Assembly: GCA_963827655.1 (NCBI GenBank)
Contig: CAWHCF010000044.1
Span: 71,242 to 135,241, forward strand
Length of the DNA stretch: 64,000 nucleotides
Direction: 5' to 3'
DNA from: an uncultured Acidobacteriota bacterium
Lineage (GTDB): Bacteria > Acidobacteriota > UBA6911
Shown: one piece after another, positions 1-64,000 of the stretch
How positions within the stretch are numbered: position 1 is the first letter of the stretch
How the letters are laid out: the number at the start of each line of letters is the position of its first letter
Position numbers and translations under genes: made by a program
Notes under the pieces: generated by a model
What the model was told of the DNA's origin: nothing
Databases searched by the model: none
The model's input: only the letters and a program-made list of their open reading frames with translations

Positions 1-717
1 AAGCCCAAAGCCCTTGTACGCTTGATCTCCCCCCATGGGGAGGAGCGAACCCGGAGGATCGCCATAGAGCTGATTCGGGTCGATGGTAGGCTTGCCATCC
101 GGGTCGAGCAACCAGCCAGGCGGACAGCTCTTGCCGGCGATGCGATAACCGCGGACTTTTCCCTCTGCGACGGCGGAGGTGCCAAAATCCAGCACGATAG
201 GCTCGGCCGACGTGGGTACGCCGATGCAAAGCGGATTGGTCCCGAGTACAGGGCGCTTCCCCCCCGGGGGAGCCACCCGCTGGGCGGCGCCGTGGGTGTT
301 GACCACCGCGATTGTCACCAGACCCGCGGCCGCCCCGATCTCGCCGTACTCTCCCACGCGGCCAATGTGGCCACTGCGTCTCAGCGTGCCGCAGCCCACA
401 CCCGTCTCCTTGGCCTTAGGCACAAGCCGCGTCAGCAACCGCTGTGCCTGAACCTGCCCGAAGCCCCAGCCTCCGTCGCAAGCCAGTACCGAAGCCGTTT
501 CCCTAAGGACTTCAAGCTCCACTCCCGGATGCATCCGCCCCTCGCGCACGAATTCCACGTAATAAGGAATTCGCATCACGCCGTGCGAGTCATGACCGCG
601 CAGGTTGGCGCCAATAAGGCTGCGCGCGACAACCGCCGCCTCCGCAGCGGATGCTCCTCCTGAGATCAGGAGCGCTCCAGCGAATTCTTCGAGCTCCCGA
701 GATCGAATGATAGGCAT
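1..717 (-). CDS. Ldh_2 family malate/L-lactate(sulfolactate) dehydrogenase, partial (C-terminus beyond window start)
   Basis: Reverse-strand translation from ATG (complement of 715-717) gives MPIIRSRELEEFAGALLISGGASAAEAAVVARSLIGANLRGHDSHGVMRIPYYVEFVREG, with the Ldh_2 motif GHDSHG. The frame stays open to position 1, so the ORF is absent from the track because it has no stop in the window. The listed + ORF 22..663 is its shadow. Confidence 0.7.
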   Translation of the reverse strand, partial: MPIIRSRELEEFAGALLISGGASAAEAAVVARSLIGANLRGHDSHGVMRIPYYVEFVREGRMHPGVELEVLRETASVLACDGGWGFGQVQAQRLLTRLVPKAKETGVGCGTLRRSGHIGRVGEYGEIGAAAGLVTIAVVNTHGAAQRVAPPGGKRPVLGTNPLCIGVPTSAEPIVLDFGTSAVAEGKVRGYRIAGKSCPPGWLLDPDGKPTIDPNQLYGDPPGSLLPMGGDQAYKGFGL

Positions 718-815
718 AATGGCTCCACTGTCTACTGCCTACTGGTATTCTAAAGCACCGGCACCTATAATGAGCCCCGTTTCACCCCTGCGCAGGCCAG
801 CCAACATAGGAGAAA

Positions 816-2030
816 ATGATGGAACGACTGTCCGGACTCCTGGGCATTGTGGCAATCCTGGGGATCGCTTATCTTTTTTCCACCAATCGAAGAGCGATCC
901 GGCCGAAGACTATAGTCTGGGGGCTGAGCCTGCAATTTGTTATTGGGGTTCTGGTGCTGCGAACCGCTGCAGGACAGAAAACCTTCCACTGGATCGGAGA
1001 TAAGATTAACCAACTGCTGTCATTTGCCAAGGCCGGATCCTCTCTTGTATTCGGCGAACTAGGCACGCCGGGCAACACGGTTGCGATTTTTGCGTTCCAG
1101 GTTTTGCCGACGATCATTTTCATCGCGGCTCTCTTTGCCATTCTCTATCACTTTGGCGTCATGCAGATCGTCGTCCTGGCGTTCGCCAAGGTCATGACGC
1201 GTCTGATGGGGGCGAGCGGCGCCGAGTCGCTCAATGTCGCTGCCAGTATCTTCATGGGACAGACCGAAGCACCCCTCACGATACGTCCCTTCCTTTCGGC
1301 GATGACCCGCTCAGAGCTCATGACCGTCATGACCAGCGGCATGGCCCATATTTCGGGCGGAATCATGGCCGCTTACATCGCCTTCGGAGTCGAGGCGCGG
1401 CATCTCCTGACCGCCGTTATCATGACCGCGCCGGGAACAATCTTGATGGCGAAGATGTTCGTTCCGGAAACCGAAGAACCCAAGACAGCCGGCGACGTGA
1501 GATTAAGAATCGAAAGGACAGATGTCAACGTCATCGATGCGGCTGCCCGCGGGACGGGAGAGGGGCTGATGCTGGCGTTGAATGTGGGCGCCATGCTGAT
1601 CGCCTTCCTGGCGCTGATTGCGCTGGTGAACGCACTCCTTGGCGTCATCCCGCTCGGAGAAGGCCGGAAACTGAGCCTCGAACTGATCTTCGGTTACGCA
1701 GCCGCCCCGCTCGCCTGGCTCATGGGCGTCCCCTGGAGAGACTGTTTCCCGGTTGGAAATCTGCTCGGAACTCGCCTGGTTCTCAACGAGCTGATCGCGT
1801 ATTCCCAGCTCGGATCGATGAAGGAGACTCTCGATCCTCGTTCATTTGTGATCGCAACCTTCGCCCTCTGCGGCTTTGCCAACTTCAGTTCGATCGGGAT
1901 CCAGCTCGGCGGCATTGGCTCGCTGGCTCCGGACCGGAAGCATGACCTGGCGCGGCTGGGCTTTCGCGCCGTAGCAGCAGGGACGCTGGCCAATTATTTA
2001 TCCGCATCCATTGCAGGAATCCTTCTCTGA
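816..2030 (+). CDS. nupC: NupC/CNT family concentrative nucleoside transporter
   Basis: 404-aa multi-TM protein. The layout and conserved blocks (GELGTPGNTVAIFAFQVLPTIIF ... SGMAHISGG ... CGFANFSSIGIQLGG) are typical of the NupC family. A GGAG SD precedes the ATG. Confidence 0.85.
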   Translation: MMERLSGLLGIVAILGIAYLFSTNRRAIRPKTIVWGLSLQFVIGVLVLRTAAGQKTFHWIGDKINQLLSFAKAGSSLVFGELGTPGNTVAIFAFQVLPTIIFIAALFAILYHFGVMQIVVLAFAKVMTRLMGASGAESLNVAASIFMGQTEAPLTIRPFLSAMTRSELMTVMTSGMAHISGGIMAAYIAFGVEARHLLTAVIMTAPGTILMAKMFVPETEEPKTAGDVRLRIERTDVNVIDAAARGTGEGLMLALNVGAMLIAFLALIALVNALLGVIPLGEGRKLSLELIFGYAAAPLAWLMGVPWRDCFPVGNLLGTRLVLNELIAYSQLGSMKETLDPRSFVIATFALCGFANFSSIGIQLGGIGSLAPDRKHDLARLGFRAVAAGTLANYLSASIAGILL

Positions 2031-2055
2031 TGCTTCTGGCGCCTTGGCGGTGAAG

Positions 2056-3468
2056 CTAGGTCGTGACCGGCGGATGGTACGGAAGCGTCTGAGCAAGAAG
2101 CCAGCAAAGTATCAGGACGATCGGGATATGAAACAAGAGCTGGAGAATTGAATACCCGGCAAGATCTCTCGCGCGCACATTGAGGATTCCCATGAGCGGC
2201 AGCATCCAGAATGGGTTGACCAGGTTTGGCAGCGCTTCGGCGGCATTGTAGATCTGTACCACCCATCCCAAATGCACCTGCCAGGCATTGGCTGCCGACA
2301 TCACGTACGGAGCTTCGATGACCCATTTGGCGCCGCCTGAAGGAATGAACATGCCAAGAATCGCGGAGTAGACTGCAACGACGAGCGGCAGGGTACTCTT
2401 GGAGGTAACTCGGACGAAGAGATTCGACAGTGCGGTCGCGATCGACGTCTTGGAAATGAGCCCGAAGATTCCAGCGTAGAACGGGTACTGGATCAAAACT
2501 CCAGCGGTGGCGGGGACGGATTTGGCCACCGCCTTCAAGAATGATCTCGGCCGGCCGTGCAGCAAAAGCCCCAGGGTCAAAAAGGTGAAGTTGAAGTTGT
2601 TCAGATCCAGTACGGCGACGGGTCCTTTCTCTCGAAGCTGGATCACGAGAAAGGCAAGCATGATGGCGGAAATCAGCAGGGTCATTATCGGGCTGTTATC
2701 CAGTCGTTCGCCCGGAGTCTTAGGCGCTTCCTGTTCGATGACGAAAGGCTCGAAATGCGCCCCCATTTTCCCGGCGGTTCTCGCCTGGTCGGGGTGAGGG
2801 CAAGAAAAATAAGCGACGGCGACCGATGCGATAATCAAGATGACCGCCATGAGCAGGCTTTGCCAAAGGAATATAGTCTGGGATAGCGGGATTACTCCCG
2901 TGATCGGCAAAAGAGCCGGCGGGATCGAAGATTCGGTGGCCTGCAACAAGGCGGCGGATGACGACAGACCGAGAGCCCACACGCTGCCCACGCCGAGGTA
3001 GGCTGCGGCTCCGATGGCCCGGTAATCTGTGCCGGGGATTCGCCTGGTGGTTTCCCTTACGAGCAGCCCGGTGAAAATCAGCGACATCCCCCACGACACC
3101 ATCGAGGTGATCATTGAAAAGAACGCGACAAAGGCCACGGCGCCGCGCGGCGTTTTCGGCACCGACGCCAGCCTCTCGATGAGCCAGGCACAAGGGGGAG
3201 AGCTTGCGACCACGAAGCCGCCGATAATGATGAGCGCCATCTGCATGGTGAACGGGAGAAGCACCCAGAAACCATTGCCGAATTCGGAAATAAGCTTTAC
3301 TGGACCTTCGCCGAGCGCCAGCCCTGCGGCAAACACTACAATGACCCCGGCCAGCGCAAAGACAAACGCGTCGGGGAAGTATCGTTCGCACACATCCGCG
3401 ATTGCCATCCCCGCGCGCGCTAGCGGAGGGTCTTGCGCGCGGCCCGATCGAACAGGTGACTTTGCCAT
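2056..3468 (-). CDS. atoE: AtoE-type short-chain fatty acid transporter
   Basis: Polytopic membrane protein beginning ...CERYFPDAFVFA, like AtoE (TIGR00366). The ORF is open to 3519; in-frame Met at 3468 or 3408 are likelier starts. Convergent with nupC. Confidence 0.7.
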   Translation of the reverse strand: MAKSPVRSGRAQDPPLARAGMAIADVCERYFPDAFVFALAGVIVVFAAGLALGEGPVKLISEFGNGFWVLLPFTMQMALIIIGGFVVASSPPCAWLIERLASVPKTPRGAVAFVAFFSMITSMVSWGMSLIFTGLLVRETTRRIPGTDYRAIGAAAYLGVGSVWALGLSSSAALLQATESSIPPALLPITGVIPLSQTIFLWQSLLMAVILIIASVAVAYFSCPHPDQARTAGKMGAHFEPFVIEQEAPKTPGERLDNSPIMTLLISAIMLAFLVIQLREKGPVAVLDLNNFNFTFLTLGLLLHGRPRSFLKAVAKSVPATAGVLIQYPFYAGIFGLISKTSIATALSNLFVRVTSKSTLPLVVAVYSAILGMFIPSGGAKWVIEAPYVMSAANAWQVHLGWVVQIYNAAEALPNLVNPFWMLPLMGILNVRARDLAGYSILQLLFHIPIVLILCWLLAQTLPYHPPVTT

Positions 3469-3578
3469 GAGTGGGCCAGTATAAGAAGTCGGAAGACCGA
3501 CGGCAACCGCCAGGATCATTCAGGCTATTTTGCCTGCCGGCGTCTTCGTGCCAACCGTTAGCTCTCGTGAGGTGAAAA

Positions 3579-5018
3579 GTGTTGAGATACGTCGCATCAG
3601 CGCTGATCGTTTTCGCGTTCGCGCAGAAAACTCCCTACGACCTGGTGGTCCAGGGCGGGCGCGTCATGGATCCGCAAAGCGGTTTGGATGCTGTCCGCAA
3701 CATCGGAATTACGGGCGGAACCATCGCCATAGTCTCGAGCGAACCGCTGAATGGTGCGAGGCTGCTCGATGCCTCCGGACTCGTCGTAGCACCGGGATTC
3801 GTCGACCTCCATTCCCATGGGCAGGATCAGGAAAACTACCGGCTCAAGGCGCTGGATGGAGTGACCACGGCTCTCGAGCTCGAGATCGGCGTTCCGGACG
3901 TGGGGAAATTCCTGGCCGAGAGACGAGGAAAGGCTCTGATTCATTTCGGGGCGACAGCGAGCCACCCCTTCGCTCGGGTCAAGGCCTTCGGCGCGGCACT
4001 GCCTTCCGGGGCTATTGTTCCGCCTTCGAGTTCAGCCACTGAAACGGCCGCGACGGATGACCAGCTGCAACTGATGAAGGACCGTCTGCGGAAAGAGCTG
4101 GATGCGGGAGCGCTCGGCATCGGCATGGGAATAGCCTACACCCCAGGGGCGACACGCCTTGAGGTGATTGAGATATTTCGCCTGGCGGCGCAGAGAGGAG
4201 TTCCGGTATTCGCTCACGTGCGAGGCGCGGGTAGAATCGAGCCTGGCTCCAGCATCGAAGCAATATCCGAAGTTATCGCGGCGGCAGCCATAAGCGGCGC
4301 GTCGCTTCATGTCGTTCACATCAATAGCTCCGGGCTGAAGGACGCTCCGGAATGCCTCAAGCTCATCGAAGGAGCGCGGGCTCGTGGGCTCGACGTAACA
4401 ACCGAAGCCTATCCTTATATCGCCGGCATGACGGCCATCAACTCGGCAATTTTCAATCCCGGATGGCGCGAGAAGTTCGGCATCGACTACAAAGACTTGC
4501 AACTCGTGGAAACCGGTGAGCGGCTTGCGAAGGAAAGCTTCGACCGCCTTCATGCCGCGACCGAACCCAAGCTGGTTCTCATGTTCGTGAACACGGACGA
4601 AATGGTCGATTTCGTCATTCCTCATCCGCTGGTCATGATCGCCAGCGACGGCCACATCGAAAAGGGGAAAGGTCATCCGCGCGGGGCCGGAACATACGCC
4701 CGCATACTCGCGCGCTACGTTCGCCAACAGCAGCGGCTCACTCTGATGGACGCACTACGAAAAATGTCACTGATGCCCGCGCAGCGGTTGGAGGTTTCAG
4801 CGCCGGCGGCCCGAAGGAAAGGGCGAATCCAGGTAGGGGCAGACGCCGATATCGTCGTCTTTGATCCACGCACAATTACCGACCGCGCCACTTACGAATC
4901 ACCTTCGATGCCCAGCGCGGGTATGCGATACGTTCTGGTATCGGGTACGGTGGTGGTAAACGAAGGAAGGCTGGCGGACAATGTCGCGCCCGGGCAGCCG
5001 CTAGGTGTCAGGCCCTGA
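3579..5018 (+). CDS. Secreted amidohydrolase, N-acyl-D-amino-acid deacylase (D-aminoacylase) family
   Basis: GTG start with a GAGGTG SD. N-terminal signal peptide (ALIVFAFAQKTP). Metal-binding HSH motif (VDLHSHGQ) and the overall Amidohydro_3/D-aminoacylase pattern (DLVV.GGRV.DP, C-terminal DADIVVFDP). Confidence 0.7.
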   Translation: MLRYVASALIVFAFAQKTPYDLVVQGGRVMDPQSGLDAVRNIGITGGTIAIVSSEPLNGARLLDASGLVVAPGFVDLHSHGQDQENYRLKALDGVTTALELEIGVPDVGKFLAERRGKALIHFGATASHPFARVKAFGAALPSGAIVPPSSSATETAATDDQLQLMKDRLRKELDAGALGIGMGIAYTPGATRLEVIEIFRLAAQRGVPVFAHVRGAGRIEPGSSIEAISEVIAAAAISGASLHVVHINSSGLKDAPECLKLIEGARARGLDVTTEAYPYIAGMTAINSAIFNPGWREKFGIDYKDLQLVETGERLAKESFDRLHAATEPKLVLMFVNTDEMVDFVIPHPLVMIASDGHIEKGKGHPRGAGTYARILARYVRQQQRLTLMDALRKMSLMPAQRLEVSAPAARRKGRIQVGADADIVVFDPRTITDRATYESPSMPSAGMRYVLVSGTVVVNEGRLADNVAPGQPLGVRP

Positions 5019-5032
5019 AAAGGCCTGACACC
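5004..5032. terminator. 11-bp perfect inverted repeat (GGTGTCAGGCC-N7-GGCCTGACACC) between convergent genes
   Basis: Seen directly in the sequence. It overlaps the D-aminoacylase stop codon (5016-5018) and lies 12 nt downstream of the minus-strand small ORF. There is no U-run, so it is a candidate bidirectional terminator or structured element only. Confidence 0.45.
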
Positions 5033-5043
5033 TGGCGCATTGA

Positions 5044-5223
5044 TCATATCTTGATTCGATTGTCGTCTTTGGGACAGACCCAGTACATTCCACCCGGAGT
5101 GTCACGGTACTTCATGACTCTGGTCGCGACCATCGACGTCCCGCAATTCGGACAAGGATGCTCGTAACGAAAACCTTTGTCGCCCAGGCTCGCGCGCGCG
5201 GTCTTGGAAATCTTCTCCGCCAT
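5044..5223 (-). CDS. Small (59 aa) zinc-ribbon-like protein; below the 60-aa cutoff of the ORF track
   Basis: Manual reverse-strand translation gives MAEKISKTARASLGDKGFRYEHPCPNCGTSMVATRVMKYRDTPGGMYWVCPKDDNRIKI. Preceded by GGGAGGGAAGGAAT-ATG (strong SD). It has a CPxCG knuckle plus a C-P-K-D half-knuckle. Confidence 0.4.
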   Translation of the reverse strand: MAEKISKTARASLGDKGFRYEHPCPNCGTSMVATRVMKYRDTPGGMYWVCPKDDNRIKI

Positions 5224-5487
5224 ATTCCTTCCCTCCCTTCTCTTAAAATGGCAAAAAAATCGGGAATTATACGTGGCTCGGACAACAAATCAAGGAATAT
5301 TTCACATCTCTTCGCAATCCTCAGCGTTTTCGCAACTTGGCGCCCTGTCCGCGGACCCAAACCTCAGGTCAATTTTCTCTTGCTCAACGAAAACTCCCGG
5401 GATACAAGTACCTTCTCTATCGTTAAAACTGATCACGATTCCCTATTTTGGAGGGGCTTGCCAGTATCGAAACCCGCGACCATTGCG

Positions 5488-6294
5488 ATGATACGCCAAT
5501 ACTCGACTCTGAACATGGAACCCTGCCCCACCAATGGATTCGTGAACAGGGTGACAAAAAGGATCTCCTGGAACCTATTGAACCGTTTGGTCAAAGGGAA
5601 AAAGCTGAAGGTACGCATGTTTTCAGGTGACTCTTTCTTCGTCCGGGTCGGCGATCAGATCAGCCGGGGGATCTTCTGTCAGGGTTGCCACGAGCCGCAG
5701 TTGACCTCCCTTCTTCTGCCCTTCCTCGGCCCAGGTATGACAGCCTTCGACATCGGTGCGAATATCGGTTACTACACACTCCTGATGGCGCGAAGGGTGG
5801 GCCCGGCAGGGATGGTTCACTCCTTCGAGATCAACGAGAATGTCCTCGACCTGCTGGAAGAGAACATCCGGTTGGCAAAGGTTGGAAACGTCAAGATTGC
5901 CCGGCGGGCCGTGGCCAGGACCAGCGGACAGATGGAGTTTTTCGTGCCTCGTCCAGGGGATGAGGCCGAGGGTAGTCTCAAGAAAAGCCAGCGCTATGAA
6001 GCGGCGAAGACCGTAAAAGTATCCAGCGTCTCCCTGGACGAGTATGTCGAGGAGCACAAAATCAAAAGAGTCCACTTTATCAAGATTGACGTGGAGGGCG
6101 CCGAATACGAAGCCTTTGAAGGAGCCAGGAATCTGCTCTCGTCGAATAACAAGCCCGTTATCATGTTCGAGGCGCTGGATACAGCGTGTATGAACTTCGG
6201 AGTGAATTGGCTCGACGTCGTCGAGAAGGTGAAGAGCTTCGGTTACCGAATCCATCAGGCTGATGCAGCCAACTACTTTGCGACGCCTGAATGA
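5488..6294 (+). CDS. FkbM family methyltransferase
   Basis: FDIGANIGYYT (SAM motif I of FkbM, TIGR01444) and the C-terminal IKIDVEGAEYEAFEGA block. The track ORF opens at 5158, but the first 110 codons look non-coding, so an internal ATG at 5488 (or 5515) was chosen. Confidence 0.75.
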   Translation: MIRQYSTLNMEPCPTNGFVNRVTKRISWNLLNRLVKGKKLKVRMFSGDSFFVRVGDQISRGIFCQGCHEPQLTSLLLPFLGPGMTAFDIGANIGYYTLLMARRVGPAGMVHSFEINENVLDLLEENIRLAKVGNVKIARRAVARTSGQMEFFVPRPGDEAEGSLKKSQRYEAAKTVKVSSVSLDEYVEEHKIKRVHFIKIDVEGAEYEAFEGARNLLSSNNKPVIMFEALDTACMNFGVNWLDVVEKVKSFGYRIHQADAANYFATPE

Positions 6295-6309
6295 CACGCA
6301 TCGCGGTTC

Positions 6310-9300
6310 TCAGGGAAGCTCTATCCTGGCGTCGTTGTGTAGTGGTGAGGACGCCGGCATCGAATCGGGTCCCAGAGGAATCTCGACCGATTCGCCCGTG
6401 CGAGCCAGAAGCAAATATGCCGATTTAACCTTCAGGCCAAGAGCCCGAAGCGCTTTTTCATACGCCTGGACCTGGCCGGAGTACCGCTGGCTGAAGGAAC
6501 CGCGCCTCTCGTTCACTTCGGCCGGAATGATATCGGTTTTATAATCGACGATTACCCATTCACCCCCCTCTTCAAACAGGAGATCGACTTTCCCGGACTC
6601 AATCGGCGCAAGCTCTCCAGGCGCCCCCAAAGGGCGGACGAATGGAAGTTCCCGAATTACCTTGCCGGGCGAATTCTTGACCCGGCGAACGCGCGCCATC
6701 AACTCGGAATCGTAGCTGTTTCGAACCATCTCTTCCAGAAGCCGGGCCTCACTCCGCCCCAGATTGTGGCGTCGCGCGGCTGCGCGACTCGATTCGGCGA
6801 TACTTGCGACCTGGCAAAAATCCAGCGCGTCCATGGCCTGATGAAAGGCCAGCCCTAAACGAATCGCGCGGCCACGGGCGGTTTCAGCCAGGTTCGCCGC
6901 ATCCGGGTCATCCGCTGCCGCTTGAAAGCCGCTGGGAGCGCGAATATCCCTGGAGCGGGGCGTCTGGTCTCTTAACCGGATGACCTCCGCGTATTCGCGA
7001 CGGAGTCGTTCTGTTATATCGTCCGGCGCAGGTGAGCCGGCAGGTCTCGCTACCTCCACCGGCACATCGAGAATGCCGGTGTCGAGCACCTGCACCAATC
7101 CATCCGTGAGGGAAAGTTCCTTCAATCGTTCCCAAATCGGGCTCAGCCGGGACCTGCGCCACTCGTGGACCCATTTCTTCTCATGCTCAGCCCATCTCCA
7201 CCCCGTGTGGGTGGAGACGACCAGGTGGTCGCGCGCGCGTGTTAACGCGACGTACAGGAGCCTGATCAATTCTGCGTTCTCTCGTTTTCTGTCCCACTCC
7301 TGAAGCTGGCGCCAGCCGGCGGACTGCAGTTTCGACTCTCTGGAGCCGGCAGTCACCGCGTAAGTCTTCTGCTGGTGGGGATCCGCCAGAAAAGATTTCT
7401 GTCCGGGGTTTCTGGCGCCCCCGAGACCGGCGGCAATAACGATCGGGAAATCGAGTCCCTTCGCTTTATGAATGGTAAGGATCCGGACCGAGTCGCTCCG
7501 CTCTTCCATGATGCGGCTCTCGCTCTCGGCCAATTCCTCCTTGTCCAGTACCCCGAGCAGTTCGATGACCTGAGAGAAAGTCGTTTCCGTCTGGAGCCGT
7601 CGCAGCTCCCGAACCAGCTTACCGAGGTTGGCCAGCGACTGTAGCCCGCCCCAACGGGCCGCGAGCACCTCGCGAGCGCCGGTCTCGCGCAAAAGAGTTT
7701 CCAGGATCGCCGAAGCCGGCCTCTCGTGTCGCTGTTGATGGAGCTCGCGCAGAATCCGGAAGGGATGGTGCAGGCGAGAGCCGGCGGGAATTTCGTTGCG
7801 GTAGTCGAACGTGATTCCCTGCGTTCGACTCCTGAGCAAATCCTCGTCTGACAGGCCGAAGAATATCGATCGAAGAGATCCATAGACCGCCACGCGGTCA
7901 TTGGGATTAGCCACGGCGCGCAGAACGGTTGTGGCCGACGAAACTTCGCTTCGAGCATAGTAATATTTCCCGCCTTCGAGGACATAAGGTATTTCCGCCT
8001 GCCGTAGCGCTTCCTCGAGGACATCCACGCGCGAAAGGACGGGAAGCAGAATGGCAATGTCTTCGTAGTTCGGAACGCGCCGGGATTCAGGCCGTGAAGA
8101 TGACCGTTCGGCGACCAGCCATTTCTCGCTCCCCCGAATCTGTCGCACCAGCGCAACCAGACGCCGTGCTTCCCGGGCGATGAAGTCGCCCGCCGGGAAA
8201 GCCTGGTTGCGTTGATCGACTGGATCGGGCAAGAGATGGACCGATGACAAACCGGGTTCGTGGAGCCTGGCCGCGGATCCGAAGGCCAGGTATTCCGGCT
8301 GGTAACGGCCATCCTCCGGCTTTTTCATAACGCCCGCGAAAAGCGCGTCCACGAAGCGAAGAATCGAGGGTACGGAACGGAAGTTCGTGGTCAGCTGCAC
8401 TTGCTCCAACCCGCGCGCGGCGATTCTCTCTGTATCAAAAAGGTTGAGGTAGTTCTCGATGTCGGCGCCGCGGAAACGATAAATCGACTGTTTGGGATCT
8501 CCTACAAGGAAGAGGCGGCCAGGAGCGGGCTGGAGCTTCTCAATGTCGGTCTCTGTCAGATCCGGCGAAGAAAGAAGCAGTACGATCTCCGCTTGGATCG
8601 GATCCGTATCCTGGAACTCATCCACGAGAATAGTGGCGAACTTCTTCTGAAAATCATGCCGGACAGCGGGGCTTCTTGCGAGCAAGTCGCGAGCCGCCAG
8701 CAACTGGTCGTCAAAATCAAGCAGACCTTCGCTCCGCTTCTGCCCCTTCCATTCCGGAAGGAAGTCGCCGGCTAGCCAGAGCAACAACTCGTGCAGTAGC
8801 CGCTGCGCCGCCATTGAAGAAGCTTCGGTCGAAAAATCCTCGCATCTCTTCAAGAAGGATCGCACGCTTTCAAGTGTCTGGCTTCCACCCTTCCAGTTCT
8901 CGCGCGATCCGGCTGAGGCAGATCTTCTCGGAAAAACGCTGTATTCGGTCGATCCGTCCAGCCACGACGCGATCTGGTTGAGGTTGTCCGCTAACCTGTC
9001 TCTGCGATCAAGGACCAGCCGGGAATACTTTCGCGCCTCGGATGCCAGATCCAGCCGGCGCCGTCGTGCTTCTTCGTCTGTCATCGGAGCCTGCAGATCC
9101 AGCTTCTCGATAACCGCTGCCTGGAACCTCAGATTCCGGGCCAGCTCGCGGAGAGTATCCAGTCCCAAACCCGCTCGCAGGGCTCGTTCAAGCGGACCGC
9201 GGCGCTCCTTGATCGCACGATCGAGCCAGGCCTCCCAGACTCGCCTGAAAAAGAGCTCCGCGTGCGCATCGTCGAGCGCCGTAAACTGCGGATCCAGACC

Positions 9301-9663
9301 TGCCTCGACAGGTCTTTCCTTCAGCAACGCCACTGCAAACGCGTGGATGGTCGAGATGGCGGCCGACTCCAAATCGTGAAGGGCGGCCGATGCCCGTGTC
9401 CCCTCGACGCCAGAGCGGCAAGACAATTCTTCGAATCGTTGTCGAAGCCTGATTTTCATCTCGCCGGCGGCTTTCTCAGTAAAGGTGATGGCGGCGATGT
9501 TGCGCAGGCTTATGGGCCGACCCTGCGGTCCCTCCTTCAAGACAAGATTAAGAATCCGCTCGATAAGGATCGCGGTCTTGCCGGTTCCGGCAGAAGCTTC
9601 GACGGCAAAGGATCGACCGGTCTCCGTGGCAGCTCGGGCCCGGTGCTGAGAATCGTCTGTCAT
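6310..9663 (-). CDS. addA: AddA/RecB-like ATP-dependent helicase-nuclease subunit A (UvrD helicase plus C-terminal PD-(D/E)xK nuclease)
   Basis: 1117 aa. Walker A ASAGTGKT near the N-terminus, UvrD-helicase motifs, and a C-terminal nuclease motif (VDLLFEEGGEWVIVDYKTD). It overlaps the upstream addB stop by 4 nt. Confidence 0.85.
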   Translation of the reverse strand: MTDDSQHRARAATETGRSFAVEASAGTGKTAILIERILNLVLKEGPQGRPISLRNIAAITFTEKAAGEMKIRLRQRFEELSCRSGVEGTRASAALHDLESAAISTIHAFAVALLKERPVEAGLDPQFTALDDAHAELFFRRVWEAWLDRAIKERRGPLERALRAGLGLDTLRELARNLRFQAAVIEKLDLQAPMTDEEARRRRLDLASEARKYSRLVLDRRDRLADNLNQIASWLDGSTEYSVFPRRSASAGSRENWKGGSQTLESVRSFLKRCEDFSTEASSMAAQRLLHELLLWLAGDFLPEWKGQKRSEGLLDFDDQLLAARDLLARSPAVRHDFQKKFATILVDEFQDTDPIQAEIVLLLSSPDLTETDIEKLQPAPGRLFLVGDPKQSIYRFRGADIENYLNLFDTERIAARGLEQVQLTTNFRSVPSILRFVDALFAGVMKKPEDGRYQPEYLAFGSAARLHEPGLSSVHLLPDPVDQRNQAFPAGDFIAREARRLVALVRQIRGSEKWLVAERSSSRPESRRVPNYEDIAILLPVLSRVDVLEEALRQAEIPYVLEGGKYYYARSEVSSATTVLRAVANPNDRVAVYGSLRSIFFGLSDEDLLRSRTQGITFDYRNEIPAGSRLHHPFRILRELHQQRHERPASAILETLLRETGAREVLAARWGGLQSLANLGKLVRELRRLQTETTFSQVIELLGVLDKEELAESESRIMEERSDSVRILTIHKAKGLDFPIVIAAGLGGARNPGQKSFLADPHQQKTYAVTAGSRESKLQSAGWRQLQEWDRKRENAELIRLLYVALTRARDHLVVSTHTGWRWAEHEKKWVHEWRRSRLSPIWERLKELSLTDGLVQVLDTGILDVPVEVARPAGSPAPDDITERLRREYAEVIRLRDQTPRSRDIRAPSGFQAAADDPDAANLAETARGRAIRLGLAFHQAMDALDFCQVASIAESSRAAARRHNLGRSEARLLEEMVRNSYDSELMARVRRVKNSPGKVIRELPFVRPLGAPGELAPIESGKVDLLFEEGGEWVIVDYKTDIIPAEVNERRGSFSQRYSGQVQAYEKALRALGLKVKSAYLLLARTGESVEIPLGPDSMPASSPLHNDARIELP

Positions 9664-12600
9664 TCGTCGGGCTCCATGGCCCCGGCGGTTTCCCCGATCC
9701 GGCTATGGCGAAGCACTGCGGGGTCCGCCGCTTTCCTTTCCTCCCGCTGGATCCGCTCCTTGGAACATACGGTGAGGTAATCACAATATTCGCAATGTCC
9801 CTGGGGGTGGACGCTTCCCCGCGTCCGCGGAAAGAAAATACCGTTTTCAATCCCGTCTCCAATGGTCTCGAGAATGCCGGGAAGATGGTCGACACCTTTC
9901 ACAAGCTCCTGGGGGTCGAAGGAACAAGAAACAGTTCTTCCGTCCCTCGGCTGGAGATGGAGGAACTCTCCCTGAACACTTGAAACACCGGAAAGTTCCG
10001 GAAGTCCGGAGAGTGCGGCGCGATAAACGGCGAGCTGCATTTTCTCGCCAGCCATAAGAGAGATTCGTTCCTTTCCTTCCATGGTCTTCGGAAGGACGCC
10101 GACCTTGTAATCGAGCACACGCGCCCGAGTCCCATCAGCAGACAGGTCGATCCGGTCGATCCTGCCGCGAAAATCAAAGGTGTGCCGTCCAGCGACTACG
10201 CGGTAAGCAGGTAATTGAGCCTTTGGCAACTGTCCGAATGTTAGCTCGACGTAGGCGGGCGCAAGCCCTTCGTGTGATCGGTTGATTTCAAATGCCAGCC
10301 AGTTGCGAAGCATCGCGAAGAGAAAATCGAGCTCCACTTGCCACAGCAGTTCCGGAATACCCGGCGGCCGCGCGCTCTCCAACCGGCTGCGCGCCTCGGA
10401 GGCCAGGCGGATTTGAAGCTCTTCCATGGAGTGTTTAACCAGGGATTCTCTTGCAAAGCGCTCCAGTATTTCGTGAATGACCTCGCCGCGAACCAGCGGG
10501 TCGATGCTCTCGCCGGTCTGACCTCCTCCCACGGTTCAAGTTGAATGACCCGGCGAAGAAAAAACAAGTACGGGCACTTTGCGTATTCTTCCAGGCGGCT
10601 GGCCGAGACCTGGCCGGCCGAGGTTCCGACTCGCCCGGCTATCCAGCGCAGGAGTTCAGGGTGACGAATACGTCCATCGAACCGGGTCAGCCTCTTCTCC
10701 CAGCGCGCGCGGCTGTAAGCGATCGGACCGGCCATTCGTAACGGGTCCGCCCGCAGCAGCCGGTACAGGACTCTTTGGGGTCGTGGCTGGTCGAGCAGCA
10801 GGCGAAGCCTTACTTCTGCCTCATCAACGGCTATATCGTCGCCGCCGGGTGCGGGACGGTCCAGACGTACGGAGCGAAAGCCGGGGATATTCTCCTGCGT
10901 GAGATCCCGATAACTGACGGGTCGCCCTCGAGCCGCAGCTACTGCTCGCAGGAAGAAGGTCGATGGCAGTCGCTCGCGATCCGTATTCTCTTCCAGGCGC
11001 GAGGACATGAGCACCAAACGTTTCTCGGCCGACCGCACGGCCATATCGAAGAGCAGCTTTTCCTCTTCGCTTCGCTCCCACTTGATCGGAAGTCTCGGCG
11101 TGAGCCTCGACCGTTCTTCGTCGAAAAGCAGCGGATCCTGCCTCAACTTCGACGGGAATCTTCCTTCTTCCAGTCCCGGGATAATGACCAGGGGAAAACG
11201 GAGGCCACGCGATGCGGCCAGCGAGAGAATATTGACGCCGCTGCGCTGAAAGCTGCCGTGCGGAAGGGAAAGCGAGTTGAGCGTATCCTTCAAGACACTC
11301 ACCAGCCGGGCGCGTCCGACCTTCTGCTCGACTCGTGCGGTTTCGGCCACTTCGCCGAGGGAGGCCAGGTTATCGAGTGCGTTCGAAAAGACCAACCAGT
11401 CGCGTGACAGCCCGAGAAGCGGCTGCAGGCGCCGCTCGAGAAAATCGGCCCAGTCTTGCCAGGAGAGTAAGTCGGGCCATTGAACAGCAGCTTGTCTGAG
11501 GGCCGTCCACCCGGAGCGGAGCGCCTGGGCGTCGTGCAGGCGGGTCCGCGCCTGAGAGACCAAAAGGCGAAACTCACTCGCGCGTTCTTCCGGCTGATCG
11601 GTCACCAGGGCCTCCGCCCGGAGCAGCGCGCGTCGAGCATCGAGGACCAATTCCTCAGTACCGTCATCCCAGGACTGAATTCCCGCAAGGAAGCCGGGAT
11701 GATTGGTCATCGCTCGCCACGCGGCCGCATTCCAGTTGTCCGGGGCGTCCTCCGGCAAGCATGCACTCACTAACTCGACTGTCTGGAGGATCGACTGGCG
11801 CGAAAAGGATTCTGATGCCAGGGAGGCAATCGCCAAAACGGCGCGTCCCAAAACCCGCTCGCCGAAAGCACGGCCGCCATGAATGTAATAGGGTATGCCG
11901 CGCAGTTGGAAGGCCTCTGTAAGAATGGGCGCGTCCTCATTCAAATGCCTGAGAAGGATCGCGCTCTCGTGAAAGCCGGCGATCTCACCTTCACGAACGG
12001 CTCGAAGAATCTCGCGCACGACCTCGATCGCAGCGCGCGATTCCCCTGGAACTGAAACGAAAGCAAAGCTTCCATCGGACGCAGGACCCGGCGTCCGGAT
12101 CTCCGCCGATGGCGTGCGGCCCGAAAGATCCTCAGATGAACGCCCAGCAGATGCGCTCGACATCCAGATCCGGTCGGCCAAGACTCCGAGGCCTCTGCTT
12201 GCATTCTTATGGAACACGGGCTCGGGATTGACTCCCAATTCTTTCGAACGTGACTCGACGAAGGGGCGCGCAAAGGCGGACGCGGCCTGGTTCAGGTAGG
12301 GAATGAAGTAGACAAGCTCCAGGACATCCCTCAGACTGCCGAGTAAGTCCGACTGCCGTCCGGTCACATCGTAGATTCCATAGATGAGAAGACTCTGGGT
12401 CTGAAGAACCTCGCTGGCCCTGACGCTCTCCGCTATGGCCCAGGAGAAATCGTCATCCACGTCGCAGAACAGACTCAAACGCTCGTAAAAGCGCTGGAAA
12501 AGTTCTGCCAGTGCTTCGAGTTGTTGCTTTCGGTCGCCTGGGAGACTCGGCCACTGACGCAGCTTCAGGAAGAAATCCTGCGGGGTGACGCCGGCGTCGC

Positions 12601-12988
12601 GTAGATCACGGAAAGTATCCAGAACCGAGTTCCTAAACCCCGGGTACTTCGAGACTGCGGCGAACGGGGCCGGCGCGTGTTGCTCGAGGATCGCGTCCAG
12701 AATCAGAGCCGCGCCGAGAAAAGGAAGTCTCGGTTTTCTCGACACTGCCGCGCGAGCCCGCCCGAGACGCGTCGCGAGGTCAAGAAAATTATAGAACCGG
12801 ATGTTGGCTGCAGGCCCTCGTTGCTCGGCGAGTCGGTAGTTGAGGTAGGACGAAAGGGCATTGGAACCCACCAGTATGCAGACCGGAACCAGTGGACCTT
12901 CTCTTTGAAGCCTCGATATTTCGTCGAAGAGTCGCACTTCAAGCGCGGCAAGCGTCCCCGTATAAATGCGATGAACCATCACTCGCAT
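9660..12988 (-). pseudogene. addB: AddB-like helicase-nuclease subunit B, split into two ORFs (12988..10241 and 10532..9660) by an apparent frameshift near 10515-10535
   Basis: N-terminal ORF (915 aa): inactive helicase-like domain ending in the AddB nuclease lead-in SASRLEEYAKCPYLFFLRRVIQLEPWEEV, then junk. C-terminal ORF (290 aa): continues with GESIDPLVRGEVIHEILERF ... VLDYKVGV ... CEYCDYLTVC (Fe-S cysteines). Joined length is about 1110 aa, as expected for AddB. The frames differ by one nucleotide, near a CCTCCTCCC run. Confidence 0.7.
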
Positions 12989-13245
12989 TTAAACACAACG
13001 GCAGGAGGAAACAAGGTTACATTCTTAACGTTTGTTCGTGTCTTTGCGTCTTCGGGGTTGGTTTGTGTTCAGGCATTAACCACAAAGACTCGAAGACACT
13101 AAGGTTCGTTCGGGGGACTTCGCCCCGAACGAAAGGCTCTTGCGAACGACAACACGTTGGTTTGAACGTTTTCGCTGAGCGCCCAAGACACGCGAAGCAT
13201 CTTGTGGTAATTTTCTATGTCTCATTGAACCTTGAGGGTCCGACT

Positions 13246-15079
13246 ATGATCTCTCCTTGGCGCCTTTTCCGGATTTTCTGTTGCCTGCTCGTCTTTTTTC
13301 TATCGAGCTTCGCAGCCTCACCCAGATTCCAATCCGAACCTTACCTTCAACACGTCAAGTACCTGGCAAGCGACGAGCTCAAGGGTCGTGGAAACGGAAC
13401 GCCGGAGTTGGAACGCGCCGCTGAATACATCGCACAGCAATACCTCGCCGCCGGTCTCCAGCCGGCAGGGGACAACGGCACTTTTTTCCAAAGCTTTCAA
13501 CTCACGACGGGAAGCCGTCTCGGACCAAACAACCGGCTCACGCTCTTCGCCGGGCACGAATCCTTCGAGGCGGCCCTGCAGCGGGATTTCGTGCCCATCG
13601 TAATCGGCGAGAGGACCACCGTAAAGGGCGAGGTGGTTTTTGCCGGGTACGGAATCACGGCGGAAGAGCACAACTACGACGACTACAAGAACCTGGACGT
13701 GACCGACAAGATAGTCCTGGCGCTGGCTCACGAACCGCGCGAAAACGAAGCCGGCACTCCGTTTAATGGTCAGGAGCCCACCCTGCACGGGCACGACAAT
13801 ACCAAGGCGCTCAATGCAAAATTCAGGGGCGCTCTCGCTCTCCTGATTGTGCAAGATCCAGCCAACCACTCGAGCGAGTCAGTCGATCTTCCGGATCCCA
13901 GTGGGTCTCAAGGCAACGACCTGGGAATTTGCGTTCTTCGAATCTCGTCCAGTCTGGCCCGGCGATTGCTGGAGGCAGATAAGAAGGACCTTTTGGACCT
14001 TCAGAAGAGCATTGACAGGAATCTGGCTCCCCAAAGTTTTTCGCTCAGCGGAGCAGCCGTGAGCCTGGAAGTCGACGTGGTCCGGGTGCGAAGCGAAGTG
14101 CGCAACGTAGTCGGGCTCCTGCCGGGACTGGACCCTGCGCTCGCCGACGAAACCGTCGTGCTTGGAGCTCACTACGACCACCTCGGACTGGGGGGGCGCG
14201 ACTCGATGGTACCTAAACTCGTCGGCCAGATTCACAACGGGGCTGACGACAACGCCAGCGGCACCGCCGGAGTATTGGAATTGGCCGCTGCCCTCTCCAG
14301 GGACAATTCGGCGCGGAGGCGATCCTATTTGTTCATGGCCTTCGCGGGGGAAGAGCTTGGACTGCATGGCTCGGCCCATTGGACCAACCATCCGACCAGG
14401 ACTTTGAAGAAGGTTGTCGCCATGCTCAACATGGACATGATCGGGCGCAGCCGCGGCAATCAGATTACGCTGGGCGGGATTGGTACTTCACCGCTGTTTC
14501 CCGAACTGGTAAAAGACTCGGCAGCCCAGTCCGGCATTGAAGTTAGGACCTCTCAGAGCGGATACGGCAGCAGCGATCACACCTCGTTTTACGTAAAGGA
14601 CGTTCCTGTCCTGTTCTTTTTTTCAGGATTGCACAGCGACTACCATCGCCCCACAGATGACTGGGAAAAGATCAATGCGCCCGGCGCTATCAGGATCTTA
14701 GAGATGGTTTACCAGATCGCCACGCGTCTCAATATTGCGCAGTCGCGGCCGCAATTCACCAAAGTTGATGAGCCGGTGACGACCGGCTCCACGCGGGGGC
14801 GGCGGCACGGGCTACGGCGCGTACTTCGGTTCTATCCCGGATATGACTGATGAGGTCAAAGGAGTTCGATTCGTAGACATCCGACCCAACAGCCCCGCCG
14901 CAAAGGCCGGCCTAAAGGCGAACGACACGCTGGTAAGGTTCGCCGGGATGGAGATCAAGAACCTTCAGGATTTCACGTACATGCTGCGCACACATAAGCC
15001 GGGAGAGCTGGTCGAGGTTACGGTTGTGCGCGACGGCAAGCCTTTGACCGTCGAGGTAAGGTTAGAGGTCAGGCGATAG
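13246..15079 (+). CDS. M28 family metallopeptidase with PA domain and C-terminal PDZ domain; PDZ tail is in a different frame (apparent frameshift near 14800-14810)
   Basis: Signal peptide (MISPWRLFRIFCCLLVFFLSSFAAS). M28 zinc-ligand blocks (HYDHLGLGG ... NGADDNASGTAGVLELAAAL ... FAGEELGLHGS). ORF 14843..15079 encodes a PDZ domain (GVRFVDIRPNSPAAKAGLKANDTLVRFAG); its frame reads ...RGGGGTGYGAYFGSIPDMTDEV upstream to a stop at about 14788. A GGGGG homopolymer sits at the junction. Confidence 0.7.
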
Positions 15080-15916
15080 TTGTTGGATGCGTTCAAGACA
15101 GTCCAGGCTTCGATCCAACGTCACCCGCTGAGCGGGGTCGAGGCTGAACTCGATGACCTCTTGCAAGCCCTGGGGTCCCAGGATCGCCGGAGCGCAGAGA
15201 AAGAGGGCGCGCGCGCCATACTTGCCTCGCGACCACACGTAGCAGGAATGCACCGCTCCTCTCTTCCGGAGCAGGTCTCTAAGAACATTCACGGCCGCGG
15301 TGGCAAGATTACGGGGTCCAGGAAGGGATCGCGTGGTCACTTCTGCGGCGACCCGCCTCAGCTGCGGTGGTGACAGGAATCTGTCCAGGGATTGACCCGC
15401 CAGACTGGCAAACACCAGGTATAAACCCTCCCGCGGCGGCGCGCCCAAGAGAGATGCCGAGACATCCTGGTGAGAGCACCGCAACGCCTGAGCAAAATGA
15501 TGCCGCCAGGTGGACGCCAGCGCTTCAGGAAACGTCGCCACAATTCTCTCGGGAGCGAAGCCCGCGGCCCGGGCGGCCGCCATCAGGCGCGCCGGGTCAT
15601 TGATTGCCAGGAGTACTACCGCATTCCCGGCCCTGTCGCCGAGCGATCGAAAGAGCGCGCCCGCCTCATCGAACGAGCCGTCCATGTTCGCGATCAAGAC
15701 GTAGCTCGAATCCACGACCTCCGCCACTTTCTGTGAACCGCGGATCCGCGTCTCTGCTTTCAGAACTGGATTGGCCTGCATAAGATCGAGTGCCTTCCCT
15801 TCTGCAGTCCCAGGCTCGGGATCGACCAGTAAGATCTCACCCGGCCAGTCCGTGTCGGCCAATTTTTGGGCGATCGTGGTTCCGAGCTCGTTGCATCCGA
15901 CAATCGATAGTTTCAT
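15062..15916 (-). CDS. Divergent lactate/malate dehydrogenase-like protein (Ldh_1 fold, probably non-canonical)
   Basis: N-terminus MKLSIVGCNELGTTIAQKLA...ILLVD aligns with the LDH/MDH Rossmann start, but the GxGxxG motif is degenerate (GCNELG) and the usual catalytic His/Arg block is not recognisable. C-terminal half resembles Ldh_1_C. Confidence 0.45.
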   Translation of the reverse strand: MKLSIVGCNELGTTIAQKLADTDWPGEILLVDPEPGTAEGKALDLMQANPVLKAETRIRGSQKVAEVVDSSYVLIANMDGSFDEAGALFRSLGDRAGNAVVLLAINDPARLMAAARAAGFAPERIVATFPEALASTWRHHFAQALRCSHQDVSASLLGAPPREGLYLVFASLAGQSLDRFLSPPQLRRVAAEVTTRSLPGPRNLATAAVNVLRDLLRKRGAVHSCYVWSRGKYGARALFLCAPAILGPQGLQEVIEFSLDPAQRVTLDRSLDCLERIQQLSPDL

Positions 15917-16092
15917 TGGAGACGTCAGCTCTTAGTTTCCAGAGGTTTTTGCCTGGCAGTTGACGCGCAAAGACCAGAGCGGTCACTAATGCGACGATAC
16001 CAGGAAACCAGAAACCGTTGTCGACAAGAGTACTTGTTCGCCCAAACCTTTGATGATAAAATCTGCACTGTCAACCCAAAATCCCGAACACC

Positions 16093-16599
16093 TTGCCGCC
16101 GGATGAGTTTGAGATGGAGCAAAAAGACTATCTTGGTTTAGCTTACGACCTGTTTGAGGAAGCCTACGAGCACCAGATGGACGGAGACCTCGAGACCGCG
16201 ATCCAGCTTTATCGCCGGTCGATAGAGACTTACCCCACGGCCGAAGCCCACACTTTCCTCGGTTGGACCTACAGCTTTCAGGGAAAACTTGACGACGCGA
16301 TCGCCGAATGCAAGAAAGCGATCGAGATCGATCCAGATTTCGGGAATCCCTATAACGACATCGGAGCCTATCTCATCGAAAAGGCGCAATACCAGGAGGC
16401 TATCCCCTGGCTGATGAAAGCCGCTTCGGCCAAGCGTTACGACAACTATCATTTTGCTCACTACAATCTGGGTCGCGTCTATGCCGCGATGGACCTTTTC
16501 ACGAAAGCGCGCCAAGAATTTGAGAGGGCGCTGGAGATCCATTCAGGTTATGTCATGGCCGAGGAGGCCCTGAAGACGGTCAAGAGAAGCATCCACTAG
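16093..16599 (+). CDS. Tetratricopeptide repeat protein
   Basis: About 4 TPR units (AIQLYRRSIETYPTAEAHTFLGWTY / AIAECKKAIEIDPDFGNPYNDIGAY / AIPWLMKAASAKRYDNYHFAHYNLGRVY / ARQEFERALEIH). Alternative start at 16114. Confidence 0.7.
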   Translation: MPPDEFEMEQKDYLGLAYDLFEEAYEHQMDGDLETAIQLYRRSIETYPTAEAHTFLGWTYSFQGKLDDAIAECKKAIEIDPDFGNPYNDIGAYLIEKAQYQEAIPWLMKAASAKRYDNYHFAHYNLGRVYAAMDLFTKARQEFERALEIHSGYVMAEEALKTVKRSIH

Positions 16600-16653
16600 C
16601 GTTAGAAGTCTCTGGCGGCCCGGCGGGCCGCCGAGGCGTGTAGCTCCGACCGC

Positions 16654-17061
16654 ATGACTGAAGTTTCCCACCATCGTATTGCCGTAGCCATCATCGAGCA
16701 AGAGGGTAAATTCCTGATTACGCAGCGCAAGAGTGAAGGTCCTTTTGCAGGCTTCTGGGAACTCCCCGGCGGTAAGTGCCACGCCGGGGAAGATCCTGCC
16801 GATTGTGTGGTCCGCGAAGTCCTGGAGGAGACCGGCCTGGTCGTGGCTCCCGGAGCACGCGCCTGCGTGATCGAACACGCCTATTCCGAATGCACCGTCG
16901 AGATTCATGCTTATTTTTGCCGCATCCGGCAAGGAACTCCCAGCTGCTTCGCCTCGCAGGCCTCCGCCTGGATCGGCTGGGATGAAATTGAGCATTACAA
17001 TTTTCCTGCGGCCAACCGCCTGCTCTTTGCCCAGGCATCGAATTTGCGCCCAAAGCCTTGA
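16654..17061 (+). CDS. mutT: NUDIX hydrolase, MutT-like (8-oxo-dGTP diphosphatase / (d)CTP pyrophosphohydrolase family)
   Basis: Nudix box GFWELPGGKCHAGEDPADCVVREVLEETG. Size (135 aa) and the HHRIAVAIIEQEGKFLITQR N-terminus are typical of MutT. Confidence 0.85.
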   Translation: MTEVSHHRIAVAIIEQEGKFLITQRKSEGPFAGFWELPGGKCHAGEDPADCVVREVLEETGLVVAPGARACVIEHAYSECTVEIHAYFCRIRQGTPSCFASQASAWIGWDEIEHYNFPAANRLLFAQASNLRPKP

Positions 17062-17128
17062 AACTAAAGTTCCTGGAGACCTTTCGCATTGCGGCGTTTG
17101 GTCTCCCGACAGTAGTGGCCTGTCTCGC

Positions 17129-17839
17129 TTATGAGCCCAGGGTCAGGCAAAGCTCTTCGAGGTTTCGCACTCGAAATCCGTCCGTCCAGCCAGGATACCT
17201 CTCTTGACGGTCGACCAGGAAGGCTGAGAGCCCGGCTCGCCGGGCGCCCTCAACATCTTCCTCCAGAGAATCTCCTGCGTGTACCGCGTGTGAACCTGAG
17301 ACCTGCATGGCTTTGAGCCCCTCGTGAAATATGGCAGCGCTCGGTTTAGCGGCACCTGCCCGGCTGGAAACCGTGACCCGGTCGAAAAAAGAATTCAGGT
17401 CGAGAACCGACAGCACATCGTGAAGACGAGAGTCGAAATTCGAAACTATACCCAGCCGATACCCCCGACGTCGCAGTCTCTCCAGGCTCGCTCGAGTGTC
17501 GGGAAAAAGGTGCCATGCTTCGCCCTTCCTGAAAAATTCAAAGATCTCTTCGAAATACTGCTCGAACGCTGATTCGGGCATTCTACTCTTCAGCGTCTTT
17601 CGCATGACCTCCTTCCACCAAAGGCGTTCTGCTCCGCAAGCCTCACTTTCATTGAGACCAGGGAAGGCCAGAGGGGGCGCGGTTTTGAAAGCCTCGACGA
17701 AAGCGCTATCGATTTCTCGGGGATCGAGCGAGCAGCCATGACGCAGCCCGAAGCGGCTGTAGATTTGTCCCACTGAACCGCGGACCTCGAACAACGTCCC
17801 ACCGGCGTCGAGAAAAACAACTTCGATATCACCCGTCAT
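17129..17839 (-). CDS. HAD-superfamily hydrolase (subfamily IA-like)
   Basis: Motif I VVFLDAGGTLF (DxG variant), motif II GIVSNFD, C-terminal GDSLEEDVEGARRAG. The start is moved to the Met 12 codons into the ORF (17839), just before motif I. Confidence 0.75.
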   Translation of the reverse strand: MTGDIEVVFLDAGGTLFEVRGSVGQIYSRFGLRHGCSLDPREIDSAFVEAFKTAPPLAFPGLNESEACGAERLWWKEVMRKTLKSRMPESAFEQYFEEIFEFFRKGEAWHLFPDTRASLERLRRRGYRLGIVSNFDSRLHDVLSVLDLNSFFDRVTVSSRAGAAKPSAAIFHEGLKAMQVSGSHAVHAGDSLEEDVEGARRAGLSAFLVDRQERYPGWTDGFRVRNLEELCLTLGS

Positions 17840-18258
17840 TCGCTTCGTCAGCCCCGCCGTCTCTGTACCACACAATTCAGTTCGATGAAATCCCCGCCTG
17901 CGATTTCTGGCTCTCTCGCTTAGTATTTCGGGACTTCGTTTCCAACCCTGGGCTCCGCGTAACTGACTGAAGATAAAATGATGTAACTCGACGGGCTGGT
18001 ACTTTCCAATTGACTTTCAGATGCCCGCGGGAGCATGATCGAGCCGTATTCTGGGGGGTCAAGAACCTCGGCAGGAACCGAAGCAAATCATTAGGACGAG
18101 ACGGTGATATCGAAGTACGCAGGCTGCAACTAAGGCCCACGTAATTTTGCGGCTGAGCAATCTCGCGTTGAGCTCGGATTCTTGAGATTCAAATGAGCGC
18201 CGAGCAGGCATAGCTGGGGAGCGACTGCCGGAACGGCCTTAGTTTTCAGGTACAGGCA

Positions 18259-18789
18259 ATGAGCCCGTCAAGCCATGGCTTCCTGGTGATGGACGCCTCG
18301 CTCAAGCTGATTTATGCCAATGCTGAAGCCATCCATATCTTGGTCTACCCGGAAAATCCTCAAAAGGTAAAGTCGCTAGACAGCCTTCTCGCCGAGAAGA
18401 TCCGAACAGTCCTCCTCAAGCAACCGTCGTCACCGAAGGCCGGCTTCGTCGCCGAGCTCAGGTCGGGAAGGAGGCGCTACCTGTGTCGCGCATTTTCTCT
18501 TAATCCTTACTCGAAGAATCCTGGTGGCCAGGAAAGTCTGGCCATTCAGTTCGAACGAACCCGTCAAGTGACCTTGAACGGTTCCCAGATTGCCGAGAGA
18601 TTCAACTTGACCCCGCGGGAACAACAGACGCTCGAATACCTGATCCAGGGGCTGACCAGTAAGGAAATTGCAGACCGAATGCATATCAGCGTCAATACAG
18701 TGAAAGCCTTTCTCAGGCTGATCATGGTGAAAATGGGGGTCACGACCCGATCGGGAATCGTTGGCATGCTGTTCGAGGTCAGACCATAG
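18259..18789 (+). CDS. LuxR/GerE-family transcriptional regulator with an uncharacterised N-terminal domain (EpsA-like polysaccharide-locus regulator)
   Basis: C-terminal HTH LTPREQQTLEYLIQGLTSKEIADRMHISVNTVKAFLRLIMVKMGV. The N-terminal 110 aa carry no recognisable receiver or PAS signature. It sits divergently from the HAD gene, at the head of the polysaccharide locus. Confidence 0.8.
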   Translation: MSPSSHGFLVMDASLKLIYANAEAIHILVYPENPQKVKSLDSLLAEKIRTVLLKQPSSPKAGFVAELRSGRRRYLCRAFSLNPYSKNPGGQESLAIQFERTRQVTLNGSQIAERFNLTPREQQTLEYLIQGLTSKEIADRMHISVNTVKAFLRLIMVKMGVTTRSGIVGMLFEVRP

Positions 18790-18879
18790 GGCGGCCGTCT
18801 CGGTTCTCTGGAAGCATGGGTCTGTAGTCAGTTCGAACTAATTCCTTTGGAGAATAGCATTCAAGCATAAAGGGGATTA

Positions 18880-19206
18880 TTGTCGCGGCCGATGAAGCCC
18901 CAGCAAGATCCGGACAGGCGCCAACACGCCCGGTACCCTCTAACGCGAGACCTGAAGATCCAGGTACTTCCTTTGCTCCGCTCCTCGAGTAAAAAGCGAG
19001 TGGAGATTCAGGGCCGGGTTCAAAACATTGGCGCCGGGGGCTTATGCCTTACCACCAGCCAGCCTCTTGAGGTCTACCGTCCCGTTTTGTGCGACATCCC
19101 TCTTTCTGCGGTCCCCGTCAAAATCCCGATCCTTATGCAGGTCCGCTGGGCTGTGAAGAGCTCAACCGGTGATCGTTTCAGAGTCGGCCTCCAGTTCCTT
19201 CTTTGA
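18880..19206 (+). CDS. Stand-alone PilZ-domain protein (putative c-di-GMP receptor)
   Basis: RxxxR motif (RRQHARYPL) and a D/NxSxxG-like motif (VQNIGAGGLCL) at PilZ-typical spacing. TTG start at 18880 (alternative ATG at 18892); AAAGGGG SD upstream. Confidence 0.65.
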   Translation: MSRPMKPQQDPDRRQHARYPLTRDLKIQVLPLLRSSSKKRVEIQGRVQNIGAGGLCLTTSQPLEVYRPVLCDIPLSAVPVKIPILMQVRWAVKSSTGDRFRVGLQFLL

Positions 19207-19860
19207 TCACGTTGGCGCTATAGAACAGGTGTCTGTTATGAAAGGGTTGATTCAGCGGGTGCGCAGCCGGAGAGAGTATCTAACCCGAATGGACTAACCC
19301 GCCAGGCTAATTCCTCCGGAGAGTTGAAATGTTCGGGGATGTGTCCGACTATAACGCAATACGCTTGATGATTAGTCGAGCACGACCCCGCTCAACAACG
19401 CCGTGAGGAAGGGGCATGAGGGTGCGAGACGCTGGAATTATTTAGACGATGGTTTTTGCATCAGGGAACTTGATTTATTCACTTGACGACGTAAGGGCAA
19501 GGTTGTTGTAATAAAGCACCCTCTCATCGCGCTGCCCTTGGGCAGCCTAATGCCCTGAATAAACCTGCTGGAGTTTTTCGCTCCGATCGTGCGGCTTTGA
19601 GGCCCGCCGTTTCGCATACCTAAAGGCACCATGTACGAGATCATTTTCTCCAGATCTACGCGCGGCTCCTGTTCGTACTGGTCCGGTAGGGGCCAAGAAA
19701 ACCATCGAGACGAGACCTGGGGGCTACAAGCGCGATCTGAAGCTCGGCCCAAAGAATTGACCGATGGTGAAACGTCCGGCATGGCACCTGGCACAATGAA
19801 CACAGAACCAGTAGCCGGCGGTTTGCGGTGGGATAGATCTCGGACTCTGGCGTTTTTTTT

Positions 19861-19878
19861 GCTTCCATCGATGGTAGC
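19861..19878. repeat. Palindromic element copy 1: GCTTCCATCGATGGTAGC (perfect 10-bp palindrome CCATCGATGG), preceded by a T8 run
   Basis: Seen directly. A near-identical copy lies 90 bp downstream. Candidate dimeric-regulator operator. Confidence 0.45.
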
Positions 19879-19950
19879 CCGTGCAAGAAAAAAGAAAATT
19901 GCAACTCGCGGAACGTTGGTGAATCAGCTTTACGGACTTTGAAGTTTTTC

Positions 19951-19970
19951 GTTTCCATCGTTGGTGATGC
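19951..19970. repeat. Palindromic element copy 2: GTTTCCATCGTTGGTGATGC (CCATCGTTGG), preceded by a T5 run
   Basis: Direct repeat of the 19861-19878 element (TTCCATCG[A/T]TGGT[A/G] shared), same orientation, 90-bp spacing. Confidence 0.45.
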
Positions 19971-20204
19971 GCAGTAAAAGGAACTTGAAACCATTGGTGT
20001 GTTATTGAATCAAGTTCCTCGATTCTCACTCGCTTCTGGTGTTTATTGGTTGGGTAAGAGGAATCCGGCCGCAGGGCGGATTTTCTCAGCCGACCGGGGC
20101 GAAAAGAGCTAAGATAGGGGATGGCGCGATGCCACACTTCATGTGGCTACTGGTAAAAGCGGAGCGCTGTCACCAAGATATCGAGTCTGCCTATGGGACT
20201 CAAA

Positions 20205-20217
20205 GGGCGGTAGTGCC
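20205..20217 (+). promoter_or_regulatory. ops-like element GGGCGGTAGTGCC (E. coli ops consensus GGCGGTAGCGTG), about 90 nt upstream of the RfaH/UpxY-like gene
   Basis: GGCGGTAG core at 20206-20213 on the coding (non-template) strand of the leader. 9/12 match to the RfaH recruitment site. Could be chance in a GC-rich genome. Confidence 0.3.
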
Positions 20218-20301
20218 TACTCCGGAACGGCAGTCGAGTTTGGTCCTTAGGTCGGAAAACAAAGAAAGGGCGGGGTTTTGCGTCCTTATGAAGGGGTTGC
20301 A

Positions 20302-20904
20302 ATGAACGCGCTCGTAAGCGGTTCCTGGTACGCCTTGCGAATCAAATCGCGTCACGAAAGGATCGTGGCCGCGGCCCTGAACGGCAAGGGATACGAGGTA
20401 TTTTTACCGCTTTATCGAGACCGGCGCCGCTGGTCCGACCGCATGAAAGAGGTCGAACTCCCCCTGTTCCCGGGTTATTTGTTCTGCCGGTTTGATGCGA
20501 TGAAGCGCCTCCCCATTCTCATGACCCCGGGAATTGTTCAGCTCGTCGGAGTGGGGAAAAGCCCGCATCCAATTGAAGAGACAGAAATTACTGCCATCCA
20601 GTCCATCGTGATTTCGAGGCTCAACGCGCAGCCCTGGCCCTATTTACAGGTCGGGCAAAAAGTCCGCATTGAGCAGGGACCACTTACCGGCCTGGAGGGA
20701 ATCCTAATTGCTTTGAAAAAAACGCATCGCCTTGTCGTCTCGGTTACGCTTCTCCAGCGTTCCGTTGCGGTGGAGGTGGATCATGATTGGGCGAGCCCAG
20801 TTTTGCCTGACCAGCCAGGGCGGGGAAAGGTTGCAGCTTCGGCTGCGACACATGTCGCCACCAGTAACGCGGTGTGGGCTTCGCCTGAGACAATGATACG
20901 GTAG
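20302..20904 (+). CDS. NusG-paralog specialised antiterminator (RfaH/UpxY/LoaP family), first gene of the polysaccharide operon
   Basis: NGN domain WYALRIKSRHERIVAAALNGKGYEVFLPLY ... ELPLFPGYLFCRFD (compare RfaH PLFPNYLFVEFD). KOW domain QVGQKVRIEQGPLTGLEGILIAL. AAGGGG SD 6 nt before the ATG at 20302. The track start 20278 is probably too early. Confidence 0.8.
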   Translation: MNALVSGSWYALRIKSRHERIVAAALNGKGYEVFLPLYRDRRRWSDRMKEVELPLFPGYLFCRFDAMKRLPILMTPGIVQLVGVGKSPHPIEETEITAIQSIVISRLNAQPWPYLQVGQKVRIEQGPLTGLEGILIALKKTHRLVVSVTLLQRSVAVEVDHDWASPVLPDQPGRGKVAASAATHVATSNAVWASPETMIR

Positions 20905-20948
20905 GCAAGTGCCTGCCACTTTTTACCTGGTACTTTTGAGGAAGAGTT

Positions 20949-21998
20949 ATGAGGATCGCGAAGTTGAGTAGCCTGCTGGTTTTTGTGCCCCTACTGGGCC
21001 TTACCCTGGGCTTAGCCTTTCAGCAAAGGGTTTCCGAGATCAAGCCTGAGCCCCAGCAACCGGTACCCCAGCAAGCGGTAACCGAGACCAAGCCTGAGAA
21101 CGCGCCTGCGGCGATGAAAGTCGAGAATCGCAAGTACATCCTGGGACCCGACGACGACATCACTATCCAGGCGTTAGATGCTGATGAGATTTCCAACAAG
21201 CCCGTCCGCATCGACACCAGCGGAAATATCAATCTACCGCTGGTAGGGCGACTGCGCGCGGCCGGTCTCACGGTCGAGCAGCTCGAAGCTGAGATTGCGG
21301 CACGTCTCCGCACCTATATCCAGCAGCCGCATGTGGCGATCAGCGTCACCAACTTTCGCAGCCAGCCCGTGTCGGTGCTCGGAGCGGTGCGCAGCCCTGG
21401 AATTCACCAGCTCCAGGGACGAAAGACCTTGTTCGAGATTCTTTCCATGGCCGGGGGTCTTGCGTCGGAAGCGGGACACAGTGTAAAGATCACCCGCCAG
21501 ATGGAGTGGGGACCCATTCCCCTCCCCTCCGCCACAACGGATCCTACAGGGAAGTTCAGCATCGCTGAAGTCAAGCTGAGGGCGATTCTGGAAGCCAGGA
21601 ATCCTGAAGAGAATATCCTGATCCAGCCTCACGATATTATTTCGGTCCCGCGCGCCGAACTGGTCTACGTGGTCGGGCAGGTTCGCAGACCCGGTGGGTT
21701 TGTCCTGAACGACCGTCAGAGCATTTCAATCCTCCAAGCTCTGGCGATGGCCGACGGGTTGACCAATATTTCGTCTGCAAAGAATGCCAGGATCATTCGC
21801 TCCACTGTCGGCGAGAATCGCGTCGAGATTCCGGTCAACCTGAAGTCGATTTTCGAGGGCAAATCGTCGGACGTTGCTCTGAAGGCGGATGATATTCTCT
21901 TCATTCCCACCAACGTGGCAAAGGGAGTATTCTTCAGCACCATTCAGACGGCAATTTCGGCTGCCACGTCCGCAGTCATCTACGGCGGTATGTACTGA
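20949..21998 (+). CDS. wza: Polysaccharide export outer-membrane protein, Wza/EpsA family (Poly_export + SLBB domains)
   Basis: Signal peptide; Poly_export block YILGPDDDITIQALDADEISNKPVRIDTSGNINLPLVGRLRAAGLTVEQLEAEIAARL; two SLBB-like repeats (VSVLGAVRSPG / VYVVGQVRRPG). Confidence 0.9.
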   Translation: MRIAKLSSLLVFVPLLGLTLGLAFQQRVSEIKPEPQQPVPQQAVTETKPENAPAAMKVENRKYILGPDDDITIQALDADEISNKPVRIDTSGNINLPLVGRLRAAGLTVEQLEAEIAARLRTYIQQPHVAISVTNFRSQPVSVLGAVRSPGIHQLQGRKTLFEILSMAGGLASEAGHSVKITRQMEWGPIPLPSATTDPTGKFSIAEVKLRAILEARNPEENILIQPHDIISVPRAELVYVVGQVRRPGGFVLNDRQSISILQALAMADGLTNISSAKNARIIRSTVGENRVEIPVNLKSIFEGKSSDVALKADDILFIPTNVAKGVFFSTIQTAISAATSAVIYGGMY

Positions 21999-22127
21999 TA
22001 TTGATCGCTCAATGCTCCCTGTGACGACGGCTCATCCAACTCTCAAGGAAGGCTTCGCGACGGAGCTTTCGATTCCAACTGAGGCAAGGTTCTAAAAACG
22101 GTACCCAGTGCAGGCAAGGAATTTTTC

Positions 22128-24452
22128 ATGAAATATCTTAAGCAGCTTCCAGGTAGTCAGACTCAAGAGATTGCTGTGCGCCATGTTGAGCCACAGCCCG
22201 CCCCCTATTATCCCCCGCAGCTCAATCGGGGCGATGCGGGTTTCACCGACGATTTCAGCCGCTGGCTGGAATACTGGCAGATCGTCCGGCGACACAAGGC
22301 CGTTGTGGTGCTACTGGCTCTGTTGGGTGGTGTGGGCGCGTTTCTTTACACGCTCTACCAGACGCCGGTTTATCGGGCCTATGCCACCCTGGAACTTCAG
22401 GGAATCCAGGAGCCCTTCCAGAGTGTTCGATTGTTGAATGAGGGGAATCCCTACGTTCAGACCCAGATCAAGCACCTGGAAAGCCGTACCCTTCGCCAGC
22501 GGGTCACTTCCAAAATGAAACCGCCGGAAGGACCGGTGGTTTCCTTTGCGGATCCCCTCCGGAGATTGCGCACGTCTCTCGGTCTCCCCGCACCCTCGGG
22601 AATACCCGGATGGAAGGAAGCGGTCGGGATGGCCGCGGGAAGCGTGAGAGTACTGGCCGAACATGATAGCCAGGTCGTCACCCTCCAGTGCGACTCGACC
22701 GACGCCAAGGTCGCCGCCGATTACATCAATCTGTTGGCCGAAGAATATATCGAGCAGACTTCGGAAGAACGCTGGAAGACCTACCAGAGTACCGGCGATT
22801 GGCTTACTCGCGCCCAGGCAGAACTGAAGAAGAAGCTCGAGGATTCAGAGAACGAGCTGGCCGACTACGCGCGCGCTGAAAATCTGCTGTTTACTTCGGA
22901 AACACAGAGCGTAGCCGAAGAGAAGCTAAAGCAACTACAGGGAGAACTCGCCCGAGCCGCAGCCGATCGTATCGGCCGGCAGTCTCAGTACGAGACTACA
23001 GTCTCGAGTCAACCGGAGGCTTTGCCTGCGGTGCTTGATCACGGTCCTATCAGTCATTACCAGATGCAACTCGCGGACCTCAATCGGCAAATGGCCGAAT
23101 TGACCTCAGCTTTGACGCCGGACCACCCCAAGGTTAAGCGGCTGCAGGCTCAGATCGACGAGGTGCGGGCAGGTCAAAAAAGGGAGCAGGGTAACATTCT
23201 CAGGCGTATTCGAATCGAATACGATACTGCCTTACGCCGTGAGAAGCAGCTCGAGAATGACTTCGCGCGTCAGTCCAGAATAATCGAAGAGCAGGGAGAA
23301 AAGCTGATCCGTTACAAGATCCTCAAACGCGAGGTCGACAGCAACAGGCAGCTCTACGAGGCCACGCTGCAAAAGGGGAAGGAAGCCAGTATTGCTTCGG
23401 CACTCCAGGCCAGCAACGCCCAGGTGATCGATTCTGCGACTCCGCCAGGACTACCCTATAAACCGAGCCTTCCTCTACACTCGGCTTTCGGCCTGGTTTG
23501 CGGTTTATTCTCCGGTGTTTTGTTGGCTTTCGTGCTCGAGCGCTCGAATGCCAGCATCCAGATGCCGGGTTTTCTGCCCTTCTACCTCAATGTGCGAGAG
23601 CTGGGAGTTATTCCTTCCGCGAAAGCGGATCCCGAAATGCGCCACTTGAGCAAGAAGTGGCAGCCGTTCGCCCTCCTCGGATCGAGCAAGCGCGACGCCG
23701 GAGCCCCCGGAAATGGCAAAGATCCTCGACGGGACGATGCCGAGTCCGTGGAACTCGTTACCTGGACGCGGAAGCCGTCGCTTATGGCGGAATCGTTCAG
23801 GGCCACGATGGCGTCGATCCTGTTCTCGGGGCAGAATGGAAACCGGCCTCAGATCATCATTCTCACCAGCCCGTCCCCCAAAGACGGGAAGAGCACCATC
23901 ATCAGCAACCTGGCCATCGCCATGGCCGAGATCAATCGACGCGTGTTGCTCATCGACGCCGACATGAGAATACCCCGGCTCCACAAGATCTTCGACATCA
24001 CCAATAGCTGGGGGCTGAGCGATGTGCTCTACGATCGGATTCCGATTGAGGACTACCCCGAAGAATCAATCGTGCGCAAGACCCAGATTCCCAATCTCAG
24101 CCTTTTGCCCAGCGGCCCGCGTCGCGTGAGCATTTCAAGCCTGCTCTATTCTCACCGGATGGCAGAGCTGCTGTTCCGATTCAGGAGGGACTTTGAAACC
24201 ATCCTGATTGACACGGCTCCCATGCTACAGATCTCCGACGCGCGCGTCCTGGCTCGCCTGTCCGACGGCGTCATCCTGGTATGCCGCGCCGGGCACACCA
24301 CACGTGACGTGGCGATCGCGGGCATCAACTGTTTTGAAGAGGACGGCACGCCTGTGCTCGGCACGATTCTGAACAACTGGGATCCCAACGTCACAGGCTA
24401 CAAGGCCTATTCCGCCTACTCCGAGTATTGTCGCAGCTCGCAAGCCTCTTAG
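22128..24452 (+). CDS. wzc: Polysaccharide co-polymerase / tyrosine autokinase (Wzc, GumC/EpsB-like BY-kinase)
   Basis: 774 aa. N-terminal Wzz domain with two TM segments and long coiled coils. C-terminal kinase with Walker A (SPSPKDGKST) and Walker B (LLIDADMR). C-terminal tyrosine cluster YKAYSAYSEY. Confidence 0.9.
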   Translation: MKYLKQLPGSQTQEIAVRHVEPQPAPYYPPQLNRGDAGFTDDFSRWLEYWQIVRRHKAVVVLLALLGGVGAFLYTLYQTPVYRAYATLELQGIQEPFQSVRLLNEGNPYVQTQIKHLESRTLRQRVTSKMKPPEGPVVSFADPLRRLRTSLGLPAPSGIPGWKEAVGMAAGSVRVLAEHDSQVVTLQCDSTDAKVAADYINLLAEEYIEQTSEERWKTYQSTGDWLTRAQAELKKKLEDSENELADYARAENLLFTSETQSVAEEKLKQLQGELARAAADRIGRQSQYETTVSSQPEALPAVLDHGPISHYQMQLADLNRQMAELTSALTPDHPKVKRLQAQIDEVRAGQKREQGNILRRIRIEYDTALRREKQLENDFARQSRIIEEQGEKLIRYKILKREVDSNRQLYEATLQKGKEASIASALQASNAQVIDSATPPGLPYKPSLPLHSAFGLVCGLFSGVLLAFVLERSNASIQMPGFLPFYLNVRELGVIPSAKADPEMRHLSKKWQPFALLGSSKRDAGAPGNGKDPRRDDAESVELVTWTRKPSLMAESFRATMASILFSGQNGNRPQIIILTSPSPKDGKSTIISNLAIAMAEINRRVLLIDADMRIPRLHKIFDITNSWGLSDVLYDRIPIEDYPEESIVRKTQIPNLSLLPSGPRRVSISSLLYSHRMAELLFRFRRDFETILIDTAPMLQISDARVLARLSDGVILVCRAGHTTRDVAIAGINCFEEDGTPVLGTILNNWDPNVTGYKAYSAYSEYCRSSQAS

Positions 24453-24562
24453 CGAGCCCTCCAGGTGTCTTCGCGTCTCGGCGGTGGATGTTTTTGTTGC
24501 CCCACCCCGAAGACGCGAAGGCGCACATGAAACGCGAAGCGACATTTTAAGGCGAAGCACTC
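24453..24562. other. Structured intergenic element: nested inverted repeats (GTCTTCGCGTCT...AGACGCGAAGGC outer; GGTGG...CCACC inner) between wzc and the carbamoyltransferase
   Basis: Seen directly; 10/12 complementary outer arms enclosing a second stem. No U-run, so not a canonical intrinsic terminator. Confidence 0.3.
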
Positions 24563-26416
24563 GTGACCACCAGCATCCTCGGAATCTCGGGCTACTACCA
24601 CGACTCCGCCGCCGCCCTGATAAGCGACGGTGAAATCATTGCGGCAGCTCAAGAGGAACGTTTTACCCGGCTCAAGGGGGACCCGCGGTTTCCTGGCAAC
24701 GCAATAGCTTATTGCCTTGCCGAGGCCAACATCGATTCGTCAGAGCTTGACTACGTCGTCTTTTACGAACAACCGTGGATCAAGTTCGGGCGTCTGATGG
24801 AGACCTACCTCGCTTTCGCTCCCCGGGGCTTTCAGTCCTTCCGCCAGGCCGCGCCGGTCTGGGCCCGCCACAAGCTGCGTCTGTCGCAGGAAATAAAATC
24901 GCGACTGGGACCGAAGTTCCGAGGCCGCTTCTGTTTTGCCCGGCATCACGAATCCCATGCGGCAAGCGCTTTCTTCCCCTCCCCCTTCGAAGAGGCGACT
25001 ATCCTCACGCTGGACGCCGTTGGCGAATGGGCGACAAGCTCGATCGGCGTCGGTCGCGGAAACCGACTTACCCTCACCCACGAGCTGCATTTCCCTCACT
25101 CGCTGGGAATGCTCTACTCGGCCTTCACTTACTACACGGGCTTCAAGGTCAATTCCGGCGAATACAAGCTGATGGGCCTGGCGCCTTATGGCAAGCCGCA
25201 ATACGTCGATGTGATTCTCGAGAAAATCGTCCGGATCGCCGATGATGGCTCCCTCTGGCTCGACATGGACTACTTCAACTACTGCCAGGGTCTGACGATG
25301 ACCTCGGACAAATTTCATAATCTCTTCGGGGGGCCGCCGCGCAAACCGGATAGCATGCTTACTCAGAAGGACATGGACCTGGCCGCGTCCATACAGGTTG
25401 TCTGTGAAGAGGTAGTCCTCCGCAACGCCCGGCACGCGCATCAGCTGACGGGGATGCGGAACCTGGTCATGGCGGGCGGCGTAGCGCTGAATTGTGTCGC
25501 TAATGGCCGGATTCTACGCGAGGGTCCCTTCGAGAAAATCTGGGTCCAGCCGGCTGCGGGAGATGCGGGAGGAGCCCTCGGCGCGGCCCTGCTGACATGG
25601 CACCAACTGCTCGGAAAATCGCGACAACCCAAGCCGCAAGACAGTCAGGGGGGGTCCCTTCTAGGGCCGGCCTTCACCAATGATGAGATCGCCCTTTTTC
25701 TTGACTCGGTCGGTGCCCACTACGACTACCTTGGCGACGAAAGCAGCTTGATCGATCGCGTGGGCCAGCTGTTAGCTCAAGAAAAGATCATCGGCTTCTT
25801 CCAGGGACGTATGGAGTTCGGACCTCGCGCCCTGGGATCCCGCAGCATCATAGGCGATGCTCGCTCCCCCCGGATGCAGCAAGACATGAACTTGAAAATA
25901 AAGTTCCGGGAATCGTTCCGGCCGTTTGCTCCGTCGGTGCTGCGTGAATTCGCCGACACGCTGTTTACACTCCGTCCGAACGAGGAGAGTCCTTATATGT
26001 TGTTCGTCGCACCGGTTCGTGAAGGCGTGAGAAAGCCCCTGAACCCTGAGGACCTCGAGCGAATGCAGGACCCCGATTTGAGAGTTCGAGTCTCGGTGCC
26101 GCGATCGAGCGTCCCGGCGGTAACCCACGTCGACTATTCTGCAAGAATCCAGACCCTCGATCCGGAACGTCACGGTCGCTTCTACCGCCTGGTGCGACGG
26201 TTTTACGAACTGACCGGGTGTCCTGTAGTCGTCAATACAAGCTTCAACATACGGGGTGAGCCCATCGTTTGCACGCCCGACCAGGCGTTTCGCTGCTTCA
26301 TGGCCACAGATATGGACTGCCTGGTTCTGGAGAACTTCGTTCTTATGAAAGACACTCAACCCGCAGGCCTGCTGCAGGACGCCGAGGCCTATAAGGCACA
26401 GTATTCCCCGGACTAG
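24563..26416 (+). CDS. Carbamoyltransferase, NodU/CmcH family (polysaccharide O-carbamoylation candidate)
   Basis: 617 aa, GTG start. N-terminal ILGISGYYHDSAAALISDGEIIAAAQEERFTR is the hallmark Carbam_trans_N start. Carbam_trans_C blocks follow (GRMEFGPRALGSRSI, NTSFNIRGEPIVCTPD). Confidence 0.9.
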   Translation: MTTSILGISGYYHDSAAALISDGEIIAAAQEERFTRLKGDPRFPGNAIAYCLAEANIDSSELDYVVFYEQPWIKFGRLMETYLAFAPRGFQSFRQAAPVWARHKLRLSQEIKSRLGPKFRGRFCFARHHESHAASAFFPSPFEEATILTLDAVGEWATSSIGVGRGNRLTLTHELHFPHSLGMLYSAFTYYTGFKVNSGEYKLMGLAPYGKPQYVDVILEKIVRIADDGSLWLDMDYFNYCQGLTMTSDKFHNLFGGPPRKPDSMLTQKDMDLAASIQVVCEEVVLRNARHAHQLTGMRNLVMAGGVALNCVANGRILREGPFEKIWVQPAAGDAGGALGAALLTWHQLLGKSRQPKPQDSQGGSLLGPAFTNDEIALFLDSVGAHYDYLGDESSLIDRVGQLLAQEKIIGFFQGRMEFGPRALGSRSIIGDARSPRMQQDMNLKIKFRESFRPFAPSVLREFADTLFTLRPNEESPYMLFVAPVREGVRKPLNPEDLERMQDPDLRVRVSVPRSSVPAVTHVDYSARIQTLDPERHGRFYRLVRRFYELTGCPVVVNTSFNIRGEPIVCTPDQAFRCFMATDMDCLVLENFVLMKDTQPAGLLQDAEAYKAQYSPD

Positions 26417-26420
26417 AGTT

Positions 26421-26987
26421 ATGTTTTCACTCATCCTTCCTCCCGCGCGACGTTATTCCATTCTGATCGGTTTCTGGCTCGCTCTCAGTCTTTTCGCTGG
26501 AATAACCCTCGGTGCTATTCTGTCGCTGTGGGTATCCCCGACGCTGATGACTCTCGGTCTGATTGCGGTTCCGGTCCTGGCTCTACCCGGACTGCTGTGG
26601 CCGCAGGTGGCGATTCTACCTTACGTGGTCTGGAATAAACTGGCGAGGGAGTTCGGGCGCTATTCGCGCGCGTGGTTGATGGCCATCTGCTTCTATGTGA
26701 TTGTGGTGGCTGTAGGGCGAAGCGGAGCGTCACTCCAGCTTGCCCGTCCTGATTCAGGCCAATCGCTGTGGGTTCGCCGGCAAGATCCCTCTGGAGCCCG
26801 CAACGGCTTCGAACGGGTCGTCGCCGCGGATGAATCTTCCAAGAGCTGGATTCGCAACTTCCTCAAGTGGAGTGCGCGATCGAGCAATCTTTGGGCCTGC
26901 GGCGTGCTGCCGTTCTTAGTCCTGATCTCGGCTCTCGACCCCGAACAGGACAACACCGTCCCCAAAGATATCTACACGCTATTCTAA
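26421..26987 (+). CDS. Hypothetical membrane protein (3-4 TM helices)
   Basis: Hydrophobic segments ILIGFWLALSLFAGITLGAILSLWV / LGLIAVPVLALPGLLW / AWLMAICFYVIVVAV / LWACGVLPFLVLISAL. No recognisable domain. Tightly packed between the carbamoyltransferase and SGNH genes. Confidence 0.5.
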   Translation: MFSLILPPARRYSILIGFWLALSLFAGITLGAILSLWVSPTLMTLGLIAVPVLALPGLLWPQVAILPYVVWNKLAREFGRYSRAWLMAICFYVIVVAVGRSGASLQLARPDSGQSLWVRRQDPSGARNGFERVVAADESSKSWIRNFLKWSARSSNLWACGVLPFLVLISALDPEQDNTVPKDIYTLF

Positions 26988-26995
26988 GGTTTTCA

Positions 26996-28117
26996 GTGAC
27001 TTCCATTCGCTCAGTTCTGGCCCTGATCGCCTCCCTGGCCGGTTTGCTTCTGGCGGCTCCAATTGTCGTGCTTGGTCTCCCCTTCTGGGCGGTAGCCTGG
27101 CTGACCAAGCGAATCACCGGATTGCTGGAACCGGAGATCGTGCTCTGGGACCAGCTCATAAGATTCGACCCGACCTTCGGCTGGAAGCCGAAGGCGAACC
27201 TGAATACTCACTGCGTTTCAGAGTTGGGAGGCGAGGTCTTTCACGTAACGACCGATTCTGAGGGATGGCCGGGAGCGTCCACGATCGACGAGAGCTCAAT
27301 CACGGTCTTCGGCGACTCCTTCGCTTTCGGTTACGGAGTGAACGCTGAGGCCTTGTTTTCCGAGGTCAATCCTAAACTCCGCGTCAAAGCCATCGGAGCT
27401 CCCGGCTACAACATGGTTCAGGAAGTGATGTGGATGGATCGATTGTCGTCCCATCTCAGAGGGAAGCTCGTCGTTTGGTTTATTTATGTTGGCAACGATC
27501 TGTACGAGAACCTGCAGCCAAACATGCAGGATTACCGAACGCCTTTTGTGCGCCGTGCCGGTTCGACCGGTGAGTGGCAGATCGTCACCAGCCATCTCAG
27601 CTCGTCGAGGTGGTGGCCGTATCACGTGAATGACAAGTTGAGGTCCGCTCAGAGATTCGCCGCAATCTTCGGGACATCCTTCTTGTCAGAGCGGGTCTAT
27701 TCGGCCTGCGAGTTTCTGATCAGAAAAGGAAACAATATCTGTGCGCACGCCGGCGCCTCGCTGGCAGTCACTACAATACCCATCATAGATCAACTGAGCT
27801 TGAATGGCTGGAAACAGCGAATATCTGAGCTGGGATATCCGGAATCTCTCGACCTCAACCAGCCGGACCGTAAAATCGCCGAAATCTGCTCGACGTTGGG
27901 AGTCCGCTTCGTCGCAGGAAAGGACCACCTCAATGCCCGGCATTTCATTCCGGCAGACGGTCATTGGAATGAAAAGGGGCATCAAAGAATAGCGGATCTG
28001 CTGGCCGAGCTTCATCAACAGCGGCACCCGGCGGCCCGGAACGATACTGATCCGGAACTGCGTCTCTCACACGCGCAAAAACGCCCGACGGGCACGTTTC
28101 AGTGGCGCACCGATTGA
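26996..28117 (+). CDS. SGNH/GDSL-fold hydrolase or acyltransferase with N-terminal membrane anchor (paralog 1)
   Basis: Block I VFGDSFAFGYGV (GDS nucleophile), block V DGHWNEKGH (DxxH). GTG start at 26996 chosen because the track ORF overlaps the previous gene with no internal ATG. N-terminal hydrophobic anchor LALIASLAGLLLAAPIVVLGLPFW. Confidence 0.7.
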   Translation: MTSIRSVLALIASLAGLLLAAPIVVLGLPFWAVAWLTKRITGLLEPEIVLWDQLIRFDPTFGWKPKANLNTHCVSELGGEVFHVTTDSEGWPGASTIDESSITVFGDSFAFGYGVNAEALFSEVNPKLRVKAIGAPGYNMVQEVMWMDRLSSHLRGKLVVWFIYVGNDLYENLQPNMQDYRTPFVRRAGSTGEWQIVTSHLSSSRWWPYHVNDKLRSAQRFAAIFGTSFLSERVYSACEFLIRKGNNICAHAGASLAVTTIPIIDQLSLNGWKQRISELGYPESLDLNQPDRKIAEICSTLGVRFVAGKDHLNARHFIPADGHWNEKGHQRIADLLAELHQQRHPAARNDTDPELRLSHAQKRPTGTFQWRTD

Positions 28118-28456
28118 CTGAGACCAGGGGTTTCCACGTGGCTTCGAGTCTAAGTCACTGGCTGCATTTAGGCAAGTCGCGGGCATCGGTGTGTCAGGCG
28201 TCCTCGAATTTGCTGGCGCTTCATGGATCTTACCCCTGAGAACAAAACTCGAGAAAAACAAAGTATGGATCTACGGCCAGAACGATTCGACGCACTGGTC
28301 CCACCCTGGCACGGCTTTTGCGGCAGAGACGATGGCGGAAGAACTCGTAAAGGTGATGGCCCAATAGCACAGGCGCCCCGTTCAGGTTTCACGCAAACGT
28401 CCTCCGGGCGCAACGTCTCATTGATTTCGTAATAATAACCATCGCTGGAGCTGATC

Positions 28457-29749
28457 ATGAACCAGGATAACACAGGGGAATCCGCGTTCGGCCGCTCGAT
28501 CGGGCGAGGAACCTTCAGGTCTGCAACGCCTGATTCCCTCCAGTCTCTAGTTCTGATTAATGTAGGCACATTTTTATTGTGTACATTGCTCGCTTTCCTC
28601 GCTGCAGAGCTCATGTTCCGTTGGTTTTCCCCGATGGTCCAAGAAGCCGGAGCTGGGCATCGGCCAAGCAGGAACCCCGTCTTATTGCACGAACCCATAC
28701 CCGGGCATTCAAATACGAATAGCGACGGTTTACCCGATCACGAATACTCGGTTGCGAAGCCGGCGGGCACAAAGCGAATCCTGGTCCTGGGCGACGACGT
28801 GGTCTCTGGATTTGGTGTTTCCCTGCCGGACACTCTTCCGAAAGGCCTTGAAGCCGCTTACAAAGCCAATGCCGAGTCTGTCGAGGTGCTTAACTTCGGT
28901 GTTTCCGGGTACGATACCCAGCAGGAGATTGAATTCTTCAAAGCCAAGGGAATCAAATACCGCCCGGACATCGTCGTCGTGGTCTACGTCATGAACGACA
29001 ATCGCTATGCCTCTCAGGAGTTGAGAGATTTAAGCGACGTCAAATTTTTGGCCGTTCCCAGGCCGCCGAGTGCAAATCCCCTCAAACGAGGGGCAGCATC
29101 CTTGTTCCATTCTTCACGCTTCCTGCAGTTTCTCGGTGCTCAGTGTCATATTGAGAGAAAACTCCCATTTCTCCAGGATTACCCTCGGTTGATCGACTAC
29201 GTGGAGGAAAAGAATCTTCGAGAGCGGGACTCATCCGACAGCAAGTACGCTCAACTGGAAACCCAGGTTCAAGTCCGCGCCGAAGAGATTGGAACCACGC
29301 CGGACGCGCTCGAGTTCTCCATCCACGCGCTGGGGTTCCGGCATAGTGAGACCCTCTACCAGTCCCATTGGAATGCCTCCTACCAGGCATTGACCAGACT
29401 GAAGGCTTTATCCGACGAGTACTCGTTCCAGGTTGTGGTCGTAGTCTTGCCTATCATGTACCAAATGGACCGGTATCCGCTAAAGCCTGCGCATGACTTT
29501 TTTCGAAGCAATTTTGAATCACTCGGTTTCCAGACCGTCGACCTGCTCGAAATATGCAAACATCTCTACAGCGTCTACGGATACTCGGCGGTCTCGCCGG
29601 ACGGCATTCATTTAACGCCTTTCGCCGTGAAGAAAGTAGCCGGATACCTGTACAATCGGATCCCCCTCGAGCGCCCGTTTCGCCCCGGGCGGGACGAGTC
29701 TCTCCTCGTGCACTCCCCCGGGCTCGGCCGCCAGAGCGCATTTCACTGA
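28457..29749 (+). CDS. SGNH-fold hydrolase/acyltransferase-like protein with N-terminal TM anchor (paralog 2, AlgX/AlgJ-like architecture)
   Basis: LVLGDDVVSGFGV (GDD variant of block I), NFGVSGYDTQQEIEFF (block II Gly), DIVVVVYVMND, and SPDGIHLT (DxxH-like). TM anchor LVLINVGTFLLCTLLAFLAA. Confidence 0.6.
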   Translation: MNQDNTGESAFGRSIGRGTFRSATPDSLQSLVLINVGTFLLCTLLAFLAAELMFRWFSPMVQEAGAGHRPSRNPVLLHEPIPGHSNTNSDGLPDHEYSVAKPAGTKRILVLGDDVVSGFGVSLPDTLPKGLEAAYKANAESVEVLNFGVSGYDTQQEIEFFKAKGIKYRPDIVVVVYVMNDNRYASQELRDLSDVKFLAVPRPPSANPLKRGAASLFHSSRFLQFLGAQCHIERKLPFLQDYPRLIDYVEEKNLRERDSSDSKYAQLETQVQVRAEEIGTTPDALEFSIHALGFRHSETLYQSHWNASYQALTRLKALSDEYSFQVVVVVLPIMYQMDRYPLKPAHDFFRSNFESLGFQTVDLLEICKHLYSVYGYSAVSPDGIHLTPFAVKKVAGYLYNRIPLERPFRPGRDESLLVHSPGLGRQSAFH

Positions 29750-29959
29750 GCGATCTCTAGCGCCGGCCTTCGCTGACCCCCCTTCCCTCGAACAGCAACC
29801 TCTGTGAGCTAAATGCCGCTATCAAGAAATCATCCTCGAGCGTCAGGGTAGAGTTCTTGTTCGGGCCGGGTCTTGCTGGAGATCGCGCCCTGCGACTGCT
29901 CGAGCTGTCGGGCGAAATCCATTTCATGCATCCAATGATATGAGCTTTAATTGTCATCT

Positions 29960-31066
29960 ATGCAGAATCATCCTCCGATTAAATTGATCGCCGTTGGTGA
30001 TATTTGTCCTGGTGATCACAACTGCATGGGTTTTGGCACGGGAACGCTGATGAGGTCCCGTGGGCCATCATTCCCATTGCAACACGTGACGCACATGTTG
30101 CGCGAGGGCGACATCGTTTTCGGCAACTGCGAAGGGGTGCTCTCGAATGTTGGTGCAGACCACAGAAACATCGACACCATGGAATTTCGGGGCATGCCAG
30201 AATTCGCAACCGCTCTTCGCAATTCTGGTTTTACCGTTCTGACGGTGGCAAATAACCACGCTGGCGAACACGGGAGGGAAGCGCTATTTGACACCATCAA
30301 CAATTTGCAATCGGCTGGTATCAAGGTCATCGGTCTGCGCGACGAGAACCGCACCGCTGTACCGCTGATACAAGAGATCAACGGCATTCGGATTGGCTGG
30401 CTGGCGTATACGTGGATTGTCTCTAAAAATACTAGCCAGGACCGCGCGCTACTATCGTGGACAAGGGGCAACGAGGTATCTACCGAAATCGCAACACTTC
30501 GTCCCAAGGTCGATTTTCTGATCGTTACTGCCCATTGGGGACGTGAGATCATTAGGGTCCCACCACAGAATGTGATCGATGCCGCTCACGCCATGGCGGA
30601 AGCGGGTGCCGACCTGGTGCTCGGACATCATCCGCATATGCTTCAAGGAATCGAACGTCATGGCAGGTGTGTCATCGTCTACAGCCTCGGCGACTTTGTA
30701 TTCGATGACTGGCTATATTGGTTTCGCGAGAGGGCTCTTTTTCGTTGCACGATCGAGGCGGGCAAGGCCCATAACCCCGAGTTCATCCCGCTGATGAGTA
30801 ACCGACAGTTTCAGGTCGCTCCCGCTACAAAGGCCCAGAGAACTCGCATCTTAAGAAAAATCGACGCGAGTACTCGCGCCATAACCGACCAGAGACTGGC
30901 TCACTTGCGAGATGAAGCTAAAGCCAAGCAGCTTGAGGCAAGGCGAAAGCGCCTCTTTTGGGGAGCCCGAGTCCTGTTCCTTACTGCCAATATTGGACGA
31001 ATGGGGCCACGCATCGCCTACCAGAAGCTCTGCCGTCATTTCCCGCTGCCTTACGTAGGTAACTGA
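29960..31066 (+). CDS. capA: CapA/PGA_cap family metallophosphatase-like capsule biosynthesis protein
   Basis: KLIAVGDICPGDH ... VANNHAGEHG ... GIRIGWLAYT ... LIVTAHWGRE ... LVLGHHPHMLQGIE, the PGA_cap pattern. ATG at 29960 preferred over the TTG at 29951. Confidence 0.8.
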   Translation: MQNHPPIKLIAVGDICPGDHNCMGFGTGTLMRSRGPSFPLQHVTHMLREGDIVFGNCEGVLSNVGADHRNIDTMEFRGMPEFATALRNSGFTVLTVANNHAGEHGREALFDTINNLQSAGIKVIGLRDENRTAVPLIQEINGIRIGWLAYTWIVSKNTSQDRALLSWTRGNEVSTEIATLRPKVDFLIVTAHWGREIIRVPPQNVIDAAHAMAEAGADLVLGHHPHMLQGIERHGRCVIVYSLGDFVFDDWLYWFRERALFRCTIEAGKAHNPEFIPLMSNRQFQVAPATKAQRTRILRKIDASTRAITDQRLAHLRDEAKAKQLEARRKRLFWGARVLFLTANIGRMGPRIAYQKLCRHFPLPYVGN

Positions 31067-31220
31067 CTCGGTTAAACATCAAAGGTCTACAGCCGCCATC
31101 ATTTTTAACCGCTCGGTCTATGACGGCTCAGATGGAGCAGCACAAGATGACTAAGCTGAAGCCGTGCTGGCGGCGAGACCGGGCCATCCAAGAAGTAATT
31201 TAGATGAAAGGAATCATTTG

Positions 31221-32126
31221 ATGAAAAAGGAACTTATTCCAGAGCCGCCCCGCCTGGTCGCGACGGGTATCAACGGACGACCAAACCGGACGGGGCAGTT
31301 GCGTAATCTGTTCTCCACAAAATTACTCACAGACCTGGTTTACGTCCCCCGAAGGTTCTTGGAGACCGTGCTAATCCAGGTACTGACTACCGACGAAAAG
31401 GCTCGTCTAAGCCGCTTCCTGTTCAATGTGTTTCCCAAGGCTCCAGGCGAAGCAGTTCCCGTTTGGGGAGAGACGCTCGCTCCGTGGGAGGAAACCTGGT
31501 TTCGTCGCCGATTGCCCGCTCCACCAGCTCGCGTTCTCCTTGGCGGATGTGGAGCCGGTAGAGAAGTGGTGGCGCTGATGAAGGAAGGCTTCCACGTTGA
31601 TGCCTTCGACCCCGCGCCAAATCTCGTCTCCTCAACTAAATCAGCCGTCGGCGACAAGGCCCGCATCTTAACCTTTGGATATGAGGAACTTTCCGCAGCT
31701 GTGCTTGACAACACCTCCGGACCCGCTTCCTCTCTTGAAAAGTACTATGATGCGGTACTCCTGGGCTGGGGCAGCCTGACGTGCCTGATGGATCCCACGG
31801 AGCGGATGCGCCTCCTTCGTGCGCTCGACCTCATATGCCCAAAAGGCCCAATACTGGCTAGCTTCTGGTGTACGAATGGATATTCCCCAAGGAAACCCAG
31901 ACGACACCATACTGAACGCCTTGGCCGCGCCCTAGGCGTTGCGCTGGCCAAGCTCCGAGGCGTGCGGGCGGAGACCGCCTCCCAAGAGCACTTCATGTCT
32001 CACAGTGGCTTTGGCCATGTATTTGCTCCAGAAGAAATCGAACAGCTTGGAACCACGATACGGAGAAGCGTCATTTGGGATTGCGATGATACCGATTACT
32101 CACACGTGACGTTCGTTGCGCAATGA
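31221..32126 (+). CDS. Class I SAM-dependent methyltransferase-like protein
   Basis: Motif I VLLGGCGAGREVVALMKEGFHVDAFDPAP, then an acidic post-I residue and motif II-like YDAVLLGWGSL. SD AAAGGA before the ATG at 31221. The track start 31164 extends into poor sequence. Confidence 0.55.
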   Translation: MKKELIPEPPRLVATGINGRPNRTGQLRNLFSTKLLTDLVYVPRRFLETVLIQVLTTDEKARLSRFLFNVFPKAPGEAVPVWGETLAPWEETWFRRRLPAPPARVLLGGCGAGREVVALMKEGFHVDAFDPAPNLVSSTKSAVGDKARILTFGYEELSAAVLDNTSGPASSLEKYYDAVLLGWGSLTCLMDPTERMRLLRALDLICPKGPILASFWCTNGYSPRKPRRHHTERLGRALGVALAKLRGVRAETASQEHFMSHSGFGHVFAPEEIEQLGTTIRRSVIWDCDDTDYSHVTFVAQ

Positions 32127-32279
32127 CGGAACACATGTCTGACTGCAATGGACCTCATTACCGCGCTCATTCTCCCAGTCTGCGGCTCCGGTCTAACAGA
32201 AACCGGTCCGACGATTTGCCCGACGTTGCATGCTGAACCCCTATCGGTTGATCATCTGCGACTGAAAGGGAGTCTACCC

Positions 32280-33377
32280 ATGCAGATCACGAATATAACT
32301 GCTGACCGACGCGAAGACTGGAATGCATTTGTAGCGCGAGAACCATCTTTTGCTCTCTTACAATCTTGGAAATGGGGCGAACTCAAAGAAAAGTTGGGCT
32401 GGAAGGTTTTTCGAATTGCAGCAGAGGAGGATGGGCAAATTCTGGCTGGCGCTCAGATGCTTGTTAGGTCTATGCCGCTAATACCGTTGGCCAGTATAGC
32501 CTATATCCCTCGAGGTCCTTTAGGCTGCTGGTTGGATGACACAATCAAACCTCAACTGTTATCCGAGTTCCATCGCATCGCTAAAAATCATCGAGCCGTC
32601 TTTCTAAAAATTGAGCCGTCAATGCCAAATGGTCCGGATGTCAATCAGGCGTTGGAACAGCACCATTTCCAGCCCAGTTTCTATGGCAATCACTCCCGGG
32701 CTACTATCATATTGGATTTGAGGCAAGATCTGGATGATGTGTTGAAGCAAATGCGTAGGAAGACCCGTCAGTACATCAGGCTAGCAACTCAAAGAGGTGT
32801 TGTTGCTCGTGAAGGCACCGCAGAAGACTTGCCGGCTTTTTATGATCTGATGAAAATAACTGGTAAACGAGCCTCATTCTCTCCTCGCACCTACGATTCC
32901 TATAAACTCGAATGGCAGACATTTAAAGAAAACAACCAAGCCATATTACTCATGGCATACAAGGACGATCGGTTGTTGGCTGGGCGCATGATCTTTCGCT
33001 TTGGCACTCATGCCGCGGAATTTTACGCCGGTTCGTTAGATGAGTATACCGATTTGCACCCAAACTATTTACTCGCTTGGGAAGCCATAAAATGGGCCAA
33101 GGCCCAAGGTTGTCATAGTTACGACTTGTGGGGTATTCCTCAGGAAGTTGGTCAGGCAGTATATGATGGGGGAGACCTCCCTACGTCAAATCGCCGAGAT
33201 GGTCTATGGGGTGTGTACCAATTCAAACGAGGTCTCGGTAAGCGAGTAGTGTTTTATGCCAAAACGTGTGATAGCGTATATTCACCACTACTATACTGGA
33301 TGTTGCATAAAGCATGGCCATTGTTTAAAAGAAATGTCCTCCGAATCCTACTGCGCAACCGCTCCAATACGGGGTAG
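32280..33377 (+). CDS. FemAB-family (Acetyltransf_6-like) aminoacyl-transferase-type protein, polysaccharide-locus associated
   Basis: Two-GNAT-lobe FemAB pattern (ITADRREDWNAFVAREPSFALLQSWKWGELKEKLGWKV ... GAQMLVRSMPL ... AAEFYAGSLDEY ... YDLWGI). SD AAAGGGAG before the ATG at 32280. Confidence 0.7.
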   Translation: MQITNITADRREDWNAFVAREPSFALLQSWKWGELKEKLGWKVFRIAAEEDGQILAGAQMLVRSMPLIPLASIAYIPRGPLGCWLDDTIKPQLLSEFHRIAKNHRAVFLKIEPSMPNGPDVNQALEQHHFQPSFYGNHSRATIILDLRQDLDDVLKQMRRKTRQYIRLATQRGVVAREGTAEDLPAFYDLMKITGKRASFSPRTYDSYKLEWQTFKENNQAILLMAYKDDRLLAGRMIFRFGTHAAEFYAGSLDEYTDLHPNYLLAWEAIKWAKAQGCHSYDLWGIPQEVGQAVYDGGDLPTSNRRDGLWGVYQFKRGLGKRVVFYAKTCDSVYSPLLYWMLHKAWPLFKRNVLRILLRNRSNTG

Positions 33378-33930
33378 ATGATAAAGAAGGTTGATTATTG
33401 TTAGCGAGGACAAGATTGGAAACCGTTTGCTGCGAATGTCAGACAGGTTAGGCTATGACACTCGGTCAACCTCTTGCGGCCAGCAGGTCACCCAATATCT
33501 AACTTCCCGGCGGCGGTTTCGAGCCGGATTTTCAACAGCCGTCACCGCAACATCCGGACATGCCAGACGGCATGCCTGGACTTTCCTCGATTTGACGGAA
33601 CCCCTCCGAAGCAAACTCAAGACGACCAAAGCGTGGATTTACGGCCGCCACGACGGAGCTCATTGGTCCGGGGCTGGCAGTCTAATTTTCGCAGACGTGC
33701 TGGCCACAGAACTCCTTCGGGTTATCGGTCCGACGACACCGCCAAAGCGCCTGAAAAAAACCTGATAAACCGGCAGCCGACTCTAAACTCTTCTTGTCTA
33801 CCGAGAAGCCGTCAGACCGCGCGGCACGTTCAAGTAGTTGCAACTAAGGGCGGGTTATCGTCTCTTATGGAAGTGCTGAACGTCGTTGATCTGAGCTGCA
33901 CCGTGACGCGTACGACCCGATGTTGATACT

Positions 33931-34827
33931 ATGTCCGACCGAAAACCATTGATAAGCATAGGAATGCCGGTATACAACGGCGAAACCCATTTGTGCCAGG
34001 CTCTGGATTCCCTGCTCGCCCAGAGCTATGAAGACTTCGAGATACATATCTCCGACAATGCTTCGACCGATCGCACGGGCGAAATCTGTCGTTCCTACCG
34101 ATCGATCGACAAGCGCGTTCACTACCACTATGATCCCAATCACGTCGGAGTACTCGCTAACTACCACCGCGCTTTGAATCTGACGTCGAGCGAATACTTC
34201 ATGTGGGCGGCGGCCGATGACTGCTGGTCGGCCAACTACGTCGAGACCCTGATGGAATGCCTGCTGGCGCGACCGGAGGCAGCGCTGGCGGCAGGCCGCA
34301 CCCTCTATATCGACGGAAAAGGCAACCGGCGCACGTCCGACCCGGACGACGCTCCGGCCCGTAATCCCGGCAACGGAATCAGCACGGCCAGGCAGCTGCT
34401 TGAACAACATGCCGCAGGATGGTTGCACGGCGTATACCGACGTGACCCATTGCTGAAGTCTCTCCCCACGTTTCTTACGACACATCCATGGGGGAGCGAC
34501 GTCGTCTTTTTATTGGAGCTGTGTCTTACCAGCGAAGTCACCGGCTCCGACACCGCAGTCATGTACAAACGCGTCTCGGATCTCAATAACAGCCATGTCA
34601 CCTTACCCAAGACGCCACGACAGATTGTCGGATGGCAATGCGGGTACGCAGCCGCTCTGATGCGGGTCATCCTCAATAGCCCGATCTCTGCGAAGGAAAA
34701 ACAGGATCTGATCAAGACATACTTCTTTTATCTAAAGAGGCTCTACTTCTGGAGTGGTATGACAACGTGGCTCAAGACGTGGATCAGAGCCGGGGGTCAC
34801 TGGCTGATTCGAATCGATCGAACCTGA
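33931..34827 (+). CDS. Family 2 glycosyltransferase
   Basis: ISIGMPVYNGETHLCQALDSLLAQSYEDFEIHISDNASTDRT (GT2 N-terminal DxD-type fold), DDCWS motif. Confidence 0.85.
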   Translation: MSDRKPLISIGMPVYNGETHLCQALDSLLAQSYEDFEIHISDNASTDRTGEICRSYRSIDKRVHYHYDPNHVGVLANYHRALNLTSSEYFMWAAADDCWSANYVETLMECLLARPEAALAAGRTLYIDGKGNRRTSDPDDAPARNPGNGISTARQLLEQHAAGWLHGVYRRDPLLKSLPTFLTTHPWGSDVVFLLELCLTSEVTGSDTAVMYKRVSDLNNSHVTLPKTPRQIVGWQCGYAAALMRVILNSPISAKEKQDLIKTYFFYLKRLYFWSGMTTWLKTWIRAGGHWLIRIDRT

Positions 34828-34845
34828 CATTTTATAGAGAACAGA

Positions 34846-35424
34846 ATGCCAAGCAATCCTTCACTAACCGTAGTGTTGCCCGCCCACAACGCAGAAGCGA
34901 CGATTGCTCCTGCGATCGCGAGTACTCTGAATCAGAGCTACTCGGATTTTGAATTGTGGGTGCTCGAAAACGGGTCCACTGACGCCACGGCGGAAGTAGC
35001 AAAGTCGTTCTCAGACCCGAGGGTGCGGGTTTTTGAGCTCGGTCCCGTAGGATTCCAAGGGGCGCTGCAATACGCCATCGAGAATTCAGAGTCGGAGTGG
35101 CTGGCGCGCATGGACGCCGACGATCTGATGTTTCCCCACCGGCTGAAAGTGCAGATGCAGGTCATCGCGCAGCATCCGGAGCTCGTCTTCGTCGCCAGCC
35201 ACTATGCCCTCCTGACGCCTTTTGGCAGCATGTTCGAGCGGCTCTTAACGGTTCCGTCGAGCGAGGTCGATAGTTCGAGACTGAGCAAAGGCCGCTTTTT
35301 CGCCGATCCGTCCACGATCTTTCGGCGCCAGATAGCGCTGGATGCTGGCGGTGTCGACCCGGAATTTACCTCGGGCGACGTTCCGCTGTTGTTTCGTCTG
35401 TTAAGCGTATGGGAAAGGGTTTGA
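34846..35424 (+). CDS. Family 2 glycosyltransferase, apparently truncated or frameshifted (C-terminal GT2 motif continues in the +1 frame from about 35404)
   Basis: LTVVLPAHNAEATIAPAIASTLNQSYSDFELWVLENGSTDAT ... ARMDADD. The reading frame stops at 35424, but the +1 frame reads EIAEPLYLYRIQPNSM (typical GT2 C-terminal block). That frame then stays open into neuB. Confidence 0.65.
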   Translation: MPSNPSLTVVLPAHNAEATIAPAIASTLNQSYSDFELWVLENGSTDATAEVAKSFSDPRVRVFELGPVGFQGALQYAIENSESEWLARMDADDLMFPHRLKVQMQVIAQHPELVFVASHYALLTPFGSMFERLLTVPSSEVDSSRLSKGRFFADPSTIFRRQIALDAGGVDPEFTSGDVPLLFRLLSVWERV

Positions 35425-35842
35425 AATCGCTGAACCGCTTTACCTCTATCGCATCCAGCCGAATTCGATGTGCCGAAGCACAGACTTTCGGCGCCAGGGA
35501 CTTCGAGCGCGCGCCAAGTATGCCCCTGAAACCGTCGATCCTTCGGCACAAGCCAGGGACGAAGTCAGCGCCTGGGCTTTTATTCTAGGGCTGGAGCTCT
35601 TGGCCCGGAATGGACCGGGTGTCCGCCAGGCGGCGGACTACCTCGAAGCAAACAGGAACAAAGGCGAATTGGGCCAGATGGCTGAGCTACTTCCCGACGG
35701 CTGGGCTATCAATACTACAGATTGTGGGACTGCTCCGGGTTCCGGTACCGGCACAGGCCCGATTGGGAAACTCTTTTCAAGCCTCTTATGGAACCGGAGC
35801 CGCGCGAAATCCCCGGACGTACGCTCGTTGAAACTTGTTAGT

Positions 35843-36928
35843 ATGAAAAGTGCTTCGGGCGAAATCTCCTCATTCGTCGGATCAAAAGTGAACACCAATA
35901 GCAATCAACCCATAGAGAACCAGGACACTTCGTGCCTGATCGTCGCAGAGGTGGCTCAGGCACACGACGGCAGCCTCGGCATGGCCCACGCCTATATAGA
36001 TGCGGCAGCAAACGCCGGAGCCGACGCAATCAAGTTCCAGACCCATATCGCCGCGGCGGAATCGACTCCAGGAGAGCCGTGGCGCGTAAAGTTCAGCCCG
36101 CAGGACGCGACCCGCTACGACTACTGGAAGCGAATGCAGTTTACCGAAGACCAGTGGCGAGGTCTCAAGCGCCACGCTTCGGAGCGCGGCTTGAAGTTTC
36201 TCAGCTCCCCTTTTTCTCTCGAGGCTGTACAGCTCCTCAATCGTGTAGGAGTCACAGCCTGGAAGGTGGCTTCCGGCGAGGTTAACAACACCTCGATGTT
36301 GCAGTGTATGGCTGCCACGGGTCTGCCCATACTTCTGTCGACCGGGATGAGTCCTCTGCCCGAAATCGATTTCGCTGTAGATCGAGTGAAGCAATATGGC
36401 CTGCCCCTTACGCTGCTGCAGTGCACCACGGCCTACCCCTGTCCGCCGGAAAAGGTCGGGCTGAACCTGATACCGTTTTTCCGGGCGCGTTATGGCTGCC
36501 AGGTCGGCCTGTCGGATCACTCGGGAACCATCTACGCCGGTCTTGCGGGCGCCGTTCTTGGGATCGCTGTTCTGGAAGTGCACGTCACTCTCAGCCGGGA
36601 GATGTTCGGACCCGACGTTCCGGCCTCGATTACGACCACCGAGCTGCGCCAACTGGTCGCCGGCATCCGCTTCATAGAGAAGATGATGGCGAATCCGGTC
36701 GACAAGGATGCCATGGCAGTGGAGATGGCGCCTTTGCGGAACCTCTTTACCAAGAGCATTGTTCTCTCATCGGACTTGCCTGCGGGCACCGTGCTGCGAA
36801 AAGAACACTTGACCATCAAGAAGCCAGGAACCGGCATTCCCGCCGACAGGCTACCCGAACTCGTAAGCCGCACGCTAAAACGAGCGGTAACCGCTAACAG
36901 CTTGCTTTCGGAAGACGACCTTGCCTAA
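35843..36928 (+). CDS. neuB: NeuB/PseI/LegI-family nonulosonic (sialic-type) acid synthase with C-terminal SAF domain
   Basis: CLIVAEVAQAHDGSLGMAHAYIDAAANAGADAIKFQTH (NeuB N-terminal signature), then LSDHSG, and a SAF domain (VLSSDLPAGTVLRKEHLTIKKPG). The track ORF starts at 35468; its first 125 codons are GT2 run-on and linker, so Met at 35843 is used. Confidence 0.8.
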   Translation: MKSASGEISSFVGSKVNTNSNQPIENQDTSCLIVAEVAQAHDGSLGMAHAYIDAAANAGADAIKFQTHIAAAESTPGEPWRVKFSPQDATRYDYWKRMQFTEDQWRGLKRHASERGLKFLSSPFSLEAVQLLNRVGVTAWKVASGEVNNTSMLQCMAATGLPILLSTGMSPLPEIDFAVDRVKQYGLPLTLLQCTTAYPCPPEKVGLNLIPFFRARYGCQVGLSDHSGTIYAGLAGAVLGIAVLEVHVTLSREMFGPDVPASITTTELRQLVAGIRFIEKMMANPVDKDAMAVEMAPLRNLFTKSIVLSSDLPAGTVLRKEHLTIKKPGTGIPADRLPELVSRTLKRAVTANSLLSEDDLA

Positions 36929-38180
36929 TTCGCTACGCCGTAAAATATGTGTTGTTCTGGTTGACCGGGCTAACTATGGCCGCCTGAAGCCGGTCATGAA
37001 GGCTATCGCAGACCGGCCAGAGCTTGAACTCCAGGTTCTTGCCGCCGGAACGATGGTCCTGGAACGCTTTCAGCAGCCTGTGCACGTTGTGAAACAGGAC
37101 GGCTTCTCTGTGGACGGCGAGATCTACATTGAACTGGAAGGCTCCACCCCGGCCACCATGGCAAAATCCGTCGGTTTCGGCGTCGTGGAGTTCGCAAGCG
37201 AGTTCCAGCGGCTCAAACCGGATCTGGTGCTGGTCATCGGCGATCGATACGAGGCGCTGGCGGCCGCTATCGCTGCTGCGTATATGAACATCTGTATCGC
37301 CCACATACAGGGTGGCGAGGTTTCCGGATCGATTGACGAAAGCGCGCGCCATGCGATCACACGATTTGCGCATTTCCATTTTCCGAGCACGAGGCGTTCC
37401 GCGGAGTATCTGGTTCGCATGGGAGAAAATCCGAAGACGATTCTCGCCCTAGGGTGCCCCAGCAGCGATATCGCTCGCGACCTCGATCGAACGCTTCCGC
37501 CCTCAGCGATCAATGCCCTGGGCAGCGGCGCGGCGATCGATCTCTCCGATGCGTTTCTCCTGGTGGTCTTTCATCCCACGACCACGGAATACGGAGGAGA
37601 GCGCCGGCAGATGGAGGAGGTTCTCGAGGCCCTCGATAACATCCAGCGTCAGACCGTTCTCCTCTGGCCGAACATTGATGCCGGAGCCGATCACATCAGC
37701 AAGGCGATTCGAACCTTTCGCGACCGGGTGAAACCAGCCTGGCTCCATGTCATAACGAACCTGAGCCCGGAGGATTATCTGAAGGTGCTGGCCCATGCCT
37801 CCTGCGCCGTCGGGAACTCCAGCAGCTTTGTGCGCGATGCCAGCTATTTCGGAACGCCGGTGGTTTTAGTGGGAAACCGGCAGGATGGACGCGAGACCGA
37901 CCAGCACGTCATGCCCGTGCCTCCTCTGGCCGCGGAGATCACTGCCGCAATACGCGAGCAACTTGCGCATGGACCCTATGCTCCCAGCAGCCTTTACGGA
38001 GATGGACATGTCTCCGAACGAATTGCCGAGGCGCTCAGCCGCCTCACTCCCTATGTTCAGAAGCGCCTGAGCTACATGGGGCAAGGTAAAGCCGAGTTTG
38101 TCGAGCGCGCTTCCCAAACCACGGATCTCAAATCGAGCGACGATCTTGCCTCAAGCTGGGCGCTGCATTCTTCGGATTAG
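36921..38180 (+). CDS. neuC: UDP-N-acetylglucosamine 2-epimerase (hydrolysing), NeuC family
   Basis: KICVVLVDRANYGRLKPVMKAI ... DLVLVIGDRYEALAAAIAAAYMNICIAHIQGGE ... HFHFPST, the NeuC/Epimerase_2 pattern. TTG start; overlaps the neuB stop by 8 nt. Confidence 0.8.
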   Translation: MPNSLRRKICVVLVDRANYGRLKPVMKAIADRPELELQVLAAGTMVLERFQQPVHVVKQDGFSVDGEIYIELEGSTPATMAKSVGFGVVEFASEFQRLKPDLVLVIGDRYEALAAAIAAAYMNICIAHIQGGEVSGSIDESARHAITRFAHFHFPSTRRSAEYLVRMGENPKTILALGCPSSDIARDLDRTLPPSAINALGSGAAIDLSDAFLLVVFHPTTTEYGGERRQMEEVLEALDNIQRQTVLLWPNIDAGADHISKAIRTFRDRVKPAWLHVITNLSPEDYLKVLAHASCAVGNSSSFVRDASYFGTPVVLVGNRQDGRETDQHVMPVPPLAAEITAAIREQLAHGPYAPSSLYGDGHVSERIAEALSRLTPYVQKRLSYMGQGKAEFVERASQTTDLKSSDDLASSWALHSSD

Positions 38181-38274
38181 CGGGATCGCGCCTTTGGAGT
38201 GCGCAAGCTTGCTTGCGCCTTGTGCAACGGCAGCTTGCTGCCGGTTGTAAGAAATGAATGGGATCAGCGCTCGA

Positions 38275-38982
38275 ATGAAGGTTCTGGCAATTGTACCTGC
38301 GCGCGGCGGATCGAAAGGGATTCCGCGCAAGAATATCGCGCCCCTCATGGGAAAGCCGCTCCTGGCCTATACGGCCGAAGCGGCCCGGGCCGCCGGGCGT
38401 TTGACCCGGGCGCTTCTCTCAACTGAGGACGAAGAGATCGCTCGCGTAGGACGACAGTATGGTCTGGACGTGCCGTTTCTGCGGCCGCCGGAACTGGCGC
38501 GCGACGATACTCCGACGATCCCCGTATTACAGGACGTGGTTCGGAAGCTTGAAGCCGTGGGGGATCGTTACGATGCAATCTTCGTGCTCCAGCCGACCAA
38601 CCCGCTCCGGCGAGCGCAAGACATCGACGGCGCCATTGAGCTCCTGGAACGCACAGGCGCAGATTCAGTGATCTCGTTCGTTGATGTAGGGGAAAAGCAT
38701 CCGGCCCGAATGAAGATCGTTACTGCCGAGGGCAGGGTCATGAATCCGTCTTTCGCCGAGCAATTCGAGGGTCAGCCCAGGCAGGCTCTCTCGAAGCTTT
38801 ATCTGCGCGAGGGCTCGATCTACCTTACCCGCAGGTCCGTACTCATGGATCAAAGCTCGATTCAGGGATGCGACTGCCGGGCCTGGCTCATCCCCGAGGA
38901 ACGAGCGTGCAACATTGATAACCCGTTTGACCTTTTTCTGGCTGAACAGATCATGAGGTACCATGCCGTCCAAGCGACCTAG
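38275..38982 (+). CDS. neuA: N-acylneuraminate (CMP-nonulosonate) cytidylyltransferase
   Basis: MKVLAIVPARGGSKGIPRKNI (CTP_transf_3 P-loop) and the conserved FVLQPTNPLR block. Start at 38275 preferred over 38254. Confidence 0.85.
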   Translation: MKVLAIVPARGGSKGIPRKNIAPLMGKPLLAYTAEAARAAGRLTRALLSTEDEEIARVGRQYGLDVPFLRPPELARDDTPTIPVLQDVVRKLEAVGDRYDAIFVLQPTNPLRRAQDIDGAIELLERTGADSVISFVDVGEKHPARMKIVTAEGRVMNPSFAEQFEGQPRQALSKLYLREGSIYLTRRSVLMDQSSIQGCDCRAWLIPEERACNIDNPFDLFLAEQIMRYHAVQAT

Positions 38983-39958
38983 AATCCTCGTCGCAGAATC
39001 GAGCGGATTCTGTCCGAGGGCGGCAGAACTGCTGCGCGAGGCCGGTGACCTGACCCTGGCCGACCTCGACCGCAACGGTCTCCTGGCGGCTGTCCGCGAC
39101 ATCGATATTCTGTGGGTCCGCCTTCGGCATCGGATCGACCGCCAGCTTCTCGACGCGGCGCCCGAGCTGAAGATTATTGCGACGCCCACAACCGGCCTCA
39201 ATCACATAGATCTGAACGAGAGCAGCGACCGCGGCATCCAGGTCCTGTCTCTTTCGGGAGAGACCGCCTTTTTGAACGACATCCGCGGCACTGCCGAGCA
39301 CACCCTTGCGTTGATGCTTGGCCTGATCCGTCACCTCCCGGCAGCCGCGACCCACGCCCGATTCGGCGGCTGGAATCGAGATCGGTTCAAGGGCCGCGAA
39401 TTGCATGGCAAGACAGTTGGAGTCGTCGGTTATGGCCGGCTCGGGCGTATCGTGAGCCGATACTTGAGAGCGTTTGATACGGTCGTCCTGACCGCGGACC
39501 CGGATATCACCCCGGCATCGGTCGAGCCGCCGGTCATGCTGGTTCCGCTCGCCCGATTGCTTGGCGAATCGAACCTGGTGACACTGCACGTGAACCTCTC
39601 GGAGAAGACACGCGGGTTCTTCGGGCGCGAGCAATTCTCGGCCATGAAAGAGGGCGCCTGGTTTATCAATACCTCCCGCGGAGAATTGGTCGATGAGACG
39701 GCGCTGCTCGATGCCCTGAAATCGGGGCATCTGGCCGGGGCCGCCCTGGATGTGATTTCCGGCGAGGGTTCGGAGCGGATGGAGAATCATCCAGTCGTGG
39801 CCTATGCCCTTGAACACGAGAACCTCATCCTGACGCCGCATATTGGCGGCTGCACCGAAGAGTCGATGGCGCAGACCGAAGTGTTCCTGGCAGAAAAAGT
39901 CCTGATGTTTTCAAAATCCTTCGCCTTTGCTTGGCGACTTCGACACGACGCCCCATAG
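38963..39958 (+). CDS. D-isomer-specific 2-hydroxyacid dehydrogenase family protein (NAD-binding)
   Basis: GKTVGVVGYGRLGRIVSRYL (Rossmann GxGxxG) and the catalytic-domain pattern ...NTSRGELVDETALLDAL ... AALDVI ... LTPHIGG. Overlaps the neuA stop. Confidence 0.8.
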   Translation: MPSKRPRILVAESSGFCPRAAELLREAGDLTLADLDRNGLLAAVRDIDILWVRLRHRIDRQLLDAAPELKIIATPTTGLNHIDLNESSDRGIQVLSLSGETAFLNDIRGTAEHTLALMLGLIRHLPAAATHARFGGWNRDRFKGRELHGKTVGVVGYGRLGRIVSRYLRAFDTVVLTADPDITPASVEPPVMLVPLARLLGESNLVTLHVNLSEKTRGFFGREQFSAMKEGAWFINTSRGELVDETALLDALKSGHLAGAALDVISGEGSERMENHPVVAYALEHENLILTPHIGGCTEESMAQTEVFLAEKVLMFSKSFAFAWRLRHDAP

Positions 39959-39993
39959 AAACGTGAAGTGATGAATCCCGGAGCTTCTCCCTT

Positions 39994-41462
39994 ATGAGTT
40001 TATCTTTGCAGACTGATTCTGACGCGGCTACTGCTGAAGTCGCGGCTGCCCGCGGCACCAACCCTAACCCCAGGGTCCTCGTTTCGATTCCCAGCGGTTT
40101 CCAACTGCGCCAGTTTGTTCACTCCGGCGTCCTCGATCTGCTGCTAAAGCGCGGTTTCCAGGCTCTGATCGTGAGCCCGAACGGGATCGGACGAGGGCTT
40201 TGCCGAGCAAGTTGATGAGCGCGGCGTCGAAGTCTGCGCGGTAAATCTTAATAATCAGGGACCGCTGAGCTGGCGCTACTGGCTGGCACGTCACCAGATA
40301 TTGCTGAATGGCCAACCAACCGAAACCATGCGCCAGGCAATGGTGGATTTCCGGAAGCGTCATTTCGGGCTCGCCCTTGACGGCCGATATCTGCAACGCC
40401 CTGATGCGCCTTTTTCCCGGATTGCGAAAAAAAGCTCTTCAATGGGAATACCTGCTTCTTCGGCGCGCAGACCTGGAAACCCTCCTGTCGACGAAGCCAG
40501 TCGACCTGATCCTTTTAGGAAGTCCGGGGTTCATGGAGCAGGACGCGCTCCTGCTGCATGCCGGCGTCCGGCGAGGAATTCCGGTGGCGGCCGCGATCAT
40601 GAGCTGGGACAATCTTTCCTCAAAAGGCCTGATTAACCCTCACCCGGATCGCCTCCTGGTCTGGAGCGATTACATGAAGCGCGAGGCGGTGGATCTTCAA
40701 GGATTTTCAGCGGAACGCGTGGTCGAGACCGGCGCGCCGCTCTACGATATCTTCGCCAACGCCCGCAGGTTTGGTACGCGCCGCGAGAATCTGGAGGGTC
40801 TCGGGCTCGATCCAGAACGGCGGTTGATTTTCTACGGCACCAATCACGCCGCGTTCTTTCCCGATGAGATCGAGGTGGTCAAGCGCGTGGCGCAATGGGT
40901 CGAAGAGGATAGCCTGGGAAAGCCTTGCCAGCTCGTAATCCGGCTTCATCCGCAGGCAATCACGGGTCCATACAAACTTCAAACCGACCCCTACCTCAGC
41001 CTGGCATCGAACCGGGTCAAGGTCGAGTTTCCACCGGTTCGCAATAGCAGCCTTCCCTGGGAGCTTCCGAAGAGCGATATCGAGCACCTCGTGAGGCTGT
41101 TACGGGACGCTGACGTGGTCATTAACACGGCTTCGACCATCTCGATAGATGCAGCGGTCCTCGACCGTCCGGTGGTCTGCGTCGCTTACGACCCGGCCGG
41201 CGATCTGCCCTACGAGAAGTCTGTGCGTCGTTATTACGACTTCACCCACATGGCGAACGTCGTTCGGGCCGGAGCAGCACAGCTCGCCAAATCGCCCGAA
41301 GGGCTGCGCGAAAAGATTGTTAACTATCTCGAAAAACCCGACTTGGATCGCCCTGGAAGGCAACGCATCGTCAAGCAGCAGTTCGGGCGCGTAGACGGGC
41401 TGAGCGCGGCGCGCCTGGTCGAGCAAGCCGCGGCATTGATCTCGAAGGGAAAAACGAAATGA
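39994..41462 (+). CDS. Uncharacterised two-Rossmann (GT-B-like) surface-carbohydrate biosynthesis protein; N-terminal 70 codons in a separate ORF (apparent frameshift near 40210-40310); candidate nonulosonate transferase
   Basis: ORF 39994..40215 (PRVLVSIPSGFQLRQFVHSGVLDLLLKRGFQALIVSPN) reads as the N-terminal Rossmann strand-helix of the product continued by ORF 40308..41462 (LILLGSPGF ... VAAAIMSWDNLSSKG ... RLHPQ ... ADVVINTASTISIDAAVLDRPVV). No confident family assignment from sequence alone. Confidence 0.4.
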
Positions 41463-42574
41463 AGGTGCTGGTAACGGGAGGAGCCGGGTTTATAGGTTCG
41501 CACCTCGTGGACGGGCTGCTTGAGCGCGGATACGACGTTCGGATTCTCGATGCCCTGGTTCCGCAAGTACACGGGACAGAAAGAAAGCGGCCGGCCTATC
41601 TCGATCCCCGGGCGGAGCTTCTGGTCGGCAGCATCGAGGATGCCGCTTCAGTATCGCAGGCCCTGCAGGGCGTCGAACGCGTGATACACCTGGCTTCCGC
41701 CGTCGGGGTCGGGCAATCGATGTACCAGATCGTCGACTATTGCAGAACCAACGTCATGGGCACTGCGACGTTGTTGCAGGCCATCGTCGATTCCAAGATA
41801 CCTCTCAAGAGCCTGGTAGTAGCGTCTTCAATGTCGGTCTACGGGGAGGGGCGGTATCGCGCCGGCGACGGGGAGCTCGTCAATCCGGAACTTCGCAGTG
41901 AGGCACAGCTGGCAGCAAGCGACTGGGAAATGCGCGACCAGGCCGGAAATGCGCTTCAGCCGGTTCCCACGGATGAAGCAAAACCGCTGGCGCCGGCATC
42001 GGTTTACGCGATCAACAAGAGGGATCAGGAAGAGATGTGCCTGAAAGTTGGCACGGCCTACGGCATCCCGACTACGGCCTTGCGTTTTTTTAATGTCTAT
42101 GGTTCCCGCCAGGCGCTCTCGAACCCCTACACTGGAGTGGCGGCAATTTTCTGCGCCCGGCTCCTGAACGATCGACCTCCGCTGGTATTCGAAGATGGTT
42201 TGCAAAGACGGGATTTCGTCCACGTGCAGGACGTCGCGCAAGCGATTATTTCGGCGGCCGAGAAACCTTTACCAGGCGAGGCCATCAATATCGGCTCGGG
42301 AACGGCGGTCTCGGTGATCGAGATCGCTGAGATGCTGTCGTCCGAAATGAAGAAAGATATCAGCTCCCGCATCCTTGGGAAGTACCGCAACGGCGATATC
42401 CGTCACTGCTTTGCGGATATTTCGAAGGCGCGGCAACTGTTAGGCTGGATCCCTTCCAGGGCGTTCCGCGACGGGATTCCGGAGCTGGTGGAATGGGTGC
42501 AATCGCAGCGGGATGCGCGCGACGGCGCTGAAAGCGCCTGGGGCGAATTGCAACAACGCGGGTTGTTGTCGTAA
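41459..42574 (+). CDS. NAD-dependent epimerase/dehydratase (extended SDR; nucleotide-sugar 4-epimerase/4,6-dehydratase-like)
   Basis: MKVLVTGGAGFIGSHLV (GxxGxxG) and the YAINK catalytic YxxxK. ATGA overlap with the upstream gene. Confidence 0.85.
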   Translation: MKVLVTGGAGFIGSHLVDGLLERGYDVRILDALVPQVHGTERKRPAYLDPRAELLVGSIEDAASVSQALQGVERVIHLASAVGVGQSMYQIVDYCRTNVMGTATLLQAIVDSKIPLKSLVVASSMSVYGEGRYRAGDGELVNPELRSEAQLAASDWEMRDQAGNALQPVPTDEAKPLAPASVYAINKRDQEEMCLKVGTAYGIPTTALRFFNVYGSRQALSNPYTGVAAIFCARLLNDRPPLVFEDGLQRRDFVHVQDVAQAIISAAEKPLPGEAINIGSGTAVSVIEIAEMLSSEMKKDISSRILGKYRNGDIRHCFADISKARQLLGWIPSRAFRDGIPELVEWVQSQRDARDGAESAWGELQQRGLLS

Positions 42575-42604
42575 GCAGTTTTTGGGCAAGAGAAAGGCCT
42601 GTTT

Positions 42605-43813
42605 GTGCTCACGGTGGTCTCAAAGAGTTTCGCTCCTCAGGTGTCAGGGACGTCTATTCTGTTGGCGAACCTTCTGTCGGGCTATCCAGGCACGCTGAGC
42701 GCAGTTGCTGGATCTAACCTGTATGGCAAATCCGATCCTTCGTTCCTGCCCCCCTGTCCAACGAAGTATCTTGCTTTGCCCCGGATTCTAGCCGGCGTGT
42801 ACGATCGCCTGAGAATAAAATCTCCAGCGACAACCTGCCGCGCCCTTCGACCATCCGTTCGAAGAGTGTTGAGAAAACTTGGCACAAGCGTCGTTTTCGG
42901 CGCGTACCCCTGCGATGACTACTTTGTGGCGACCTTTCTTGCCGCGCGCGATCTGGGCCTCCCTTTTTACGCCCATATGCACGATCTCTGGATAGAGAAC
43001 CTGACTCCCGGCTCGCCTCTAGCTCGCTTCGCCGAAAAATGGGAGCCCATCATAATCCGAGAGGCCCGGCGGGTGCTGTGCATGACCGAAGCCATGCAGA
43101 AGTACTACGAAAACAAGTACGGGATACGAACAGATCTGCTGCCTCACACTATTCGAGAACAGGACTATTTGAACGTCACTCCGAATGCGCCGCCGGCAAT
43201 GCCCGCACCGACAGTCCTGTTTGTCGGGGCGGTGAGCCCGCCGATGAACCTCGACGCGCTCAAGGTGCTGGCCGCCGCATCCGAGCTCCTGCCTTCGGGG
43301 TACGAACTGCTGTTTTGCACATCCATGGACCTTCAAGCTCTGAAACAACAAGGTATCCAATCGAGTCGTTTGCGGGCCCAGTATGTCTCTCGAGCGGAGG
43401 TGCAACGTCTTCAGTCCGGAGCCCATGTTCTGATTGCGCCTCTGTCCCACAAGAATGGTTCCATCGAGGAAGTTCGCACCGTTTTCTCCACCAAACTGTG
43501 CGAGTACCTGGTTTCGGGACGTCCCATTATTGTGTTTGCGCCGGAGGATTCGTACCACGCCGAATCCGCAAGAAAGAATGGCTGGGCTTACGTCGTCACG
43601 GAAGATTCACCTGCCGCGCTTGCGGAAGCCATCGTGAAAGTAGTGACGAAGGAAGACCTGGCCGCCGGCCTGGTTCGCGGAGCACTGCAAGAGGCTTACT
43701 CCAGGAGCGCAAGGCGGCATGCGGAGCGCCTGCATGAATGGGTTCTTGAAGACACTCGCACTGCATGGTCACTCGAAGGCCAGCGGTCGGGGAAACAATT
43801 GGTTGCTTCCTGA
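42605..43813 (+). CDS. GT-B glycosyltransferase (family 4/1-like)
   Basis: C-terminal domain with the E..STKLCEYLVSGRPIIVF motif (EX7E-type). GTG start. Confidence 0.7.
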   Translation: MLTVVSKSFAPQVSGTSILLANLLSGYPGTLSAVAGSNLYGKSDPSFLPPCPTKYLALPRILAGVYDRLRIKSPATTCRALRPSVRRVLRKLGTSVVFGAYPCDDYFVATFLAARDLGLPFYAHMHDLWIENLTPGSPLARFAEKWEPIIIREARRVLCMTEAMQKYYENKYGIRTDLLPHTIREQDYLNVTPNAPPAMPAPTVLFVGAVSPPMNLDALKVLAAASELLPSGYELLFCTSMDLQALKQQGIQSSRLRAQYVSRAEVQRLQSGAHVLIAPLSHKNGSIEEVRTVFSTKLCEYLVSGRPIIVFAPEDSYHAESARKNGWAYVVTEDSPAALAEAIVKVVTKEDLAAGLVRGALQEAYSRSARRHAERLHEWVLEDTRTAWSLEGQRSGKQLVAS

Positions 43814-43848
43814 AGTGGCAGGAAGTTTCCGGCACCGAGCAAGGCCAC

Positions 43849-45160
43849 ATGATACGCCCACAGAATAGATTCGCCGCCCCCAGGAACATGGCAGGAAGAG
43901 CCTGGTGGATTGCACCAACCAGAACGGCTTCAATTATCGGAAGTCCGGTGAGGATCGTTTCTGAAAAGAGCATTCCCACCAGCGTGCGCTGGCTTTTGCT
44001 GCTGTTCGTTTTCTCGATGCCGTTCGAGATGTATCCCTCGAGATTCACATCAGGCTCGCTCTCCCTGGCGAAAATTGCCGGCGCCTTGTTTATCGCCGTT
44101 TACCTTACCCACTACAACCCCTTCTCTCGGACTCGATCCCTCCCCCGTTTTCTCGGGCCATGTGGTGGTTCGCCGGATATCTCGCCGTTTTCGCACTGAA
44201 CGGCTTCTTTCTCGCGCCGGGATTGTTTGACAGTCTTTCTTTCGCGTTTTCTCACAATGGTGCAGCTGGTGGTCTTCTTCTGGATCGCTTCCGATCTGCT
44301 GAGAGACGAAGGCCTGGCAAGAAAAGCCTTTCAAACTTATGCGCTAGCCACATCTGCCGTGGCGCTCGGAATGCTTGTTGGTCTTACCGGATTATCCGTG
44401 ACATACAAGACCAACGTCGGAGCAAGAATGTCATCGATGGGGTTCAACCCGAATACCCTGTCGGTCATAATAGTTCTGGCTGTGCTTGATACTGATGGGT
44501 TTGTACCTCATCTCGCCTCCGCTGCGATTACAGGAAGGTCTGGCTCGTGGCCTTGGCCCTGCCTCTACTTCCGGCTCTTGTAAGCACCGGGCTCCCGCAA
44601 CGGAATCGTGATTTTCGTCTTAGGATTCCTGGTCTATCTGCTGCCCTCACGCCGCTATAGAGGCAAGCCGACGGTGCCGATCCTGGCCATGCTGGCGATA
44701 GCCGCCATCGTCTACTTCATTTCCCAGAATTCGACGACATTAACCCGCTTCCAGCAGACTTACGAAAGAGGGGACTTCTCGGGACGGCTGGGTATTTACA
44801 CCGAAGCAATCGAAATGATCTCCGAGCAACCCCTTTTCGGTTGGCGGCCCGTGGAGTTCTGGTATGAGTTTGGAAGACGTGTGTACGGGTTTTGGCGGAT
44901 AAGGGATGCTCACAACACCTTATCTGCATCTGTTGCTGGAAGTCGGCTTCGCCGGGGCTATTCCTTTCATGATTGGACTCTGGTTCTGCGCCCGCGCAGC
45001 GTGGAGAGGGCGCAACGGCACTTTTGGCCTTCTTCCTCTCGCGCTGGTGCTGGCGGTGCTCGCTGGCAGCATGTCAGGCACAGATATCGCGCGCAAGCAT
45101 CTATGGTTTGTCCTGGCAATTGCGGTGGCTACTGAACCCGTCGTTGCCAGGCGCCGGGCA
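43849..45160 (+). pseudogene. Wzy/O-antigen-ligase-like polymerase, fragmented into at least 4 ORFs (43765..44199, 44227..44583, 44608..45135, 44906..45265)
   Basis: Multi-TM pieces. The diagnostic Wzy_C block R.AHNTYLHLLLEVGFAGAIPF is split across two frames (...WRIRDAHNTLSAS in one, MLTTPYLHLLLEVGFAGA in the other). Confidence 0.6.
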
Positions 45161-45414
45161 ACCGAGTGGAGTCCCGCTAAAGCCCCGGCCTTGCGGACAT
45201 ACCCGGCGGGCACACTCCCGCAACACCCTCCCCATGTGCGGGATCGCGGGAAGCGTACATTTTGACCAGGAGTTTGCTCACGATTCAGAGTCGGCCGAAC
45301 CGGCTTCTTACGAGCGGCAGCAAGCTGCCGCAACACAAGTGACGCAACGCAACGGCTTGCGACACTCCAAAGCGGGCTCGCTTGCGCAGTGCTGTAGCAG
45401 CATCGTAGAGCCAA

Positions 45415-46873
45415 TTGCAACTGCTTCAAGAGATGATTTACGACTGGAAAATGGAGCTCTACTGGCGCCTGCCGGTTTACCTGCAGGAGGCAGGAATGAG
45501 CCTTTATGCAGGCCGCCTCGAGCGGCTCTACTACGGCCCCGGATTCGAAGAGTGGCGCCGGCAGTGCCAGAAGTGGCAGAACTGGTCCCGCACGGACGCG
45601 GAAACCTGGCAGAGCGACCAACTTCGTTCGGTCGTGGCACTCGCTGCGACTCGCGTCCCCTACTACCGCGAACAATGGAAGAACCTGGATTACAAATCGG
45701 TACGGTCGGCAGCCGACCTCCGCATCTTGCCGCGTTTGGACAAACAGTCGATACGTCTGAACGAGCAGGCATTCCTGGTCGAGGGACTGAATCCAAAATC
45801 GCTCTGGATGGAGAAGACCAGCGGCACCACCGGGACTTCTCTGCGAATTTACTGGCCTATGTCCATGCTGCCAAAGTTCTGGGCCGTGATGGAAGTGATG
45901 GTCCGAAATATCGCCGGCGTAGGACAGGATATTCCACGCGCCGTAATGGGGGGCCGGCCCATTGTTCGAGGCAGCGCCGGGCAACCCCCTTTCTGGCGCT
46001 TCAACCGCCGATGGCGGCAACTGTACCTGTCGAGCTATCACGTGTCTCCGGACACCGCCCAGGGCTACATCGGGGCCCTTCACCAATACGGTTCCCAATG
46101 GATGACCGGGTACGGCTCGGCCATTGCCGCCCTCGACAGAAAGCGCTCTGGGTGCGGCCATTCAACCTTTTCGACTTGGTAACGTGATTGTGAGCGGTGA
46201 CACGCTTCTTCCCGGGATGCGCCTCAGCATCGAACGCTTCTTTCAGTCGAAGTGTTTCGACCACTATGGGCAGTGCGAGGGAGTCGCCATGGCTATGGAG
46301 TGTCCCAACGGCCAAATGCATGTCATTCCTGCCATCGGCATCCTGGAGATTTTGCGAGAGGATGGCACGCCCTGTGTTGCCGGCGAGACCGGCGAAATGG
46401 TCGCCACCGGTCTTCTGAACGACGCGATGCCTCTGATTCGCTACCGGCTGGGAGATTATGCCGCCTGGGCCGAGACTCAGAACTGCGAGTGCGGCAATCC
46501 CCAACCCATCATCACGAATCTGGAAGGACGAGTGGATGATTATCTCGTCGCGCGCGATGGACGGAAAATCGGACGGCTGTCGACGGCGGTGAAACGAAGT
46601 CCCACGATCCATTCGGCCCAGATCGTGCAGGACGAACCAGGGCATGCGTTCCTGCTGGTGCGCCCGGGAGAAGGCTATCGGTCCGCAGATGCCGTTGCCG
46701 TTCGTGATGACATTCAGGAAAGGATTGGCGCGTTCTCCATCGAGATCGTGGAAGTTTCTGAAATTCCCAAGACGCGCCAGGGTAAGACTTCTCTGGTCGT
46801 GCGTCTTGCAGATCGGCCGGGAACACGGGAAATCTACGAGCCAAGTGCTCAACCGCGCGACGAGCGACGCCGG
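45415..46873 (+). CDS. Phenylacetate-CoA ligase-like (PaaK / coenzyme F390 synthetase / CapK family) adenylate-forming enzyme, with an apparent frameshift near 46130-46180
   Basis: EKTSGTTGTSLRIYW (AMP-binding P-loop) in ORF 45415..46182. The C-terminal half (GLLNDAMPLIRYRLGDYAAWAE...CECG ... EIPKTRQGK) is in ORF 46124..47356 in another frame. Confidence 0.7.
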
Positions 46874-48060
46874 ATGGTCCACGCCGTGCTAACGACCAAC
46901 CCGTCATCCCGTACAGCTGAGGCCCCGTCAAAGCGTCGATACCGTGTTCTGGTCTTTTCGGTAATTGCGCTGGTCTTCGGTACTTCGGTTTCCCTGCTCC
47001 TGGCAGAGTTTGCGGTTCGCCTTTTCAATCCTCAAACACTGACGTCGGACGTTGTCGAGTGGGATCCCGACGTCGACTACCGCTTGCGGCCGAACGCGCG
47101 GGGGCGGATGGTCTCGCCGGAATTCTCGGCAGAAATCCGCGTGAATTCTCTGGGATTTCGGGGTCCGGAAATCTCTCCGGTGAAGAAACCGGGGGTTCGC
47201 AGGGTTCTGTTCCTGGGCGATTCCTTCATGTTCGGGGCCGGACTCAAGGAGCACGAAACGCTACCCTATGCGGTCAGCCGCGAGTTGGAGCGGAGACACG
47301 CCGGCGATTTTGAGGCCATCAATGGCGGGCGTATACGGCTACCAAACCGCCAATGAGTTAGAATTCTTCACGAAGTTCGGAGTTCCACTCCACCCCGATA
47401 TTGTCGTGATTCTGGTCATGACCCACGACATGGTTCAGAACACAGACTGGTATGAGTGGACCGGCGACGGGCAGCTGAAGAGAAGACCCTTTACCAGCCA
47501 ATACACGCAAAGCCGGGCTATAACGCGTTATTTGCCCGGGGCTTCCTGGCTCCGAGAACATAGCCACCTGTTCAAATTCGTCGGCACGAGGGTTCTCCCA
47601 ACAGTCACTGCGGGCGAAAACCCTAAATCGGAACTCGCCGGTGGTTCCCCGCGAGCCAAGCCCGCAACCGGTCAAACACGACCAATTCTCGCCTGAGTTC
47701 TACCAGGAGGAGAGCGGGGCTTTTCGGGTTACCACCGAGTTGCTGGCCAGGCTTGTCGACGTCTGCAAGGAGAACGGCGCCAAGTGCATTCTCTTGACAC
47801 TTGGGGGGACAGCGGACGAAAACATGGCGGGAGGGCTTTCGCCCAGGGAAATGCTGCCGCACGAGCAGCTGATTGCAGCCGGATTCAAAGTGGGCTTTTC
47901 GGACGCCCTGGCCCTGCCTACGATTCTCGCCGGTTACAGGGGAAATGAAAATCTGTTCTTCCCGAAGGATCTCCATTGGACGGCGCACAGCGACGAGTTT
48001 CGTCGCTCCCGCGGTTGCGGACGCAATCCTCCGGGTCTCCGGTCAGGATCATCCATGAAC
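46874..48060 (+). pseudogene. SGNH-fold hydrolase/acyltransferase paralog 3 (paralog of 28457..29749), in frame with the upstream ligase and broken by at least 3 frameshifts
   Basis: RVLFLGDSFMFGAGL (block I) in ORF 46124..47356. The next frame has GVYGYQTANELEFFTKFGVPLHPDIVVILVMTHD (compare paralog 2 NFGVSGYDTQQEIEFFKAKGIKYRPDIVVVVYVMND). Then DLHWTAH and VAPAVADAILRVSG (DxxH block) lie in two further frames. Confidence 0.55.
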
Positions 48061-48064
48061 AGCG

Positions 48065-49104
48065 GTGCCTGTTGTTTCGATTGTTATCCCATGCCGGAAC
48101 GAGGCGGAGCATATCGGAACCTGTGTACGATCGCTCCTGGCGCAGGACTTCCCTGCCGCGCAGCTCGAGGTGATCGTCGCCGACGGCATGTCCGAGGATG
48201 GAACGCGCGACGTGGTAGGACGGCTCTCGCAGGAAGACGCGCGCGTCACGATGGTCGAAAACCAGGGCCGCATCGTCTCAACCGGCTTGAATGCCGCTAT
48301 TGGCGCAGCTCGCGGCCGGATCGTTATCCGCGCGGATGCGCATACCGAGTATGCTGCCTGACTATGTGAGCCAGTGCGTGGCTGTCCTCCGGGAGACCGG
48401 CGCCGACAACGTAGGCGGACCCTGGGTGGCTAAAGGGAAGGGTCTGATGGGTCGGGCGATTGCAGCCGCATTTCAGTCGAGCTTTGCCGTGGGCGGAGCT
48501 CGCGGGCACGACGCCAATTATGAAGGAAGCCTCGACACGGTCTATCTCGGATGCTGGCCTCGCGAGGTCTTCGACCGGATCGGTCTCTTTGACGAAGAAC
48601 TGGTCCGCAACCAGGACGATGAATTCAACCTGCGTCTGGCCAGGGCCGGGGGCAAGATCTGGCAATCACCCCGCATAAGGAGCTGGTACACCCCGCGCGG
48701 GTCGCTGGCAGAGCTGTTCCGCCAGCAGATGCAGTATGGATACTGGAAAGTCCGGGTCATCCAGAAGCACCGGATGCCCGCCTCAATCCGGCACCTGATT
48801 CCGGCGTTGTTTGTGATGTCGGTGTTCCTGCTTCCAGTCTTATTCCCCTGGTCGGCTCTTGCGGGTTGGACCTGGCTTGCATTGGCAGGAACTTATTCCG
48901 ATTTCTAACATTGCAGCTTCAACGATGGCGGCTGCGCGGCATGGGTGGGACCTCCTTCCTCTCCTTCCTCCCGTGTTCGCCTGCTACCATTTCGGCTATG
49001 GCTGGGGCTTCCTGCGGGGAATCTGGGATTTCGCGATTGTTCGGCGCGGACCCGGGTTCAGCCAGACCAAACTGACGCGTCGACTGCACACGTCCCGCGG
49101 GTGA
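48065..49104 (+). pseudogene. Family 2 glycosyltransferase with C-terminal TM/HxGYGWGF motif, split over three frames (48065..48361, 48291..48908, 48859..49104)
   Basis: VSIVIPCRNEAEHIGTCVRSLLAQDFPAAQLEVIVADGMSEDGT (GT2 N-terminus). Continues in ORF 48291..48908, then CYHFGYGWGFLRGIWDF. Breaks near 48355 and 48900. Confidence 0.6.
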
Positions 49105-49130
49105 TTCGCAAAAGATGGAAACTACACCAA

Positions 49131-50034
49131 TGAAAGTCCAGGAAACCGAGCTGAGAGTGCCGGGGCTGGAAGCAGCTGCCGCCCGGCACGCAAGCCGGAC
49201 CCGATATTCCGCCCATCCGCATCGAAGCGCGCCAAGGTTGGGTATCGCTCAAGCTGCGTGAGGTCTGGGAGTATCGCGAGCTGTTGTTTTTCCTCACCTG
49301 GCGAAACATCCAGGTACGATACAAGCAAACGGCGCTGGGCGTGACCTGGGCCATCATCCAGCCTCTCTTCACGATGGCGGTGTTCAGCCTGTTTTTCGGC
49401 CGGCTGGCCAAGGTCCCGTCCGATGGCATTCCTTATCCGATCTTTGCCTTCGCCGCCCTGGTGCCGTGGACGTTCTTTTCCAACGGATTGAGCCAGTCCT
49501 CCAACAGCCTGGTGGGCAACTCCAATCTGATAAAGAAGGTGTACTTTCCTCGCCTCACTATCCCGGTATCCACGGTGCTCTCAGGGGTGGTGGATTTCAT
49601 GCTGGCATTCGTCATGGTGCTGGGGATGATGTTCTACTACCGCATCGTACCCACGGCCAATGTGCTCTGGATTCCACTGTTGCTGCTGCTCGCGCTGGTG
49701 ACCTCCCTCGGTGTCGGGCTATGGCTGTCGGCGCTGAACGTGCAGTACCGCGACGTCCAGCACGCCGTCCCCTTCCTGACCCAGTTCTGGATGTTCAGCA
49801 CGCCTATCGCTTACCCCAGCAGCCTGCTGTCCGAACCCTGGCGCACTATATACGCGACTGAATCCGATGGTCGGCGTGGTGGAAGGCTTCCGGTGGGCGC
49901 TCCTGGGAACCCAACCCGCTCCCGGAGCGATCCTTGTCGCCTCGTCCCTGGTGGCGGTGCTGGTCCTCGTCGGCGGCGCGTTTTATTTCCGCCGCATGGA
50001 AAAGACCTTTGCGGACGTTATTTGAGTCTTCGCG
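49131..50034 (+). pseudogene. wzm: ABC-2 type polysaccharide/O-antigen exporter permease Wzm, with apparent frameshifts at both ends
   Basis: Core ORF 49284..50069 has IRIEARQGWVSLKLREVWEYRELLFFLTWRNIQVRYKQTALGVTW (Wzm signature) and 6 TM. The true C-terminus LNPMVGVVEGFRWALLG...FADVI is in another frame (stop 50032-50034). A candidate ATG at 49131 (MKVQETELRVP) is also out of frame with the core. Confidence 0.65.
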
Positions 50035-50061
50035 CTCAACCATTTCAACGGATCAATAATC

Positions 50062-51333
50062 ATGAGTGATGCTGTTATTCGCATGGAAGGACTGGGAAAG
50101 GTCTTCCGCATCGGCGCCCGGCACGAAGGTTACAAGACGCTGCGCGACACGCTGTCCAATGCCTGCACTGCGCCTTTCCGCCGGATCCGCACGACGCTCC
50201 AGGGTTCGAGAATCAAGCCCTCCAGTGACGAAAACACGATCTGGGCCTTGAAAGACCTCTCGTGCGAGGTGAAGCGCGGGGAGGTGGTAGGAATCATCGG
50301 GCGCAATGGAGCGGGCAAGAGCACGTTGTTGAAAATCCTTTCTCGCATCACGGAGCCGACCGTCGGATTTGCCGAGATTCGCGGCCGAGTGAGGTCGCTG
50401 CTCGAGGTCGGCACCGGCTTTCACCAGGAGCTGACCGGCCGGGAAAACGTCTACCTCAATGGCGCGATCCTGGGCATGAAAAAGTCGGAGACCGACCGAA
50501 AATTCGACGAGATCGTGGCCTTCTCCGAGATAGAAAAGTTCATTGATACGCCCGTGAAGCATTACTCCAGCGGCATGTACCTGCGACTGGCTTTTGCCGT
50601 CGCCGCCCACCTGGAGCCGGAGATTCTGCTGGTGGACGAGGTCCTGGCCGTCGGCGATGCAGCGTTCCGGAACAAGTGCGTGGGGAAAATGGGAGAGGTG
50701 GCGCAGAAAGGGCGAACCGTGATCTTCGTGAGTCACAACATGGGGGTGATTCAGTCTCTTTGCAACACGGGAATCCTCCTGGAAGACGGTAAGATCACTT
50801 TTAAAGGACCGACCCAGCAGGCTGTAACGAAGTATCTCGGATCGGTCGAGCAACTGCGAACCAAGCCGATCGAGACGCGGCAAGATCGCATTGGCGGCAA
50901 TACCTTCAGGTTCAAACGCGTCCAGTTTCTCAATCCTGAAACCATGGCGCCCTGGAGGACCCTGGTCTCGGGTCAACGCGTGATTGTCCGGCTCGAATAT
51001 GAATGCTTATCCAGCCAGACCCTCGAAGATGTTGGGATCGGTATCGCATTTCATACCGCCAACAACATCCACCTCTTTGCCTGCAGGAACCGAGCCGTTG
51101 GAGTAACACTTAAGGTTCACCCGGGAGAGGGTTACACGGATTGCATCATTCCAAAGTGGCCGCTCAAAGCCGGGCGCTACTCCTACCATCTCTATGCCGA
51201 CCGAAGGGATACGCCGCTGGATTACGTCACCGACGCGGGTTCTCTGGATATAGAAGCCAACGACTACTATGGCACGGGGTATCTTCCGGCTCCGGGCCAA
51301 CCCGGAGTTCTGATCGACTATGCCTGGGAATAA
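50062..51333 (+). CDS. wzt: ABC transporter ATP-binding protein Wzt with C-terminal glycan-terminus-binding (Wzt_C) domain
   Basis: Walker A GRNGAGKST, signature YSSGMYLRLAFA, Walker B LLVDEVLAVGD, H-loop VSHNM. A 170-aa C-terminal beta-rich extension is typical of Wzt_C. Intact. Confidence 0.9.
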   Translation: MSDAVIRMEGLGKVFRIGARHEGYKTLRDTLSNACTAPFRRIRTTLQGSRIKPSSDENTIWALKDLSCEVKRGEVVGIIGRNGAGKSTLLKILSRITEPTVGFAEIRGRVRSLLEVGTGFHQELTGRENVYLNGAILGMKKSETDRKFDEIVAFSEIEKFIDTPVKHYSSGMYLRLAFAVAAHLEPEILLVDEVLAVGDAAFRNKCVGKMGEVAQKGRTVIFVSHNMGVIQSLCNTGILLEDGKITFKGPTQQAVTKYLGSVEQLRTKPIETRQDRIGGNTFRFKRVQFLNPETMAPWRTLVSGQRVIVRLEYECLSSQTLEDVGIGIAFHTANNIHLFACRNRAVGVTLKVHPGEGYTDCIIPKWPLKAGRYSYHLYADRRDTPLDYVTDAGSLDIEANDYYGTGYLPAPGQPGVLIDYAWE

Positions 51334-51368
51334 ACACCCCCGGCCCGTTACTCAATGAGGCAATATCG

Positions 51369-52331
51369 ATGCAAGCAGGTTTGAGGAGAGGCGGTCTGAA
51401 AGTAGAAGAGCCGCTTGTCCTCCAAGAAAGAATCCAGGTGCGATCCAGCCAATTCAAGCAGGCGCGAAGCCTGGCGAAAGAGCTGCGGCCCCAGCAATGG
51501 GTCAAGAATCTCTTTGTGCTCGCTCCGCTGCTTTTCTCGCAGAACCTTTTTACGCCAGGCGCCGTCGGACGTGCTCTAACGGCCTTCGTGCTCTTTTGTC
51601 TCGCCAGCAGCTCGGTCTACTTGTTGAACGATATCAGAGACCGCGAACAGGACCGGCTGCACCCGAGAAAGCGACACCGCCCGCTTGCCAGCGGTGAACT
51701 GAGCGTGTCGCTTGCCGCAGGAGTAATGATAGCGCTCTTGCTGTCGGCTCTGGCAGGGGCGTGGATGATTAGCAAGCCGTTGGCTCTCGTGCTTTTGGGC
51801 TACTGGCTGATCAACCTCCTGTACTCCACCTGGCTCAAACACCAGGTTATTCTCGATGTCTTTGCCATTGCCTCCGGTTTCGTTCTCCGCGTGGCTGGTG
51901 GAGGCCTGGCCATTCAGGTGGAAATCAGTCATTGGTTGTTTCTCTGTACCACTCTGCTCGCCCTTTTCCTTGGCTTCAGCAAGCGGCGTCATGAACTCGG
52001 GCTTCTAAAAGCAGGGGCGCAGGCCCATCGAGAGGTGCTGGCGGACTACAATCCTGGCTTTCTCGATATGATGATCGCCATTGTGACCGCGTCCACGGTG
52101 ATGAGCTACGCCCTTTACACGGTCAGCGAGGACACGGTGCGCCGCTTTCACACACACGCGCTCATGCTGACACTGCCCTTCGTGCTCTACGGCATTTTCC
52201 GTTACCTTTATCTGATCCATCATAAAAACGAGGGAGGCGATCCCACGCAAAGCTTGTTGACGGACATCCCGATGCTCGCCAACCTTTGCCTGTGGGCGCT
52301 GACCGCGGGCGTAATTGTATACTGGCGCTGA
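51369..52331 (+). CDS. UbiA-family decaprenyl-phosphate phosphoribosyltransferase-like (DPPR synthase, Rv3806c type)
   Basis: Asp-rich motif NDIRDREQDRLHPRKRHRPLASGE (this NDxxDxxxD plus basic-stretch pattern is the DPPR-synthase subfamily signature), 8-9 TM. Start at 51369; the track ORF begins inside wzt. Confidence 0.75.
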   Translation: MQAGLRRGGLKVEEPLVLQERIQVRSSQFKQARSLAKELRPQQWVKNLFVLAPLLFSQNLFTPGAVGRALTAFVLFCLASSSVYLLNDIRDREQDRLHPRKRHRPLASGELSVSLAAGVMIALLLSALAGAWMISKPLALVLLGYWLINLLYSTWLKHQVILDVFAIASGFVLRVAGGGLAIQVEISHWLFLCTTLLALFLGFSKRRHELGLLKAGAQAHREVLADYNPGFLDMMIAIVTASTVMSYALYTVSEDTVRRFHTHALMLTLPFVLYGIFRYLYLIHHKNEGGDPTQSLLTDIPMLANLCLWALTAGVIVYWR

Positions 52332-52370
52332 GCGTTACTCCCTTTATCGATCGCATTACCAACATCTACT

Positions 52371-54290
52371 ATGAAGCTCGAACAAAAAAGAGTCCTGATT
52401 ACCGCACTCCTGGCGCTCTCCATCGCCATCATTGGATACCTGGCTTACCGGGATATGCTGGGTTATTTCTTCACTGCCCAGGACAGCACCACGTTGATCG
52501 ACACCGGCCGGGTCCGATCCTTTCGAGATGTGCTGCGTATATTCAATGAACCCTTGATGAACGGCACAACTCTCACGAAACTGTCGCTCTTTTATCGCCC
52601 CATCGCGACGCTCTCGTACAGTCTTGACTACTCCATCTGGGGATTAAACCCATTTGGCTATCACTTGACCGATCTGATACTGCACATTCTGGTTTCTCTC
52701 TCTGTTTTCCTGGTCCTGCTCCGCTTGACCGAGGGCAAGCCGGCTGTCGCCTGGCTCGGCGCCGTCATCTTTACCGTTCACCCAATCCTGGTTGAAAGCG
52801 TCCCCGCAATTCCGCGCCGGCACGATACTATTGCAGTGCTATTCCTGCTCGTCTCTCTGTTACTTTTTATCAAGCACCTCTCCGGCCAAAAGCGCCGGCG
52901 AGTTTACCTGTTCGGCTCTCTCGTCTGTTATCTTCTGGCATTGGGCGCCAAGGAGATTGCGGTGATATTTCCCGCGCTGATTCTCGGCTATCTGGTTATC
53001 TTTTCGCCCAACCGAAAGTCAATCTTCGCCCGGATAGGTGGCGCGTTGAAATCGTCACTTCCCTTTCTGGTCGTCACACCGCTATTTCTCGGCTTTAGAG
53101 CTTATATCGTACGCGGAGTTGGAGGATATGATCCCACCCTGGTCCCATCGTCCGACAAGTTAAACTTCTTCACCGGTACGCTCACCGACTATGCGGCGGA
53201 TCTGGTTTATCCGGTATCGTTCGCGGTAACCTTCTTTCAACCCTTTCCGACCTTACTGCAGAGAGTGGGCTCGCAAGTCGCGCTCCTTCTCTTCTTTGTT
53301 CTCCTTTGCCTTTACCGACGGGCGCTTTTCAAAATAATCGGTTACCCCAGACGGCAGGCGCTACGGACGGCAATGATAGGACTGGCAGGCGTTGCGGTTT
53401 TTTGCCTGATCGCAATCCTCGCCTACCCATCCCTCGCCCCTTTTGTCAACGGCGCGATCAAACGAGCTTACCAGGACCAAGGACCTGCCTTTCTGAGCGC
53501 TGCCATGACGAATCGTCATGAGGTTCCGGTCGAAGCTTACTTTTACCGGGCGGGAGAATTACTCAGTTCCGGGTTTTCGAAGTTATTCTTTCTAGCCGCA
53601 ATTTCCTTCGGCATCCTGATTGGCTTTGACAAGCGGGAAAAGATAAAGCGGTTTCTATCCGAATCTCATACCGGGATGACTTTGAGCTTCCTGGTGATCT
53701 GGCTGCTTGTTCCTCTCGGTGTCTACTTGCTAACGTTCACCTTCACTCATCGTTACATGTATCTTTCAGTGATCCCTTTCAGCGGTATTGTGGCAATCCT
53801 GATTTCCCAGTCCGTTGACTCGACCCGATCATTGATCAGAAGGGGCAACTCCAACGGTTTCTCGCTGTCGTTCGCGCTTACGGAGCCCCCCGCCTTCGCT
53901 TTCCTGATGCTCTCGACGGTGACCTTCTCGCTCCTGGCCTATTCGCCTCTGGTACGCACGTACGGCGAGTGGAAGGACAGCGCAGCGATATCATCGACGA
54001 TTCTGCACCGGTTGACTCAGGTTGTGGATGAACTTCCCAATGATGCCGTGGTTGAGGTGTTCAATCTTCCTGAGCGTATTGCTTCGTACGAGACCACGAT
54101 TCCGCACGTCAAGACACCTTCATACCTGGCGGACTACAGCATCAAGTCCTGGTTAGACTTGCATCGTCCGGCTAACAGAATCACCGTTCTGGTCAGCAGT
54201 CGATCGAAGCCCGAGTCCTTTCCCCGGGGGCTAGACCTCGAAGTGAAAAAAGGGGGAAACAAGAAGCGTAGAAGTCACTATCTCATTTGA
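52371..54290 (+). CDS. GT-C fold membrane glycosyltransferase (PMT_2/ArnT-like, polyprenyl-phosphate-sugar dependent)
   Basis: 639 aa, about 12 TM. N-terminal loop motif FYRPIATLSYSLDYSIWGLNPFGYHLTDLILHILVSL matches the GT39/GT83 family signature (D-x-pattern plus NPxxYHL). Large C-terminal periplasmic domain. Confidence 0.7.
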   Translation: MKLEQKRVLITALLALSIAIIGYLAYRDMLGYFFTAQDSTTLIDTGRVRSFRDVLRIFNEPLMNGTTLTKLSLFYRPIATLSYSLDYSIWGLNPFGYHLTDLILHILVSLSVFLVLLRLTEGKPAVAWLGAVIFTVHPILVESVPAIPRRHDTIAVLFLLVSLLLFIKHLSGQKRRRVYLFGSLVCYLLALGAKEIAVIFPALILGYLVIFSPNRKSIFARIGGALKSSLPFLVVTPLFLGFRAYIVRGVGGYDPTLVPSSDKLNFFTGTLTDYAADLVYPVSFAVTFFQPFPTLLQRVGSQVALLLFFVLLCLYRRALFKIIGYPRRQALRTAMIGLAGVAVFCLIAILAYPSLAPFVNGAIKRAYQDQGPAFLSAAMTNRHEVPVEAYFYRAGELLSSGFSKLFFLAAISFGILIGFDKREKIKRFLSESHTGMTLSFLVIWLLVPLGVYLLTFTFTHRYMYLSVIPFSGIVAILISQSVDSTRSLIRRGNSNGFSLSFALTEPPAFAFLMLSTVTFSLLAYSPLVRTYGEWKDSAAISSTILHRLTQVVDELPNDAVVEVFNLPERIASYETTIPHVKTPSYLADYSIKSWLDLHRPANRITVLVSSRSKPESFPRGLDLEVKKGGNKKRRSHYLI

Positions 54291-54497
54291 GGGCAATACC
54301 TCAAAAAACGTCGAAAAGGGCTTCATTTCAAAGAATTAGATGCGATTGCTTAAAAGCTGAGTGGCGGTCACCGATTTTTACTCAGCGTGCCGCAACAAAA
54401 CCGGCCTTTGCGCATCTTCGCAGCAGTTGGAGCGTTAGGACCAAAGACTGCCGCCGAGACTCTAAGCAACACGAAGAAAAAAGGAGAGTTTGAACCG

Positions 54498-55115
54498 ATG
54501 AAGGAAAACGTCGTGTGCGAAGCTAAACAACTTGCGGCTGACTATCTTCAAGCCTTCGAGAAGCTCCTGCATCGAGTGGATCTGGATGCCGTCGAAAGGA
54601 TTGTCGATCTTTTGCGCGCGGCCCGTGACAGAGCGGGAACGATATATGTCGCCGGGAATGGCGGCAGCGCCGCCACCGCTTCTCACTGGGTCAACGATCT
54701 GGGAAAAGCGACCAAATGCGAGGGCCGGAGGCCGATGCGAGTCATGAGCCTCAGCGACAACATCTCATGGTTGACCGCGCTGGCGAACGACGAGGGGTAC
54801 GAACGGGTCTTTTCAGGGCAGATGGAAAACTTTGCTCAACCTGGCGATGTTCTGATTGTGATTTCGGCAAGCGGGAATTCGCCCAATCTGCTCAGGGCCG
54901 TCGAGCTAGCCCGCGCGCGCGGCGTCGTGACCATAGGGATGCTGGGTTTCGATGGCGGTGCGTTAAAGGATCAGGTGGATGACTGCCTGTGGCTGCCGAC
55001 CGAGCGGGGAGCCTATGGCCTGGTGGAGAGCGGTCATTCACTGCTTTGCCACGTCCTGACGACCTGTCTGGTACAAGACCGGACGGAAACGAGCACACTC
55101 GAGCTAACCACGTGA
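54498..55115 (+). CDS. gmhA: Sedoheptulose-7-phosphate isomerase (SIS domain)
   Basis: GTIYVAGNGGSAATASHWVNDL ... VLIVISASGNSPN, the GmhA SIS pattern. AAGGAGAG SD before the ATG at 54498. Confidence 0.85.
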   Translation: MKENVVCEAKQLAADYLQAFEKLLHRVDLDAVERIVDLLRAARDRAGTIYVAGNGGSAATASHWVNDLGKATKCEGRRPMRVMSLSDNISWLTALANDEGYERVFSGQMENFAQPGDVLIVISASGNSPNLLRAVELARARGVVTIGMLGFDGGALKDQVDDCLWLPTERGAYGLVESGHSLLCHVLTTCLVQDRTETSTLELTT

Positions 55116-56314
55116 GATCCGCGTTACAACGTCCCACTCAAGCAGTGATCCTGGCTGGCGGCCGGGGGACGCGTCTGGGCAACCTGACTGCGGCCCGACC
55201 AAAGCCTATGGTGGAAATCCACGGTAAGCCCTTCCTGTCTTACCAGATCGAACAGCTCAGGGATCAAGGCTTCAAACGTATTCTGTTATTGCTGGGGTAT
55301 CTGCCCGAGGTCGTTCAAGACTACTGCGGTGACGGCAGCCGGTGGGGCGTGAAGGTCGAGTATTCTGTTTCTGCTGTCGAGGATGATACCGGACGCCGGC
55401 TCAAGCTGGCCGCACCTCATCTCGACTCACACTTCCTCTTGCTCTATTGCGACAACTATTGGCCGATGCAAATGGAACGCATGTGGCAGAGGTTCACCGC
55501 GGCTGACGTCCCGGCCATGATAACGGTGTACAGCAACAAGGATGGTTACACCCGCAACAGCGTTCGGGTAGATGACGAAGGATATGTGGTTGCATACGAT
55601 AAGACCTGCGCAAGCGCCGGCCTGGCGGGCGTAGAGATCAGCTACGCGATACTCAACCGGTCCGTTGTCGACCTGCTCCCCGAGACGAATGTGTCGCTCG
55701 AGGAGACTTTATATCCCCTGCTGGTCCAGCGCCGCGAGTTACTGGGCTATGTGACCGACCATCGTTACTACAGCATAGGCGCGCAGCACCGGCTGCCGCT
55801 CACCGAGAGCTTCCTGGCGCGGCGGCCCGCCGTGATTCTCGATCGCGACGGCGTCTTGAACAAGCGGCCGCCGAAGGCACAGTATGTCCGGGCATGGGGG
55901 GAATTCGAATGGCTCCCGGGTGCCAGGGAAGCGCTGCGCCTTTTTAACCAGGCTCGATACCAGGTGATCGTGGTTTCCAATCAGGCCGGCGTCGGCCGTG
56001 GAGCCATGACCGAGTCCGACTTGCGGCAGATCCATGAGAGGATGGCGGTTGAGGTAGAGGACGCCGGGGGAAGGATTGATGCCCTCTATTACTGCCCGCA
56101 CGACTGGAATTTCGGTTGTGAGTGCCGCAAGCCAAAACCGGGGCTCCTTTTTCAAGCCCAGCGCGAACTCAGTCTCGATCTGACCCGGACGCTTTTCATC
56201 GGTGACGACGAGCGCGACGCGCAAGCCGCCGCAGCCGCGGGCTGTCCTTCGGCGCTGGTATCACCCGAGGAATCTTTAATCGACATTACACGCAAGGTGA
56301 TAAGCAATGCATGA
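55112..56314 (+). CDS. Bifunctional D-glycero-alpha-D-manno-heptose-1-phosphate guanylyltransferase (HddC-like) / D,D-heptose-1,7-bisphosphate phosphatase (GmhB, HAD)
   Basis: N-terminal nucleotidyltransferase AVILAGGRGTRLGNLTAARPKPMV. C-terminal HAD phosphatase VILDRDGVLN ... CECRKPKPGLL ... FIGDDERD. GTG start overlapping the gmhA stop (GTGA). Confidence 0.8.
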   Translation: MRSALQRPTQAVILAGGRGTRLGNLTAARPKPMVEIHGKPFLSYQIEQLRDQGFKRILLLLGYLPEVVQDYCGDGSRWGVKVEYSVSAVEDDTGRRLKLAAPHLDSHFLLLYCDNYWPMQMERMWQRFTAADVPAMITVYSNKDGYTRNSVRVDDEGYVVAYDKTCASAGLAGVEISYAILNRSVVDLLPETNVSLEETLYPLLVQRRELLGYVTDHRYYSIGAQHRLPLTESFLARRPAVILDRDGVLNKRPPKAQYVRAWGEFEWLPGAREALRLFNQARYQVIVVSNQAGVGRGAMTESDLRQIHERMAVEVEDAGGRIDALYYCPHDWNFGCECRKPKPGLLFQAQRELSLDLTRTLFIGDDERDAQAAAAAGCPSALVSPEESLIDITRKVISNA

Positions 56315-57386
56315 CAACATGAAAACTGAAACTCCGATCAAGCGTCTTCTGGTGACAGGGCACAACGGATACGTCGGCTCAGTCATGGCGCCGCACTTGC
56401 TGCAGTCGGGATACGAGGTAGTCGGCCTGGATACGGGCTATTTCGGGCAGTGCACGTTCGTGCCCGACGTAGCGAACATCCCGGTGGTGCGTAAAGACAT
56501 TCGAGAACTGGAGTCCTCAGACCTGGAAGGATTCGACGCCGTGGTTCATCTGGCGGCTCTGAGCAACGACCCGATCGGCAATCTCGACGCCGGCTGGACG
56601 GATGACATTAATTTTCGAGCTTCCGTGCGCCTGGCTCAACTCGCCAGGGCGGCGGGGGTGCGACGCTTCCTGTTTTCTTCCTCGTGCATCATGTACGGTA
56701 TGGCGGATGCGTCGACCGTGACCGAGGATTCTCCGCTTGCGCCGCAGACCGAGTACGCACGTTCCAAGGTCAAGAGCGAGCGAGCCCTCAGCGAACTGGC
56801 ACAGGAAGGGTTTTCGCCTGTTTTTCTGCGCAACGGCACTATCTATGGCGTATCGCCTCGAATGCGCTTCGACACGGTTTTCAATGACCTCGTGGGATCG
56901 GCGGTGACCACAGGTAAGGTCGTGGTATACAGCGACGGCAAGCCCTGGCGGCCGGTGCTGCACGTCGCGGATGTCGCGCGCGCCTTCGAAGCGGTCCTCA
57001 AAGCGCCCACCGCGGCGGTCCACAACCAGGCATTTAACGTCGGCGCCAATCATCTAAATCATCAGATTATTGAGCTGGCCGAGATTGCCGTCGCGACCGT
57101 GCCCGGCTGCCGGCTGGAGGTATTGGCTCAGCCCGGCGCCGATCAGCGCACCTATAAAACCGACTTCGGCAAGTTTGCCAGGGTGATTCCCGGTTTTGAG
57201 TTCCAATGGACCGCGCGAACCGGGGCTCAACAGCTCTACGACGCATTCAAGACAGCCGGGCTGGTACGCGACACTTTCGTTGACAAGCGGTTCACACGGC
57301 TGAAGTGGTTGCGCCATCTGTTGGACACGGGACAGCTCGACGCCAATCTGCGATGGAAAAACGGCGCACGAGGAGAGCAGCAATGA
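56307..57386 (+). CDS. NAD-dependent epimerase/dehydratase (SDR) acting on the nucleotide-heptose
   Basis: LLVTGHNGYVGSVMAPHL (Rossmann), YARSK catalytic YxxxK. Confidence 0.8.
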   Translation: MHDNMKTETPIKRLLVTGHNGYVGSVMAPHLLQSGYEVVGLDTGYFGQCTFVPDVANIPVVRKDIRELESSDLEGFDAVVHLAALSNDPIGNLDAGWTDDINFRASVRLAQLARAAGVRRFLFSSSCIMYGMADASTVTEDSPLAPQTEYARSKVKSERALSELAQEGFSPVFLRNGTIYGVSPRMRFDTVFNDLVGSAVTTGKVVVYSDGKPWRPVLHVADVARAFEAVLKAPTAAVHNQAFNVGANHLNHQIIELAEIAVATVPGCRLEVLAQPGADQRTYKTDFGKFARVIPGFEFQWTARTGAQQLYDAFKTAGLVRDTFVDKRFTRLKWLRHLLDTGQLDANLRWKNGARGEQQ

Positions 57387-57832
57387 TTGATGGAGTGAAG
57401 ATCGTTCCTTTGCGGCAGATCGTCGACGAACGTGGGAAGATCATGCATATGCTGAAGGCGACCGACCCTCATTTCCTCGGCTTTGGCGAAATCTATTTCT
57501 CGTGCGCGTGGCCGGGTACGATCAAGGCCTGGCATATCCATCAGACGATGACGGTAAATAACGCCGTTCTTTCCGGCCGAGCCAAGCTGGTGATGTATGA
57601 CCTGCGCAAGAATTCGGCTACGCAGGGCAAACTTCAGGAGGTCTTCCTGGGCGAGGATAACTACTGCCTGGTCCAGATTCCCCCGGGTATTGCCAACGGA
57701 TACAAAGCCTATGGAGACAAGATGGTGATCCTGGCCAACTGCGGCACCGAGGCGCACGATCCCAAAGAGATGCTGCGGCTCGATCCCTTTACCCCGGAAA
57801 TACCGTATGATTGGGCGGTCAAACATGGCTAA
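57383..57832 (+). CDS. RmlC-like cupin (dTDP-4-dehydrorhamnose 3,5-epimerase-related, short form) sugar epimerase/isomerase
   Basis: DERGKIMHM ... FGEIYFS ... IKAWHIHQ ... NAVLSGRAKLVMYD ... IPPGIANGY, the RmlC-type pattern. ATGA overlap with the upstream gene; AGGAGAG SD. Confidence 0.65.
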   Translation: MIDGVKIVPLRQIVDERGKIMHMLKATDPHFLGFGEIYFSCAWPGTIKAWHIHQTMTVNNAVLSGRAKLVMYDLRKNSATQGKLQEVFLGEDNYCLVQIPPGIANGYKAYGDKMVILANCGTEAHDPKEMLRLDPFTPEIPYDWAVKHG

Positions 57833-58842
57833 GAGCCCAAGATTCTCGACTCCCAGACTGGTGGTTTCCAGCACACCCTTGCGAGTGAGCTTCGCGGGCG
57901 GCGGAACCGACCTGGCAGCGTTCTACGAACACGAGCGCGGTGCGGTGTTCAGCACTGCCATCAACAAATACATCTACGTGACCGTGAAGCGGCACGGAGA
58001 GGTATTCAACGAGCGCATTCGTCTGAACTACTCCAGGAGCGAGCAGGTTCAGGGTGTCGACGAGATCGAGAACAACATTGCGCGCGAGTGCCTGAGGTTC
58101 CTTCAAGTCGAACCGCCCCTCTACATCAGCACGGTCGGGGATCTGCCGGCCTCGACAGGATTGGGCGGGTCCAGCAGTTTTGCGGTCGGCTTGCTGAACG
58201 CGCTGCATGCCTTTCGCGGCGAACGTGTGTCCGCCGGACAGCTTGCCGAGGAAGCCTCCTACATCGAGATTGACGTACTCAAGGAGCCTATCGGCAAACA
58301 AGATCAGTATGCGGCGGCCTTCGGCGGCTTGAACCTGTTCTGTTTCAAACCCGAACGGCGCCGTGACCGTCGAGCCGCACCGGCTGAACAATGGCGCGCT
58401 GGCCGCCCTGTTTGAGCAGATGATGATGTTCTGGACCGGGCACCAGAGGGATTCGAGCTCGGTCCTGGCGGAACAGAGAGCGAATACCGCTCAAAAGATG
58501 GACTCGCTGAGAATGCTGCGCGATCACGCCTACCACCTGCAGGGAATTCTGAGCAACGGCCATAGCAATTTGCAGGCGCTAGGGCAGATTCTCGACCAGG
58601 GTTGGGAGCTGAAACGCGGTCTGGCAAGTACGATTACAACTAACCAAATTGATAACTGGTACCGTCTGGCGCGTGAGGCGGGCGCCCTCGGAGGAAAGCT
58701 TTGCGGCGCGGGCGGCGGAGGCTTCCTGCTCTTCGTCGTGCCTGAGGAGGCTCAGGACACCGTACGCAAGGCGTTGACTACCCTGAAGGAAGTGCCTGTG
58801 GGTCCTGCGGCGCACGGGTCTCAAATTCTGTTCGTGGAATAA
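57825..58842 (+). CDS. hddA: D-glycero-alpha-D-manno-heptose 7-phosphate kinase (GHMP kinase), with an apparent frameshift near 58340-58360
   Basis: PLRVSFAGGGTDL and PASTGLGGSSSFAVGLLNAL (GHMP motifs) in ORF 57807..58415. Continuation NGAVTVEPHRLNNG ... KLCGAGGGGFLLFVV in ORF 58363..58842. Confidence 0.75.
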
Positions 58843-58847
58843 TACAA

Positions 58848-60128
58848 ATGGGAGATAACGGTAAATTGAACTCGACAAAGAATGAATCCGTGCGTTGTAT
58901 CGTGTGCGGTTTGCAGACGGTGGAGCGGTTCCTGCACCTCGGCGATACGGCGCTCGCCAACAAGTTTCTGACCAGGGACGAACTGACCATCCCGGAGCCG
59001 ACCTTTCCGCTGACGGTTGGCTTCTGCCATACCTGCGGCCATGTGCAGCTAACCGAAAGAGTGCCTCCGGTCGCCATGTTTCAGGACTATCTCTACGTAT
59101 CCTCAGCTTCCGATACACTCAAGGATCATTTGTATGATTTGAGTGACACGCTCGTACAACGATATTCCCTCGGCGCTGATGATCTGGTCATCGATATCGG
59201 ATGCAATGACGGCACTCTCTTGAGCGGGTTTGCGCGTCATGGCGTGAAGACCCTGGGTGTGGATCCTGCCGAGAACCTGGCCGCCCTGGCGGGTAGTCGG
59301 GGAACCGAACGCTATGTCGGGTTCTTTACCTCAGCCTCGTCCGAGGAAATAATCCGGAGGTGGGGTCAGGCCTCGCTTATTACCGCGACCAATACTTTCC
59401 CCCACATCCCGGAGTTGCGTGATTTTGTCGCCGGAATCAAGAAGGTGCTCGAACCAGGGGGCGTGTTTGTCATCGAAGCACATTACCTGGTCGACATGCT
59501 GGAACAAGCCGCCTTTGATACCATCTATCACGAGCACGTTTCTTACTGGGCGTTAGGTCCGATGGTCCACCTCTTCGCTCAAGAAGGCATGGAAATCGTC
59601 AATGTCGAACGCCTGCCCCTCCATCATGGCCAGTTGCGGGTTGCGGTCCAGCGCAAAGGAGAGGGACGCGTGCAGCGAAGCGTCGTCGAATTGCTCGCAT
59701 TGGAGCGGGAGCTAGGGATCGATCGGTTTGAAACCTACCAGCGCTTTGCCGAGCAAACCCAACAGCTCAAGCGCGATTTGCACTATACCCTGAGGGAACT
59801 GCGACGCCAGGGAAAACGAGTCGCCGGTTACGGAGCGCCGGCGAAGGGCAACACACTGCTGAGCTTTCTGGAGCTCGGTCCCGATACGGTCAACTACATC
59901 GCTGATCGCAGTCTGCTGAAACAAGGGCGCTATACGCCCGGTTCACACATTCCGGTCGTGCCTCCCGATCGACTGTTAGCCGACCAGCCTGATTACGTCT
60001 TGCTGCTCGCCTGGAACTTTACCGACGAAGTGCTGGGGCAGCAGGCGGAGTACCGAAAACGGGGCGGCAAGTTCATCGTCCCGGTTCCGAACGTCAAGAT
60101 AATAGAGCCTGCGCCATCCAGGAATTGA
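58848..60128 (+). CDS. Nucleotide-sugar C-methyltransferase family protein (Zn-binding N-terminus + SAM MTase + C-methyltransferase C-domain; TylCIII-like)
   Basis: CIVCGLQTVERFLHLGDTALANKF ... CHTCGH (Methyltransf_13 Zn finger), VIDIGCNDGTLL (motif I), C-terminal Methyltransf_14-like domain. Confidence 0.75.
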   Translation: MGDNGKLNSTKNESVRCIVCGLQTVERFLHLGDTALANKFLTRDELTIPEPTFPLTVGFCHTCGHVQLTERVPPVAMFQDYLYVSSASDTLKDHLYDLSDTLVQRYSLGADDLVIDIGCNDGTLLSGFARHGVKTLGVDPAENLAALAGSRGTERYVGFFTSASSEEIIRRWGQASLITATNTFPHIPELRDFVAGIKKVLEPGGVFVIEAHYLVDMLEQAAFDTIYHEHVSYWALGPMVHLFAQEGMEIVNVERLPLHHGQLRVAVQRKGEGRVQRSVVELLALERELGIDRFETYQRFAEQTQQLKRDLHYTLRELRRQGKRVAGYGAPAKGNTLLSFLELGPDTVNYIADRSLLKQGRYTPGSHIPVVPPDRLLADQPDYVLLLAWNFTDEVLGQQAEYRKRGGKFIVPVPNVKIIEPAPSRN

Positions 60129-60157
60129 ACCTCGCAGTCCCATGAAGGTAGTGGGGC

Positions 60158-61039
60158 ATGGACCGAAAAAATCCGGCAAGTTGGGCTGTGGCCGCCGTCG
60201 CCTGGCGTCTTCATCACGTCAGGCGACTGACTAAATCGTACTTGCTGAAAAGGTGCAAGTCATACTTCGAGCGCCAGGGCTACGGGACTTACCTGGTGGC
60301 CAAGAAAGATTGCCTGGCTGCTTTGACCGTGAAAGAAGCGCAATACTACACTCAGTGGTGCGCCCCCTGCCCCCTCTTTACCCCATGGGCAGGGCATCCG
60401 GACTTTCAGAAGGTATATGAAGGTATCGAGCCTCACACGCTGGTTTCTCCCGAGCGATGCTACATGCTGGTGAGTCTGGCCCGTCACAGTCTGCATCTCG
60501 CCGGGGATTTTGCCGAATGCGGAGTTTATAGAGGCGGGACGGCGCTCTTGCTTTCTCGTGTTCTTGACGACGATCGGTTCGTAACCAGTCAGGCTAAGAC
60601 CTTGTATCTGTTCGATAGTTTCGAGGGGTTACCCCGTAAAAACGGAAGTCACGATAATGTATACGGCGAAGGAACCTTCGCGATCGACTCGGTAGAATCG
60701 GTGAAGAGTCTCTTGAGCAGTTTCCGAAATTTTACCGACTTTCGCAAGGGTTGGATTCCCGATACTTTCCAGGGACTTGATGACAGGCGTTACGCCTTTG
60801 CCCACATCGATGTGGACCTCTATCAGTCTGCTCTGGATTGCTGCCGGTATTTTTATCCGCGCCTGGTCCCCGGTGGAGTGCTGGTCTTCGACGACTATGG
60901 ATTCCCGGCGGCCCGTGGCGAAAAAGATGCTGTCGACGAGTTTTTTGCCGACAAGCCGGAATCTCCCATAACGCTCCTGACCGGACAATCCCTCGTCATA
61001 AAACTACCCGGATCAGCGGAACTAATCGCCGGAAAATGA
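60158..61039 (+). CDS. TylF/MycF-family sugar O-methyltransferase
   Basis: GDFAECGVYRGGTALLL ... LYLFDSFEGLP ... FAHIDVDLYQS ... GGVLVFDDYG, the macrocin-O-MT family pattern. Confidence 0.8.
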   Translation: MDRKNPASWAVAAVAWRLHHVRRLTKSYLLKRCKSYFERQGYGTYLVAKKDCLAALTVKEAQYYTQWCAPCPLFTPWAGHPDFQKVYEGIEPHTLVSPERCYMLVSLARHSLHLAGDFAECGVYRGGTALLLSRVLDDDRFVTSQAKTLYLFDSFEGLPRKNGSHDNVYGEGTFAIDSVESVKSLLSSFRNFTDFRKGWIPDTFQGLDDRRYAFAHIDVDLYQSALDCCRYFYPRLVPGGVLVFDDYGFPAARGEKDAVDEFFADKPESPITLLTGQSLVIKLPGSAELIAGK

Positions 61040-62375
61040 ATTCAGCCGATTTAACCACCGGTCTCAATTTGGTTGACGCCGGGACAGAGATGTACGCCCT
61101 GGTTTCGGAGTTATATCCCATTTGCCGAAGCATCACGGGCGGCGGAGTGCGAGAGACCCTTCGTATCCTTCAAAGCCGGATTCCGCTCACAATCCATGAG
61201 ATCCCCAGCGGCACACCCGTATTCGACTGGAATATTCCCAGAGAGTGGAACATCAGAGATGCCTGCGTAAAGAATGCGCAAGGGGAGCGAGTCATAGATT
61301 TCAGGAAATCCAACCTGCACGTGGTCAGCTACAGCGTGCCGGTCAGAACCAGGATTCCGCTTGACGAGTTGAAAGAGCATCTGTTTACGCTCCCCGATCA
61401 CCCGGACTGGATTCCGTATCGAACTTCATACTATGCGGAAAACTGGGGATTCTGCCTGAGCCACAATGAATTGATGCGGTTGAAGGATGGCGAATACGAG
61501 GTACTGGATCGATGCGTCTCTGGAAAAAGGTCACCTTACCTACGGCGAATACTATCTCGCAGGAGAGAGCGCCGAAGAGGTCCTGATATCCTGTCATGTC
61601 TGCCATCCGTCGCTGTGCAACGATAACCTTTCCGGCATTGCCCTGGCGGTGTCTCTGGCGCAGCGACTGGGGCAGGTCAAGCGCAGATATTCCTATCGAT
61701 TTCTTTTTACCCCCGGAACCATCGGTTCCATAACCTGGCTCTCCTTGAACGAAGCGCAGCTTTCCCGAATCAAACACGGGCTGGTTTTAGCTTGTGTCGG
61801 GCGACTCGGGCAAGTTTACCTACAAAAAAACTCGCCGCGGCAATGCAGAGATTGACCGGGCCGTCGCCTATGTCTTCCAGCATGCGGGCAACGACTACGA
61901 GATCCTGAATTTTTCCCCCTACGGCTATGACGAGCGCCAGTTCTGCTCGCCGGCGTTCAATCTTCCGGTTGGATGTTTTATGCGAACGCCGCACGGCCGC
62001 TTCCCGGAGTATCACACGTCCGCCGACAATCTTGATCTGGTGCGCCCTCAAAACCTTTCGGACTCGTTCGCCCGGTGTTTATCGGTTCTGCAGATCCTGG
62101 AGGAGAACAAGGCTTACCTGAACCAGAATCCAAAGTGCGAGCCGCAACTGGGCAAGCGAGGGCTCTATCGAACCATGGGAGGGGAAACCGATGGAAAAAG
62201 TCGTGAACTGGCAATGTTGTGGCTTTTGAATCTATCGGACGGCAGCCATACTTTGTTGGACATCGCGGAGGAATCCGGGCTGGAGTTCGGTCTTATCAGT
62301 AGCGCCCGAGACGCGCTGGTGCAACACGGCCTGTTGAAGGAGCGTCCCGAAGAAGCGCAGCCGACCTGCAGGTAG
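61036..62375 (+). CDS. DUF4910/aminopeptidase-like-domain protein with C-terminal winged-helix (polysaccharide-locus associated), split over three frames
   Basis: Pieces in ORFs 60838..61626 (from Met 61036, ATGA overlap with the O-MT), 61487..61855 and 61794..62375. The C-terminus RELAMLWLLNLSDGSHTLLDIAEESGL is wHTH-like. Confidence 0.5.
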
Positions 62376-62403
62376 CCAACGACAACCGGTCACACTTTCA
62401 ATC

Positions 62404-63126
62404 ATGGCAGACTTCACCAATCAGATAGCGGTTGTAACGGGCGCCAGCAGCGGCGTCGGCAGGGCCATTGCCCTTGCCCTCGCCGAGCAGGGGGCTACCG
62501 TCTGCCTTGTGGGGCGCAAGCTGGAAGCGCTTCAATCGGTTTCAGGCAGCGCCGGTTCCTCTCGCTTTTTCAGTTATCAGGCCGATCTCACGAACGACGA
62601 GGAAATCCATGAACTGGCGGCGCGCCTGCAGCGAGACGTCGGCTTTATCGACCTGCTGGTTCACAGCGCGGGCGTTATCGCGTTGGGACCGATCGAAGAG
62701 GCTCCGGTCGAAGACTTCGATCGCCAGTACCGCACTAATGTGCGCGGCCCTTACGTCCTTACCCAGGCACTGCTGCCTATGTTCCGCGGATCTCGAGGCG
62801 AGGTTGTATTTGTCAATTCCAGTATCGGTCTGAGCGCCAGAGCCGGCACGGGACAGTACGCGGCAACCAAGCTCGCGCTCAAGGCCATCGCGGACAGCCT
62901 GCGCGCGGAAGTAAACGCGGATGGGCGGCGGGTACTCAGCGTATTTCTTGGACGAACCGCGACTCCGATGCAGCAGACTATTCACGATCGGGAAGGCCGG
63001 GACTATCATCCGGAGCTGCTGCTTCAGCCGGAAGACGTGGCCGCCGTGGTGTTGAACGCCGTCAGCTTGCCGCGGACCGCCGAAGTTACCGACATTAATA
63101 TCAGGCCGATGATCAAGACGGCCTAG
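62404..63126 (+). CDS. SDR-family oxidoreductase (classical short-chain dehydrogenase)
   Basis: VVTGASSGVGRAIA (TGxxxGxG), NSSIG ... YAATK (YxxxK). Confidence 0.9.
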   Translation: MADFTNQIAVVTGASSGVGRAIALALAEQGATVCLVGRKLEALQSVSGSAGSSRFFSYQADLTNDEEIHELAARLQRDVGFIDLLVHSAGVIALGPIEEAPVEDFDRQYRTNVRGPYVLTQALLPMFRGSRGEVVFVNSSIGLSARAGTGQYAATKLALKAIADSLRAEVNADGRRVLSVFLGRTATPMQQTIHDREGRDYHPELLLQPEDVAAVVLNAVSLPRTAEVTDINIRPMIKTA

Positions 63127-63194
63127 GGAAGCGCCCTCCATACTGTGAGACATTAGCCGAAGGCGGCAACCTGTCGCGCATTTGAGAGGAAATC

Positions 63195-64000
63195 ATGGAT
63201 ACTTCATTCTTGAAGTTGCTGCGCTGCCCTTTTTGTGCGGGGACTCTGAGCGCAAGCGGGCCTGAACCGGTTTCACCCGAACCGGAATACGGTGTGCTGA
63301 GCTGCTATTGCGGCCGGTACCCCATCGTGGCCGGCATTCCCGTTCTCAAAAAGGGAAACATCGGCAGCGCCGGACAAAGCAGCGAAGAGGTCATCGCCTT
63401 GATTGAGAATGGCCGGCGAGTCCGAGGCGCTGTTTTCTCTTTTGACACCGCCCGGCTTGCCGCCGTCGCCGTCCTGGATCCGTTCCTTGCCTTCGGTCAC
63501 GGGAATCAATCGGGTCAAGAGCCTCGCGTCGGAGCGGTCGGCGCGCCAGTGGCAAGAGCAGGCGGCCCCGCTCCTGGCAGATGAAGAAGCGACGGCCTGT
63601 AACCTCCTGGATCTCTATTTCAGCAGGAATAAGAACAAGCTTGTCCGCGACTATTTCGCCTTCCGTTTCGGCAACGGGCGCTATCTGGTGGGCCTGTCTT
63701 TTGCTGCCAGCCTGGCAACCAGCCCGATCGAGCCCTGTTGGATTTGGCTTGCGGATGCGGCCACCTGACCAGCGGCCTGGTGCAGCAAGCGGAAGGCCGG
63801 CCCGGTGGTGGGAATGGACGATTCCTTTTTCGGACTCTATGTGGCCAAGCGTTGGACTGCGCCTCAGGCAGAATATGTCTGTTGCGCGGCCGATGGGTCC
63901 CTCCCTTTCCCGGATGGCGCCTTTTCGGCCGCATTCTGCTCCGATGCCTTTCACTATTTCTCTGCCAAGGCAACGAGCGCTCGGGAACTGAAACGCCTGA
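63195..64000 (+). CDS. Trm112-like zinc-ribbon N-terminus fused to a class I SAM methyltransferase, partial (runs off window end) with about 3 frameshifts
   Basis: LKLLRCPFCAGTL ... LSCYCGRYPIVAGIPVL (Trm112p-like). Later LLDLACGCGHLTSGL (motif I) and VVGMDDS ... ADGSLPFPDGAFSAAFCSDAFHY (motifs II/III) lie in two other frames. Confidence 0.55.

Follow-up and report, generated by a model that had tools for sequence, protein, structure and literature searches.

The largest gap in the window, by which we mean the whole 64,000-nt stretch of DNA analysed here, is a 1,095-bp spacer at 19207-20301 that, judged by its sequence, serves a very long exopolysaccharide cluster of a soil acidobacterium as non-coding control region. 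We consider it likely that the spacer carries the promoter of an exopolysaccharide operon together with its long 5′ leader, and that the first gene of this operon encodes the operon's own NusG-type processive antiterminator. The most conserved feature of the spacer is an extended ops-like element, TGGGACT-N5-GGCGGTAGTGCC, located at 20194-20217 on the plus strand, 84 nt 5′ of the start codon of this NusG paralog. The element is a concrete, testable candidate for the control of the window's largest non-coding gap, which heads an exopolysaccharide cluster of more than 40 kb in a phylum, the Acidobacteriota, that is abundant in soil and in which gene regulation has barely been studied.

A non-coding spacer ahead of a polysaccharide cluster

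The size of the spacer was ranked from a greedy ORF map. It separates a PilZ-domain protein gene (18880-19206, plus strand; PF07238, E=1e-8), which itself follows a LuxR/GerE-family regulator gene (18259-18789, plus strand; PF00196 GerE, E=2e-16), from a gene with an ATG at 20302. The earlier note had called the region AT-shifted; the shift is real and its size is modest, with a GC content of 0.52 in the spacer and 0.488 in 19800-20100, against 0.573 over the whole window. The same note's view that about 1.1 kb lacks a credible protein gene was upheld. Although ORFs of 103-137 aa occur on both strands, the six longest ORFs of the spacer gave no Pfam match at E≤1, and substitutions relative to five relatives were spread evenly over the three codon positions (328/332/354, p=0.56), whereas the same test applied to the adjacent CDS gave 265/76/69 (p=5e-40). 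Codon periodicity was absent from every 240-nt sub-window, the majority of indels were not multiples of 3, and conservation ran in short blocks. The Pfam results and the substitution and indel patterns agree on a long non-coding regulatory stretch, rather than a gene or the remnant of one.

The two micro-ORFs that the earlier note had put forward as leader peptides, at 19329-19406 and 19416-19445, exist as described, each with a Shine-Dalgarno (SD) sequence ahead of it. Their coding capacity is not maintained in relatives: the start codon of the first is GTG in locus L024 and ATC in L025, and the second acquires a TGA at codon 4 in L025, though its nucleotides are conserved. Two further upstream ORFs were considered and rejected, namely a 58-aa ORF (20129-20305) that terminates on the start codon of the NusG paralog and is annotated as a gene in relatives, which is broken in L023, L104 and L025, and a 5-codon mini-ORF overlapping the same start codon, which is not conserved.

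The spacer is conserved in length and in position beside the LuxR and PilZ genes in the near clade, its counterparts in the P0003 contig and in L107 being 1,080 and 660 nt long. The P0003 contig, L024, L025 and L107, all members of the near clade, have this gene pair upstream of the paralog, and it was a neighbour in just 5/61 loci among those with at least 2.5 kb of upstream sequence. In the relatives' alignment, the final ~200 nt of the leader were the most conserved part, and the leaders of L106 and L107 showed no detectable similarity to that of the window outside the ops element.

The gene that follows (20302-20904, plus strand; PF02357, E=4e-19) encodes a specialized NusG paralog of the UpxY family and opens the polysaccharide cluster. 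The protein passes the UpxY model NF033644 (112.2 bits versus a cutoff of 100), fails the RfaH equivalog models TIGR01955 (86.8 versus 144.5) and NF006534 (54.9 versus 124), and scores below the LoaP HMM cutoff (65 bits versus 125). An AF2 model built on 43 sequences shows residues 120-166 as five β strands (pLDDT 71-86), so that the C-terminal domain is predicted to adopt an all-β KOW fold and not an autoinhibited α-helical one. When aligned with RfaH (HMMER, 2oug_A), three of the four ops-contacting side chains of RfaH are absent from the paralog (H20 aligns with A25, R23 with G28 and R73 with P76), and K10 alone aligns with a lysine (K15). The β2-β3 hairpin of the paralog is basic (RRRWSDR). 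Immediately downstream is a Wza/EpsE-type exporter gene, with no upxZ at this position, and from 20949 to 63126 there extends a nearly uninterrupted, co-directional plus-strand biosynthesis and export cluster with a few minus-strand ORFs, which encodes Wza, Wzc, a carbamoyltransferase, PGA_cap, FemAB, glycosyltransferases, NeuB, a 2-epimerase, a cytidylyltransferase and Wzm/Wzt. This cluster is the presumed target of antitermination.

The ops-like element and a model for its action

The core of the element, GGCGGTAGTGCC at 20206-20217, lies on the non-template (plus) strand and matches the E. coli ops sequence GGCGGTAGCGTG (taken from PMC5995543) at positions 1-8 and 10. Its upstream half, TGGGACT at 20194-20200, is conserved at 93-100% at positions -12 to -6 in 58 non-redundant sequences. 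Partly overlapping it is a hairpin, GAGTCT-N7-GGACTC (20183-20201, plus strand), a candidate pause hairpin whose 3′ arm is the conserved GGGACTC. For most of the 58 family members, the fold of lowest free energy is a hairpin with this 3′ arm, with a weak energy signal (mean z -0.55), and such a hairpin is predicted in 6/6 close relatives with variable loops.

The distribution of the element was specific in both position and strand. The perfect combination TGGGACT-N5-GGCGGTAG occurs a single time in the 64-kb window, at 20194-20213. Across 108 related loci (620 kb), GGGACT-N5-GGCGGTAG was found 63 times, always on the coding strand and no more than 300 nt upstream of the paralog, and not once on either strand outside the upstream windows of the paralogs. 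The shorter GGCGGTAG occurred 74 times in the 300-nt upstream window, where background density predicts about 0.3, and 12 times elsewhere. The extended leader element is conserved in 63-74 of 106 loci. The sample covers one family, since peptide patterns of the window's own paralog were used to retrieve the loci.

Ops positions 1-9 and 11 were conserved at 84-100% in a logo of the 58 non-redundant sequences, and three loci (L015, L016 and L039) carry the exact 12-nt E. coli ops. Compared with that sequence, GGCGGTAGnnTG, the window has C C in place of T11 G12, and its shifted T9 G10 could stand in for these pause-inducing bases. Bases C3-G8 are intact in the window; recruitment of RfaH is lowered by the ops substitutions C3G and T6A and abolished by G4C, G5A, A7T and G8C (PMC5995543). 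Subfamilies without GGCGGTAG retain TGGGACT (as TGGGAGT in the TT group and GTGACC in the AT group) and keep the GCG/AGC stem while altering its loop to GG, TT, AT or GC. Read from sequence, a change confined to the loop of a fixed stem is the pattern expected of a specificity-determining hairpin loop. In the L005-like subfamily, a conserved promoter-like block lies about 170-215 nt upstream of ops, which places ops inside the leader there too. Many relatives have the motif just ~15 nt ahead of the SD sequence and ATG.

A candidate second ops copy, GGCGGTAGCCTG at 27088, was rejected as it lacks TGGGACT and lies inside an ORF, and no other copy of ops or of a NusG paralog was found in the 64-kb window. 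The earlier note had overlooked both the ops-like element and the identity of the next gene as a NusG paralog.

We propose a scheme in which transcription would start upstream, probably near 19520, from TTGACG-N18-TGTAAT, or alternatively would arrive by read-through from luxR-pilZ, and would cross a leader bearing several conserved hairpins. Polymerase would then reach the extended ops at 20183-20217, made up of a hairpin segment ending in TGGGACT, five bases and GGCGGTAGTG. We infer that it pauses there, that the exposed non-template strand forms a small GCG..AG(C/T) hairpin, and that the NGN domain of the paralog docks onto this hairpin and onto the TGGGACT duplex just upstream. The modified polymerase could thereafter withstand pausing and termination over the >40-kb cluster. 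As the paralog gene is the first downstream of ops, such recruitment would create a positive feedback loop.

Repeats, hairpins and rival readings of the leader

The candidate start site is assigned from a putative sigma-70-type promoter at 19483-19512 on the plus strand (TTGACG, an 18-nt spacer and TGtTGTAAT with an extended -10), of which AAGGTTGTTGTAAT is invariant and TTGAC is retained in 5/5 relatives covering it. A consensus promoter scan of the spacer called no promoter; it missed this candidate on account of a G at position 2 of the -10 element. An RNA hairpin can be drawn from the same bases. An inverted repeat (19460-19482 and 20001-20023; 23 nt, 78% complementary) brackets the candidate promoter; the region is collinear in 5/5 relatives with none inverted, and no recombinase gene was found among the window genes scanned with Pfam. 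Direct reading also spoke against GGAACTT as an ECF-type promoter and against TTGCAA/TTGAAA...TGAATCA as sigma-70 promoters: the spacing or the -10 element does not fit, and the loop in between is deleted in L104.

Several plus-strand hairpins of the leader have conserved or compensated stems and may act as RNA. An imperfect hairpin at 19374-19432 (RNAalifold, five sequences) coincides with a conservation peak upstream of the candidate promoter and overlaps the second micro-ORF; its pair 122:168 is G-C in three sequences and A-U in two, and its pair 140:147 is A-U in four and G-C in one. Just past the candidate start site, the small hairpin GCTGCC-CTTG-GGCAGC (19531-19546; folding z -1.5) is replaced in L025 by GTCGCCC/GGGCGAC, which amounts to two compensatory pairs when the alignment is read directly. 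The stem of AGGAACTTGA-N21-TCAAGTTCCT (19979-20019) is kept in 6/6 sequences; in L104 the arms read GGAACTTTA/TAAAGTTCC, a G-C pair having become U-A by compensatory change, and the loop is shorter by a deletion of 18 nt. The hairpin GAGGAATCCGG...CGGATTTTCTC (20058-20087; folding z -2.2) has AATCTGG/CCAGATT in L025 versus AATCCGG/..CGGATT in the window, again a compensatory change. A stem-loop at 20117-20174 (folding z -2.3), with outer arms GGGGATGGCGC/GCGCTGTCACC around GCCACA-N5-TGTGGC, has invariant stems and a variable inner loop in six sequences, and a hairpin predicted by folding at 20266-20287, just 5′ of the SD sequence GAAGGGG (20290-20296), has one compensatory pair in L103 (G-C to A-U). 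In global RNAalifold folds of the leader the covariation term was near zero, and local hairpins only were supported. A scan for intrinsic terminators found none after the PilZ gene and none on the plus strand inside the spacer, Rfam 15 covariance models gave no match at E≤10 in 18000-21500, and ARAGORN found no tRNA or tmRNA. Two further structures were discarded: an intrinsic terminator before the T-runs described below (a stem and U8 in the window), because relatives fold differently, and a long-range pairing of 19807-19816 with 20145-20154, a 10-nt perfect complement of which ~0.6 are expected by chance and which is not conserved in L025.

The feature that drew the attention of the earlier note was a pair of same-orientation copies of TTCCATCG(A/T)TGGT, 90 bp apart, each preceded by a T-run and interpreted as paired palindromic operators. 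Repeats, palindrome and T-runs are all present at the positions claimed: copy 1 is TTCCATCGATGGT at 19863-19875, containing the palindrome CCATCGATGG at 19865-19874, copy 2 is TTCCATCGTTGGT at 19953-19965, and the T-runs are T8 at 19853-19860 and T5 at 19945-19949. The 64-kb window holds no other exact match to the repeat, and the best 21-nt direct match between the copies (18/21) was reached by 0/200 dinucleotide shuffles. The similarity extends over 19841-19926 (T8 and copy 1) and 19933-20012 (T5 and copy 2), both on the plus strand, with a local alignment score of 22.5 (shuffle mean 8.5, maximum 15.5; 0/500 reach 22.5), which makes both sites part of a diverged ~90-nt tandem duplication. 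As they occupy homologous positions of this duplication, their similarity requires no selection. The conservation expected of operators was not seen in the relatives' alignment. The first half of unit 1, including copy 1, is missing from L024, a locus with a 92%-identical NusG paralog; the perfect palindrome is confined to the window, with the counterparts CCATCGTTGA in L023, CCATCAATAG in L103 and CCTCTATTGG in L025; and L023, L024 and L103 share copy 2, which is degenerate in L104 (TCTGTCATCGG) and L025 (TTTGTCATTGG). In L103 and L025, the repeat is not detectable as a repeat. From the alignments, the TTCCATCG repeats represent a leader module of ~90 nt that has been duplicated and is prone to indels, and they are probably not an operator pair, so that the eye-catching palindromic repeat appears to be a by-product of duplication and not the key element.

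These observations bear on four other explanations of the spacer. Two of them concern the upstream leader. An operator pair bound by a dimeric regulator (for instance the LuxR protein, with or without its PilZ neighbour), combined with micro-ORFs acting as leader peptides, would account for a repeat that exceeds chance and is unique in the window, for the perfect 10-bp palindrome of copy 1 and for the synteny that the LuxR and PilZ genes keep throughout the near clade, even at the 57% and 45% identity seen in L107. However, the deletion of copy 1 in L024, the lack of a conserved palindrome in L023, L103, L104 and L025, the origin of the sites in a duplication and the disruption of the micro-ORFs argue against this explanation, and L104 retains the leader, yet its PilZ gene is missing and its LuxR gene truncated; we regard it as improbable. 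An independent structured RNA (a riboswitch, attenuator or sRNA, responding to a signal like c-di-GMP) could instead be the main device, with ops secondary. The compensatory changes in the hairpins at 19374-19432, 19531-19546, 19979-20019 and 20058-20087 and the adjacent PilZ gene suit such a device, as does the position of ops at the 3′ end of a ~700-nt leader, which means that the ops mechanism leaves the upstream 700 nt, repeats included, unexplained and without an assigned role. We nevertheless think an independent structured RNA unlikely, given the absence of Rfam families in 18000-21500, of a conserved terminator hairpin ahead of the T-runs and of net covariation for a global fold, the power of the covariation test being low because just five relatives were available.

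The remaining two explanations concern the ops element and the coding history of the spacer. Polysaccharide loci are often sigma-54 dependent, and TGGGACT-N5-GGC might be read as a -24/-12 operon promoter and not as a transcribed ops: its GG and GC are spaced as in TGGCAC-N5-TTGC when the logo is read directly, and in many relatives it lies ~15 nt before the SD sequence and ATG. The sigma-54 consensus is TGGCAC-N5-TTGC(A/T), with T preferred at -14 and A/T at -11, but the family has G at 98-100% at both positions. A promoter would also leave unexplained GGTAGC-T, which is conserved to the same degree, would lie at -10 to -4 and agrees with ops at every base. No adjacent gene encodes an enhancer-binding protein, the associated gene is a NusG paralog every time, and loop-only variation between fixed GCG/AGC stems suits a DNA hairpin and not a -12 element, all of which makes a sigma-54 promoter very improbable. 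A functionless, decayed gene remnant is scarcely credible. The ORFs of 103-137 aa on both strands and the gene-called 58-aa ORF ending on the NusG start codon could be taken as its traces, but Pfam matches and codon periodicity are lacking, indels mostly avoid multiples of 3, conservation is blockwise and the 58-aa ORF is broken in three relatives. The reading of the spacer as the promoter and leader of an operon headed by its own antiterminator remains the one we favour.

Wider meaning and likeness to known systems

About 95% of RfaH proteins fall in the Proteobacteria (survey, PMC7593976), and Acidobacteria were not mentioned in the NusG-paralog literature found by our search. The occurrence of an exact E. 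coli ops core before cis-encoded UpxY paralogs that lack the ops-reading residues of RfaH suggests that the non-template hairpin signal greatly predates the RfaH family and extends well beyond it. A possible, though tentative, extension is a phylum-wide 'ops grammar' of acidobacterial polysaccharide loci that would bridge RfaH and UpxY and consist of an invariant TGGGACT duplex, an RfaH-type non-template hairpin with a fixed GCG/AGC stem and a paralog-selecting two-base loop that varies with the paralog subfamily (GT, GG, TT, AT or GC). The element would then be read by NGN residues other than those of RfaH. If this were true, the ops hairpin would be an ancient means of recruitment, not one invented by the Proteobacteria. 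The natural loop variants represent a ready-made series for specificity studies.

By analogy, the leader and paralog of the window resemble two kinds of system already known, RfaH/ops and the UpxY/opsX of Bacteroides. Bacteroides UpxY proteins are recruited at opsX sites of ~40 bp, in which a hairpin of the non-template strand, its stems being GCG/AGC, is combined with duplex DNA upstream and with a pause hairpin (PMC11685472). As in B. fragilis (Saba et al. 2024, PMC11685472), the paralog heads a polysaccharide operon, passes the UpxY HMM, has a basic β2-β3 hairpin and a C-terminal domain predicted as a β KOW fold, and has a putative recruitment element in the leader just upstream of its gene; at the sequence level, the composite at 20183-20217 likewise joins a non-template GCG/AGC hairpin, an upstream duplex and a hairpin-encoding segment. 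The window differs from the Bacteroides system in its phylum, in having Wza directly after the paralog with no UpxZ partner, in giving no sign of promoter inversion among the five relatives compared, in a TGGGACT upstream half that is near-invariant across the family and not locus-specific, in a core identical to E. coli ops, and in a much longer leader, of ~0.8 kb if the candidate promoter is correct.

The likeness to RfaH/ops and JUMPstart of Enterobacteria (Zuber et al. 2018, PMC5995543) lies in the element: the leader of a polysaccharide operon has the same core of 8-9 nt, GGCGGTAG(C), in its non-template strand, with the exact 12-mer in some relatives and conservation of the substitution-sensitive central bases C3-G8. 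The protein is less alike, since it falls under the RfaH HMM cutoff, does not conserve H20, R23 and R73, and has a predicted C-terminal β barrel where RfaH has an autoinhibitory α hairpin. [quoted passage not shown]

LoaP of Firmicutes is also a NusG paralog encoded at its target operon and working through the leader (PMC7819879, PMC11685472), but is proposed to recognize an RNA hairpin in the leader and to work on intrinsic terminators, whereas the window's leader yielded no canonical terminators and its paralog misses the LoaP HMM cutoff. The arrangement of the window is also approached, as far as the available parts of the two reports describe them, by cis-encoded, apparently monomorphic RfaH-like proteins that lie beside their targets with an ops-like site before their own gene (PMC13015549), and by plasmid PrfaH/ActX, whose own promoter is followed by an ops-like site that precedes its gene (PMC11880322). 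In those parts, the proteins are proteobacterial or plasmid members of the RfaH family with other cargo, such as conjugation, and no TGGGACT element is described; an all-β C-terminal domain is predicted for them, as it is for the acidobacterial paralog.

A non-coding leader ahead of a polysaccharide-type gene array

The spacer between the PilZ gene and the ATG at 20302 (19207-20301; 1,095 bp) is the largest gap of the window, and its description in the earlier note as AT-shifted and free of any credible gene held up. Its GC content is 0.52 vs 0.573 for the window, with a minimum of 0.488 at 19800-20100; none of its six longest ORFs matched Pfam at E<=1, and neither Rfam (E<=10) nor ARAGORN matched the gap region. 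Against five relatives, leader mismatches fell evenly by coordinate mod 3 (328/332/354; p=0.56), those of the adjoining coding sequence did not (265/76/69; p=5e-40), and codon periodicity was absent from every 240-nt sub-window. Most leader indels were not multiples of 3, which, with the Pfam and periodicity results, excludes a gene remnant. A 58-aa uORF (20129-20305), whose TGA overlaps the ATG of the following gene (ATGA), is called by gene callers in relatives; it is intact in loci L024 and L103 and broken in L023, L104 and L025.

The gap is preceded by genes for a GerE/LuxR regulator and a PilZ protein. The product of 20302-20904 is a NusG paralog (PF02357) that scores 112 bits with NF033644, the UpxY family model, above its cutoff of 100, and falls below the cutoffs of the models for RfaH (86.8 vs 144.5) and LoaP. 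Its gene is followed by Wza, Wzc and a nearly unbroken co-directional array to about 63 kb, including glycosyltransferases, NeuB, a 2-epimerase, a cytidylyltransferase and Wzm/Wzt. The Wzm/Wzt ABC exporter stands besides Wza/Wzc, so that two export routes lie within one co-directional array. NeuB, the UDP-GlcNAc 2-epimerase and the cytidylyltransferase are a combination typically seen in the synthesis of nonulosonic acids; these genes and the exporter genes lie within 35468-39958 and 49284-51333.

Scans of genomes and metagenomes, together with contig look-ups, yielded 108 related loci, the best genomic relatives being Acidobacteriota MAGs of the Acidoferrales/Terriglobales type. The leader was alignable in five of the 108: L023, L024, L104, L103 and L025, whose paralogs share 95, 92, 88, 87 and 86% amino-acid identity, respectively, with that of the window. 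The near clade keeps the order LuxR-PilZ-gap-paralog-Wza, with gaps of 660-1,080 nt; in the wider family, the LuxR gene occurs in 5/61 and PilZ in 2/61 of the loci with at least 2.5 kb upstream. In L104, PilZ is missing and the LuxR gene (1283-1552) is truncated, yet the leader is kept.

The ops-like element and its variants

The main feature of the gap is likely to be an ops-type loading site, placed in a long operon leader, for the cis-encoded UpxY-family NusG paralog. When the leader was compared with distant loci by BLAST, matches were confined to a stretch around 20192-20213, with the sequence TGGGACTCAAAGGGCGGTAGTGCC; the ops12 of E. coli has the sequence GGCGGTAGCGTG (PMC5995543). The composite element, TGGGACT-N5-ops-like core (20194-20217), has one perfect site in the window. 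Across the 108 loci, GGGACT-N5-GGCGGTAG occurred 63 times, always on the strand of the paralog and at most 300 nt upstream of it, vs 0 in 620 kb (both strands) outside those regions; GGCGGTAG by itself occurred 74 times in the 300-nt upstream window vs 12 elsewhere. A logo of 58 non-redundant sequences showed conservation of 93-100% for TGGGACT and of 84-100% for positions 1-9 and 11 of ops; the exact E. coli 12-mer is present in three loci. Minimum-free-energy folds of the 45 nt upstream usually paired GGGACTC with an upstream complement, at weak energy z-scores. A sigma-54 promoter could also be read into the element, and fits in its GG/GC spacing but in nothing beyond it. A second GGCGGTAGCCTG at 27088-27099 (+), inside an ORF of the cluster (26867-28117) and with no TGGGACT upstream, is probably a chance match.

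Most GGCGGTAG-less loci with usable upstream sequence retain the GCG/AGC stem and a box resembling TGGGACT (for the TT group, TGGGAGT; for the AT group, GTGACC), with GG, TT, AT, GC or a single A as the loop of the ops hairpin (loop variants: L010-13, L030, L041-48, L053, L064-66, L075, L077, L017-20, L069 and L080); a few have no such element at all. At the alignment positions of RfaH R23 and R73, the residues are H/N and S in TT-loop proteins but G and P in related GT-loop proteins. L005, L006, L011, L014, L044 and others share a near-invariant block, GGGAATTGTCCGC-N4-ATATTTAAGGTTAAGACCGGATTGTG, ~170-215 nt upstream of ops. This block is likely the promoter or a regulator site of the L005-containing subfamily, which would place ops inside a ~200-nt leader there.

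Repeats, promoter and hairpins

The two repeat copies reported in the earlier note, TTCCATCGATGGT (19863-19875, containing the palindrome CCATCGATGG at 19865-19874) and TTCCATCGTTGGT (19953-19965), follow T8 and T5 runs, respectively, and are the sole exact matches in 64 kb. They exceed chance, as the best 21-nt direct match (18/21) was equalled by 0/200 shuffles. The similarity continues over two units of ~85 nt each (19841-19926 and 19933-20012), which align at a score of 22.5, reached by 0/500 shuffles, so the 'two operators' are equivalent positions of a diverged tandem duplication. The proposal that they are paired operators for a dimeric regulator is weakened by the relatives: L024 lacks ~19699-19762 and ~19824-19887, the latter holding copy 1, the perfect palindrome is confined to this window, and copy 2 is degenerate in L104 and L025. 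Comparison with relatives revealed no conserved terminator ahead of the T-runs. In the same indel-prone area, L104 carries a small local duplication (GATTTTTCGGACTT twice; 2140-2172).

The SD-preceded micro-ORFs (19329-19406 and 19416-19445) do exist, but their suggested role as leader peptides is not supported, as starts are lost or stops gained in relatives. In place of its start codon, the first has GTG in L024 and ATC in L025; the second is interrupted at codon 4 by a stop in L025 while its nucleotides are conserved, and the constraint is therefore not on a peptide. A conserved imperfect hairpin with two covarying pairs (19374-19432) overlaps the second micro-ORF, upstream of a candidate promoter.

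Every relative that covers the region conserves this candidate promoter (19483-19512; TTGACG-N18-TGtTGTAAT), the bases of which can alternatively be drawn as an RNA hairpin; no terminator was found 3′ of pilZ. One or more compensatory changes are seen in each of the hairpins at 19531-46, 19979-20019, 20058-87 and 20266-87, and the stem-loop 20117-20174 and hairpin 20183-20201 have invariant stems and variable loops. The leader may hold an additional riboswitch-like layer. Strongly conserved blocks lie at 19762-19800 (GGTGAAACGTCCGGCATGGCACCTGGCACAATG) and 19897-19926 (TTGCAACTnGnGG...TGAATCA). The motif GGAACTTGA occurs four times in the window vs 0.41 expected, three of them in the leader: 19465-19473 (+), 19980-19988 (+) and 20010-20018 (-). 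The outer pair belongs to a 23-nt inverted repeat (19460-19482/20001-20023; 78% complementary, 11-nt perfect core) that encloses 518 bp including the candidate promoter, recalling the invertible capsule promoters of Bacteroides; in L104 and L025 its upstream copy has degenerated.

Comparison with RfaH and UpxY

In E. coli ops, substitutions of G4, G5, A7 and G8 abolish RfaH recruitment and those of C3 and T6 reduce it, T11 and G12 determine the pause, and RfaH K10, H20, R23 and R73 contact DNA (PMC5995543). The window element retains C3-G8, but C11 C12 replace T11 G12; we suggest that its T9 G10 step could give a pause two bases earlier. HMMER alignment places K15, A25, G28 and P76 of the paralog at RfaH K10, H20, R23 and R73, respectively, and an all-beta KOW domain is predicted (AF2); the paralog is therefore not an RfaH. 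Its residues 41-47, RRRWSDR (20422-20442), are predicted to lie at the tip of a beta2-beta3 hairpin, and W44, S45, D46 and R47 do not vary among 43 homologues, an invariance that among the fetched loci partly reflects selection bias because WSDRMKEV was a search pattern.

Acidobacteria were not mentioned in the NusG-paralog papers turned up by our literature searches. In Bacteroides, UpxY paralogs are cis-encoded and have a basic beta2-beta3 hairpin, and the ~40 bp opsX combines a pause hairpin, recognition of the duplex upstream and a non-template hairpin of the GCG/AGC type (PMC11685472). The window locus differs in that UpxZ is absent, promoter inversion is not in evidence, the leader is much longer, the upstream half is near-invariant in its family and the core is that of E. 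coli ops. Nevertheless, Bacteroides UpxY/opsX matches the system described here better than RfaH does.

Follow-up and report, generated by a model that had tools for sequence, protein, structure and literature searches.

The NusG paralog and its operon

The window (the whole 64-kb stretch of DNA that was analysed) carries a gene for a specialised NusG paralog of 200 aa (20302-20904, + strand), placed in the UpxY family on the basis of Pfam and NCBIfam models, which is the first gene of an operon. It is followed by a co-directional array of polysaccharide genes (20949-41462, + strand, from ORF and domain annotation), the presumed target of the paralog. All genes of the array are on the + strand, in the order NusG paralog, Wza, Wzc and carbamoyltransferase, and this order is repeated in a related locus, L161, and in the P0005 contig. 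The array includes genes for a Wza-like export protein, a Wzc-like tyrosine kinase, a carbamoyltransferase, PGA_cap, FemAB-like and GT2 proteins, as well as NeuB, UDP-GlcNAc 2-epimerase, a glycerophosphotransferase and others, and reaches at least 41.5 kb. The second gene of the operon encodes a Poly_export/SLBB (Wza-like) protein; UpxZ, which was looked for as the second gene in the window operon, was not found there. At about 28.1, 29.8 and 40.0 kb the array has gaps of 200-350 nt, which could accommodate internal promoters. LuxR/GerE and PilZ genes lie upstream of the paralog, and a 96%-identical relative shows synteny over the entire arrangement. Directly 3' of the paralog stop codon is a terminator-like hairpin (20900-20917), which is also present in L001. 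Considered across the family, the idea that antitermination acts on a terminator located ahead of the export gene and after the paralog was rejected, since only 3 of 154 loci have one, a frequency equal to that of the control.

The NusG N-terminal domain of the paralog was recognised by Pfam with an E value of 3.6e-19. The protein passed the UpxY-family model NF033644 (112.2 bits against a cut-off of 100, matching 1-161 of 164), and failed both the RfaH models TIGR01955 (86.8 bits against 144.5) and NF006534 (54.9 against 124) and the LoaP model NF033641 (65.4 bits against 125). A phmmer search against solved structures gave E values of about 5e-4 to E. coli RfaH chains and about 1e-6 to NusG, so that the protein is no nearer to RfaH than to NusG. 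The protein is a UpxY-family NusG paralog, and orthology to RfaH is ruled out by the models.

RfaH reads bases 5 and 6 of the ops element specifically, and its base-contacting side chains are K10, H20, R23 and R73 (PMC5995543). Using hhalign, these residues were mapped to K15, A25, G28 and P76 of the window protein. Among 101 distinct proteins whose leaders carry the exact ops core described below, the equivalent positions are R/K in 91, variable, G/N, and P in 100, respectively. The K10 equivalent is the only ops contact of RfaH that is kept, three of the four being absent, and the autoinhibition residue E48 maps to L/V/Q in the family. What is invariant instead is R69, together with a basic β-hairpin, R42 R43 W44 S45 D46 R47 x K49. 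The original prediction had spoken of the core that RfaH reads. The core is identical, but the window protein belongs to the UpxY family and, since the contact residues of RfaH are absent, that phrase needs another reading here. In RfaH, an autoinhibited α-helical KOW domain that refolds depends on E48, I93 and F130. An AlphaFold2 model built from a 22-sequence alignment predicts the KOW domain as a five-strand β-barrel with pLDDT of 82-90, although a single-state prediction of this kind leaves room for fold switching. The DNA-reading surface cannot be named from this model, because its N-terminal domain is poorly predicted (pLDDT 44-63, mean 58).

An ops-like element in the leader

A 13-mer, GGGCGGTAGTGCC, was located by sequence search in the leader of the operon at 20205-20217 (+ strand), with exactly the sequence and coordinates that had been predicted. 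It contains the 8-nt core GGCGGTAG (20206-20213, +) within an ops-like 12-mer, GGCGGTAGTGCC (20206-20217, +), whose predicted pause nucleotide is position 11, at 20216. On recounting, we agree with the original prediction that 9 of the 12 positions are identical to the E. coli ops sequence GGCGGTAGCGTG, namely positions 1-8, which make up the whole core, and position 10; the mismatches are T instead of C at position 9, C instead of T at 11 and C instead of G at 12. The element does lie upstream of the NusG paralog, although the distance from the end of the core to the ATG at 20302 is 88 nt and not the 90 nt first given. Similarly, its location before the first gene of the operon holds, but the promoter that had been assumed further upstream was not identified in the window by sigma-70 or sigma-54 scans.

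The 64-kb window contains three matches to the 8-mer GGCGGTAG, at 20206 (+), 26182 (-) and 27088 (+), against 1.41 expected, and 16 of 100 shuffled sequences reach the same number. Judged on the window by itself, the 8-mer does not exceed chance, so the case for the motif rests on comparison with related loci.

Conservation of the element in related leaders

Homologues of the paralog are very numerous (more than 7,800 at E<=1e-10). The comparison set consisted of 80 loci from metagenomes, at 49-95% identity, together with 80 that came from different reference species, the latter nearly all Acidobacteriota, comprising Terriglobia (including Bryobacterales and Acidoferrales), Solibacteraceae and Vicinamibacteraceae. 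Including the window, 157 loci were usable, and the 300 nt upstream of the orthologous gene were taken as the leader.

Lack of conservation in orthologous leaders had been named among the outcomes that would refute the original prediction, and the opposite was observed. Exact GGCGGTAG was observed on the coding strand in 110 of the 157 leaders, and on the opposite strand in none (0/157). Elsewhere in the related loci, 798.5 kb examined on both strands yielded 36 exact cores, or 0.0225 per kb per strand; the chance expectation is about 0.007 per leader, and the observed frequency is about 100-fold over background. A matrix anchored on the core extended the element to T-G-G-G-A-C-T-C, a spacer of the form n-A/T-A-n, and GGCGGTAG-C-n-T. 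In the window this corresponds to an upstream block, TGGGACTC (20194-20201, +), defined by a position matrix of 97 unique contexts, followed by the 4-nt spacer AAAG (20202-20205, +) and the core, giving a 24-nt composite TGGGACTC-nAAn-GGCGGTAG-C-n-T (20194-20217, +). Scanning the 64-kb window with the 24-nt matrix returned a single strong match, the one at 20194-20217, with a score of 27.5 and a runner-up of 4.4.

Of the 47 leaders that lack the exact core, 25 carry a composite with one core substitution. These one-mismatch composites score 11-33 with the matrix, compared with a best-in-300-nt null from coding DNA of mean -17 and maximum -4.6. When they are included, the composite is present in 134 of the 157 leaders (about 85%, window included) and absent from 23. 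Taken together, the alignments of leaders confirm the motif as conserved, strand-specific and leader-specific in about 85% of 156 related acidobacterial loci, and the predicted reading as an ops-like recruitment or pause site gains support from the core, which has these properties, and from an ops-like pattern of positions.

Within the block, the positions T-G-G-G-A-C-T carry 1.3-1.8 bits each in the 97 unique contexts, and their flanks are near 0. The spacing between block and core is fixed at 4 nt in all composite sites, with a moderate preference for A in the spacer. Beyond about 12 nt from the core the flanks carry about 0 bits, those of related loci being otherwise unalignable, and the element lies anywhere from 51 to 168 nt away from the gene. 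Because the flanks are without information and the distance to the gene varies, the conservation points to selection rather than to shared ancestry of the whole leader.

Across all 115 aligned leaders, C3, G4, A7 and G8 are the only columns of the core without variation. In the 97 unique contexts, C occupies position 9 in 94 cases, position 10 is free, position 11 holds a pyrimidine throughout (80 T, 17 C), and 74 contexts have a purine at position 12. The family 12-mer consensus is GGCGGTAGC-n-T-(G/A/C), and one locus, L017, has the exact E. coli 12-mer. In E. coli, ops carrying G4C, A7T or G8C no longer recruits RfaH, and with C3G recruitment is reduced, pausing being unaffected in each case, while G12C leads to loss of the U11 pause and not of recruitment (PMC5995543). 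The conservation thus parallels the functional map of E. coli ops, since the sensitive bases C3, G4, A7 and G8 are the invariant ones. Positions 3 and 8 form C:G in all 115 leaders, and positions 2 and 9 form G:C in 111, G:U in 3 and A:U in one.

The window copy departs from the family consensus at positions 9 (T), 11 (C) and 12 (C) and, because these positions are atypical, its pausing may be weak. T9 belongs to the clade of the window. The relative L003 pairs T9 with A2, a single compensated change that is no more than suggestive. The full composite is preserved in the closest relatives, L001, L002, L003 and L161, and the sequence just 3' of the element (20218-20250) has diverged in L003.

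The upstream block as primary sequence

The composite was rejected as a sigma-54 promoter. With a matrix made from 49 canonical sigma-54 sites of these loci its mean score was -6.9, compared with 19.1 for canonical sites and -7.3 for random GG-N10-GC sequences. Compared with the sigma-54 consensus (-24 TGGCAC / -12 TTGC), it has G and not C at -23 and G and not T at -14, and the critical G of the -24 element is replaced by T in 13% of the composite sites.

An upstream RNA pause hairpin is likewise not supported as a general feature, four tests being near null. In the window, a possible but unsupported stem-loop (20183-20201, +) could be drawn between GAGTC (20183-20187) and GACTC (20197-20201), with the block as its 3' arm, and a hairpin in which at least 5 of 7 block bases form the 3' arm can be drawn in 61 of 95 leaders. 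The best-helix count was 6.0, against 5.0 for shuffled sequences and 5.3 for a reversed arm, and the whole segment gave an MFE z of -0.40. Constrained folding against shuffled partners gave a family mean z of -0.31 (Wilcoxon p 0.003), with 9% of the sites at p<=0.05 and z = 0.0 for the window. RNAalifold returned no consensus upstream helix in the leaders, the only pairs being 2:9 and 3:8, with a consensus energy of -1.19 kcal/mol. No Rfam family fits the window leader, and JUMPstart (RF01707) had no match in the window at E<=10; in the best of nine related loci it reached 22.1 bits, against a gathering threshold of 35, the score being driven by the 13-mer itself.

Since neither the hairpin nor the sigma-54 reading is supported, the block is best regarded as conserved for its primary sequence. 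If polymerase pauses at position 11, TGGGACTC would span -23 to -16, and it is this position that suggests a role for it.

Transcription of the leader

Of 95 unique leaders, 38 have a canonical sigma-54-type promoter (TGGCA-N9-TGC) ahead of the composite, and a second count gave 49 of 116; the background of canonical sigma-54 sites is 0.019 per 90 nt. The C at -12 of these promoters is mostly 32-48 nt from G1 of the element, so the transcripts of those relatives would carry the 12-mer at about +21 to +37. Judging from the promoters, the element is probably transcribed in about 40% of the relatives; for the window copy, we infer that it is transcribed. A sigma-70 promoter scan of 19200-21000 gave no hits, and a GG-N10-GC candidate at 20152-20165 in the window scores as background with the sigma-54 matrix. 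Further upstream in the window, the segment 20117-20133 (GGGGATGGCGCGATGCC) is conserved in L003.

Further copies and core variants

A scan of all the collected loci (849 kb) revealed 13 further composites. Two of these head a second NusG paralog, 46% identical (L089 and L105), and six head a recurring protein of about 395 aa, the copy in L141 being a Pfam-confirmed sugar transferase (PF02397, Bac_transf); the proteins of L134, L148, L155 and L159, and probably that of L140, share N-terminal sequence with it. A single composite, in L109, precedes a Wzz chain-length gene and is on the opposite strand, and two lie just 3' of the paralog gene (L082 and L085). Several of the loci with further composites are those whose paralog has no composite of its own. 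Because these composites head other units, as ops does at multiple operons in E. coli, they suggest that the factor acts both in cis and in trans. Four exact composites turned up in 2.9 million viral contigs, none of them with a NusG-like gene nearby.

The copy GGCGGTAGCCTG at 27088-27099 was considered as a second, in-operon ops site and rejected; it lies inside a coding sequence (GTG start at 26996), where it encodes FWAVAW, and is without the upstream block. It is kept in the 96%-identical relative, which is too similar to be informative. Across the family, in-operon copies of the core are not enriched (16 forward, 20 reverse).

Core substitutions fall mainly at positions 5 and 6, with GGCGGCAG in five loci (plus one TGCGGCAG), GGCGGGAG in eight and GGCGATAG in four. 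Others are at position 1 (T/AGCGGTAG), and the GGCGAAGC form is seen only in L047 and L058. The protein of the GGCGGGAG clade carries G28E, R69C, L70R and P71S, and that of the GGCGGCAG group has T/S at residue 25. Since each variant corresponds to about one lineage, covariation between protein and DNA specificity is only a lead.

A proposed loading and pause signal whose factor is encoded by the first gene

We hypothesise that the composite is an ops-type loading and pause signal in the transcribed leader, and that the first gene of the operon encodes its factor; we would give this reading a probability of roughly 0.7. RNA polymerase in the leader would slow at about position 11 of the 12-mer. 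This would expose GGCGGTAG on the non-template strand, where C3:G8 (and G2:Y9) could form a small hairpin of the ops type, and the TGGGACTC block would be part of the duplex 16-23 bp upstream of the active site. The N-terminal domain of the paralog would bind the paused complex, replacing the housekeeping NusG, and travel with the polymerase, which would then resist pausing and termination across the operon of more than 20 kb. Since the gene for the factor follows the very site that the factor would use, the circuit would reinforce itself. The signal, in shorthand TGGGACTC-N4-GGCGGTAG-Y-N-Y, may also work on other units, such as those for the sugar transferase and Wzz.

Recognition of RNA is the main open alternative to the reading of DNA. 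The element would then act in the nascent transcript as UGGGACUC-N4-GGCGGUAGC, bound by the paralog or another factor or forming a regulatory structure, which we consider improbable. A strand-specific signal cannot separate DNA from RNA, the non-template DNA and the nascent RNA having the same sequence, so its strand-specific conservation fits RNA equally well. The path of the 2:9 pair, via G:U in the clade of the window to A:U in L003, is the more RNA-like one, and in one subgroup the block could, by eye, pair with the downstream Shine-Dalgarno region. Against this, the folding analyses support a mini-stem of 2 bp only (-1.19 kcal/mol, with z of -0.31 and -0.40), and it is the primary sequence that is conserved, with almost no covariation. 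The paralog is also far from the LoaP cut-off (65 vs 125). Moreover, the core is that of a signal demonstrated in E. coli to be read as non-template DNA (PMC5995543), and the upstream part in Bacteroides is recognised as duplex DNA and not as RNA (PMC11685472).

Two further readings can be weighed with the same observations. If the composite were a double-stranded site acting at initiation, i.e. a sigma-54-like promoter or an operator, its likeness to ops would be coincidental. TGGGAC-N8-GGC does have the GG-N10-GC geometry of sigma-54, and in a subgroup of 35 loci, which have 54 nt between the motif and the W9 codon, transcription beginning about 12 nt past C3 would leave a plausible leader of 13 nt that includes a Shine-Dalgarno sequence; the window, too, has no identifiable promoter upstream. 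However, the composite scores as background with the sigma-54 matrix and differs at the diagnostic -23 and -14 bases and, in 13% of the sites, at the critical -24 G, sigma-54 leaves the invariant G4-G8, the free position 10 and the pyrimidine at 11 unexplained, and the true sigma-54 promoters upstream in 49 of 116 leaders put the composite inside the transcript. It is moreover not palindromic, and never occurs in the opposite orientation in leaders, all of which makes this reading quite unlikely. It is also very improbable that the match in the window is a decayed or chance copy without function, with the family element real elsewhere. Such a copy could account for the chance frequency of the 8-mer in the window, for the deviations at positions 9, 11 and 12, and for the presence of a better 12-mer, GGCGGTAGCCTG (27088-27099), in a coding sequence, evidently by chance. 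Yet the full composite, with TGGGACTC and the 4-nt spacer intact, is unique in the window and is kept in L001, L002, L003 and L161 even though 20218-20250 has diverged in L003. T9 itself is paired with A2 in L003, and is also found in the E. coli ops oligonucleotide that was crystallised (PMC5995543).

Implications of an E. coli core in Acidobacteriota

The loading of a specialised NusG paralog by a leader signal is already known as a kind of system. Such paralogs switch on long capsule, toxin and antibiotic operons but, to our knowledge, E. coli RfaH and, since 2024, Bacteroides UpxY are the only ones for which the way of finding the operon has been worked out in detail. Gene regulation has received little study in the Acidobacteriota, a phylum abundant in soil, and our literature search, which was not exhaustive, found nothing that links ops or RfaH with Acidobacteria. 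What appears to be new is an E. coli core under selection in Acidobacteriota beside a K10-like, R73-less protein of the UpxY family. Also apparently new are the fusion of this core to a conserved upstream block, the frequent sigma-54 promoters and the natural variants at positions 5 and 6.

Selection on the E. coli core in another phylum would mean either that the origin of ops is much earlier or that there was convergence from what a paused polymerase presents. The published evolutionary model has sequence-specific reading of ops arising late, within the proteobacterial RfaH lineage (PMC7593976, PMC7819879). As a tentative and rather doubtful extension of our reading, GGCGGTAG could be an ancient or convergent boarding signal across phyla and not a late invention of proteobacterial RfaH. 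It would be read here by a different surface (R69 and the RRWSDRxK hairpin) with the help of the upstream-duplex block, and the variants GGCGGCAG, GGCGGGAG and GGCGATAG would be changes of specificity that co-vary with residues 25, 28 and 69-71. If true, this would amount to a natural specificity code for this family of NusG paralogs. The natural variants at positions 5 and 6 are material for dissecting specificity, and the 24-nt pattern should predict the EPS/capsule regulon of the factor in Acidobacteriota.

Comparison with known systems

LoaP, found in Firmicutes and other phyla, has been proposed to bind a hairpin in leader RNA. The acidobacterial system shares with it a cis-encoded NusG paralog and a leader element for a long biosynthetic operon, but the acidobacterial signal is conserved in sequence, with no hairpin supported. 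The likeness to sigma-54 promoters lies in the GG-N10-GC spacing inside the composite, which scores as background. The consensus pause has the shape G(-11)G(-10)...Y(-1)R(+1), and with G1, G2 and Y11 the acidobacterial element retains it.

With RfaH and ops, the acidobacterial element shares the identical GGCGGTAG core and the same invariant (3, 4, 7 and 8), free (10) and pyrimidine (11) positions, and its pairs 2:9 and 3:8 correspond to the ops mini-hairpin. Both elements are on the non-template (coding) strand in leaders of polysaccharide operons, and both head several units. In Acidobacteriota the first gene of the operon supplies the factor in cis, whereas RfaH comes from a stand-alone gene, and the acidobacterial element has in addition a conserved 8-nt block upstream. 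In the paralog the equivalents of H20, R23, R73 and E48 are absent and the KOW domain is predicted to be a β-barrel. The window and the nine related loci that were scored are also below the threshold of JUMPstart (RF01707).

Bacteroides UpxY proteins are recruited at opsX sites of about 40 bp in leaders (Saba et al. 2024, PMC11685472). The parts of opsX are a non-template hairpin region, YGCGNAGCR, sequence-specific contacts made by the N-terminal domain in the upstream duplex, and an RNA pause hairpin stimulated by NusA. In the upstream duplex, substitutions were at -16 to -18, -24 to -26 and -34 to -36, and footprints at -21, -24 and -31 to -34; a basic hairpin of class-1 UpxY has been proposed to position the upstream DNA (PMC11685472). 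There are clear differences from the acidobacterial system. The acidobacterial core, GCGGTAGC (or T at the last position), has a two-base loop like that of E. coli, unlike YGCGNAGCR, in which the loop is one base shorter. The acidobacterial operon is without an UpxZ-like second gene, and many acidobacterial relatives have sigma-54 promoters where Bacteroides has invertible ones. The acidobacterial signal is near-uniform across many species, whereas Bacteroides has many locus-specific variants per genome, and the nascent-RNA pause hairpin required there is not statistically supported in acidobacterial leaders. Nothing is conserved at -31 to -34, but the position of the block fits the opsX contacts at -16 to -18 and -21 to -24. 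In both systems the factor passes the same NCBIfam model, has a strongly basic β-hairpin in the N-terminal domain and is encoded by the first gene of a capsule/EPS operon, with the site in its own leader; and in both the signal is multipartite, combining a non-template part (-11 to +1) with a conserved segment that, in the acidobacterial leaders, would fall in the upstream-duplex region (-16 to -24). On the best reading, the closest known system is Bacteroides opsX.

Additional copies of the ops-like element

Full copies of the composite (upstream block, 4-nt spacer and 12-mer core) were found at additional sites in related loci carrying the orthologous NusG paralog gene, at L134:5507, L141:4145, L155:3945, L159:6002, L148:5200, L140:5947, L109:2534 (minus strand), L089:625, L105:409 and L082/L085:3575. 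These copies head genes for a recurring protein of ~395 aa and for second NusG paralogs, as well as a divergent Wzz gene and, directly 3' of the paralog gene, an ORF of 107 aa. Pfam confirmed the L141 copy of the ~395-aa protein as a sugar transferase (PF02397); its remaining members were recognised through their common N-terminal sequence.

Within the window operon itself, the 12-mer GGCGGTAGCCTG at 27088-27099 (+) agrees better with the ops consensus of E. coli than the leader copy does. This site is 6.9 kb into the operon, within a coding sequence (gene start GTG 26996) where it encodes FWAVAW; the upstream block is absent there, and the match is probably due to chance.

Six composite-bearing loci (L084, L131, L114, L126, L097 and L160) come from MAGs labelled Vulcanimicrobiota (covering Ca. 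Aquilonibacter and Ca. Cybelea), Dormiibacterota or Chloroflexota (Limnocylindrales). Horizontal transfer, mis-binning or mislabelling could explain these labels.

Leader architecture and promoters

A canonical sigma-54-type -24/-12 promoter, TGGCA-N9-TGC, was observed upstream of the composite in 49 of the 116 unique leaders, for example 30-50 nt 5' of it in L010, L012, L017, L095, L126, L134 and L160. Judged from these promoter sequences, many EPS operons of the related loci therefore seem to depend on sigma-54. In the window, the sigma-54 candidates at 20152-20165 and 20117-20133 are weak, being poor or unscored.

Between 190 and 350 nt upstream of the motif lie two 21-nt direct repeats at a spacing of 90 nt, TTTTTTGCTTCCATCGATGGT (window 19855-19875), which includes the palindrome CCATCGATGG (19861-19878), and TTTTTCGTTTCCATCGTTGGT (19945-19965), together with a perfect 10-bp inverted repeat, AGGAACTTGA-N21-TCAAGTTCCT (19979-19988/20010-20019). 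The direct and inverted repeats are conserved in the close relatives L001-L003 and look like putative regulator binding sites. Some 120 nt upstream of the motif, the hairpin AATCCGGCC-GCA-GGGCGGATT is followed by TTTTCTC (20061-20084, +); its L003 version, AATCTGG...CCAGATT, represents a compensated change, and the hairpin could be a terminator or attenuator. A further terminator-like hairpin, GGTAGGC-AAGT-GCCTGCC followed by ACTTTTT (20900-20917, +), overlaps the paralog stop codon ahead of the export gene. Its stem is kept in L001 with a different loop, and in the wider family a terminator-like hairpin after the paralog was present in only 3 of 154 loci. The leader also contains two copies of AAAGGGCGG, 63 nt apart (20202-20210 and 20265-20273). 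The second runs on as GGGTTTTGCG; it does not resemble ops, and L003 does not retain it.

Neighbouring genes

Immediately upstream of the leader are LuxR/GerE-type regulator and PilZ-domain genes (window 18259-18789 and 18880-19206), syntenic in the close relative L161, an arrangement hinting that control of the EPS locus is linked to c-di-GMP. Inside the operon, NeuB-family synthase and UDP-GlcNAc 2-epimerase genes (35468-38180) suggest that a nonulosonic (sialic-acid-like) sugar is part of the polysaccharide.

Core variants and comparison with known systems

The two core bases read by RfaH, at positions 5 and 6, show clade-specific substitutions, and changes at paralog residues 25, 28 and 69-71 go with them. 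The core variants were GGCGGGAG (L024, L026, L031, L042-L044, L053, L055), GGCGGCAG (L008, L086, L087, L138, L139), GGCGATAG (L019, L020, L023, L151) and GGCGAAGC (L047, L058), the last of which resembles the Bacteroides form, whose loop is one base shorter.

Follow-up and report, generated by a model that had tools for sequence, protein, structure and literature searches.

A UpxY-family NusG paralog and a putative ops-type recruitment site at the head of an acidobacterial polysaccharide gene array

Introduction

Among specialised NusG paralogs, only those of a few lineages, such as RfaH, UpxY and LoaP, have been studied in depth, and for most others it is an open question how they find their operons. 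This question is raised by a locus of an uncultured Acidobacteriota bacterium, in which a nusG-like gene leads a long polysaccharide gene array within the 64-kb stretch of DNA analysed here (referred to as the window). A sequence-only reading of this DNA had proposed that the gene encodes a specialised paralog of the RfaH/UpxY/LoaP type which, together with its 1.1-kb leader, constitutes a dedicated transcription-elongation module for the array. Here, we ask to which family the protein belongs, and whether its leader carries a signal by which it might be recruited. No published description of NusG or UpxY in connection with Acidobacteria, PEP-CTERM or exosortase was found in the literature collection searched.

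Results

The paralog belongs to the UpxY family

The open reading frame at 20302-20904 (plus strand, with an alternative upstream start at 20278) encodes a NusG paralog of 200 amino acids, and the ATG at 20302 is also the start picked by gene callers in relatives that are 99%, 96% and 87% identical, each of 200 amino acids. The Pfam NGN model (PF02357) matched residues 8-99 with an E-value of 3.6e-19; the NGN segment quoted in the sequence-only reading was verified as residues 52-65 (ELPLFPGYLFCRFD), and a basic beta-hairpin, YRDRRRWSDRMK, is located at residues 38-49. The Pfam KOW model gave no match at E <= 0.01 in this protein. A KOW domain, as had been claimed, is supported by the NCBIfam UpxY, RfaH and NusG models, which aligned in full length over residues 9-161, by the alignment with the E. 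coli NusG KOW and by the predicted structure (see below). The domain was placed at residues 118-166, followed by a disordered and variable tail (167-200).

Comparison with the NusG, RfaH, UpxY and LoaP profiles, which had been named as a check, was carried out, and only the UpxY family model (NF033644) was passed, with 112.2 bits versus a cutoff of 100 and with residues 9-161 covering positions 1-161 of the 164 of the model. The scores remained below the cutoffs of the RfaH models TIGR01955 (86.8 versus 144.5) and NF006534 (54.9 versus 124), of the LoaP model NF033641 (65.4 versus 125) and of the housekeeping NusG model TIGR00922 (45.3 versus 135.7). Thus, among the UpxY, RfaH and LoaP families the paralog is, as judged by its profile scores, a UpxY member, which refines the RfaH/UpxY/LoaP type originally proposed. 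At least 7,846 database proteins match the paralog and, as the gene is also found in the same placement in 22 loci, a chance open reading frame can be dismissed.

The AlphaFold2 model (mean pLDDT 79) consists of an NGN domain and a KOW domain, the latter forming a five-stranded beta-barrel at residues 120-166 with a pLDDT of 80-89. Foldseek returned NusG and activated RfaH as the best full-length structural matches, and autoinhibited RfaH structures aligned over the NGN domain only; likewise, the best sequence match in the PDB, PrfaH (9ik0, E 2.2e-7), was confined to the NGN domain. The equivalent of RfaH E48 is a leucine (L53) in the alignment. The RfaH-like all-alpha, autoinhibited KOW state that the sequence-only reading had raised is therefore not predicted, although AlphaFold2 may miss fold switching. 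The RfaH residues contacting ops, K10, H20, R23 and R73, align with K15, A25, G28 and P76, so that only the equivalent of K10 is kept; the numbering of the E. coli RfaH sequence used in this alignment is consistent with all residues named in PMC5995543. Since the equivalents of H20, R23 and R73 are missing, the paralog, if it reads the element described below, would have to use other residues.

Gene neighbourhood of the paralog

As the sequence-only reading had stated, wza and wzc directly follow the paralog gene: wza (20949-21998), a polysaccharide export channel with Poly_export and SLBB domains in Pfam, starts 45 nt downstream, and wzc (22128-24452) encodes a tyrosine-kinase co-polymerase with Wzz, GNVR and P-loop kinase domains in Pfam. 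The co-oriented run of about 40 kb that had been described was likewise found, the co-directional plus-strand array being about 43 kb long and ending at 63126. Its part from 24563 to 63126 comprises genes for a carbamoyltransferase, PGA_cap, FemAB, two GT2 proteins, NeuB, a UDP-GlcNAc 2-epimerase, a CMP-sugar cytidylyltransferase, GT4, Wzy_C, a Wzm/Wzt ABC exporter, UbiA, a GmhA-type SIS protein, a nucleotidyltransferase-HAD fusion, epimerases, a GHMP kinase, methyltransferases and an SDR protein. The intergenic gaps measure about 100-800 nt, and as those of 200-800 nt could house internal promoters, a single 43-kb transcript is putative. No Pfam UpxZ match was obtained among the window proteins scanned, and the position next to the paralog is occupied by wza.

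Between the stop codon of the paralog and wza, a terminator-like hairpin, GGTAGGCAAGTGCCTGCC followed by ACTTTTTACC, is located at 20900-20927 (plus strand); it is kept in the related loci L023 and L024, where its loop is altered. As a family-wide feature such a terminator was rejected, since the 10 of 96 loci that have it are all close relatives of the window, and 3 of 96 shuffled controls gave one as well.

Upstream on the same strand, a LuxR/GerE-family regulator (18259-18789; Pfam GerE, E 2.1e-16) and a PilZ-domain protein (18880-19206; Pfam PilZ, E 1.2e-8) are encoded. The former has a weakly EpsA-like HTH (TIGR03020 EpsA, 33 bits, under the cutoff), is kept upstream of the paralog in L023, L024 and a third contig, and is likely to be an initiation-level regulator of the locus; the latter is possibly a c-di-GMP receptor. 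The conservation of both genes is restricted to the window's close relatives.

The leader contains an ops-like element and candidate promoters

The 1,095 nt between the PilZ stop codon (19206) and the ATG form a non-coding leader (19207-20301, plus strand), which is conserved at the nucleotide level (81% identity to the related locus L025, versus 83% for the coding sequence). A 58-codon upstream open reading frame (20129-20305), annotated as a gene for 58 amino acids in relatives, was rejected as coding, since its substitutions were spread evenly over the codon positions (10/10/8), versus 17/15/72 in the coding sequence of the paralog. Rfam searches, over the whole window at gathering thresholds and over the leader at E <= 5, revealed nothing credible and neither JUMPstart nor Acido motifs, and a tRNA scan found no tRNA.

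A bipartite motif, TGGGACT-N5-GGCGGTAG, is present at 20194-20213, 96 nt before the ATG at 20302. Its second half (20206-20213) is identical to the ops core of E. coli and makes up positions 1-8 of the extended ops-like element GGCGGTAGTGCC (20206-20217, plus strand), in which a non-template hairpin GCGGTAG(T) could form. The upstream box TGGGACT (20194-20200) ends 5 nt before this core, at about -23 to -17 from the pause that is predicted at C20216, i.e. ops position 11. The full motif occurs once in the 64-kb window; two other GGCGGTAG copies in the window (26182, minus strand, and 27088, plus strand) were discarded, as they lack the TGGGACT box, and so do the additional copies in related loci.

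In E. coli, polymerase pauses at U11 of the ops sequence, a pause induced by the TG dinucleotide, whereas the central bases 3-8 are dispensable for pausing; the G12C exchange abolishes the U11 pause, yet RfaH is still recruited (PMC5995543). The window site carries T9 and C11-C12 in place of C9 and T11-G12. Position 11 is C in the window, T in L024 and C in L025; it thus varies, yet is always a pyrimidine. The folding energies upstream of the motif (mean -12.7 versus -11.7 kcal/mol for shuffled controls) indicate a weak tendency towards an RNA pause hairpin, and no covarying RNA stem was found upstream of ops.

Two candidate promoters lie 690 and 330 nt upstream of the ops-like motif, both on the plus strand and both conserved in L023-L025: a sigma-70-type candidate identified by eye (19483-19512; TTGACG, an 18-nt spacer and (TGt)TGTAAT), and a sigma-54-type candidate (19848-19862; TGGCGT-N5-TTGC, with GG-N10-GC spacing). 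The former was not called by the scan tool, which accepts a -10 hexamer only if its second base is A, and the latter is the sole site in the leader with at most two mismatches to TGGCAC-N5-TTGC. An inverted repeat in the leader (19460-19482 and 20001-20023) raises the idea of an invertible promoter. Against this, the orientation is the same in all four relatives, no recombinase gene is nearby, and a local hairpin at 19980-20018 accounts for one arm.

The element accompanies the paralog family

Twenty-two genome loci, 21 acidobacterial and one from Bacteroidales, were chosen by protein match only. In all 22 the homolog heads a co-directional array, the annotated genes of which are polysaccharide genes (Bac_transf, GT4, Wza, Wzz, Wzc). 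An element of the ops kind precedes the gene in 21 of the 21 acidobacterial loci, in 14 as the exact 8-mer and in seven as GCG-loop-AGC variants; it is missing from the Bacteroidales locus, alone among the 22. In these 14 loci (out of 22) the exact GGCGGTAG always has the orientation of the gene, and its distance from the codon of residue 9 is 52-111 nt upstream. The variant GGCGTTAG was found in three loci, and GGCGAAGC, a hairpin of the Bacteroides type GCG-N-AGC, in four loci of a subfamily with 40% identity; the loop between GCG and AGC is thus GT, TT or A, depending on the subfamily of the specialised NusG protein (NusG-SP). The upstream box is present at a 5-nt spacing in all 21 acidobacterial loci, as T[G/T]GG[A/G][C/G][T/G]; within the 40%-identity subfamily, three of four loci have it as TGTGACT.

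When metagenomes were scanned with the motif, 122 instances were obtained, 115 of which could be evaluated. At 79 of these 115, a gene of the paralog's family (E 1e-5 to 1e-91) is located 28-280 nt downstream, while about 8-10 instances lie inside long open reading frames and resemble chance matches. About 26-30 further non-coding sites head polysaccharide or exosortase operons without a NusG gene downstream; some of these operons encode a 115-amino-acid protein, Wzc, the exosortase EpsH, EpsI and GT1, others Bac_transf, AsnB, Wzy_C or Wza. A small, conserved RHH-like protein is often encoded by the first gene after the motif in related loci. Position 11, on which the search placed no constraint, is occupied by a pyrimidine at all 71 non-redundant sites (T 92%, C 8%); of the other unconstrained positions, position 10 is T in 72% and position 12 is G in 54%, the latter also being G in 72% of the 43 instances without a NusG-SP match downstream. 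The resulting family consensus GGCGGTAGCTTG is compatible with the E. coli ops 12-mer GGCGGTAGnnTG, and this extends to the pyrimidine at which polymerase pauses in E. coli.

Of 143 sites, 9 have a canonical sigma-54 promoter sequence (TGGCAC-N5-TTGC) at a distance of 20-50 nt upstream of the box, versus 0.7 expected, and given these putative promoters the motif would lie within the transcribed leader. The alternative that TGGGACT serves as a sigma-70 -10 element was rejected, since a TTGACA-like hexamer (at least 5/6) at a spacing of 14-20 nt was found at 0 of 69 cis sites (1.8 expected); at trans sites the same test gave 4 of 30, versus 0.8 expected.

Discussion

We consider it probable that the paralog is an elongation or antitermination factor of the UpxY family, specific to the operon that its own gene heads, namely the polysaccharide array, and a dedicated read-through switch at this locus is likely on the sequence evidence. 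The proposal of a dedicated elongation module that includes the leader is backed by the conserved ops-like element at 20194-20217, which accompanies the family across Acidobacteriota. Its association with an acidobacterial NusG paralog family appears to be new.

Other explanations have to be weighed against this reading. That the gene is simply the housekeeping nusG of the organism would suit its NGN plus KOW architecture, but the probability of this is negligible: the protein passes NF033644 and reaches only 45 bits with TIGR00922 (cutoff 135.7), the neighbours are LuxR and PilZ genes and wza rather than secE, rplK or rplA, and the gene heads polysaccharide loci, so that its description as a specialised paralog holds. 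The motif might, however, be a sigma-54 (-24/-12) promoter, with TGGGAC resembling TGGCAC, rather than an elongation signal. Its GG-N10-GC spacing is exact (TGG...N...GGC), it lies 30-280 nt upstream of the first genes of operons, and PEP-CTERM/exosortase systems employ sigma-54-dependent regulators. This is nevertheless very improbable, because the motif invariably departs from the sigma-54 consensus at four places (position 4, G instead of C; position 7, T instead of G; -14, G instead of T; and the base following GC, which is G), and because nine more invariant or strongly conserved bases after GC would be left unexplained, while they match ops at 12 of 12. Furthermore, the TGTGACT of three of the four 40%-identity loci lacks the essential GG, and the canonical sequence occurs as a separate element upstream of the motif at the nine sites mentioned above; sigma-54 promoters thus look standard here, with the motif downstream of them.

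Somewhat less improbable, but still unlikely, is that the motif is an operator or RNA target of another regulator of polysaccharide operons, such as the LuxR/EpsA-like protein, the RHH-like protein of 115 amino acids or an RNA-binding factor, and that the NusG paralog co-occurs with it only as a second hallmark of such operons. The occurrence of the motif before operons without a NusG gene, the frequent position of the RHH-like gene directly after it and the lack of most RfaH DNA-reading residues would all agree with such a regulator. The loop of the element, however, changes along with the NusG-SP subfamily, the identity with ops reaches the pause-defining pyrimidine at position 11, and the element is strictly strand-specific and asymmetric, whereas LuxR and RHH operators are usually palindromic or direct repeats; moreover, the LuxR and PilZ genes are kept only in the window's close relatives. 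We regard it as rather more doubtful that the paralog, acting in cis, loads without sequence recognition, for example through a high local concentration brought about by co-transcriptional translation, and that the motif is just a strong elemental pause. An 'ancestral cis' model has been discussed (PMC7819879), and motif positions 1-2 and 10-12 match the consensus pause; bases 3-8 (CGGTAG), on the other hand, are invariant though unneeded for pausing in E. coli, and the sites without an adjacent NusG gene point to action in trans.

Taking recruitment of the paralog through the ops-like element as the preferred reading, transcription would begin somewhere within the 1.1-kb leader and RNA polymerase would arrive at 20206-20217, where the non-template strand could form a small GCGGTAG(C/T) hairpin and polymerase would pause at the pyrimidine C20216, which is ops position 11. 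The paused complex would then be recognised by the paralog's NGN domain via the exposed hairpin, and the TGGGACT box, about one helical turn upstream, would probably be contacted as well, in the way reported for Bacteroides UpxY and upstream duplex DNA. Having displaced housekeeping NusG, the paralog would ride with polymerase and suppress pausing, termination and polarity through its own gene, wza, wzc and about 40 kb beyond. What the analysis shows directly is the family of the protein, the order of the genes, and the motif with its conservation, location, strandedness and sequence pattern; pausing, binding and antitermination over 43 kb, as well as a single transcript for the array, are inferred. 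With the site located ahead of the gene for the factor itself, the circuit would be subject to positive autoregulation. The motif also heads polysaccharide and exosortase operons without a NusG gene, and the factor therefore probably acts in trans on a small regulon in this lineage, as RfaH does. The chances appear about even that Acidobacteriota possess an RfaH-like regulon built on a UpxY-family protein, in which a shared landing site, the TGGGACT box plus the GCGGTAGC non-template hairpin and pause used by E. coli RfaH, is read by a paralog without three of the four DNA-reading residues of RfaH, in cis at the operon of the factor itself and in trans at unlinked exosortase/EPS operons.

If true, specialised NusG proteins of at least three phyla would share the ops hairpin as a universal docking signal that is either ancient or has arisen repeatedly, and exopolysaccharide regulation in soil bacteria would become predictable from sequence. 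With at least 7,846 database clusters the family is very large, most members apparently stemming from uncultured Acidobacteriota of soil; it now gains a candidate recruitment site and, as this site is defined by sequence, the question of operon finding becomes directly testable. That an identical ops core is combined with mostly different reading residues is relevant to the question of an ancestral versus a convergent origin of ops recognition. In acidobacterial metagenomes, the motif may also serve to locate, in a simple way, where exopolysaccharide, capsule and exosortase operons begin, and it suggests a lever on the production of EPS, by which soil aggregation and carbon storage are affected.

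Among known systems, Bacteroides UpxY with its opsX sites (Chatzidaki-Livanis et al.; Saba et al. 2024, PMC11685472) shares with the present locus the family model and the position as the first gene of a capsule/EPS operon. The opsX sites, in which a non-template hairpin is paired with upstream duplex DNA, are found in the leader of the upxY gene itself (PMC11685472); here, too, the leader of the gene contains a recruitment-type element, some tens of nt ahead of the start codon, which is bipartite, with a non-template GCG..AGC hairpin and a conserved sequence at the upstream duplex position. The basic beta-hairpin of the paralog's NGN domain (RRRWSDR) is, in addition, comparable to that of class-1 UpxY. 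In contrast to Bacteroides, the acidobacterial locus is without a UpxZ partner, which typifies the Bacteroides system and not the NCBIfam family definition; one motif is common to many loci and genera instead of locus-specific opsX variants; the loop is of the E. coli type (GCG-GT-AGC) rather than GCG-N-AGC, except in the 40%-identity subfamily; no invertible promoter is evident; and motif copies also head operons without a NusG-SP gene.

With E. coli RfaH and its ops (JUMPStart) element the locus shares the identical ops core GGCGGTAG, the long polysaccharide operons as targets, the basic residue equivalent to K10 and, on other contigs, sites without a NusG-SP gene downstream, which suggest trans action on several operons. 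Unlike RfaH, the paralog stays under the equivalog cutoffs, does not conserve H20, R23, R73 and E48, has a KOW domain predicted as a beta-barrel and not as an alpha-hairpin, and is encoded in cis at the head of its target operon, whereas RfaH is a stand-alone cistron. The acidobacterial element has the additional TGGGACT box, and the phylum differs, RfaH being reported as mostly limited to Proteobacteria (PMC7593976). PrfaH of IncX plasmids (PMC11880322; PDB 9ik0) is likewise encoded at the head of the operon that it activates, and the leader of its gene contains an ops-like site between promoter and start codon, but it is a protein of the RfaH lineage in a proteobacterial plasmid conjugation operon without polysaccharide context. 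LoaP of Firmicutes and TaA of Myxococcus are also NusG-SPs encoded beside the long biosynthetic operon under their control; LoaP differs in its proposed recognition of a nascent RNA hairpin, of which no conserved counterpart was found here, and in its polyketide operons. Overall, the system would best be described as a putative UpxY-family antiterminator with an RfaH-type ops site.

A UpxY-family NusG paralog heads the polysaccharide array

By sequence comparison, the protein encoded at positions 20302–20904 (plus strand) is a UpxY-family specialised NusG paralog (NusG-SP), and the leader of its gene carries a conserved ops element of the RfaH type. Its ATG start (20302; an alternative in-frame TTG lies at 20278) was the one picked by gene callers in the 99%, 96% and 87% identical relatives (200 aa each). 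Residues 52–65 read ELPLFPGYLFCRFD, the NGN hallmark segment quoted in the sequence-only reading, and the Pfam NusG NGN domain was matched with an E value of 3.6e-19. Residues 9–161 aligned end to end with the NCBI models of UpxY, RfaH and NusG. UpxY was the only family whose curated NCBI cutoff was reached (112.2 bits versus 100), the scores for RfaH (86.8 versus 144.5), LoaP (65.4 versus 125) and housekeeping NusG (45.3 versus 135.7) being below theirs. Of the three families named earlier (RfaH, UpxY and LoaP), it hence belongs to UpxY, and the distinction from housekeeping NusG was upheld. At least 7,846 database proteins matched NusG-SP, and the closest were 58–99% identical up to about residue 165, beyond which the tail varies. 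All but one of the 22 genome loci picked by protein similarity, and the few matches bearing a name, came from Acidobacteriota MAGs (Acidoferrales/Acidoferrum, Bryobacterales, Terriglobales, Sulfotelmatobacter).

An AlphaFold2 model built from a 51-sequence alignment (mean pLDDT 79) comprised an NGN domain, a five-stranded KOW beta-barrel (residues 120–166, pLDDT 80–89) and a disordered tail, which together with the model alignment bears out the KOW domain. Full-length Foldseek matches were NusG and RNAP-bound activated RfaH, whereas autoinhibited RfaH aligned over the NGN domain only. Given this barrel and these matches, the RfaH-like all-alpha KOW state envisaged earlier is not predicted, AlphaFold2 being unable to exclude fold switching.

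As had been noticed, wza (20949–21998, plus strand) and wzc (22128–24452, plus strand) directly follow NusG-SP, and polysaccharide genes extend on the plus strand to 63126. A homolog headed a long co-directional array in all 22 genome loci, preceded by 250–1,000 nt of intergenic DNA and followed by annotated polysaccharide genes (Bac_transf, GT4, Wza, Wzz/Wzc and others).

A conserved ops-like element in the leader

The 1,095 nt non-coding leader (19207–20301, plus strand), in agreement with the ∼1.1 kb first estimated, contains at 20194–20217 (plus strand) the bipartite ops-like motif TGGGACTCAAAGGGCGGTAGTGCC, which occurs once in the 64 kb window. In this motif, GGCGGTAG is identical to the core of the RfaH ops site of E. 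coli, GGCGGTAGCGTG (PMC5995543), whose non-template hairpin is GCGGTAGC (PMC11685472). Among the 22 protein-chosen loci, GGCGGTAG was found on the coding strand 52–111 nt before residue 9 in 14, and GGCGTTAG instead in three; L010, L012 and L013 carry GGCGTTAGC. A 40%-identity subfamily (four loci, L017–L020; Sulfotelmatobacter, Acidobacteriaceae) had TG(T/G)GACT-N5-GGCGAAGC ∼110 nt before residue 9, GGCGAAGC being of the GCG-N-AGC hairpin type known from Bacteroides class-1 opsX (PMC11685472). Loop sequence and protein subfamily seem to vary together. A T[G/T]GG[A/G][C/G][T/G] box was located exactly 5 nt upstream of the core in all 21 acidobacterial loci, and the remaining 8-mer copies in the protein-chosen loci had no box. 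Between the window and three close relatives, ops position 11 changed (C, T, C) but was always a pyrimidine.

The 12-mer ops consensus is matched perfectly a second time by GGCGGTAGCCTG at 27088–27099 (plus strand), 6.8 kb beyond the leader site and ∼38 nt inside a membrane-protein ORF (∼27050–28117), without the TGGGACT box (chance expectation ∼0.06 per strand in 64 kb). Its presence in L023 is uninformative because this locus is 99% identical.

The claim of a dedicated elongation module for this locus gains support from the element and is sharpened. We infer all functional steps of this module from sequence; most likely, it would be an autoregulated processive antitermination module for the 43 kb polysaccharide array.

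The element heads further operons in metagenomes

When JGI metagenome contigs were scanned for TGGGACT-N5-GGCGGTAGC, at least 122 instances in at least 120 stretches were found. Among the 122 listed, a NusG-SP-family gene followed 28–280 nt downstream in 79, none was present within 1.2 kb in 36, and the downstream sequence was too short to judge in seven. At 71 non-redundant sites, free ops position 10 was T in 72%, position 11 always a pyrimidine (T 92%, C 8%) and position 12 G in 54%. In their composition, the free positions reproduce the ops pause logic, as the pause of RNA polymerase in E. coli is at U11 of ops and is induced by a TG dinucleotide (PMC5995543).

About 8–10 of the 36 sites are located within long ORFs and seem to be chance matches; the others lie in non-coding DNA heading other polysaccharide operons. 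The nTG at positions 10–12 was even stronger in the 43 instances without a NusG-SP match (these 36 and the seven short ones), with G at position 12 in 72%. Nine contigs shared the order 115-aa protein, Wzc-like kinase, exosortase EpsH, EpsI (DUF3485) and GT1 after the motif, and other such operons began with Bac_transf, asparagine synthase, GT1, Wzy_C, Wza or sugar oxidoreductases. This putative signal also marks further EPS and exosortase operons in related organisms. Variant arrangements comprised a site before the NusG-SP gene (898) and a second 4.7 kb downstream in the array (5638) in contig L104, a gene with the motif on either side in L072, two tandem copies 54 nt apart in L036 (8309–8383) and a motif (3077) only after the gene in L100. 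Therefore, the element is shared and not locus-specific, which suggests an RfaH-like action in trans besides the cis arrangement of the window.

The conserved ∼115-aa protein has no Pfam match and an RHH-like N-terminus (KPRxRLVxFRxSxxEYxxLxxxCxxxGARSxSDxAR). Its gene either opens exosortase operons, directly after the motif, or sits immediately 3' of NusG-SP (loci L073:2838–3185, L102, L076, L083, L145, L030, L051, L078 and L039; after NusG-SP in L103, L106, L101, L091 and L055). No homolog was found in the window.

As TGGGAC-N..-GGC fits the sigma-54 spacing GG-N10-GC, the motif might be taken for a sigma-54 promoter rather than an elongation signal. Several findings argue against such a promoter. 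Four invariant motif bases conflict with the sigma-54 consensus, nine more conserved bases after the GC are left unexplained by it, and in the 40%-identity subfamily three loci out of four have TGTGACT, which lacks the essential GG. Moreover, separate canonical sigma-54 promoters (TGGCAC-N5-TTGC) occur 20–50 nt upstream of the box at nine of 143 sites versus 0.7 expected (among them L001:9840–9860, L053, L075, L089, L104:5580–5600, L118 and L132), and therefore place the motif near the start of the transcribed region. In these organisms, the putative ops-like pause would occur ∼30–60 nt into the transcript. No sigma-70 −35 hexamer was enriched at a constant spacing from the box at the motif sites.

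Other features of the leader and the array

The leader is conserved at the nucleotide level, being 81% identical to that of the close relative L025 (83% for the CDS), and gave no Rfam match; a uORF predicted by gene callers had no coding signature and was rejected. A sigma-70-like site read by eye (19483–19512, plus strand) and a sigma-54-like site found by mismatch count (TGGCGT-N5-TTGC, 19848–19862, plus strand) are candidate promoters only, not established ones. A terminator-like hairpin between the NusG-SP stop codon and wza (20900–20927, plus strand), present in close relatives only, could make wza expression dependent on NusG-SP.

GGAACTTGA occurs three times in the leader (19460–19482, 19980–20023), all copies being kept in L023–L025. 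One pair forms a local 9-bp hairpin (19980–20018), and the distal copy (19460–19482) a 23-nt inverted repeat, 78% complementary and 518 nt away; nothing supported an invertible switch. The copies may serve as binding sites for a regulator or reflect RNA structure. A direct repeat, CGGACT(C/T)TG..GTTTTT..TTCCATCG(A/T)TGGT, is present twice, 90 nt apart (19841–19875 and 19932–19965), its first copy overlapping the sigma-54-like site.

Just 5' of the leader, on the same strand, genes for a LuxR/GerE regulator with a weak match to EpsA and for a PilZ-domain protein (18259–19206), kept as a pair in close relatives only, suggest c-di-GMP-linked initiation control on top of elongation control. The array combines Wza/Wzc/Wzy-type and ABC (Wzm/Wzt)-type export genes with nonulosonic-acid (NeuB, 2-epimerase, CMP-transferase) and heptose-nucleotide (GmhA, HddC/GmhB, HddA) modules, all of these within 20949–24452, 35468–38982, 49284–51333 and 54387–58842, and two or more polysaccharide pathways may lie under one leader. 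For a Wzy_C polymerase, an unknown gene, a GHMP (HddA-like) kinase and DUF4910, the coding sequence is split between overlapping ORFs of differing frame (43765–45135, 47641–48908, 57807–58842, 60838–62375). Since other genes (wzc, carbamoyltransferase) are split in L023, these are probably long-read assembly indel errors and not pseudogenes.

Comparison with known systems

In an alignment with E. coli sequences, whose numbering agrees with the residues named in the published ops study, NusG-SP keeps only K10 (as K15) of the four ops-contact side chains of RfaH, H20, R23 and R73 being aligned with A25, G28 and P76, and the autoinhibition residue E48 with L53. The conserved basic beta-hairpin (RRRWSDR) of the family resembles class-1 UpxY, as does the placement of the element's second part at what would be upstream duplex DNA in a paused complex. 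Unlike Bacteroides, where UpxY has an UpxZ partner gene and sites are diversified by locus, the window lacks an UpxZ gene and the acidobacterial site is common to many loci; the position of the 115-aa protein is reminiscent of UpxZ. In the literature searched, no connection of NusG or UpxY paralogs to Acidobacteria or to exosortase loci was found, and a study of RfaH evolution, in which RfaH is described as mostly proteobacterial, makes no mention of Acidobacteriota (PMC7593976). The nearest precedents are UpxY/opsX (PMC11685472), RfaH/ops (PMC5995543) and the IncX plasmid factor PrfaH (PMC11880322).

Follow-up and report, generated by a model that had tools for sequence, protein, structure and literature searches.

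The window, which is the whole 64,000-nucleotide stretch of DNA that was analysed, contains a nonulosonate (NulO) sub-cluster that we read, with a probability of about 0.6, as part of a long surface-polysaccharide locus of a soil bacterium. Its neuB, neuC and neuA genes, together with a gene for a D-2-hydroxyacid dehydrogenase (DH), are genuine, intact genes, and their family assignments agree with the CMP-nonulosonate cassette described here by the original prediction. The gene after DH encodes a TagF-like GT-B protein that is probably the nonulosonate transferase, as fold, weak homology and gene neighbourhood suggest. An intact, syntenic copy of the cluster is carried by L001, a metagenome contig with 94% nucleotide identity. 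The features are as follows.

34846..about 35846, + strand: GT2 glycosyltransferase (PF00535 on the first piece; frame walk against the L001 protein)
35888 (or 35843)..36928, + strand: neuB, nonulosonate synthase with NeuB and SAF domains (PF03102 and SAF)
36921..38180, + strand: neuC, hydrolysing UDP-sugar 2-epimerase, 419 aa (TIGR03568, PF02350)
38187..38243, no strand: interspersed repeat of about 55 nt in the neuC-neuA spacer (genome matches)
38275..38982, + strand: neuA, CMP-nonulosonate synthetase, 235 aa (PF02348, CTP_transf_3)
38963..39971 (assembled ORF end 39958), + strand: DH, PGDH-like D-2-hydroxyacid dehydrogenase (PF02826 and PF00389)
39994..41462 in three frames, + strand: TagF-like GT-B protein, candidate NulO transferase (PF04464)
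41459..42574, + strand: SDR, nucleotide-sugar 4-epimerase-like (PF01370)
42605..43813, + strand: GT4 glycosyltransferase (PF13579, PF13692, PF13439)

Layout of the locus and the frame breaks

The neuB gene starts at ATG 35843 (361 aa) or at GTG 35888 (346 aa), the latter being the start used in L001, and overlaps neuC by 8 nt. The 20-nt overlap that had been proposed to couple the three neu genes belongs instead to neuA and DH (38963 versus 38982), a pair that the same prediction had also described as overlapping. Between neuC and neuA there is a gap, of 94 nt when counted to 38275 and of 73 nt to an alternative ATG at 38254, which is likewise open. The repeat in this spacer has about 50 matches genome-wide and a depth of 76-82 in soil metagenomes, with many loose ends; 26 nt of it are missing from L001, and it has no match in Rfam. 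Downstream, the TagF-like gene overlaps the SDR gene by 4 nt, and the GT4 gene is syntenic in L001, L104 and L105. The gene order in L001 is GT2, GT2, NeuB, NeuC, NeuA, DH, TagF-like (488 aa), SDR, GT4, Wzy_C, CapK-like, GDSL, GT2, Wzm and Wzt.

From family membership, NeuC would convert a UDP-sugar to a free 2-epimerised N-acyl hexosamine, NeuB would combine this with PEP to form a nine-carbon 2-keto-3-deoxy acid, and NeuA would turn the acid into a CMP-sugar. The TagF-like protein may then use the CMP-sugar as donor to place the NulO on the growing glycan, which itself would be built by the neighbouring 4-epimerase-like SDR and GT4/GT2 enzymes, if the fold, the weak homology and the surrounding genes are a guide.

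The region 39994..41462 had been taken as a single intact ORF, and this did not hold. Its 1469 nt are not a multiple of three, and the gene lies in three frames (39994..40215, 40175..about 40385 and 40308..41462) that join only on skipping two extra bases, one near 40188-40192 and one near 40379-40383. In tblastn, the 488-aa orthologue P0001 (96% identical) falls into three frame-shifted pieces in the window. The base at 40379 is missing in four soil runs from different studies (metagenome contigs), and the base at 40188 in two of the soil metagenome runs. In DH, one extra base at 39930 rewrites the last ~9 residues; the relatives end at a position matching 39971 (335 aa) and the assembled ORF at 39958. 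The upstream GT2 gene, whose intact counterpart in L001 encodes 332 aa, has at least four extra bases (sites at about 35404, 35648, 35696, 35795 and 35836), and between them and the DH tail, in 35921..39929, there are no frame-breaking indels relative to L001.

Errors of the assembly, in the form of single inserted bases, most likely account for the frame breaks in the transferase, in the tail of DH and in GT2, because the orthologue and the metagenome contigs are free of the extra bases, about 25 frame-breaking single extra bases of random identity and context lie within the cluster genes relative to L001, rpoB elsewhere in the assembly is split into two frames by one insertion, and the mended TagF-like gene has a dN/dS of 0.13. 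Were the frameshifts real, recent pseudogenes would make up the transferase, GT2 and a large part of the 44-50 kb block, and the strain would no longer decorate its glycan with NulO, which we regard as very unlikely. The breaks are indeed clustered, with none in neuB-neuC-neuA or anywhere in the 4 kb from neuB to DH, two in the transferase and about 20 in 44-50 kb, and about 1.3 kb is missing in the window from a gene that encodes 522 aa in L001. However, almost every break is the insertion of one random base (+1), the essential rpoB is interrupted likewise, as are three DegT genes elsewhere in the genome, and the extra bases are missing in close relatives from four metagenomes. Furthermore, the broken genes show a dN/dS like that of their intact neighbours (0.12 for GT2 read in the L001 frame; 0.12-0.16 for the mended TagF-like gene, GT2b, GT2c and Wzm). 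If the breaks are assembly errors, the organism probably has working copies of the frame-broken genes. Apparent pseudogenes of this assembly, which has many single-base insertions, should be checked before they are read as gene decay.

The NeuA-DH module

NeuA matches PF02348 (77.8 bits), the family with the PARGGSKG loop. DH belongs to the D-2-hydroxyacid dehydrogenase superfamily (PF02826, 171.6 bits; PF00389, 58 bits) and shares with SerA and the glyoxylate/hydroxypyruvate reductases (2HADH) both 2-Hacid_dh domains, the GxGxxG...D NAD site and the Arg-Glu/Asp-His triad. Its best solved relatives are PGDHs, from M. tuberculosis (1ygy, 171 bits) and P. horikoshii (1wwk), but it is below every equivalog cut-off (217 bits against 454 for the SerA PGDH equivalog TIGR01327), is without ACT/ASB regulatory domains and has a TTGLNHID motif of its own. 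In 21 orthologues, the motifs NT(S/A)RG, DV..E/D and PH.GG are kept and the triad is conserved (R239, E/D at about 268, H293).

NeuA and DH make up a translationally coupled module that is conserved across phyla and travels with different synthases, and this NeuA clade has DH as its constant companion. An overlap of 4-20 nt between the two ORFs is seen in at least 11 of 20 loci drawn from several phyla, and DH is always found in NulO clusters, usually translationally coupled to NeuA; look-ups that started from DH landed in NulO clusters in three of three cases. On the NeuA tree, the DH label requires 7 changes, whereas shuffled labels need 18 and none of 500 shuffles gets as low, and the NeuA of the window falls, with an SH-aLRT of 100, in a clade of 11 rows that all carry the DH label. 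No conserved acyl-activating or acyl-transfer partner accompanies the pair, and for the earlier suggestion that DH provides a glyceroyl or lactyl-type group the data speak neither way. DH would most likely work on a 2-oxo/2-hydroxy-acid function or else provide a small D-2-hydroxy acid. Nothing explains why a synthase-containing pathway should need a 2-hydroxyacid dehydrogenase.

The candidate transferase

The product of 39994..41462 had been assigned to no recognisable family. In fact its 384-aa frame matches PF04464 (28.5 bits; gathering cut-off 22.1), the sole Pfam family matched. A PDB profile search gave nothing significant. An AF2 model of P0001, which has the 488 aa of the intact orthologues, adopts a GT-B fold (pLDDT 90). 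Its structural matches include TarL (Z 21.4), MurG (20.8) and TagF (19.6), with NeuC, an epimerase and not a transferase, as the best (25.4), and the polysialyltransferase 5wc6 (15.7) below many other GT-B proteins. The choice of this gene as the best transferase candidate is supported by family, model and NeuA neighbourhood, while that top match and the low NF046086 scores given below count against it.

Known nonulosonic-acid transferases are few, and knock-outs of the T. forsythia BFO_1060/Tanf_01245 family lose the terminal Pse/Leg (PMC5420450). These Pse/Leg-derivative transferases (Tanf_01245, TFUB4_00887, BFO_1060; NF046086; Tomek et al. 2017, PMC5420450) are TagB/TagF-like GT-B proteins with NulO genes alongside, as here. 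All of 25 TagF-like relatives match NF046086 at an E-value of 1e-3 or better (best 8e-15), but the scores are 31-34 bits (34 for the protein here) where the cut-off is 200, and the alignment covers model positions 105-195 only. The pathway alongside also differs, being NeuC/NeuB-type and not Pse or Leg with aminotransferases, and the enzyme here would probably act on a polysaccharide, not on a protein O-glycan. TIGR04396, which had been named for comparison, gives 17 bits against a cut-off of 125, so that the protein is not a member; 7 of the 25 relatives match it weakly.

Clustered at 50% identity, the TagF-like family comprises at least 3,500 groups. No such transferase was found in the 50 same-family genomes searched. 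Within 10 kb of 80 GTDB TagF-like loci, NeuA-like genes occur in 50, NeuB in 32 and NeuC in 22, and the loci with NeuA span bacteria and archaea, from Planctomycetes to Thaumarchaeota. Automatic annotation would instead make the protein a CDP-polyol phosphotransferase; it, or some other GT-B enzyme that does not handle NulO, would leave the sugar to be moved by GT2/GT4 or by a gene elsewhere. Such a role, which we judge unlikely, would suit the Pfam match and the fold shared with TarL and TagF, and 30 of the 80 loci (for example L098) have no NeuA-like gene within 10 kb. Features in common with these phosphotransferases are also a conserved R-x-H-P motif where the C-terminal Rossmann domain begins and, as predicted, a cytidine-based donor. 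However, many of those 30 are short contigs, the adjacency to NeuA in the other 50 crosses both domains, and the homology to the T. forsythia NulO transferases is weak but consistent. The cluster also has no supply genes for CDP-glycerol or CDP-ribitol: its only cytidylyltransferase is NeuA, and no TagD (glycerol-3-phosphate cytidylyltransferase) was found in the cluster or at cut-off in the genome. The chemistry expected of the TagF-like protein as a nonulosonate transferase would be glycosyl transfer from a CMP-sugar, in contrast to the phosphodiester formation of TagF/TarL/TagB.

The nature of the sugar

The NeuC-NeuB-NeuA route to Neu5Ac (E. coli K1 neu; N. meningitidis SiaA/SiaC/SiaB) uses the same three families in one coupled operon. 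In agreement with this, NeuC passes the NeuC/NnaA equivalog TIGR03568 (356 bits over the full model length, cut-off 235.9; PF02350, 217 bits), and the nearest solved relatives of NeuA are CMP-Neu5Ac synthetases (6ifd, 9ftb and 1eyr). NeuB is a nonulosonate synthase of the NeuB family (PF03102, 222 bits; SAF PF08666, 35 bits), keeps the catalytic E25, E134 and E234 and the metal-binding His residues, and has as its best PDB match the N. meningitidis NeuB (172 bits; C. jejuni PseI, 126). It stays, however, below the NeuB_NnaB equivalog TIGR03569 (298.8 bits against 399.65). In N. meningitidis-type NeuB, the essential Arg314 binds the N-acetyl carbonyl and an Asn binds the C6-OH of ManNAc (PMC11339185, PMC8208679), and this Asn is missing from non-Neu synthases (PMC11339185). 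When NeuB is aligned to 1xuu, Lys (KKPGTG) stands in place of Arg314 and Pro in place of the Asn, unlike in the ManNAc-specific enzyme, and the KKPG motif is common to the whole NeuB clade. The window further differs from the Neu5Ac systems in the extra dehydrogenase coupled to NeuA, in its soil host and in having no GT38/GT52/GT80/GT42 sialyltransferase model among the Pfam matches of the cluster proteins. Gene content points to a three-enzyme Neu route, whereas the two changed substrate-contact residues argue against the textbook ManNAc-specific enzyme.

Pseudaminic acid is ruled out: NeuC is present, NeuB scores 202.5 bits against a cut-off of 340 with the PseI model TIGR03586, and the neighbouring SDR scores only 44 bits with PseB. 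NeuA likewise falls below the PseF cut-off (144 bits against 205.7). The presence of NeuC, the lower PseI score and LegC and LegB scores below cut-off together speak against both Pse and a canonical Leg route, and on these assignments the sugar is of the Neu/Leg lineage. The original prediction, that motifs alone would not tell the type of sugar, is supported for Neu versus Leg.

There is some chance, though a small one, that the cassette makes legionaminic acid, with NeuC as LegG, NeuB as LegI and NeuA as LegF, and with UDP-diNAc-bacillosamine supplied by dehydratase, aminotransferase and acetyltransferase genes elsewhere. The LegB-LegC-LegH-LegG-LegI-LegF pathway has NeuC-, NeuB- and NeuA-like steps, and automatic KO labels use both names: JGI calls about half of the close NeuB relatives N,N'-diacetyllegionaminate synthase (LegI) and half NeuB, while NCBI names them only 'N-acetylneuraminate synthase family protein'. 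Loss of the C6-OH-contacting Asn would suit a 6-deoxy substrate, and DegT-type aminotransferases and SDRs are numerous in the genome, with one SDR and a DegT lying on contig C49. Yet the cluster holds no equivalent of LegB, LegC or LegH, and no candidate for any of them comes up to cut-off in the genome, which is 90% complete: the genome check that had been proposed gave best scores, both outside the cluster, of 187.7 bits for LegB (TIGR04180, cut-off 475) and 197.7 bits for LegC (TIGR04181, cut-off 420). Among the ~21 related loci with a NeuB of at least 49% identity, a DegT-like gene lies within 10 kb in L085 alone. The adjacent SDR is nearer to 4-epimerases than to 4,6-dehydratases, with 6wjb and 6wj9 (titled only 'NAD-dependent epimerase/dehydratase family protein') as best PDB matches, followed by the UDP-glucose 4-epimerase 4zrm and MoeE5, and with 143 bits for the LegB model (cut-off 475).

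A NeuB clade without two ManNAc contacts, a NeuA clade tied to DH and the TagF-like family suggest a further reading, which we offer tentatively and at well below even odds: the product would be an undescribed nonulosonate and not Neu5Ac, and the TagF-like proteins would form a major nonulosonate transferase family, so far missed, of environmental bacteria and archaea. DH would then probably act on the alpha-keto-acid end, which all ulosonic acids share, since it rides with different synthases. The NeuA-DH pair would mark an environmental sialic-acid-like sugar step outside every described pathway, and the TagF-like family beside CMP-NulO genes may represent a new enzyme class to test, with possible tools for making sialosides.

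Gene order and family assignments

As originally predicted, neuB, neuC and neuA make up a genuine nonulosonate cassette of known kind, identified by Pfam and NCBIfam family matches, and the region reads as follows.

34846..about 35846, + strand: GT2 gene
ending at 36928, + strand: neuB, NeuB plus SAF (PF03102, 222 bits)
36921..38180, + strand: neuC (TIGR03568, 356 bits)
38275..38982, + strand: neuA (CTP_transf_3, 77.8 bits); ATG at 38254 is open too
38963..39958, + strand: D-2-hydroxyacid dehydrogenase, DH (2-Hacid_dh_C, 171.6 bits)
39994..41462 as originally predicted, + strand: TagF-like gene
41459..42574, + strand: SDR
42605..43813, + strand: GT4

Among the NCBIfam models, NeuC exceeds its cut-off of 235.9 bits. 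NeuB scores 298.8 bits against TIGR03569 (under the cut-off of 399.65) and 202.5 bits against PseI, NeuA scores 144 bits against the PseF model (under 205.7) and DH 217 bits against the PGDH model (under 454). Of the two overlaps thought to couple the three cassette genes, that of 8 nt between neuB and neuC is real, whereas that of 20 nt joins neuA to DH, and neuC and neuA are separated by a spacer of 73-94 nt. An interspersed repeat of ~55 nt occupies this spacer (38187-38243), with ~50 matches genome-wide, a depth of 76-82x and many loose ends in soil metagenomes. L001, the orthologous soil-metagenome contig, lacks 26 nt of it, and an Rfam scan of 34-44 kb gave no match. What seems to be a related copy is located near 45340-45400. 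Upstream, L001 carries a 522-aa gene without a Pfam family (L001:2325-3893) between a FemAB-like gene and the first GT2; ~1.3 kb of it is missing from the window, where a remnant at 33391-33926 retains only ~93 C-terminal codons with dN/dS near 1.

The NeuA-dehydrogenase pair and the sugar product

DH is PGDH-like (1ygy, 171 bits), with its Arg-Glu/Asp-His triad and NAD site intact. When loci were looked up by DH, all three long contigs placed its homologue inside NeuB/NeuC/NeuA clusters, followed in two of them by the TagF-like gene, SDR, GT4 and Wzy_C, as in the window. Of the 20 loci with both genes, at least 11 show an overlap of 4-20 nt between neuA and DH; gene order varies, and is for example NeuB-DH-NeuC-NeuA in Longimicrobiales. 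A NeuA tree with 55 rows requires 7 changes of the DH label, compared with 18 after shuffling (none of 500 shuffles came as low), and the window NeuA falls within an all-DH clade of 11 rows (SH-aLRT 100). Because relatedness inflates such clustering, we take it as support rather than proof. NeuA of this clade accompanies a SAF-type NeuB and NeuC in the window and in Pirellulaceae, and a short SAF-less NeuB, a methyltransferase and a CBS-UDP-sugar dehydrogenase in Bacteroidota. There the variant cassette (L040:4881-10022, and likewise L037) runs CBS-UDP-sugar dehydrogenase, NeuA, DH, short SAF-less NeuB, methyltransferase, then TagF-like gene and Wzx-like flippase, without NeuC. Loci in Holophagales and Thermoanaerobaculia encode a NeuB 67-70% identical to that of the window, yet their NeuA belongs to another clade and DH is absent. 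Together, the same NeuA-DH pair with different synthases, and a close NeuB with another NeuA and no DH, indicate that NeuA and DH travel together as one module.

DH had been proposed to supply an acyl group; its neighbourhood showed no conserved partner for acyl activation or transfer, and a literature search on 2-hydroxyacid dehydrogenases in nonulosonic acid (NulO) clusters found nothing relevant. The predicted NeuA-DH complex scored 0.01, a value that counts neither for nor against contact. In loci of two close relatives (L105:1620-5829 and L104:3911-6016), and probably in a third (L006:1684-6103), an insert between neuB and neuC encodes an FkbH-like protein, an 85-aa ORF of carrier-protein size, an unassigned ~376-aa protein and a polysaccharide deacetylase. 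This insert, absent from the window, looks like a system for N-acyl remodelling, for example glyceroyl in place of acetyl.

The expectation that the sugar could not be fixed from sequence held, the evidence from genome search, NeuB residues and JGI labels being split between the Neu5Ac (Neu) and legionaminic (Leg) types. Pseudaminic acid is excluded by the NeuC-type epimerase and by the lower score against PseI. A profile search of the genome found neither LegC nor LegB up to the cut-off, a DegT-like gene lies within 10 kb of NeuB in only one of the related loci with NeuB at ≥49% identity (L085), and the adjacent SDR is closer to 4-epimerases than to 4,6-dehydratases; together these favour the three-enzyme Neu route. 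Aligned with N. meningitidis NeuB, the window NeuB keeps E25, E134, E234 and the metal-binding His, but Arg314 is replaced by Lys, and the Asn that binds the C6-OH of ManNAc by Pro. Arg314, the residue contacting the N-acetyl carbonyl, is reported to be conserved in SAF-bearing bacterial enzymes, and the Asn is reported to be missing from non-Neu synthases (PMC11339185, PMC8208679). These substitutions, a KKPG motif common to the whole NeuB clade whether DH is present or not, and the about equal LegI and NeuB labels of close homologues in JGI argue against a textbook Neu5Ac synthase. To see which residue PseI has at Arg314, the SAF domain by itself was searched against the PDB; all matches were antifreeze proteins. 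On balance, another or undescribed NulO comes close to an even chance, a Neu5Ac-like sugar is quite possible, and Leg is unlikely.

Frame breaks in the TagF-like gene and its neighbours

The 1469 nt of 39994..41462, originally read as one gene, fall into three frames in the stop-to-stop listing (39967..40215, 40175..40636 and 40308..41462). The nearest database protein, P0001 (488 aa, 96% identical, from a JGI soil metagenome), aligns in three pieces with a +1 step twice, between GIG and EGF and between LAL and VAD. The base at 40379 is missing in contigs of 4 of 4 soil-metagenome runs from different studies, and that at 40188 in 2 of the 4; 2 lack single bases at 35646, 35696 and 39930. L001, which carries P0001, shares its gene order with window 31231..51491 (89-94% nucleotide identity), and all its genes are intact. 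Compared with it, the window has ~25 single extra bases that break the frame of a gene, and missing bases at few positions only: at least 4 extra bases in the GT2 gene before neuB, 1 in the DH tail, 2 in the TagF-like gene, ~20 in 44-50 kb and none in 35921..39929. Between 44000 and 50000, Wzy_C-like, CapK/PaaK-like ligase, GDSL, GT2 and Wzm genes, all intact in L001, are chopped into many small ORFs.

Either these breaks are errors of assembly or they are real. The essential rpoB of the same assembly is itself in two frames (contig C8, about 80900-81014), and three DegT-type genes are split into adjacent frames (C49:141281-142262, C9:46864-47557 and C44:189865-190948), consistent with genome-wide single-base insertion errors. 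In the L001 frame, dN/dS of the broken genes is 0.12-0.16 (TagF-like, 0.128 over 488 codons), in line with the 0.08-0.22 of intact neighbours. Three breaks on an in-frame CGA followed by GAN suggested CGA-triggered +1 recoding, which we dropped, since intact neuB, neuC, neuA, DH and GT4 hold 1-7 in-frame CGA each and the inserted base and its context differ across the ~25 breaks. Because the source reads are not among the public sequencing runs searched (none held >41% of words), we infer rather than observe the artefact. The frame breaks are, at a probability of about 85-90%, assembly errors, insertions that blur the cassette in the present assembly.

The TagF-like family and the distribution of the cassette

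Although the protein had been assigned to no recognisable family, its 384-aa frame matches PF04464 (CDP-glycerol glycerophosphotransferase, TagF-like; 28.5 bits, over the gathering score). It reaches 34 bits against NF046086 (BFO_1060 family glycosyltransferase), far under the 200-bit cut-off; in an alignment of 25 diverse relatives, all 25 match NF046086 (best E-value 8e-15) and 7 match TIGR04396. When T. forsythia BFO_1060, Tanf_01245 or TFUB4_00887, called TagB/GT-B-like by their authors, is deleted, the O-glycan loses its terminal Pse or Leg derivative (PMC5420450). At an E-value of 1e-30 or better the family counts 3,505 representatives, some of them tandem duplicates or fused to Wzx-like flippases, GT4 or PhyH domains. 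Among the invariant residues are W204-D205 (SWDNLSSKG motif), R316, P319, H418 and R455, and H318 is nearly so, giving an R-x-H-P region. In several loci a PhyH-type dioxygenase is either fused to a family member or encoded immediately before it (P0325; L100:6915-7763; L101:9063-10004), and other members carry two or three modules (~900-960 aa doubles and a 1546 aa triple; P0217, P0218, P0219, P0228, P0222), which could be polymerases or bifunctional transferases.

The AlphaFold2 model of P0001 has a GT-B fold (pLDDT 90.2, pTM 0.89). Exhaustive structural comparison placed NeuC (5zlr, Z 25.4) on top, then WecB-type epimerases (23-24), TarL (21.4), MurG (20.8), TagF (19.6), the Kdo transferase WaaA (18.3) and polysialyltransferase (15.7). 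Foldseek against the PDB gave generic GT-B matches only, such as MshA and WecB, and a PDB search with the family profile stayed below significance (best E-value 3e-4, for a GT28 enzyme), with no sequence relative among solved structures. The predicted fold fits a CMP/CDP-using enzyme and leaves the donor free.

The window's proteins served as tblastn queries at the 80 best loci in GTDB species genomes. Within 10 kb of the TagF-like gene, 50 of these have a NeuA-like neighbour, 32 NeuB-like, 22 NeuC-like, 23 DH and 11 a DegT-like aminotransferase; many of those that lack NeuA are on short contigs. The loci span Planctomycetota, Gemmatimonadota, Acidobacteriota, Myxococcota, Bacteroidota, CPR groups, Thaumarchaeota and others. 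These NeuA neighbours, NeuA as sole cytidylyltransferase of the cluster, and the lack of any glycerol-3-phosphate cytidylyltransferase up to the cut-off anywhere in the genome point to a CMP-NulO transferase, a role we consider somewhat probable. Wzm/Wzt export was dropped as a family trait (only 2/80 and 7/80 loci); for the window's own cluster, such a link is possible.

At E-value 1e-20 or better, none of 50 further genomes from the same GTDB family yielded a member of the TagF-like family, and a DNA search for the cassette in 30 relatives found nothing either. NeuB-family genes of same-family genomes are only 30-39% identical to the window NeuB, and metagenomic and other-phylum relatives 70-98%. 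This distribution marks the cassette, as judged from sequence, as an accessory module, probably laterally acquired. The cassette has two uncharacterised companions, the NeuA-coupled dehydrogenase and the TagF-like candidate transferase.
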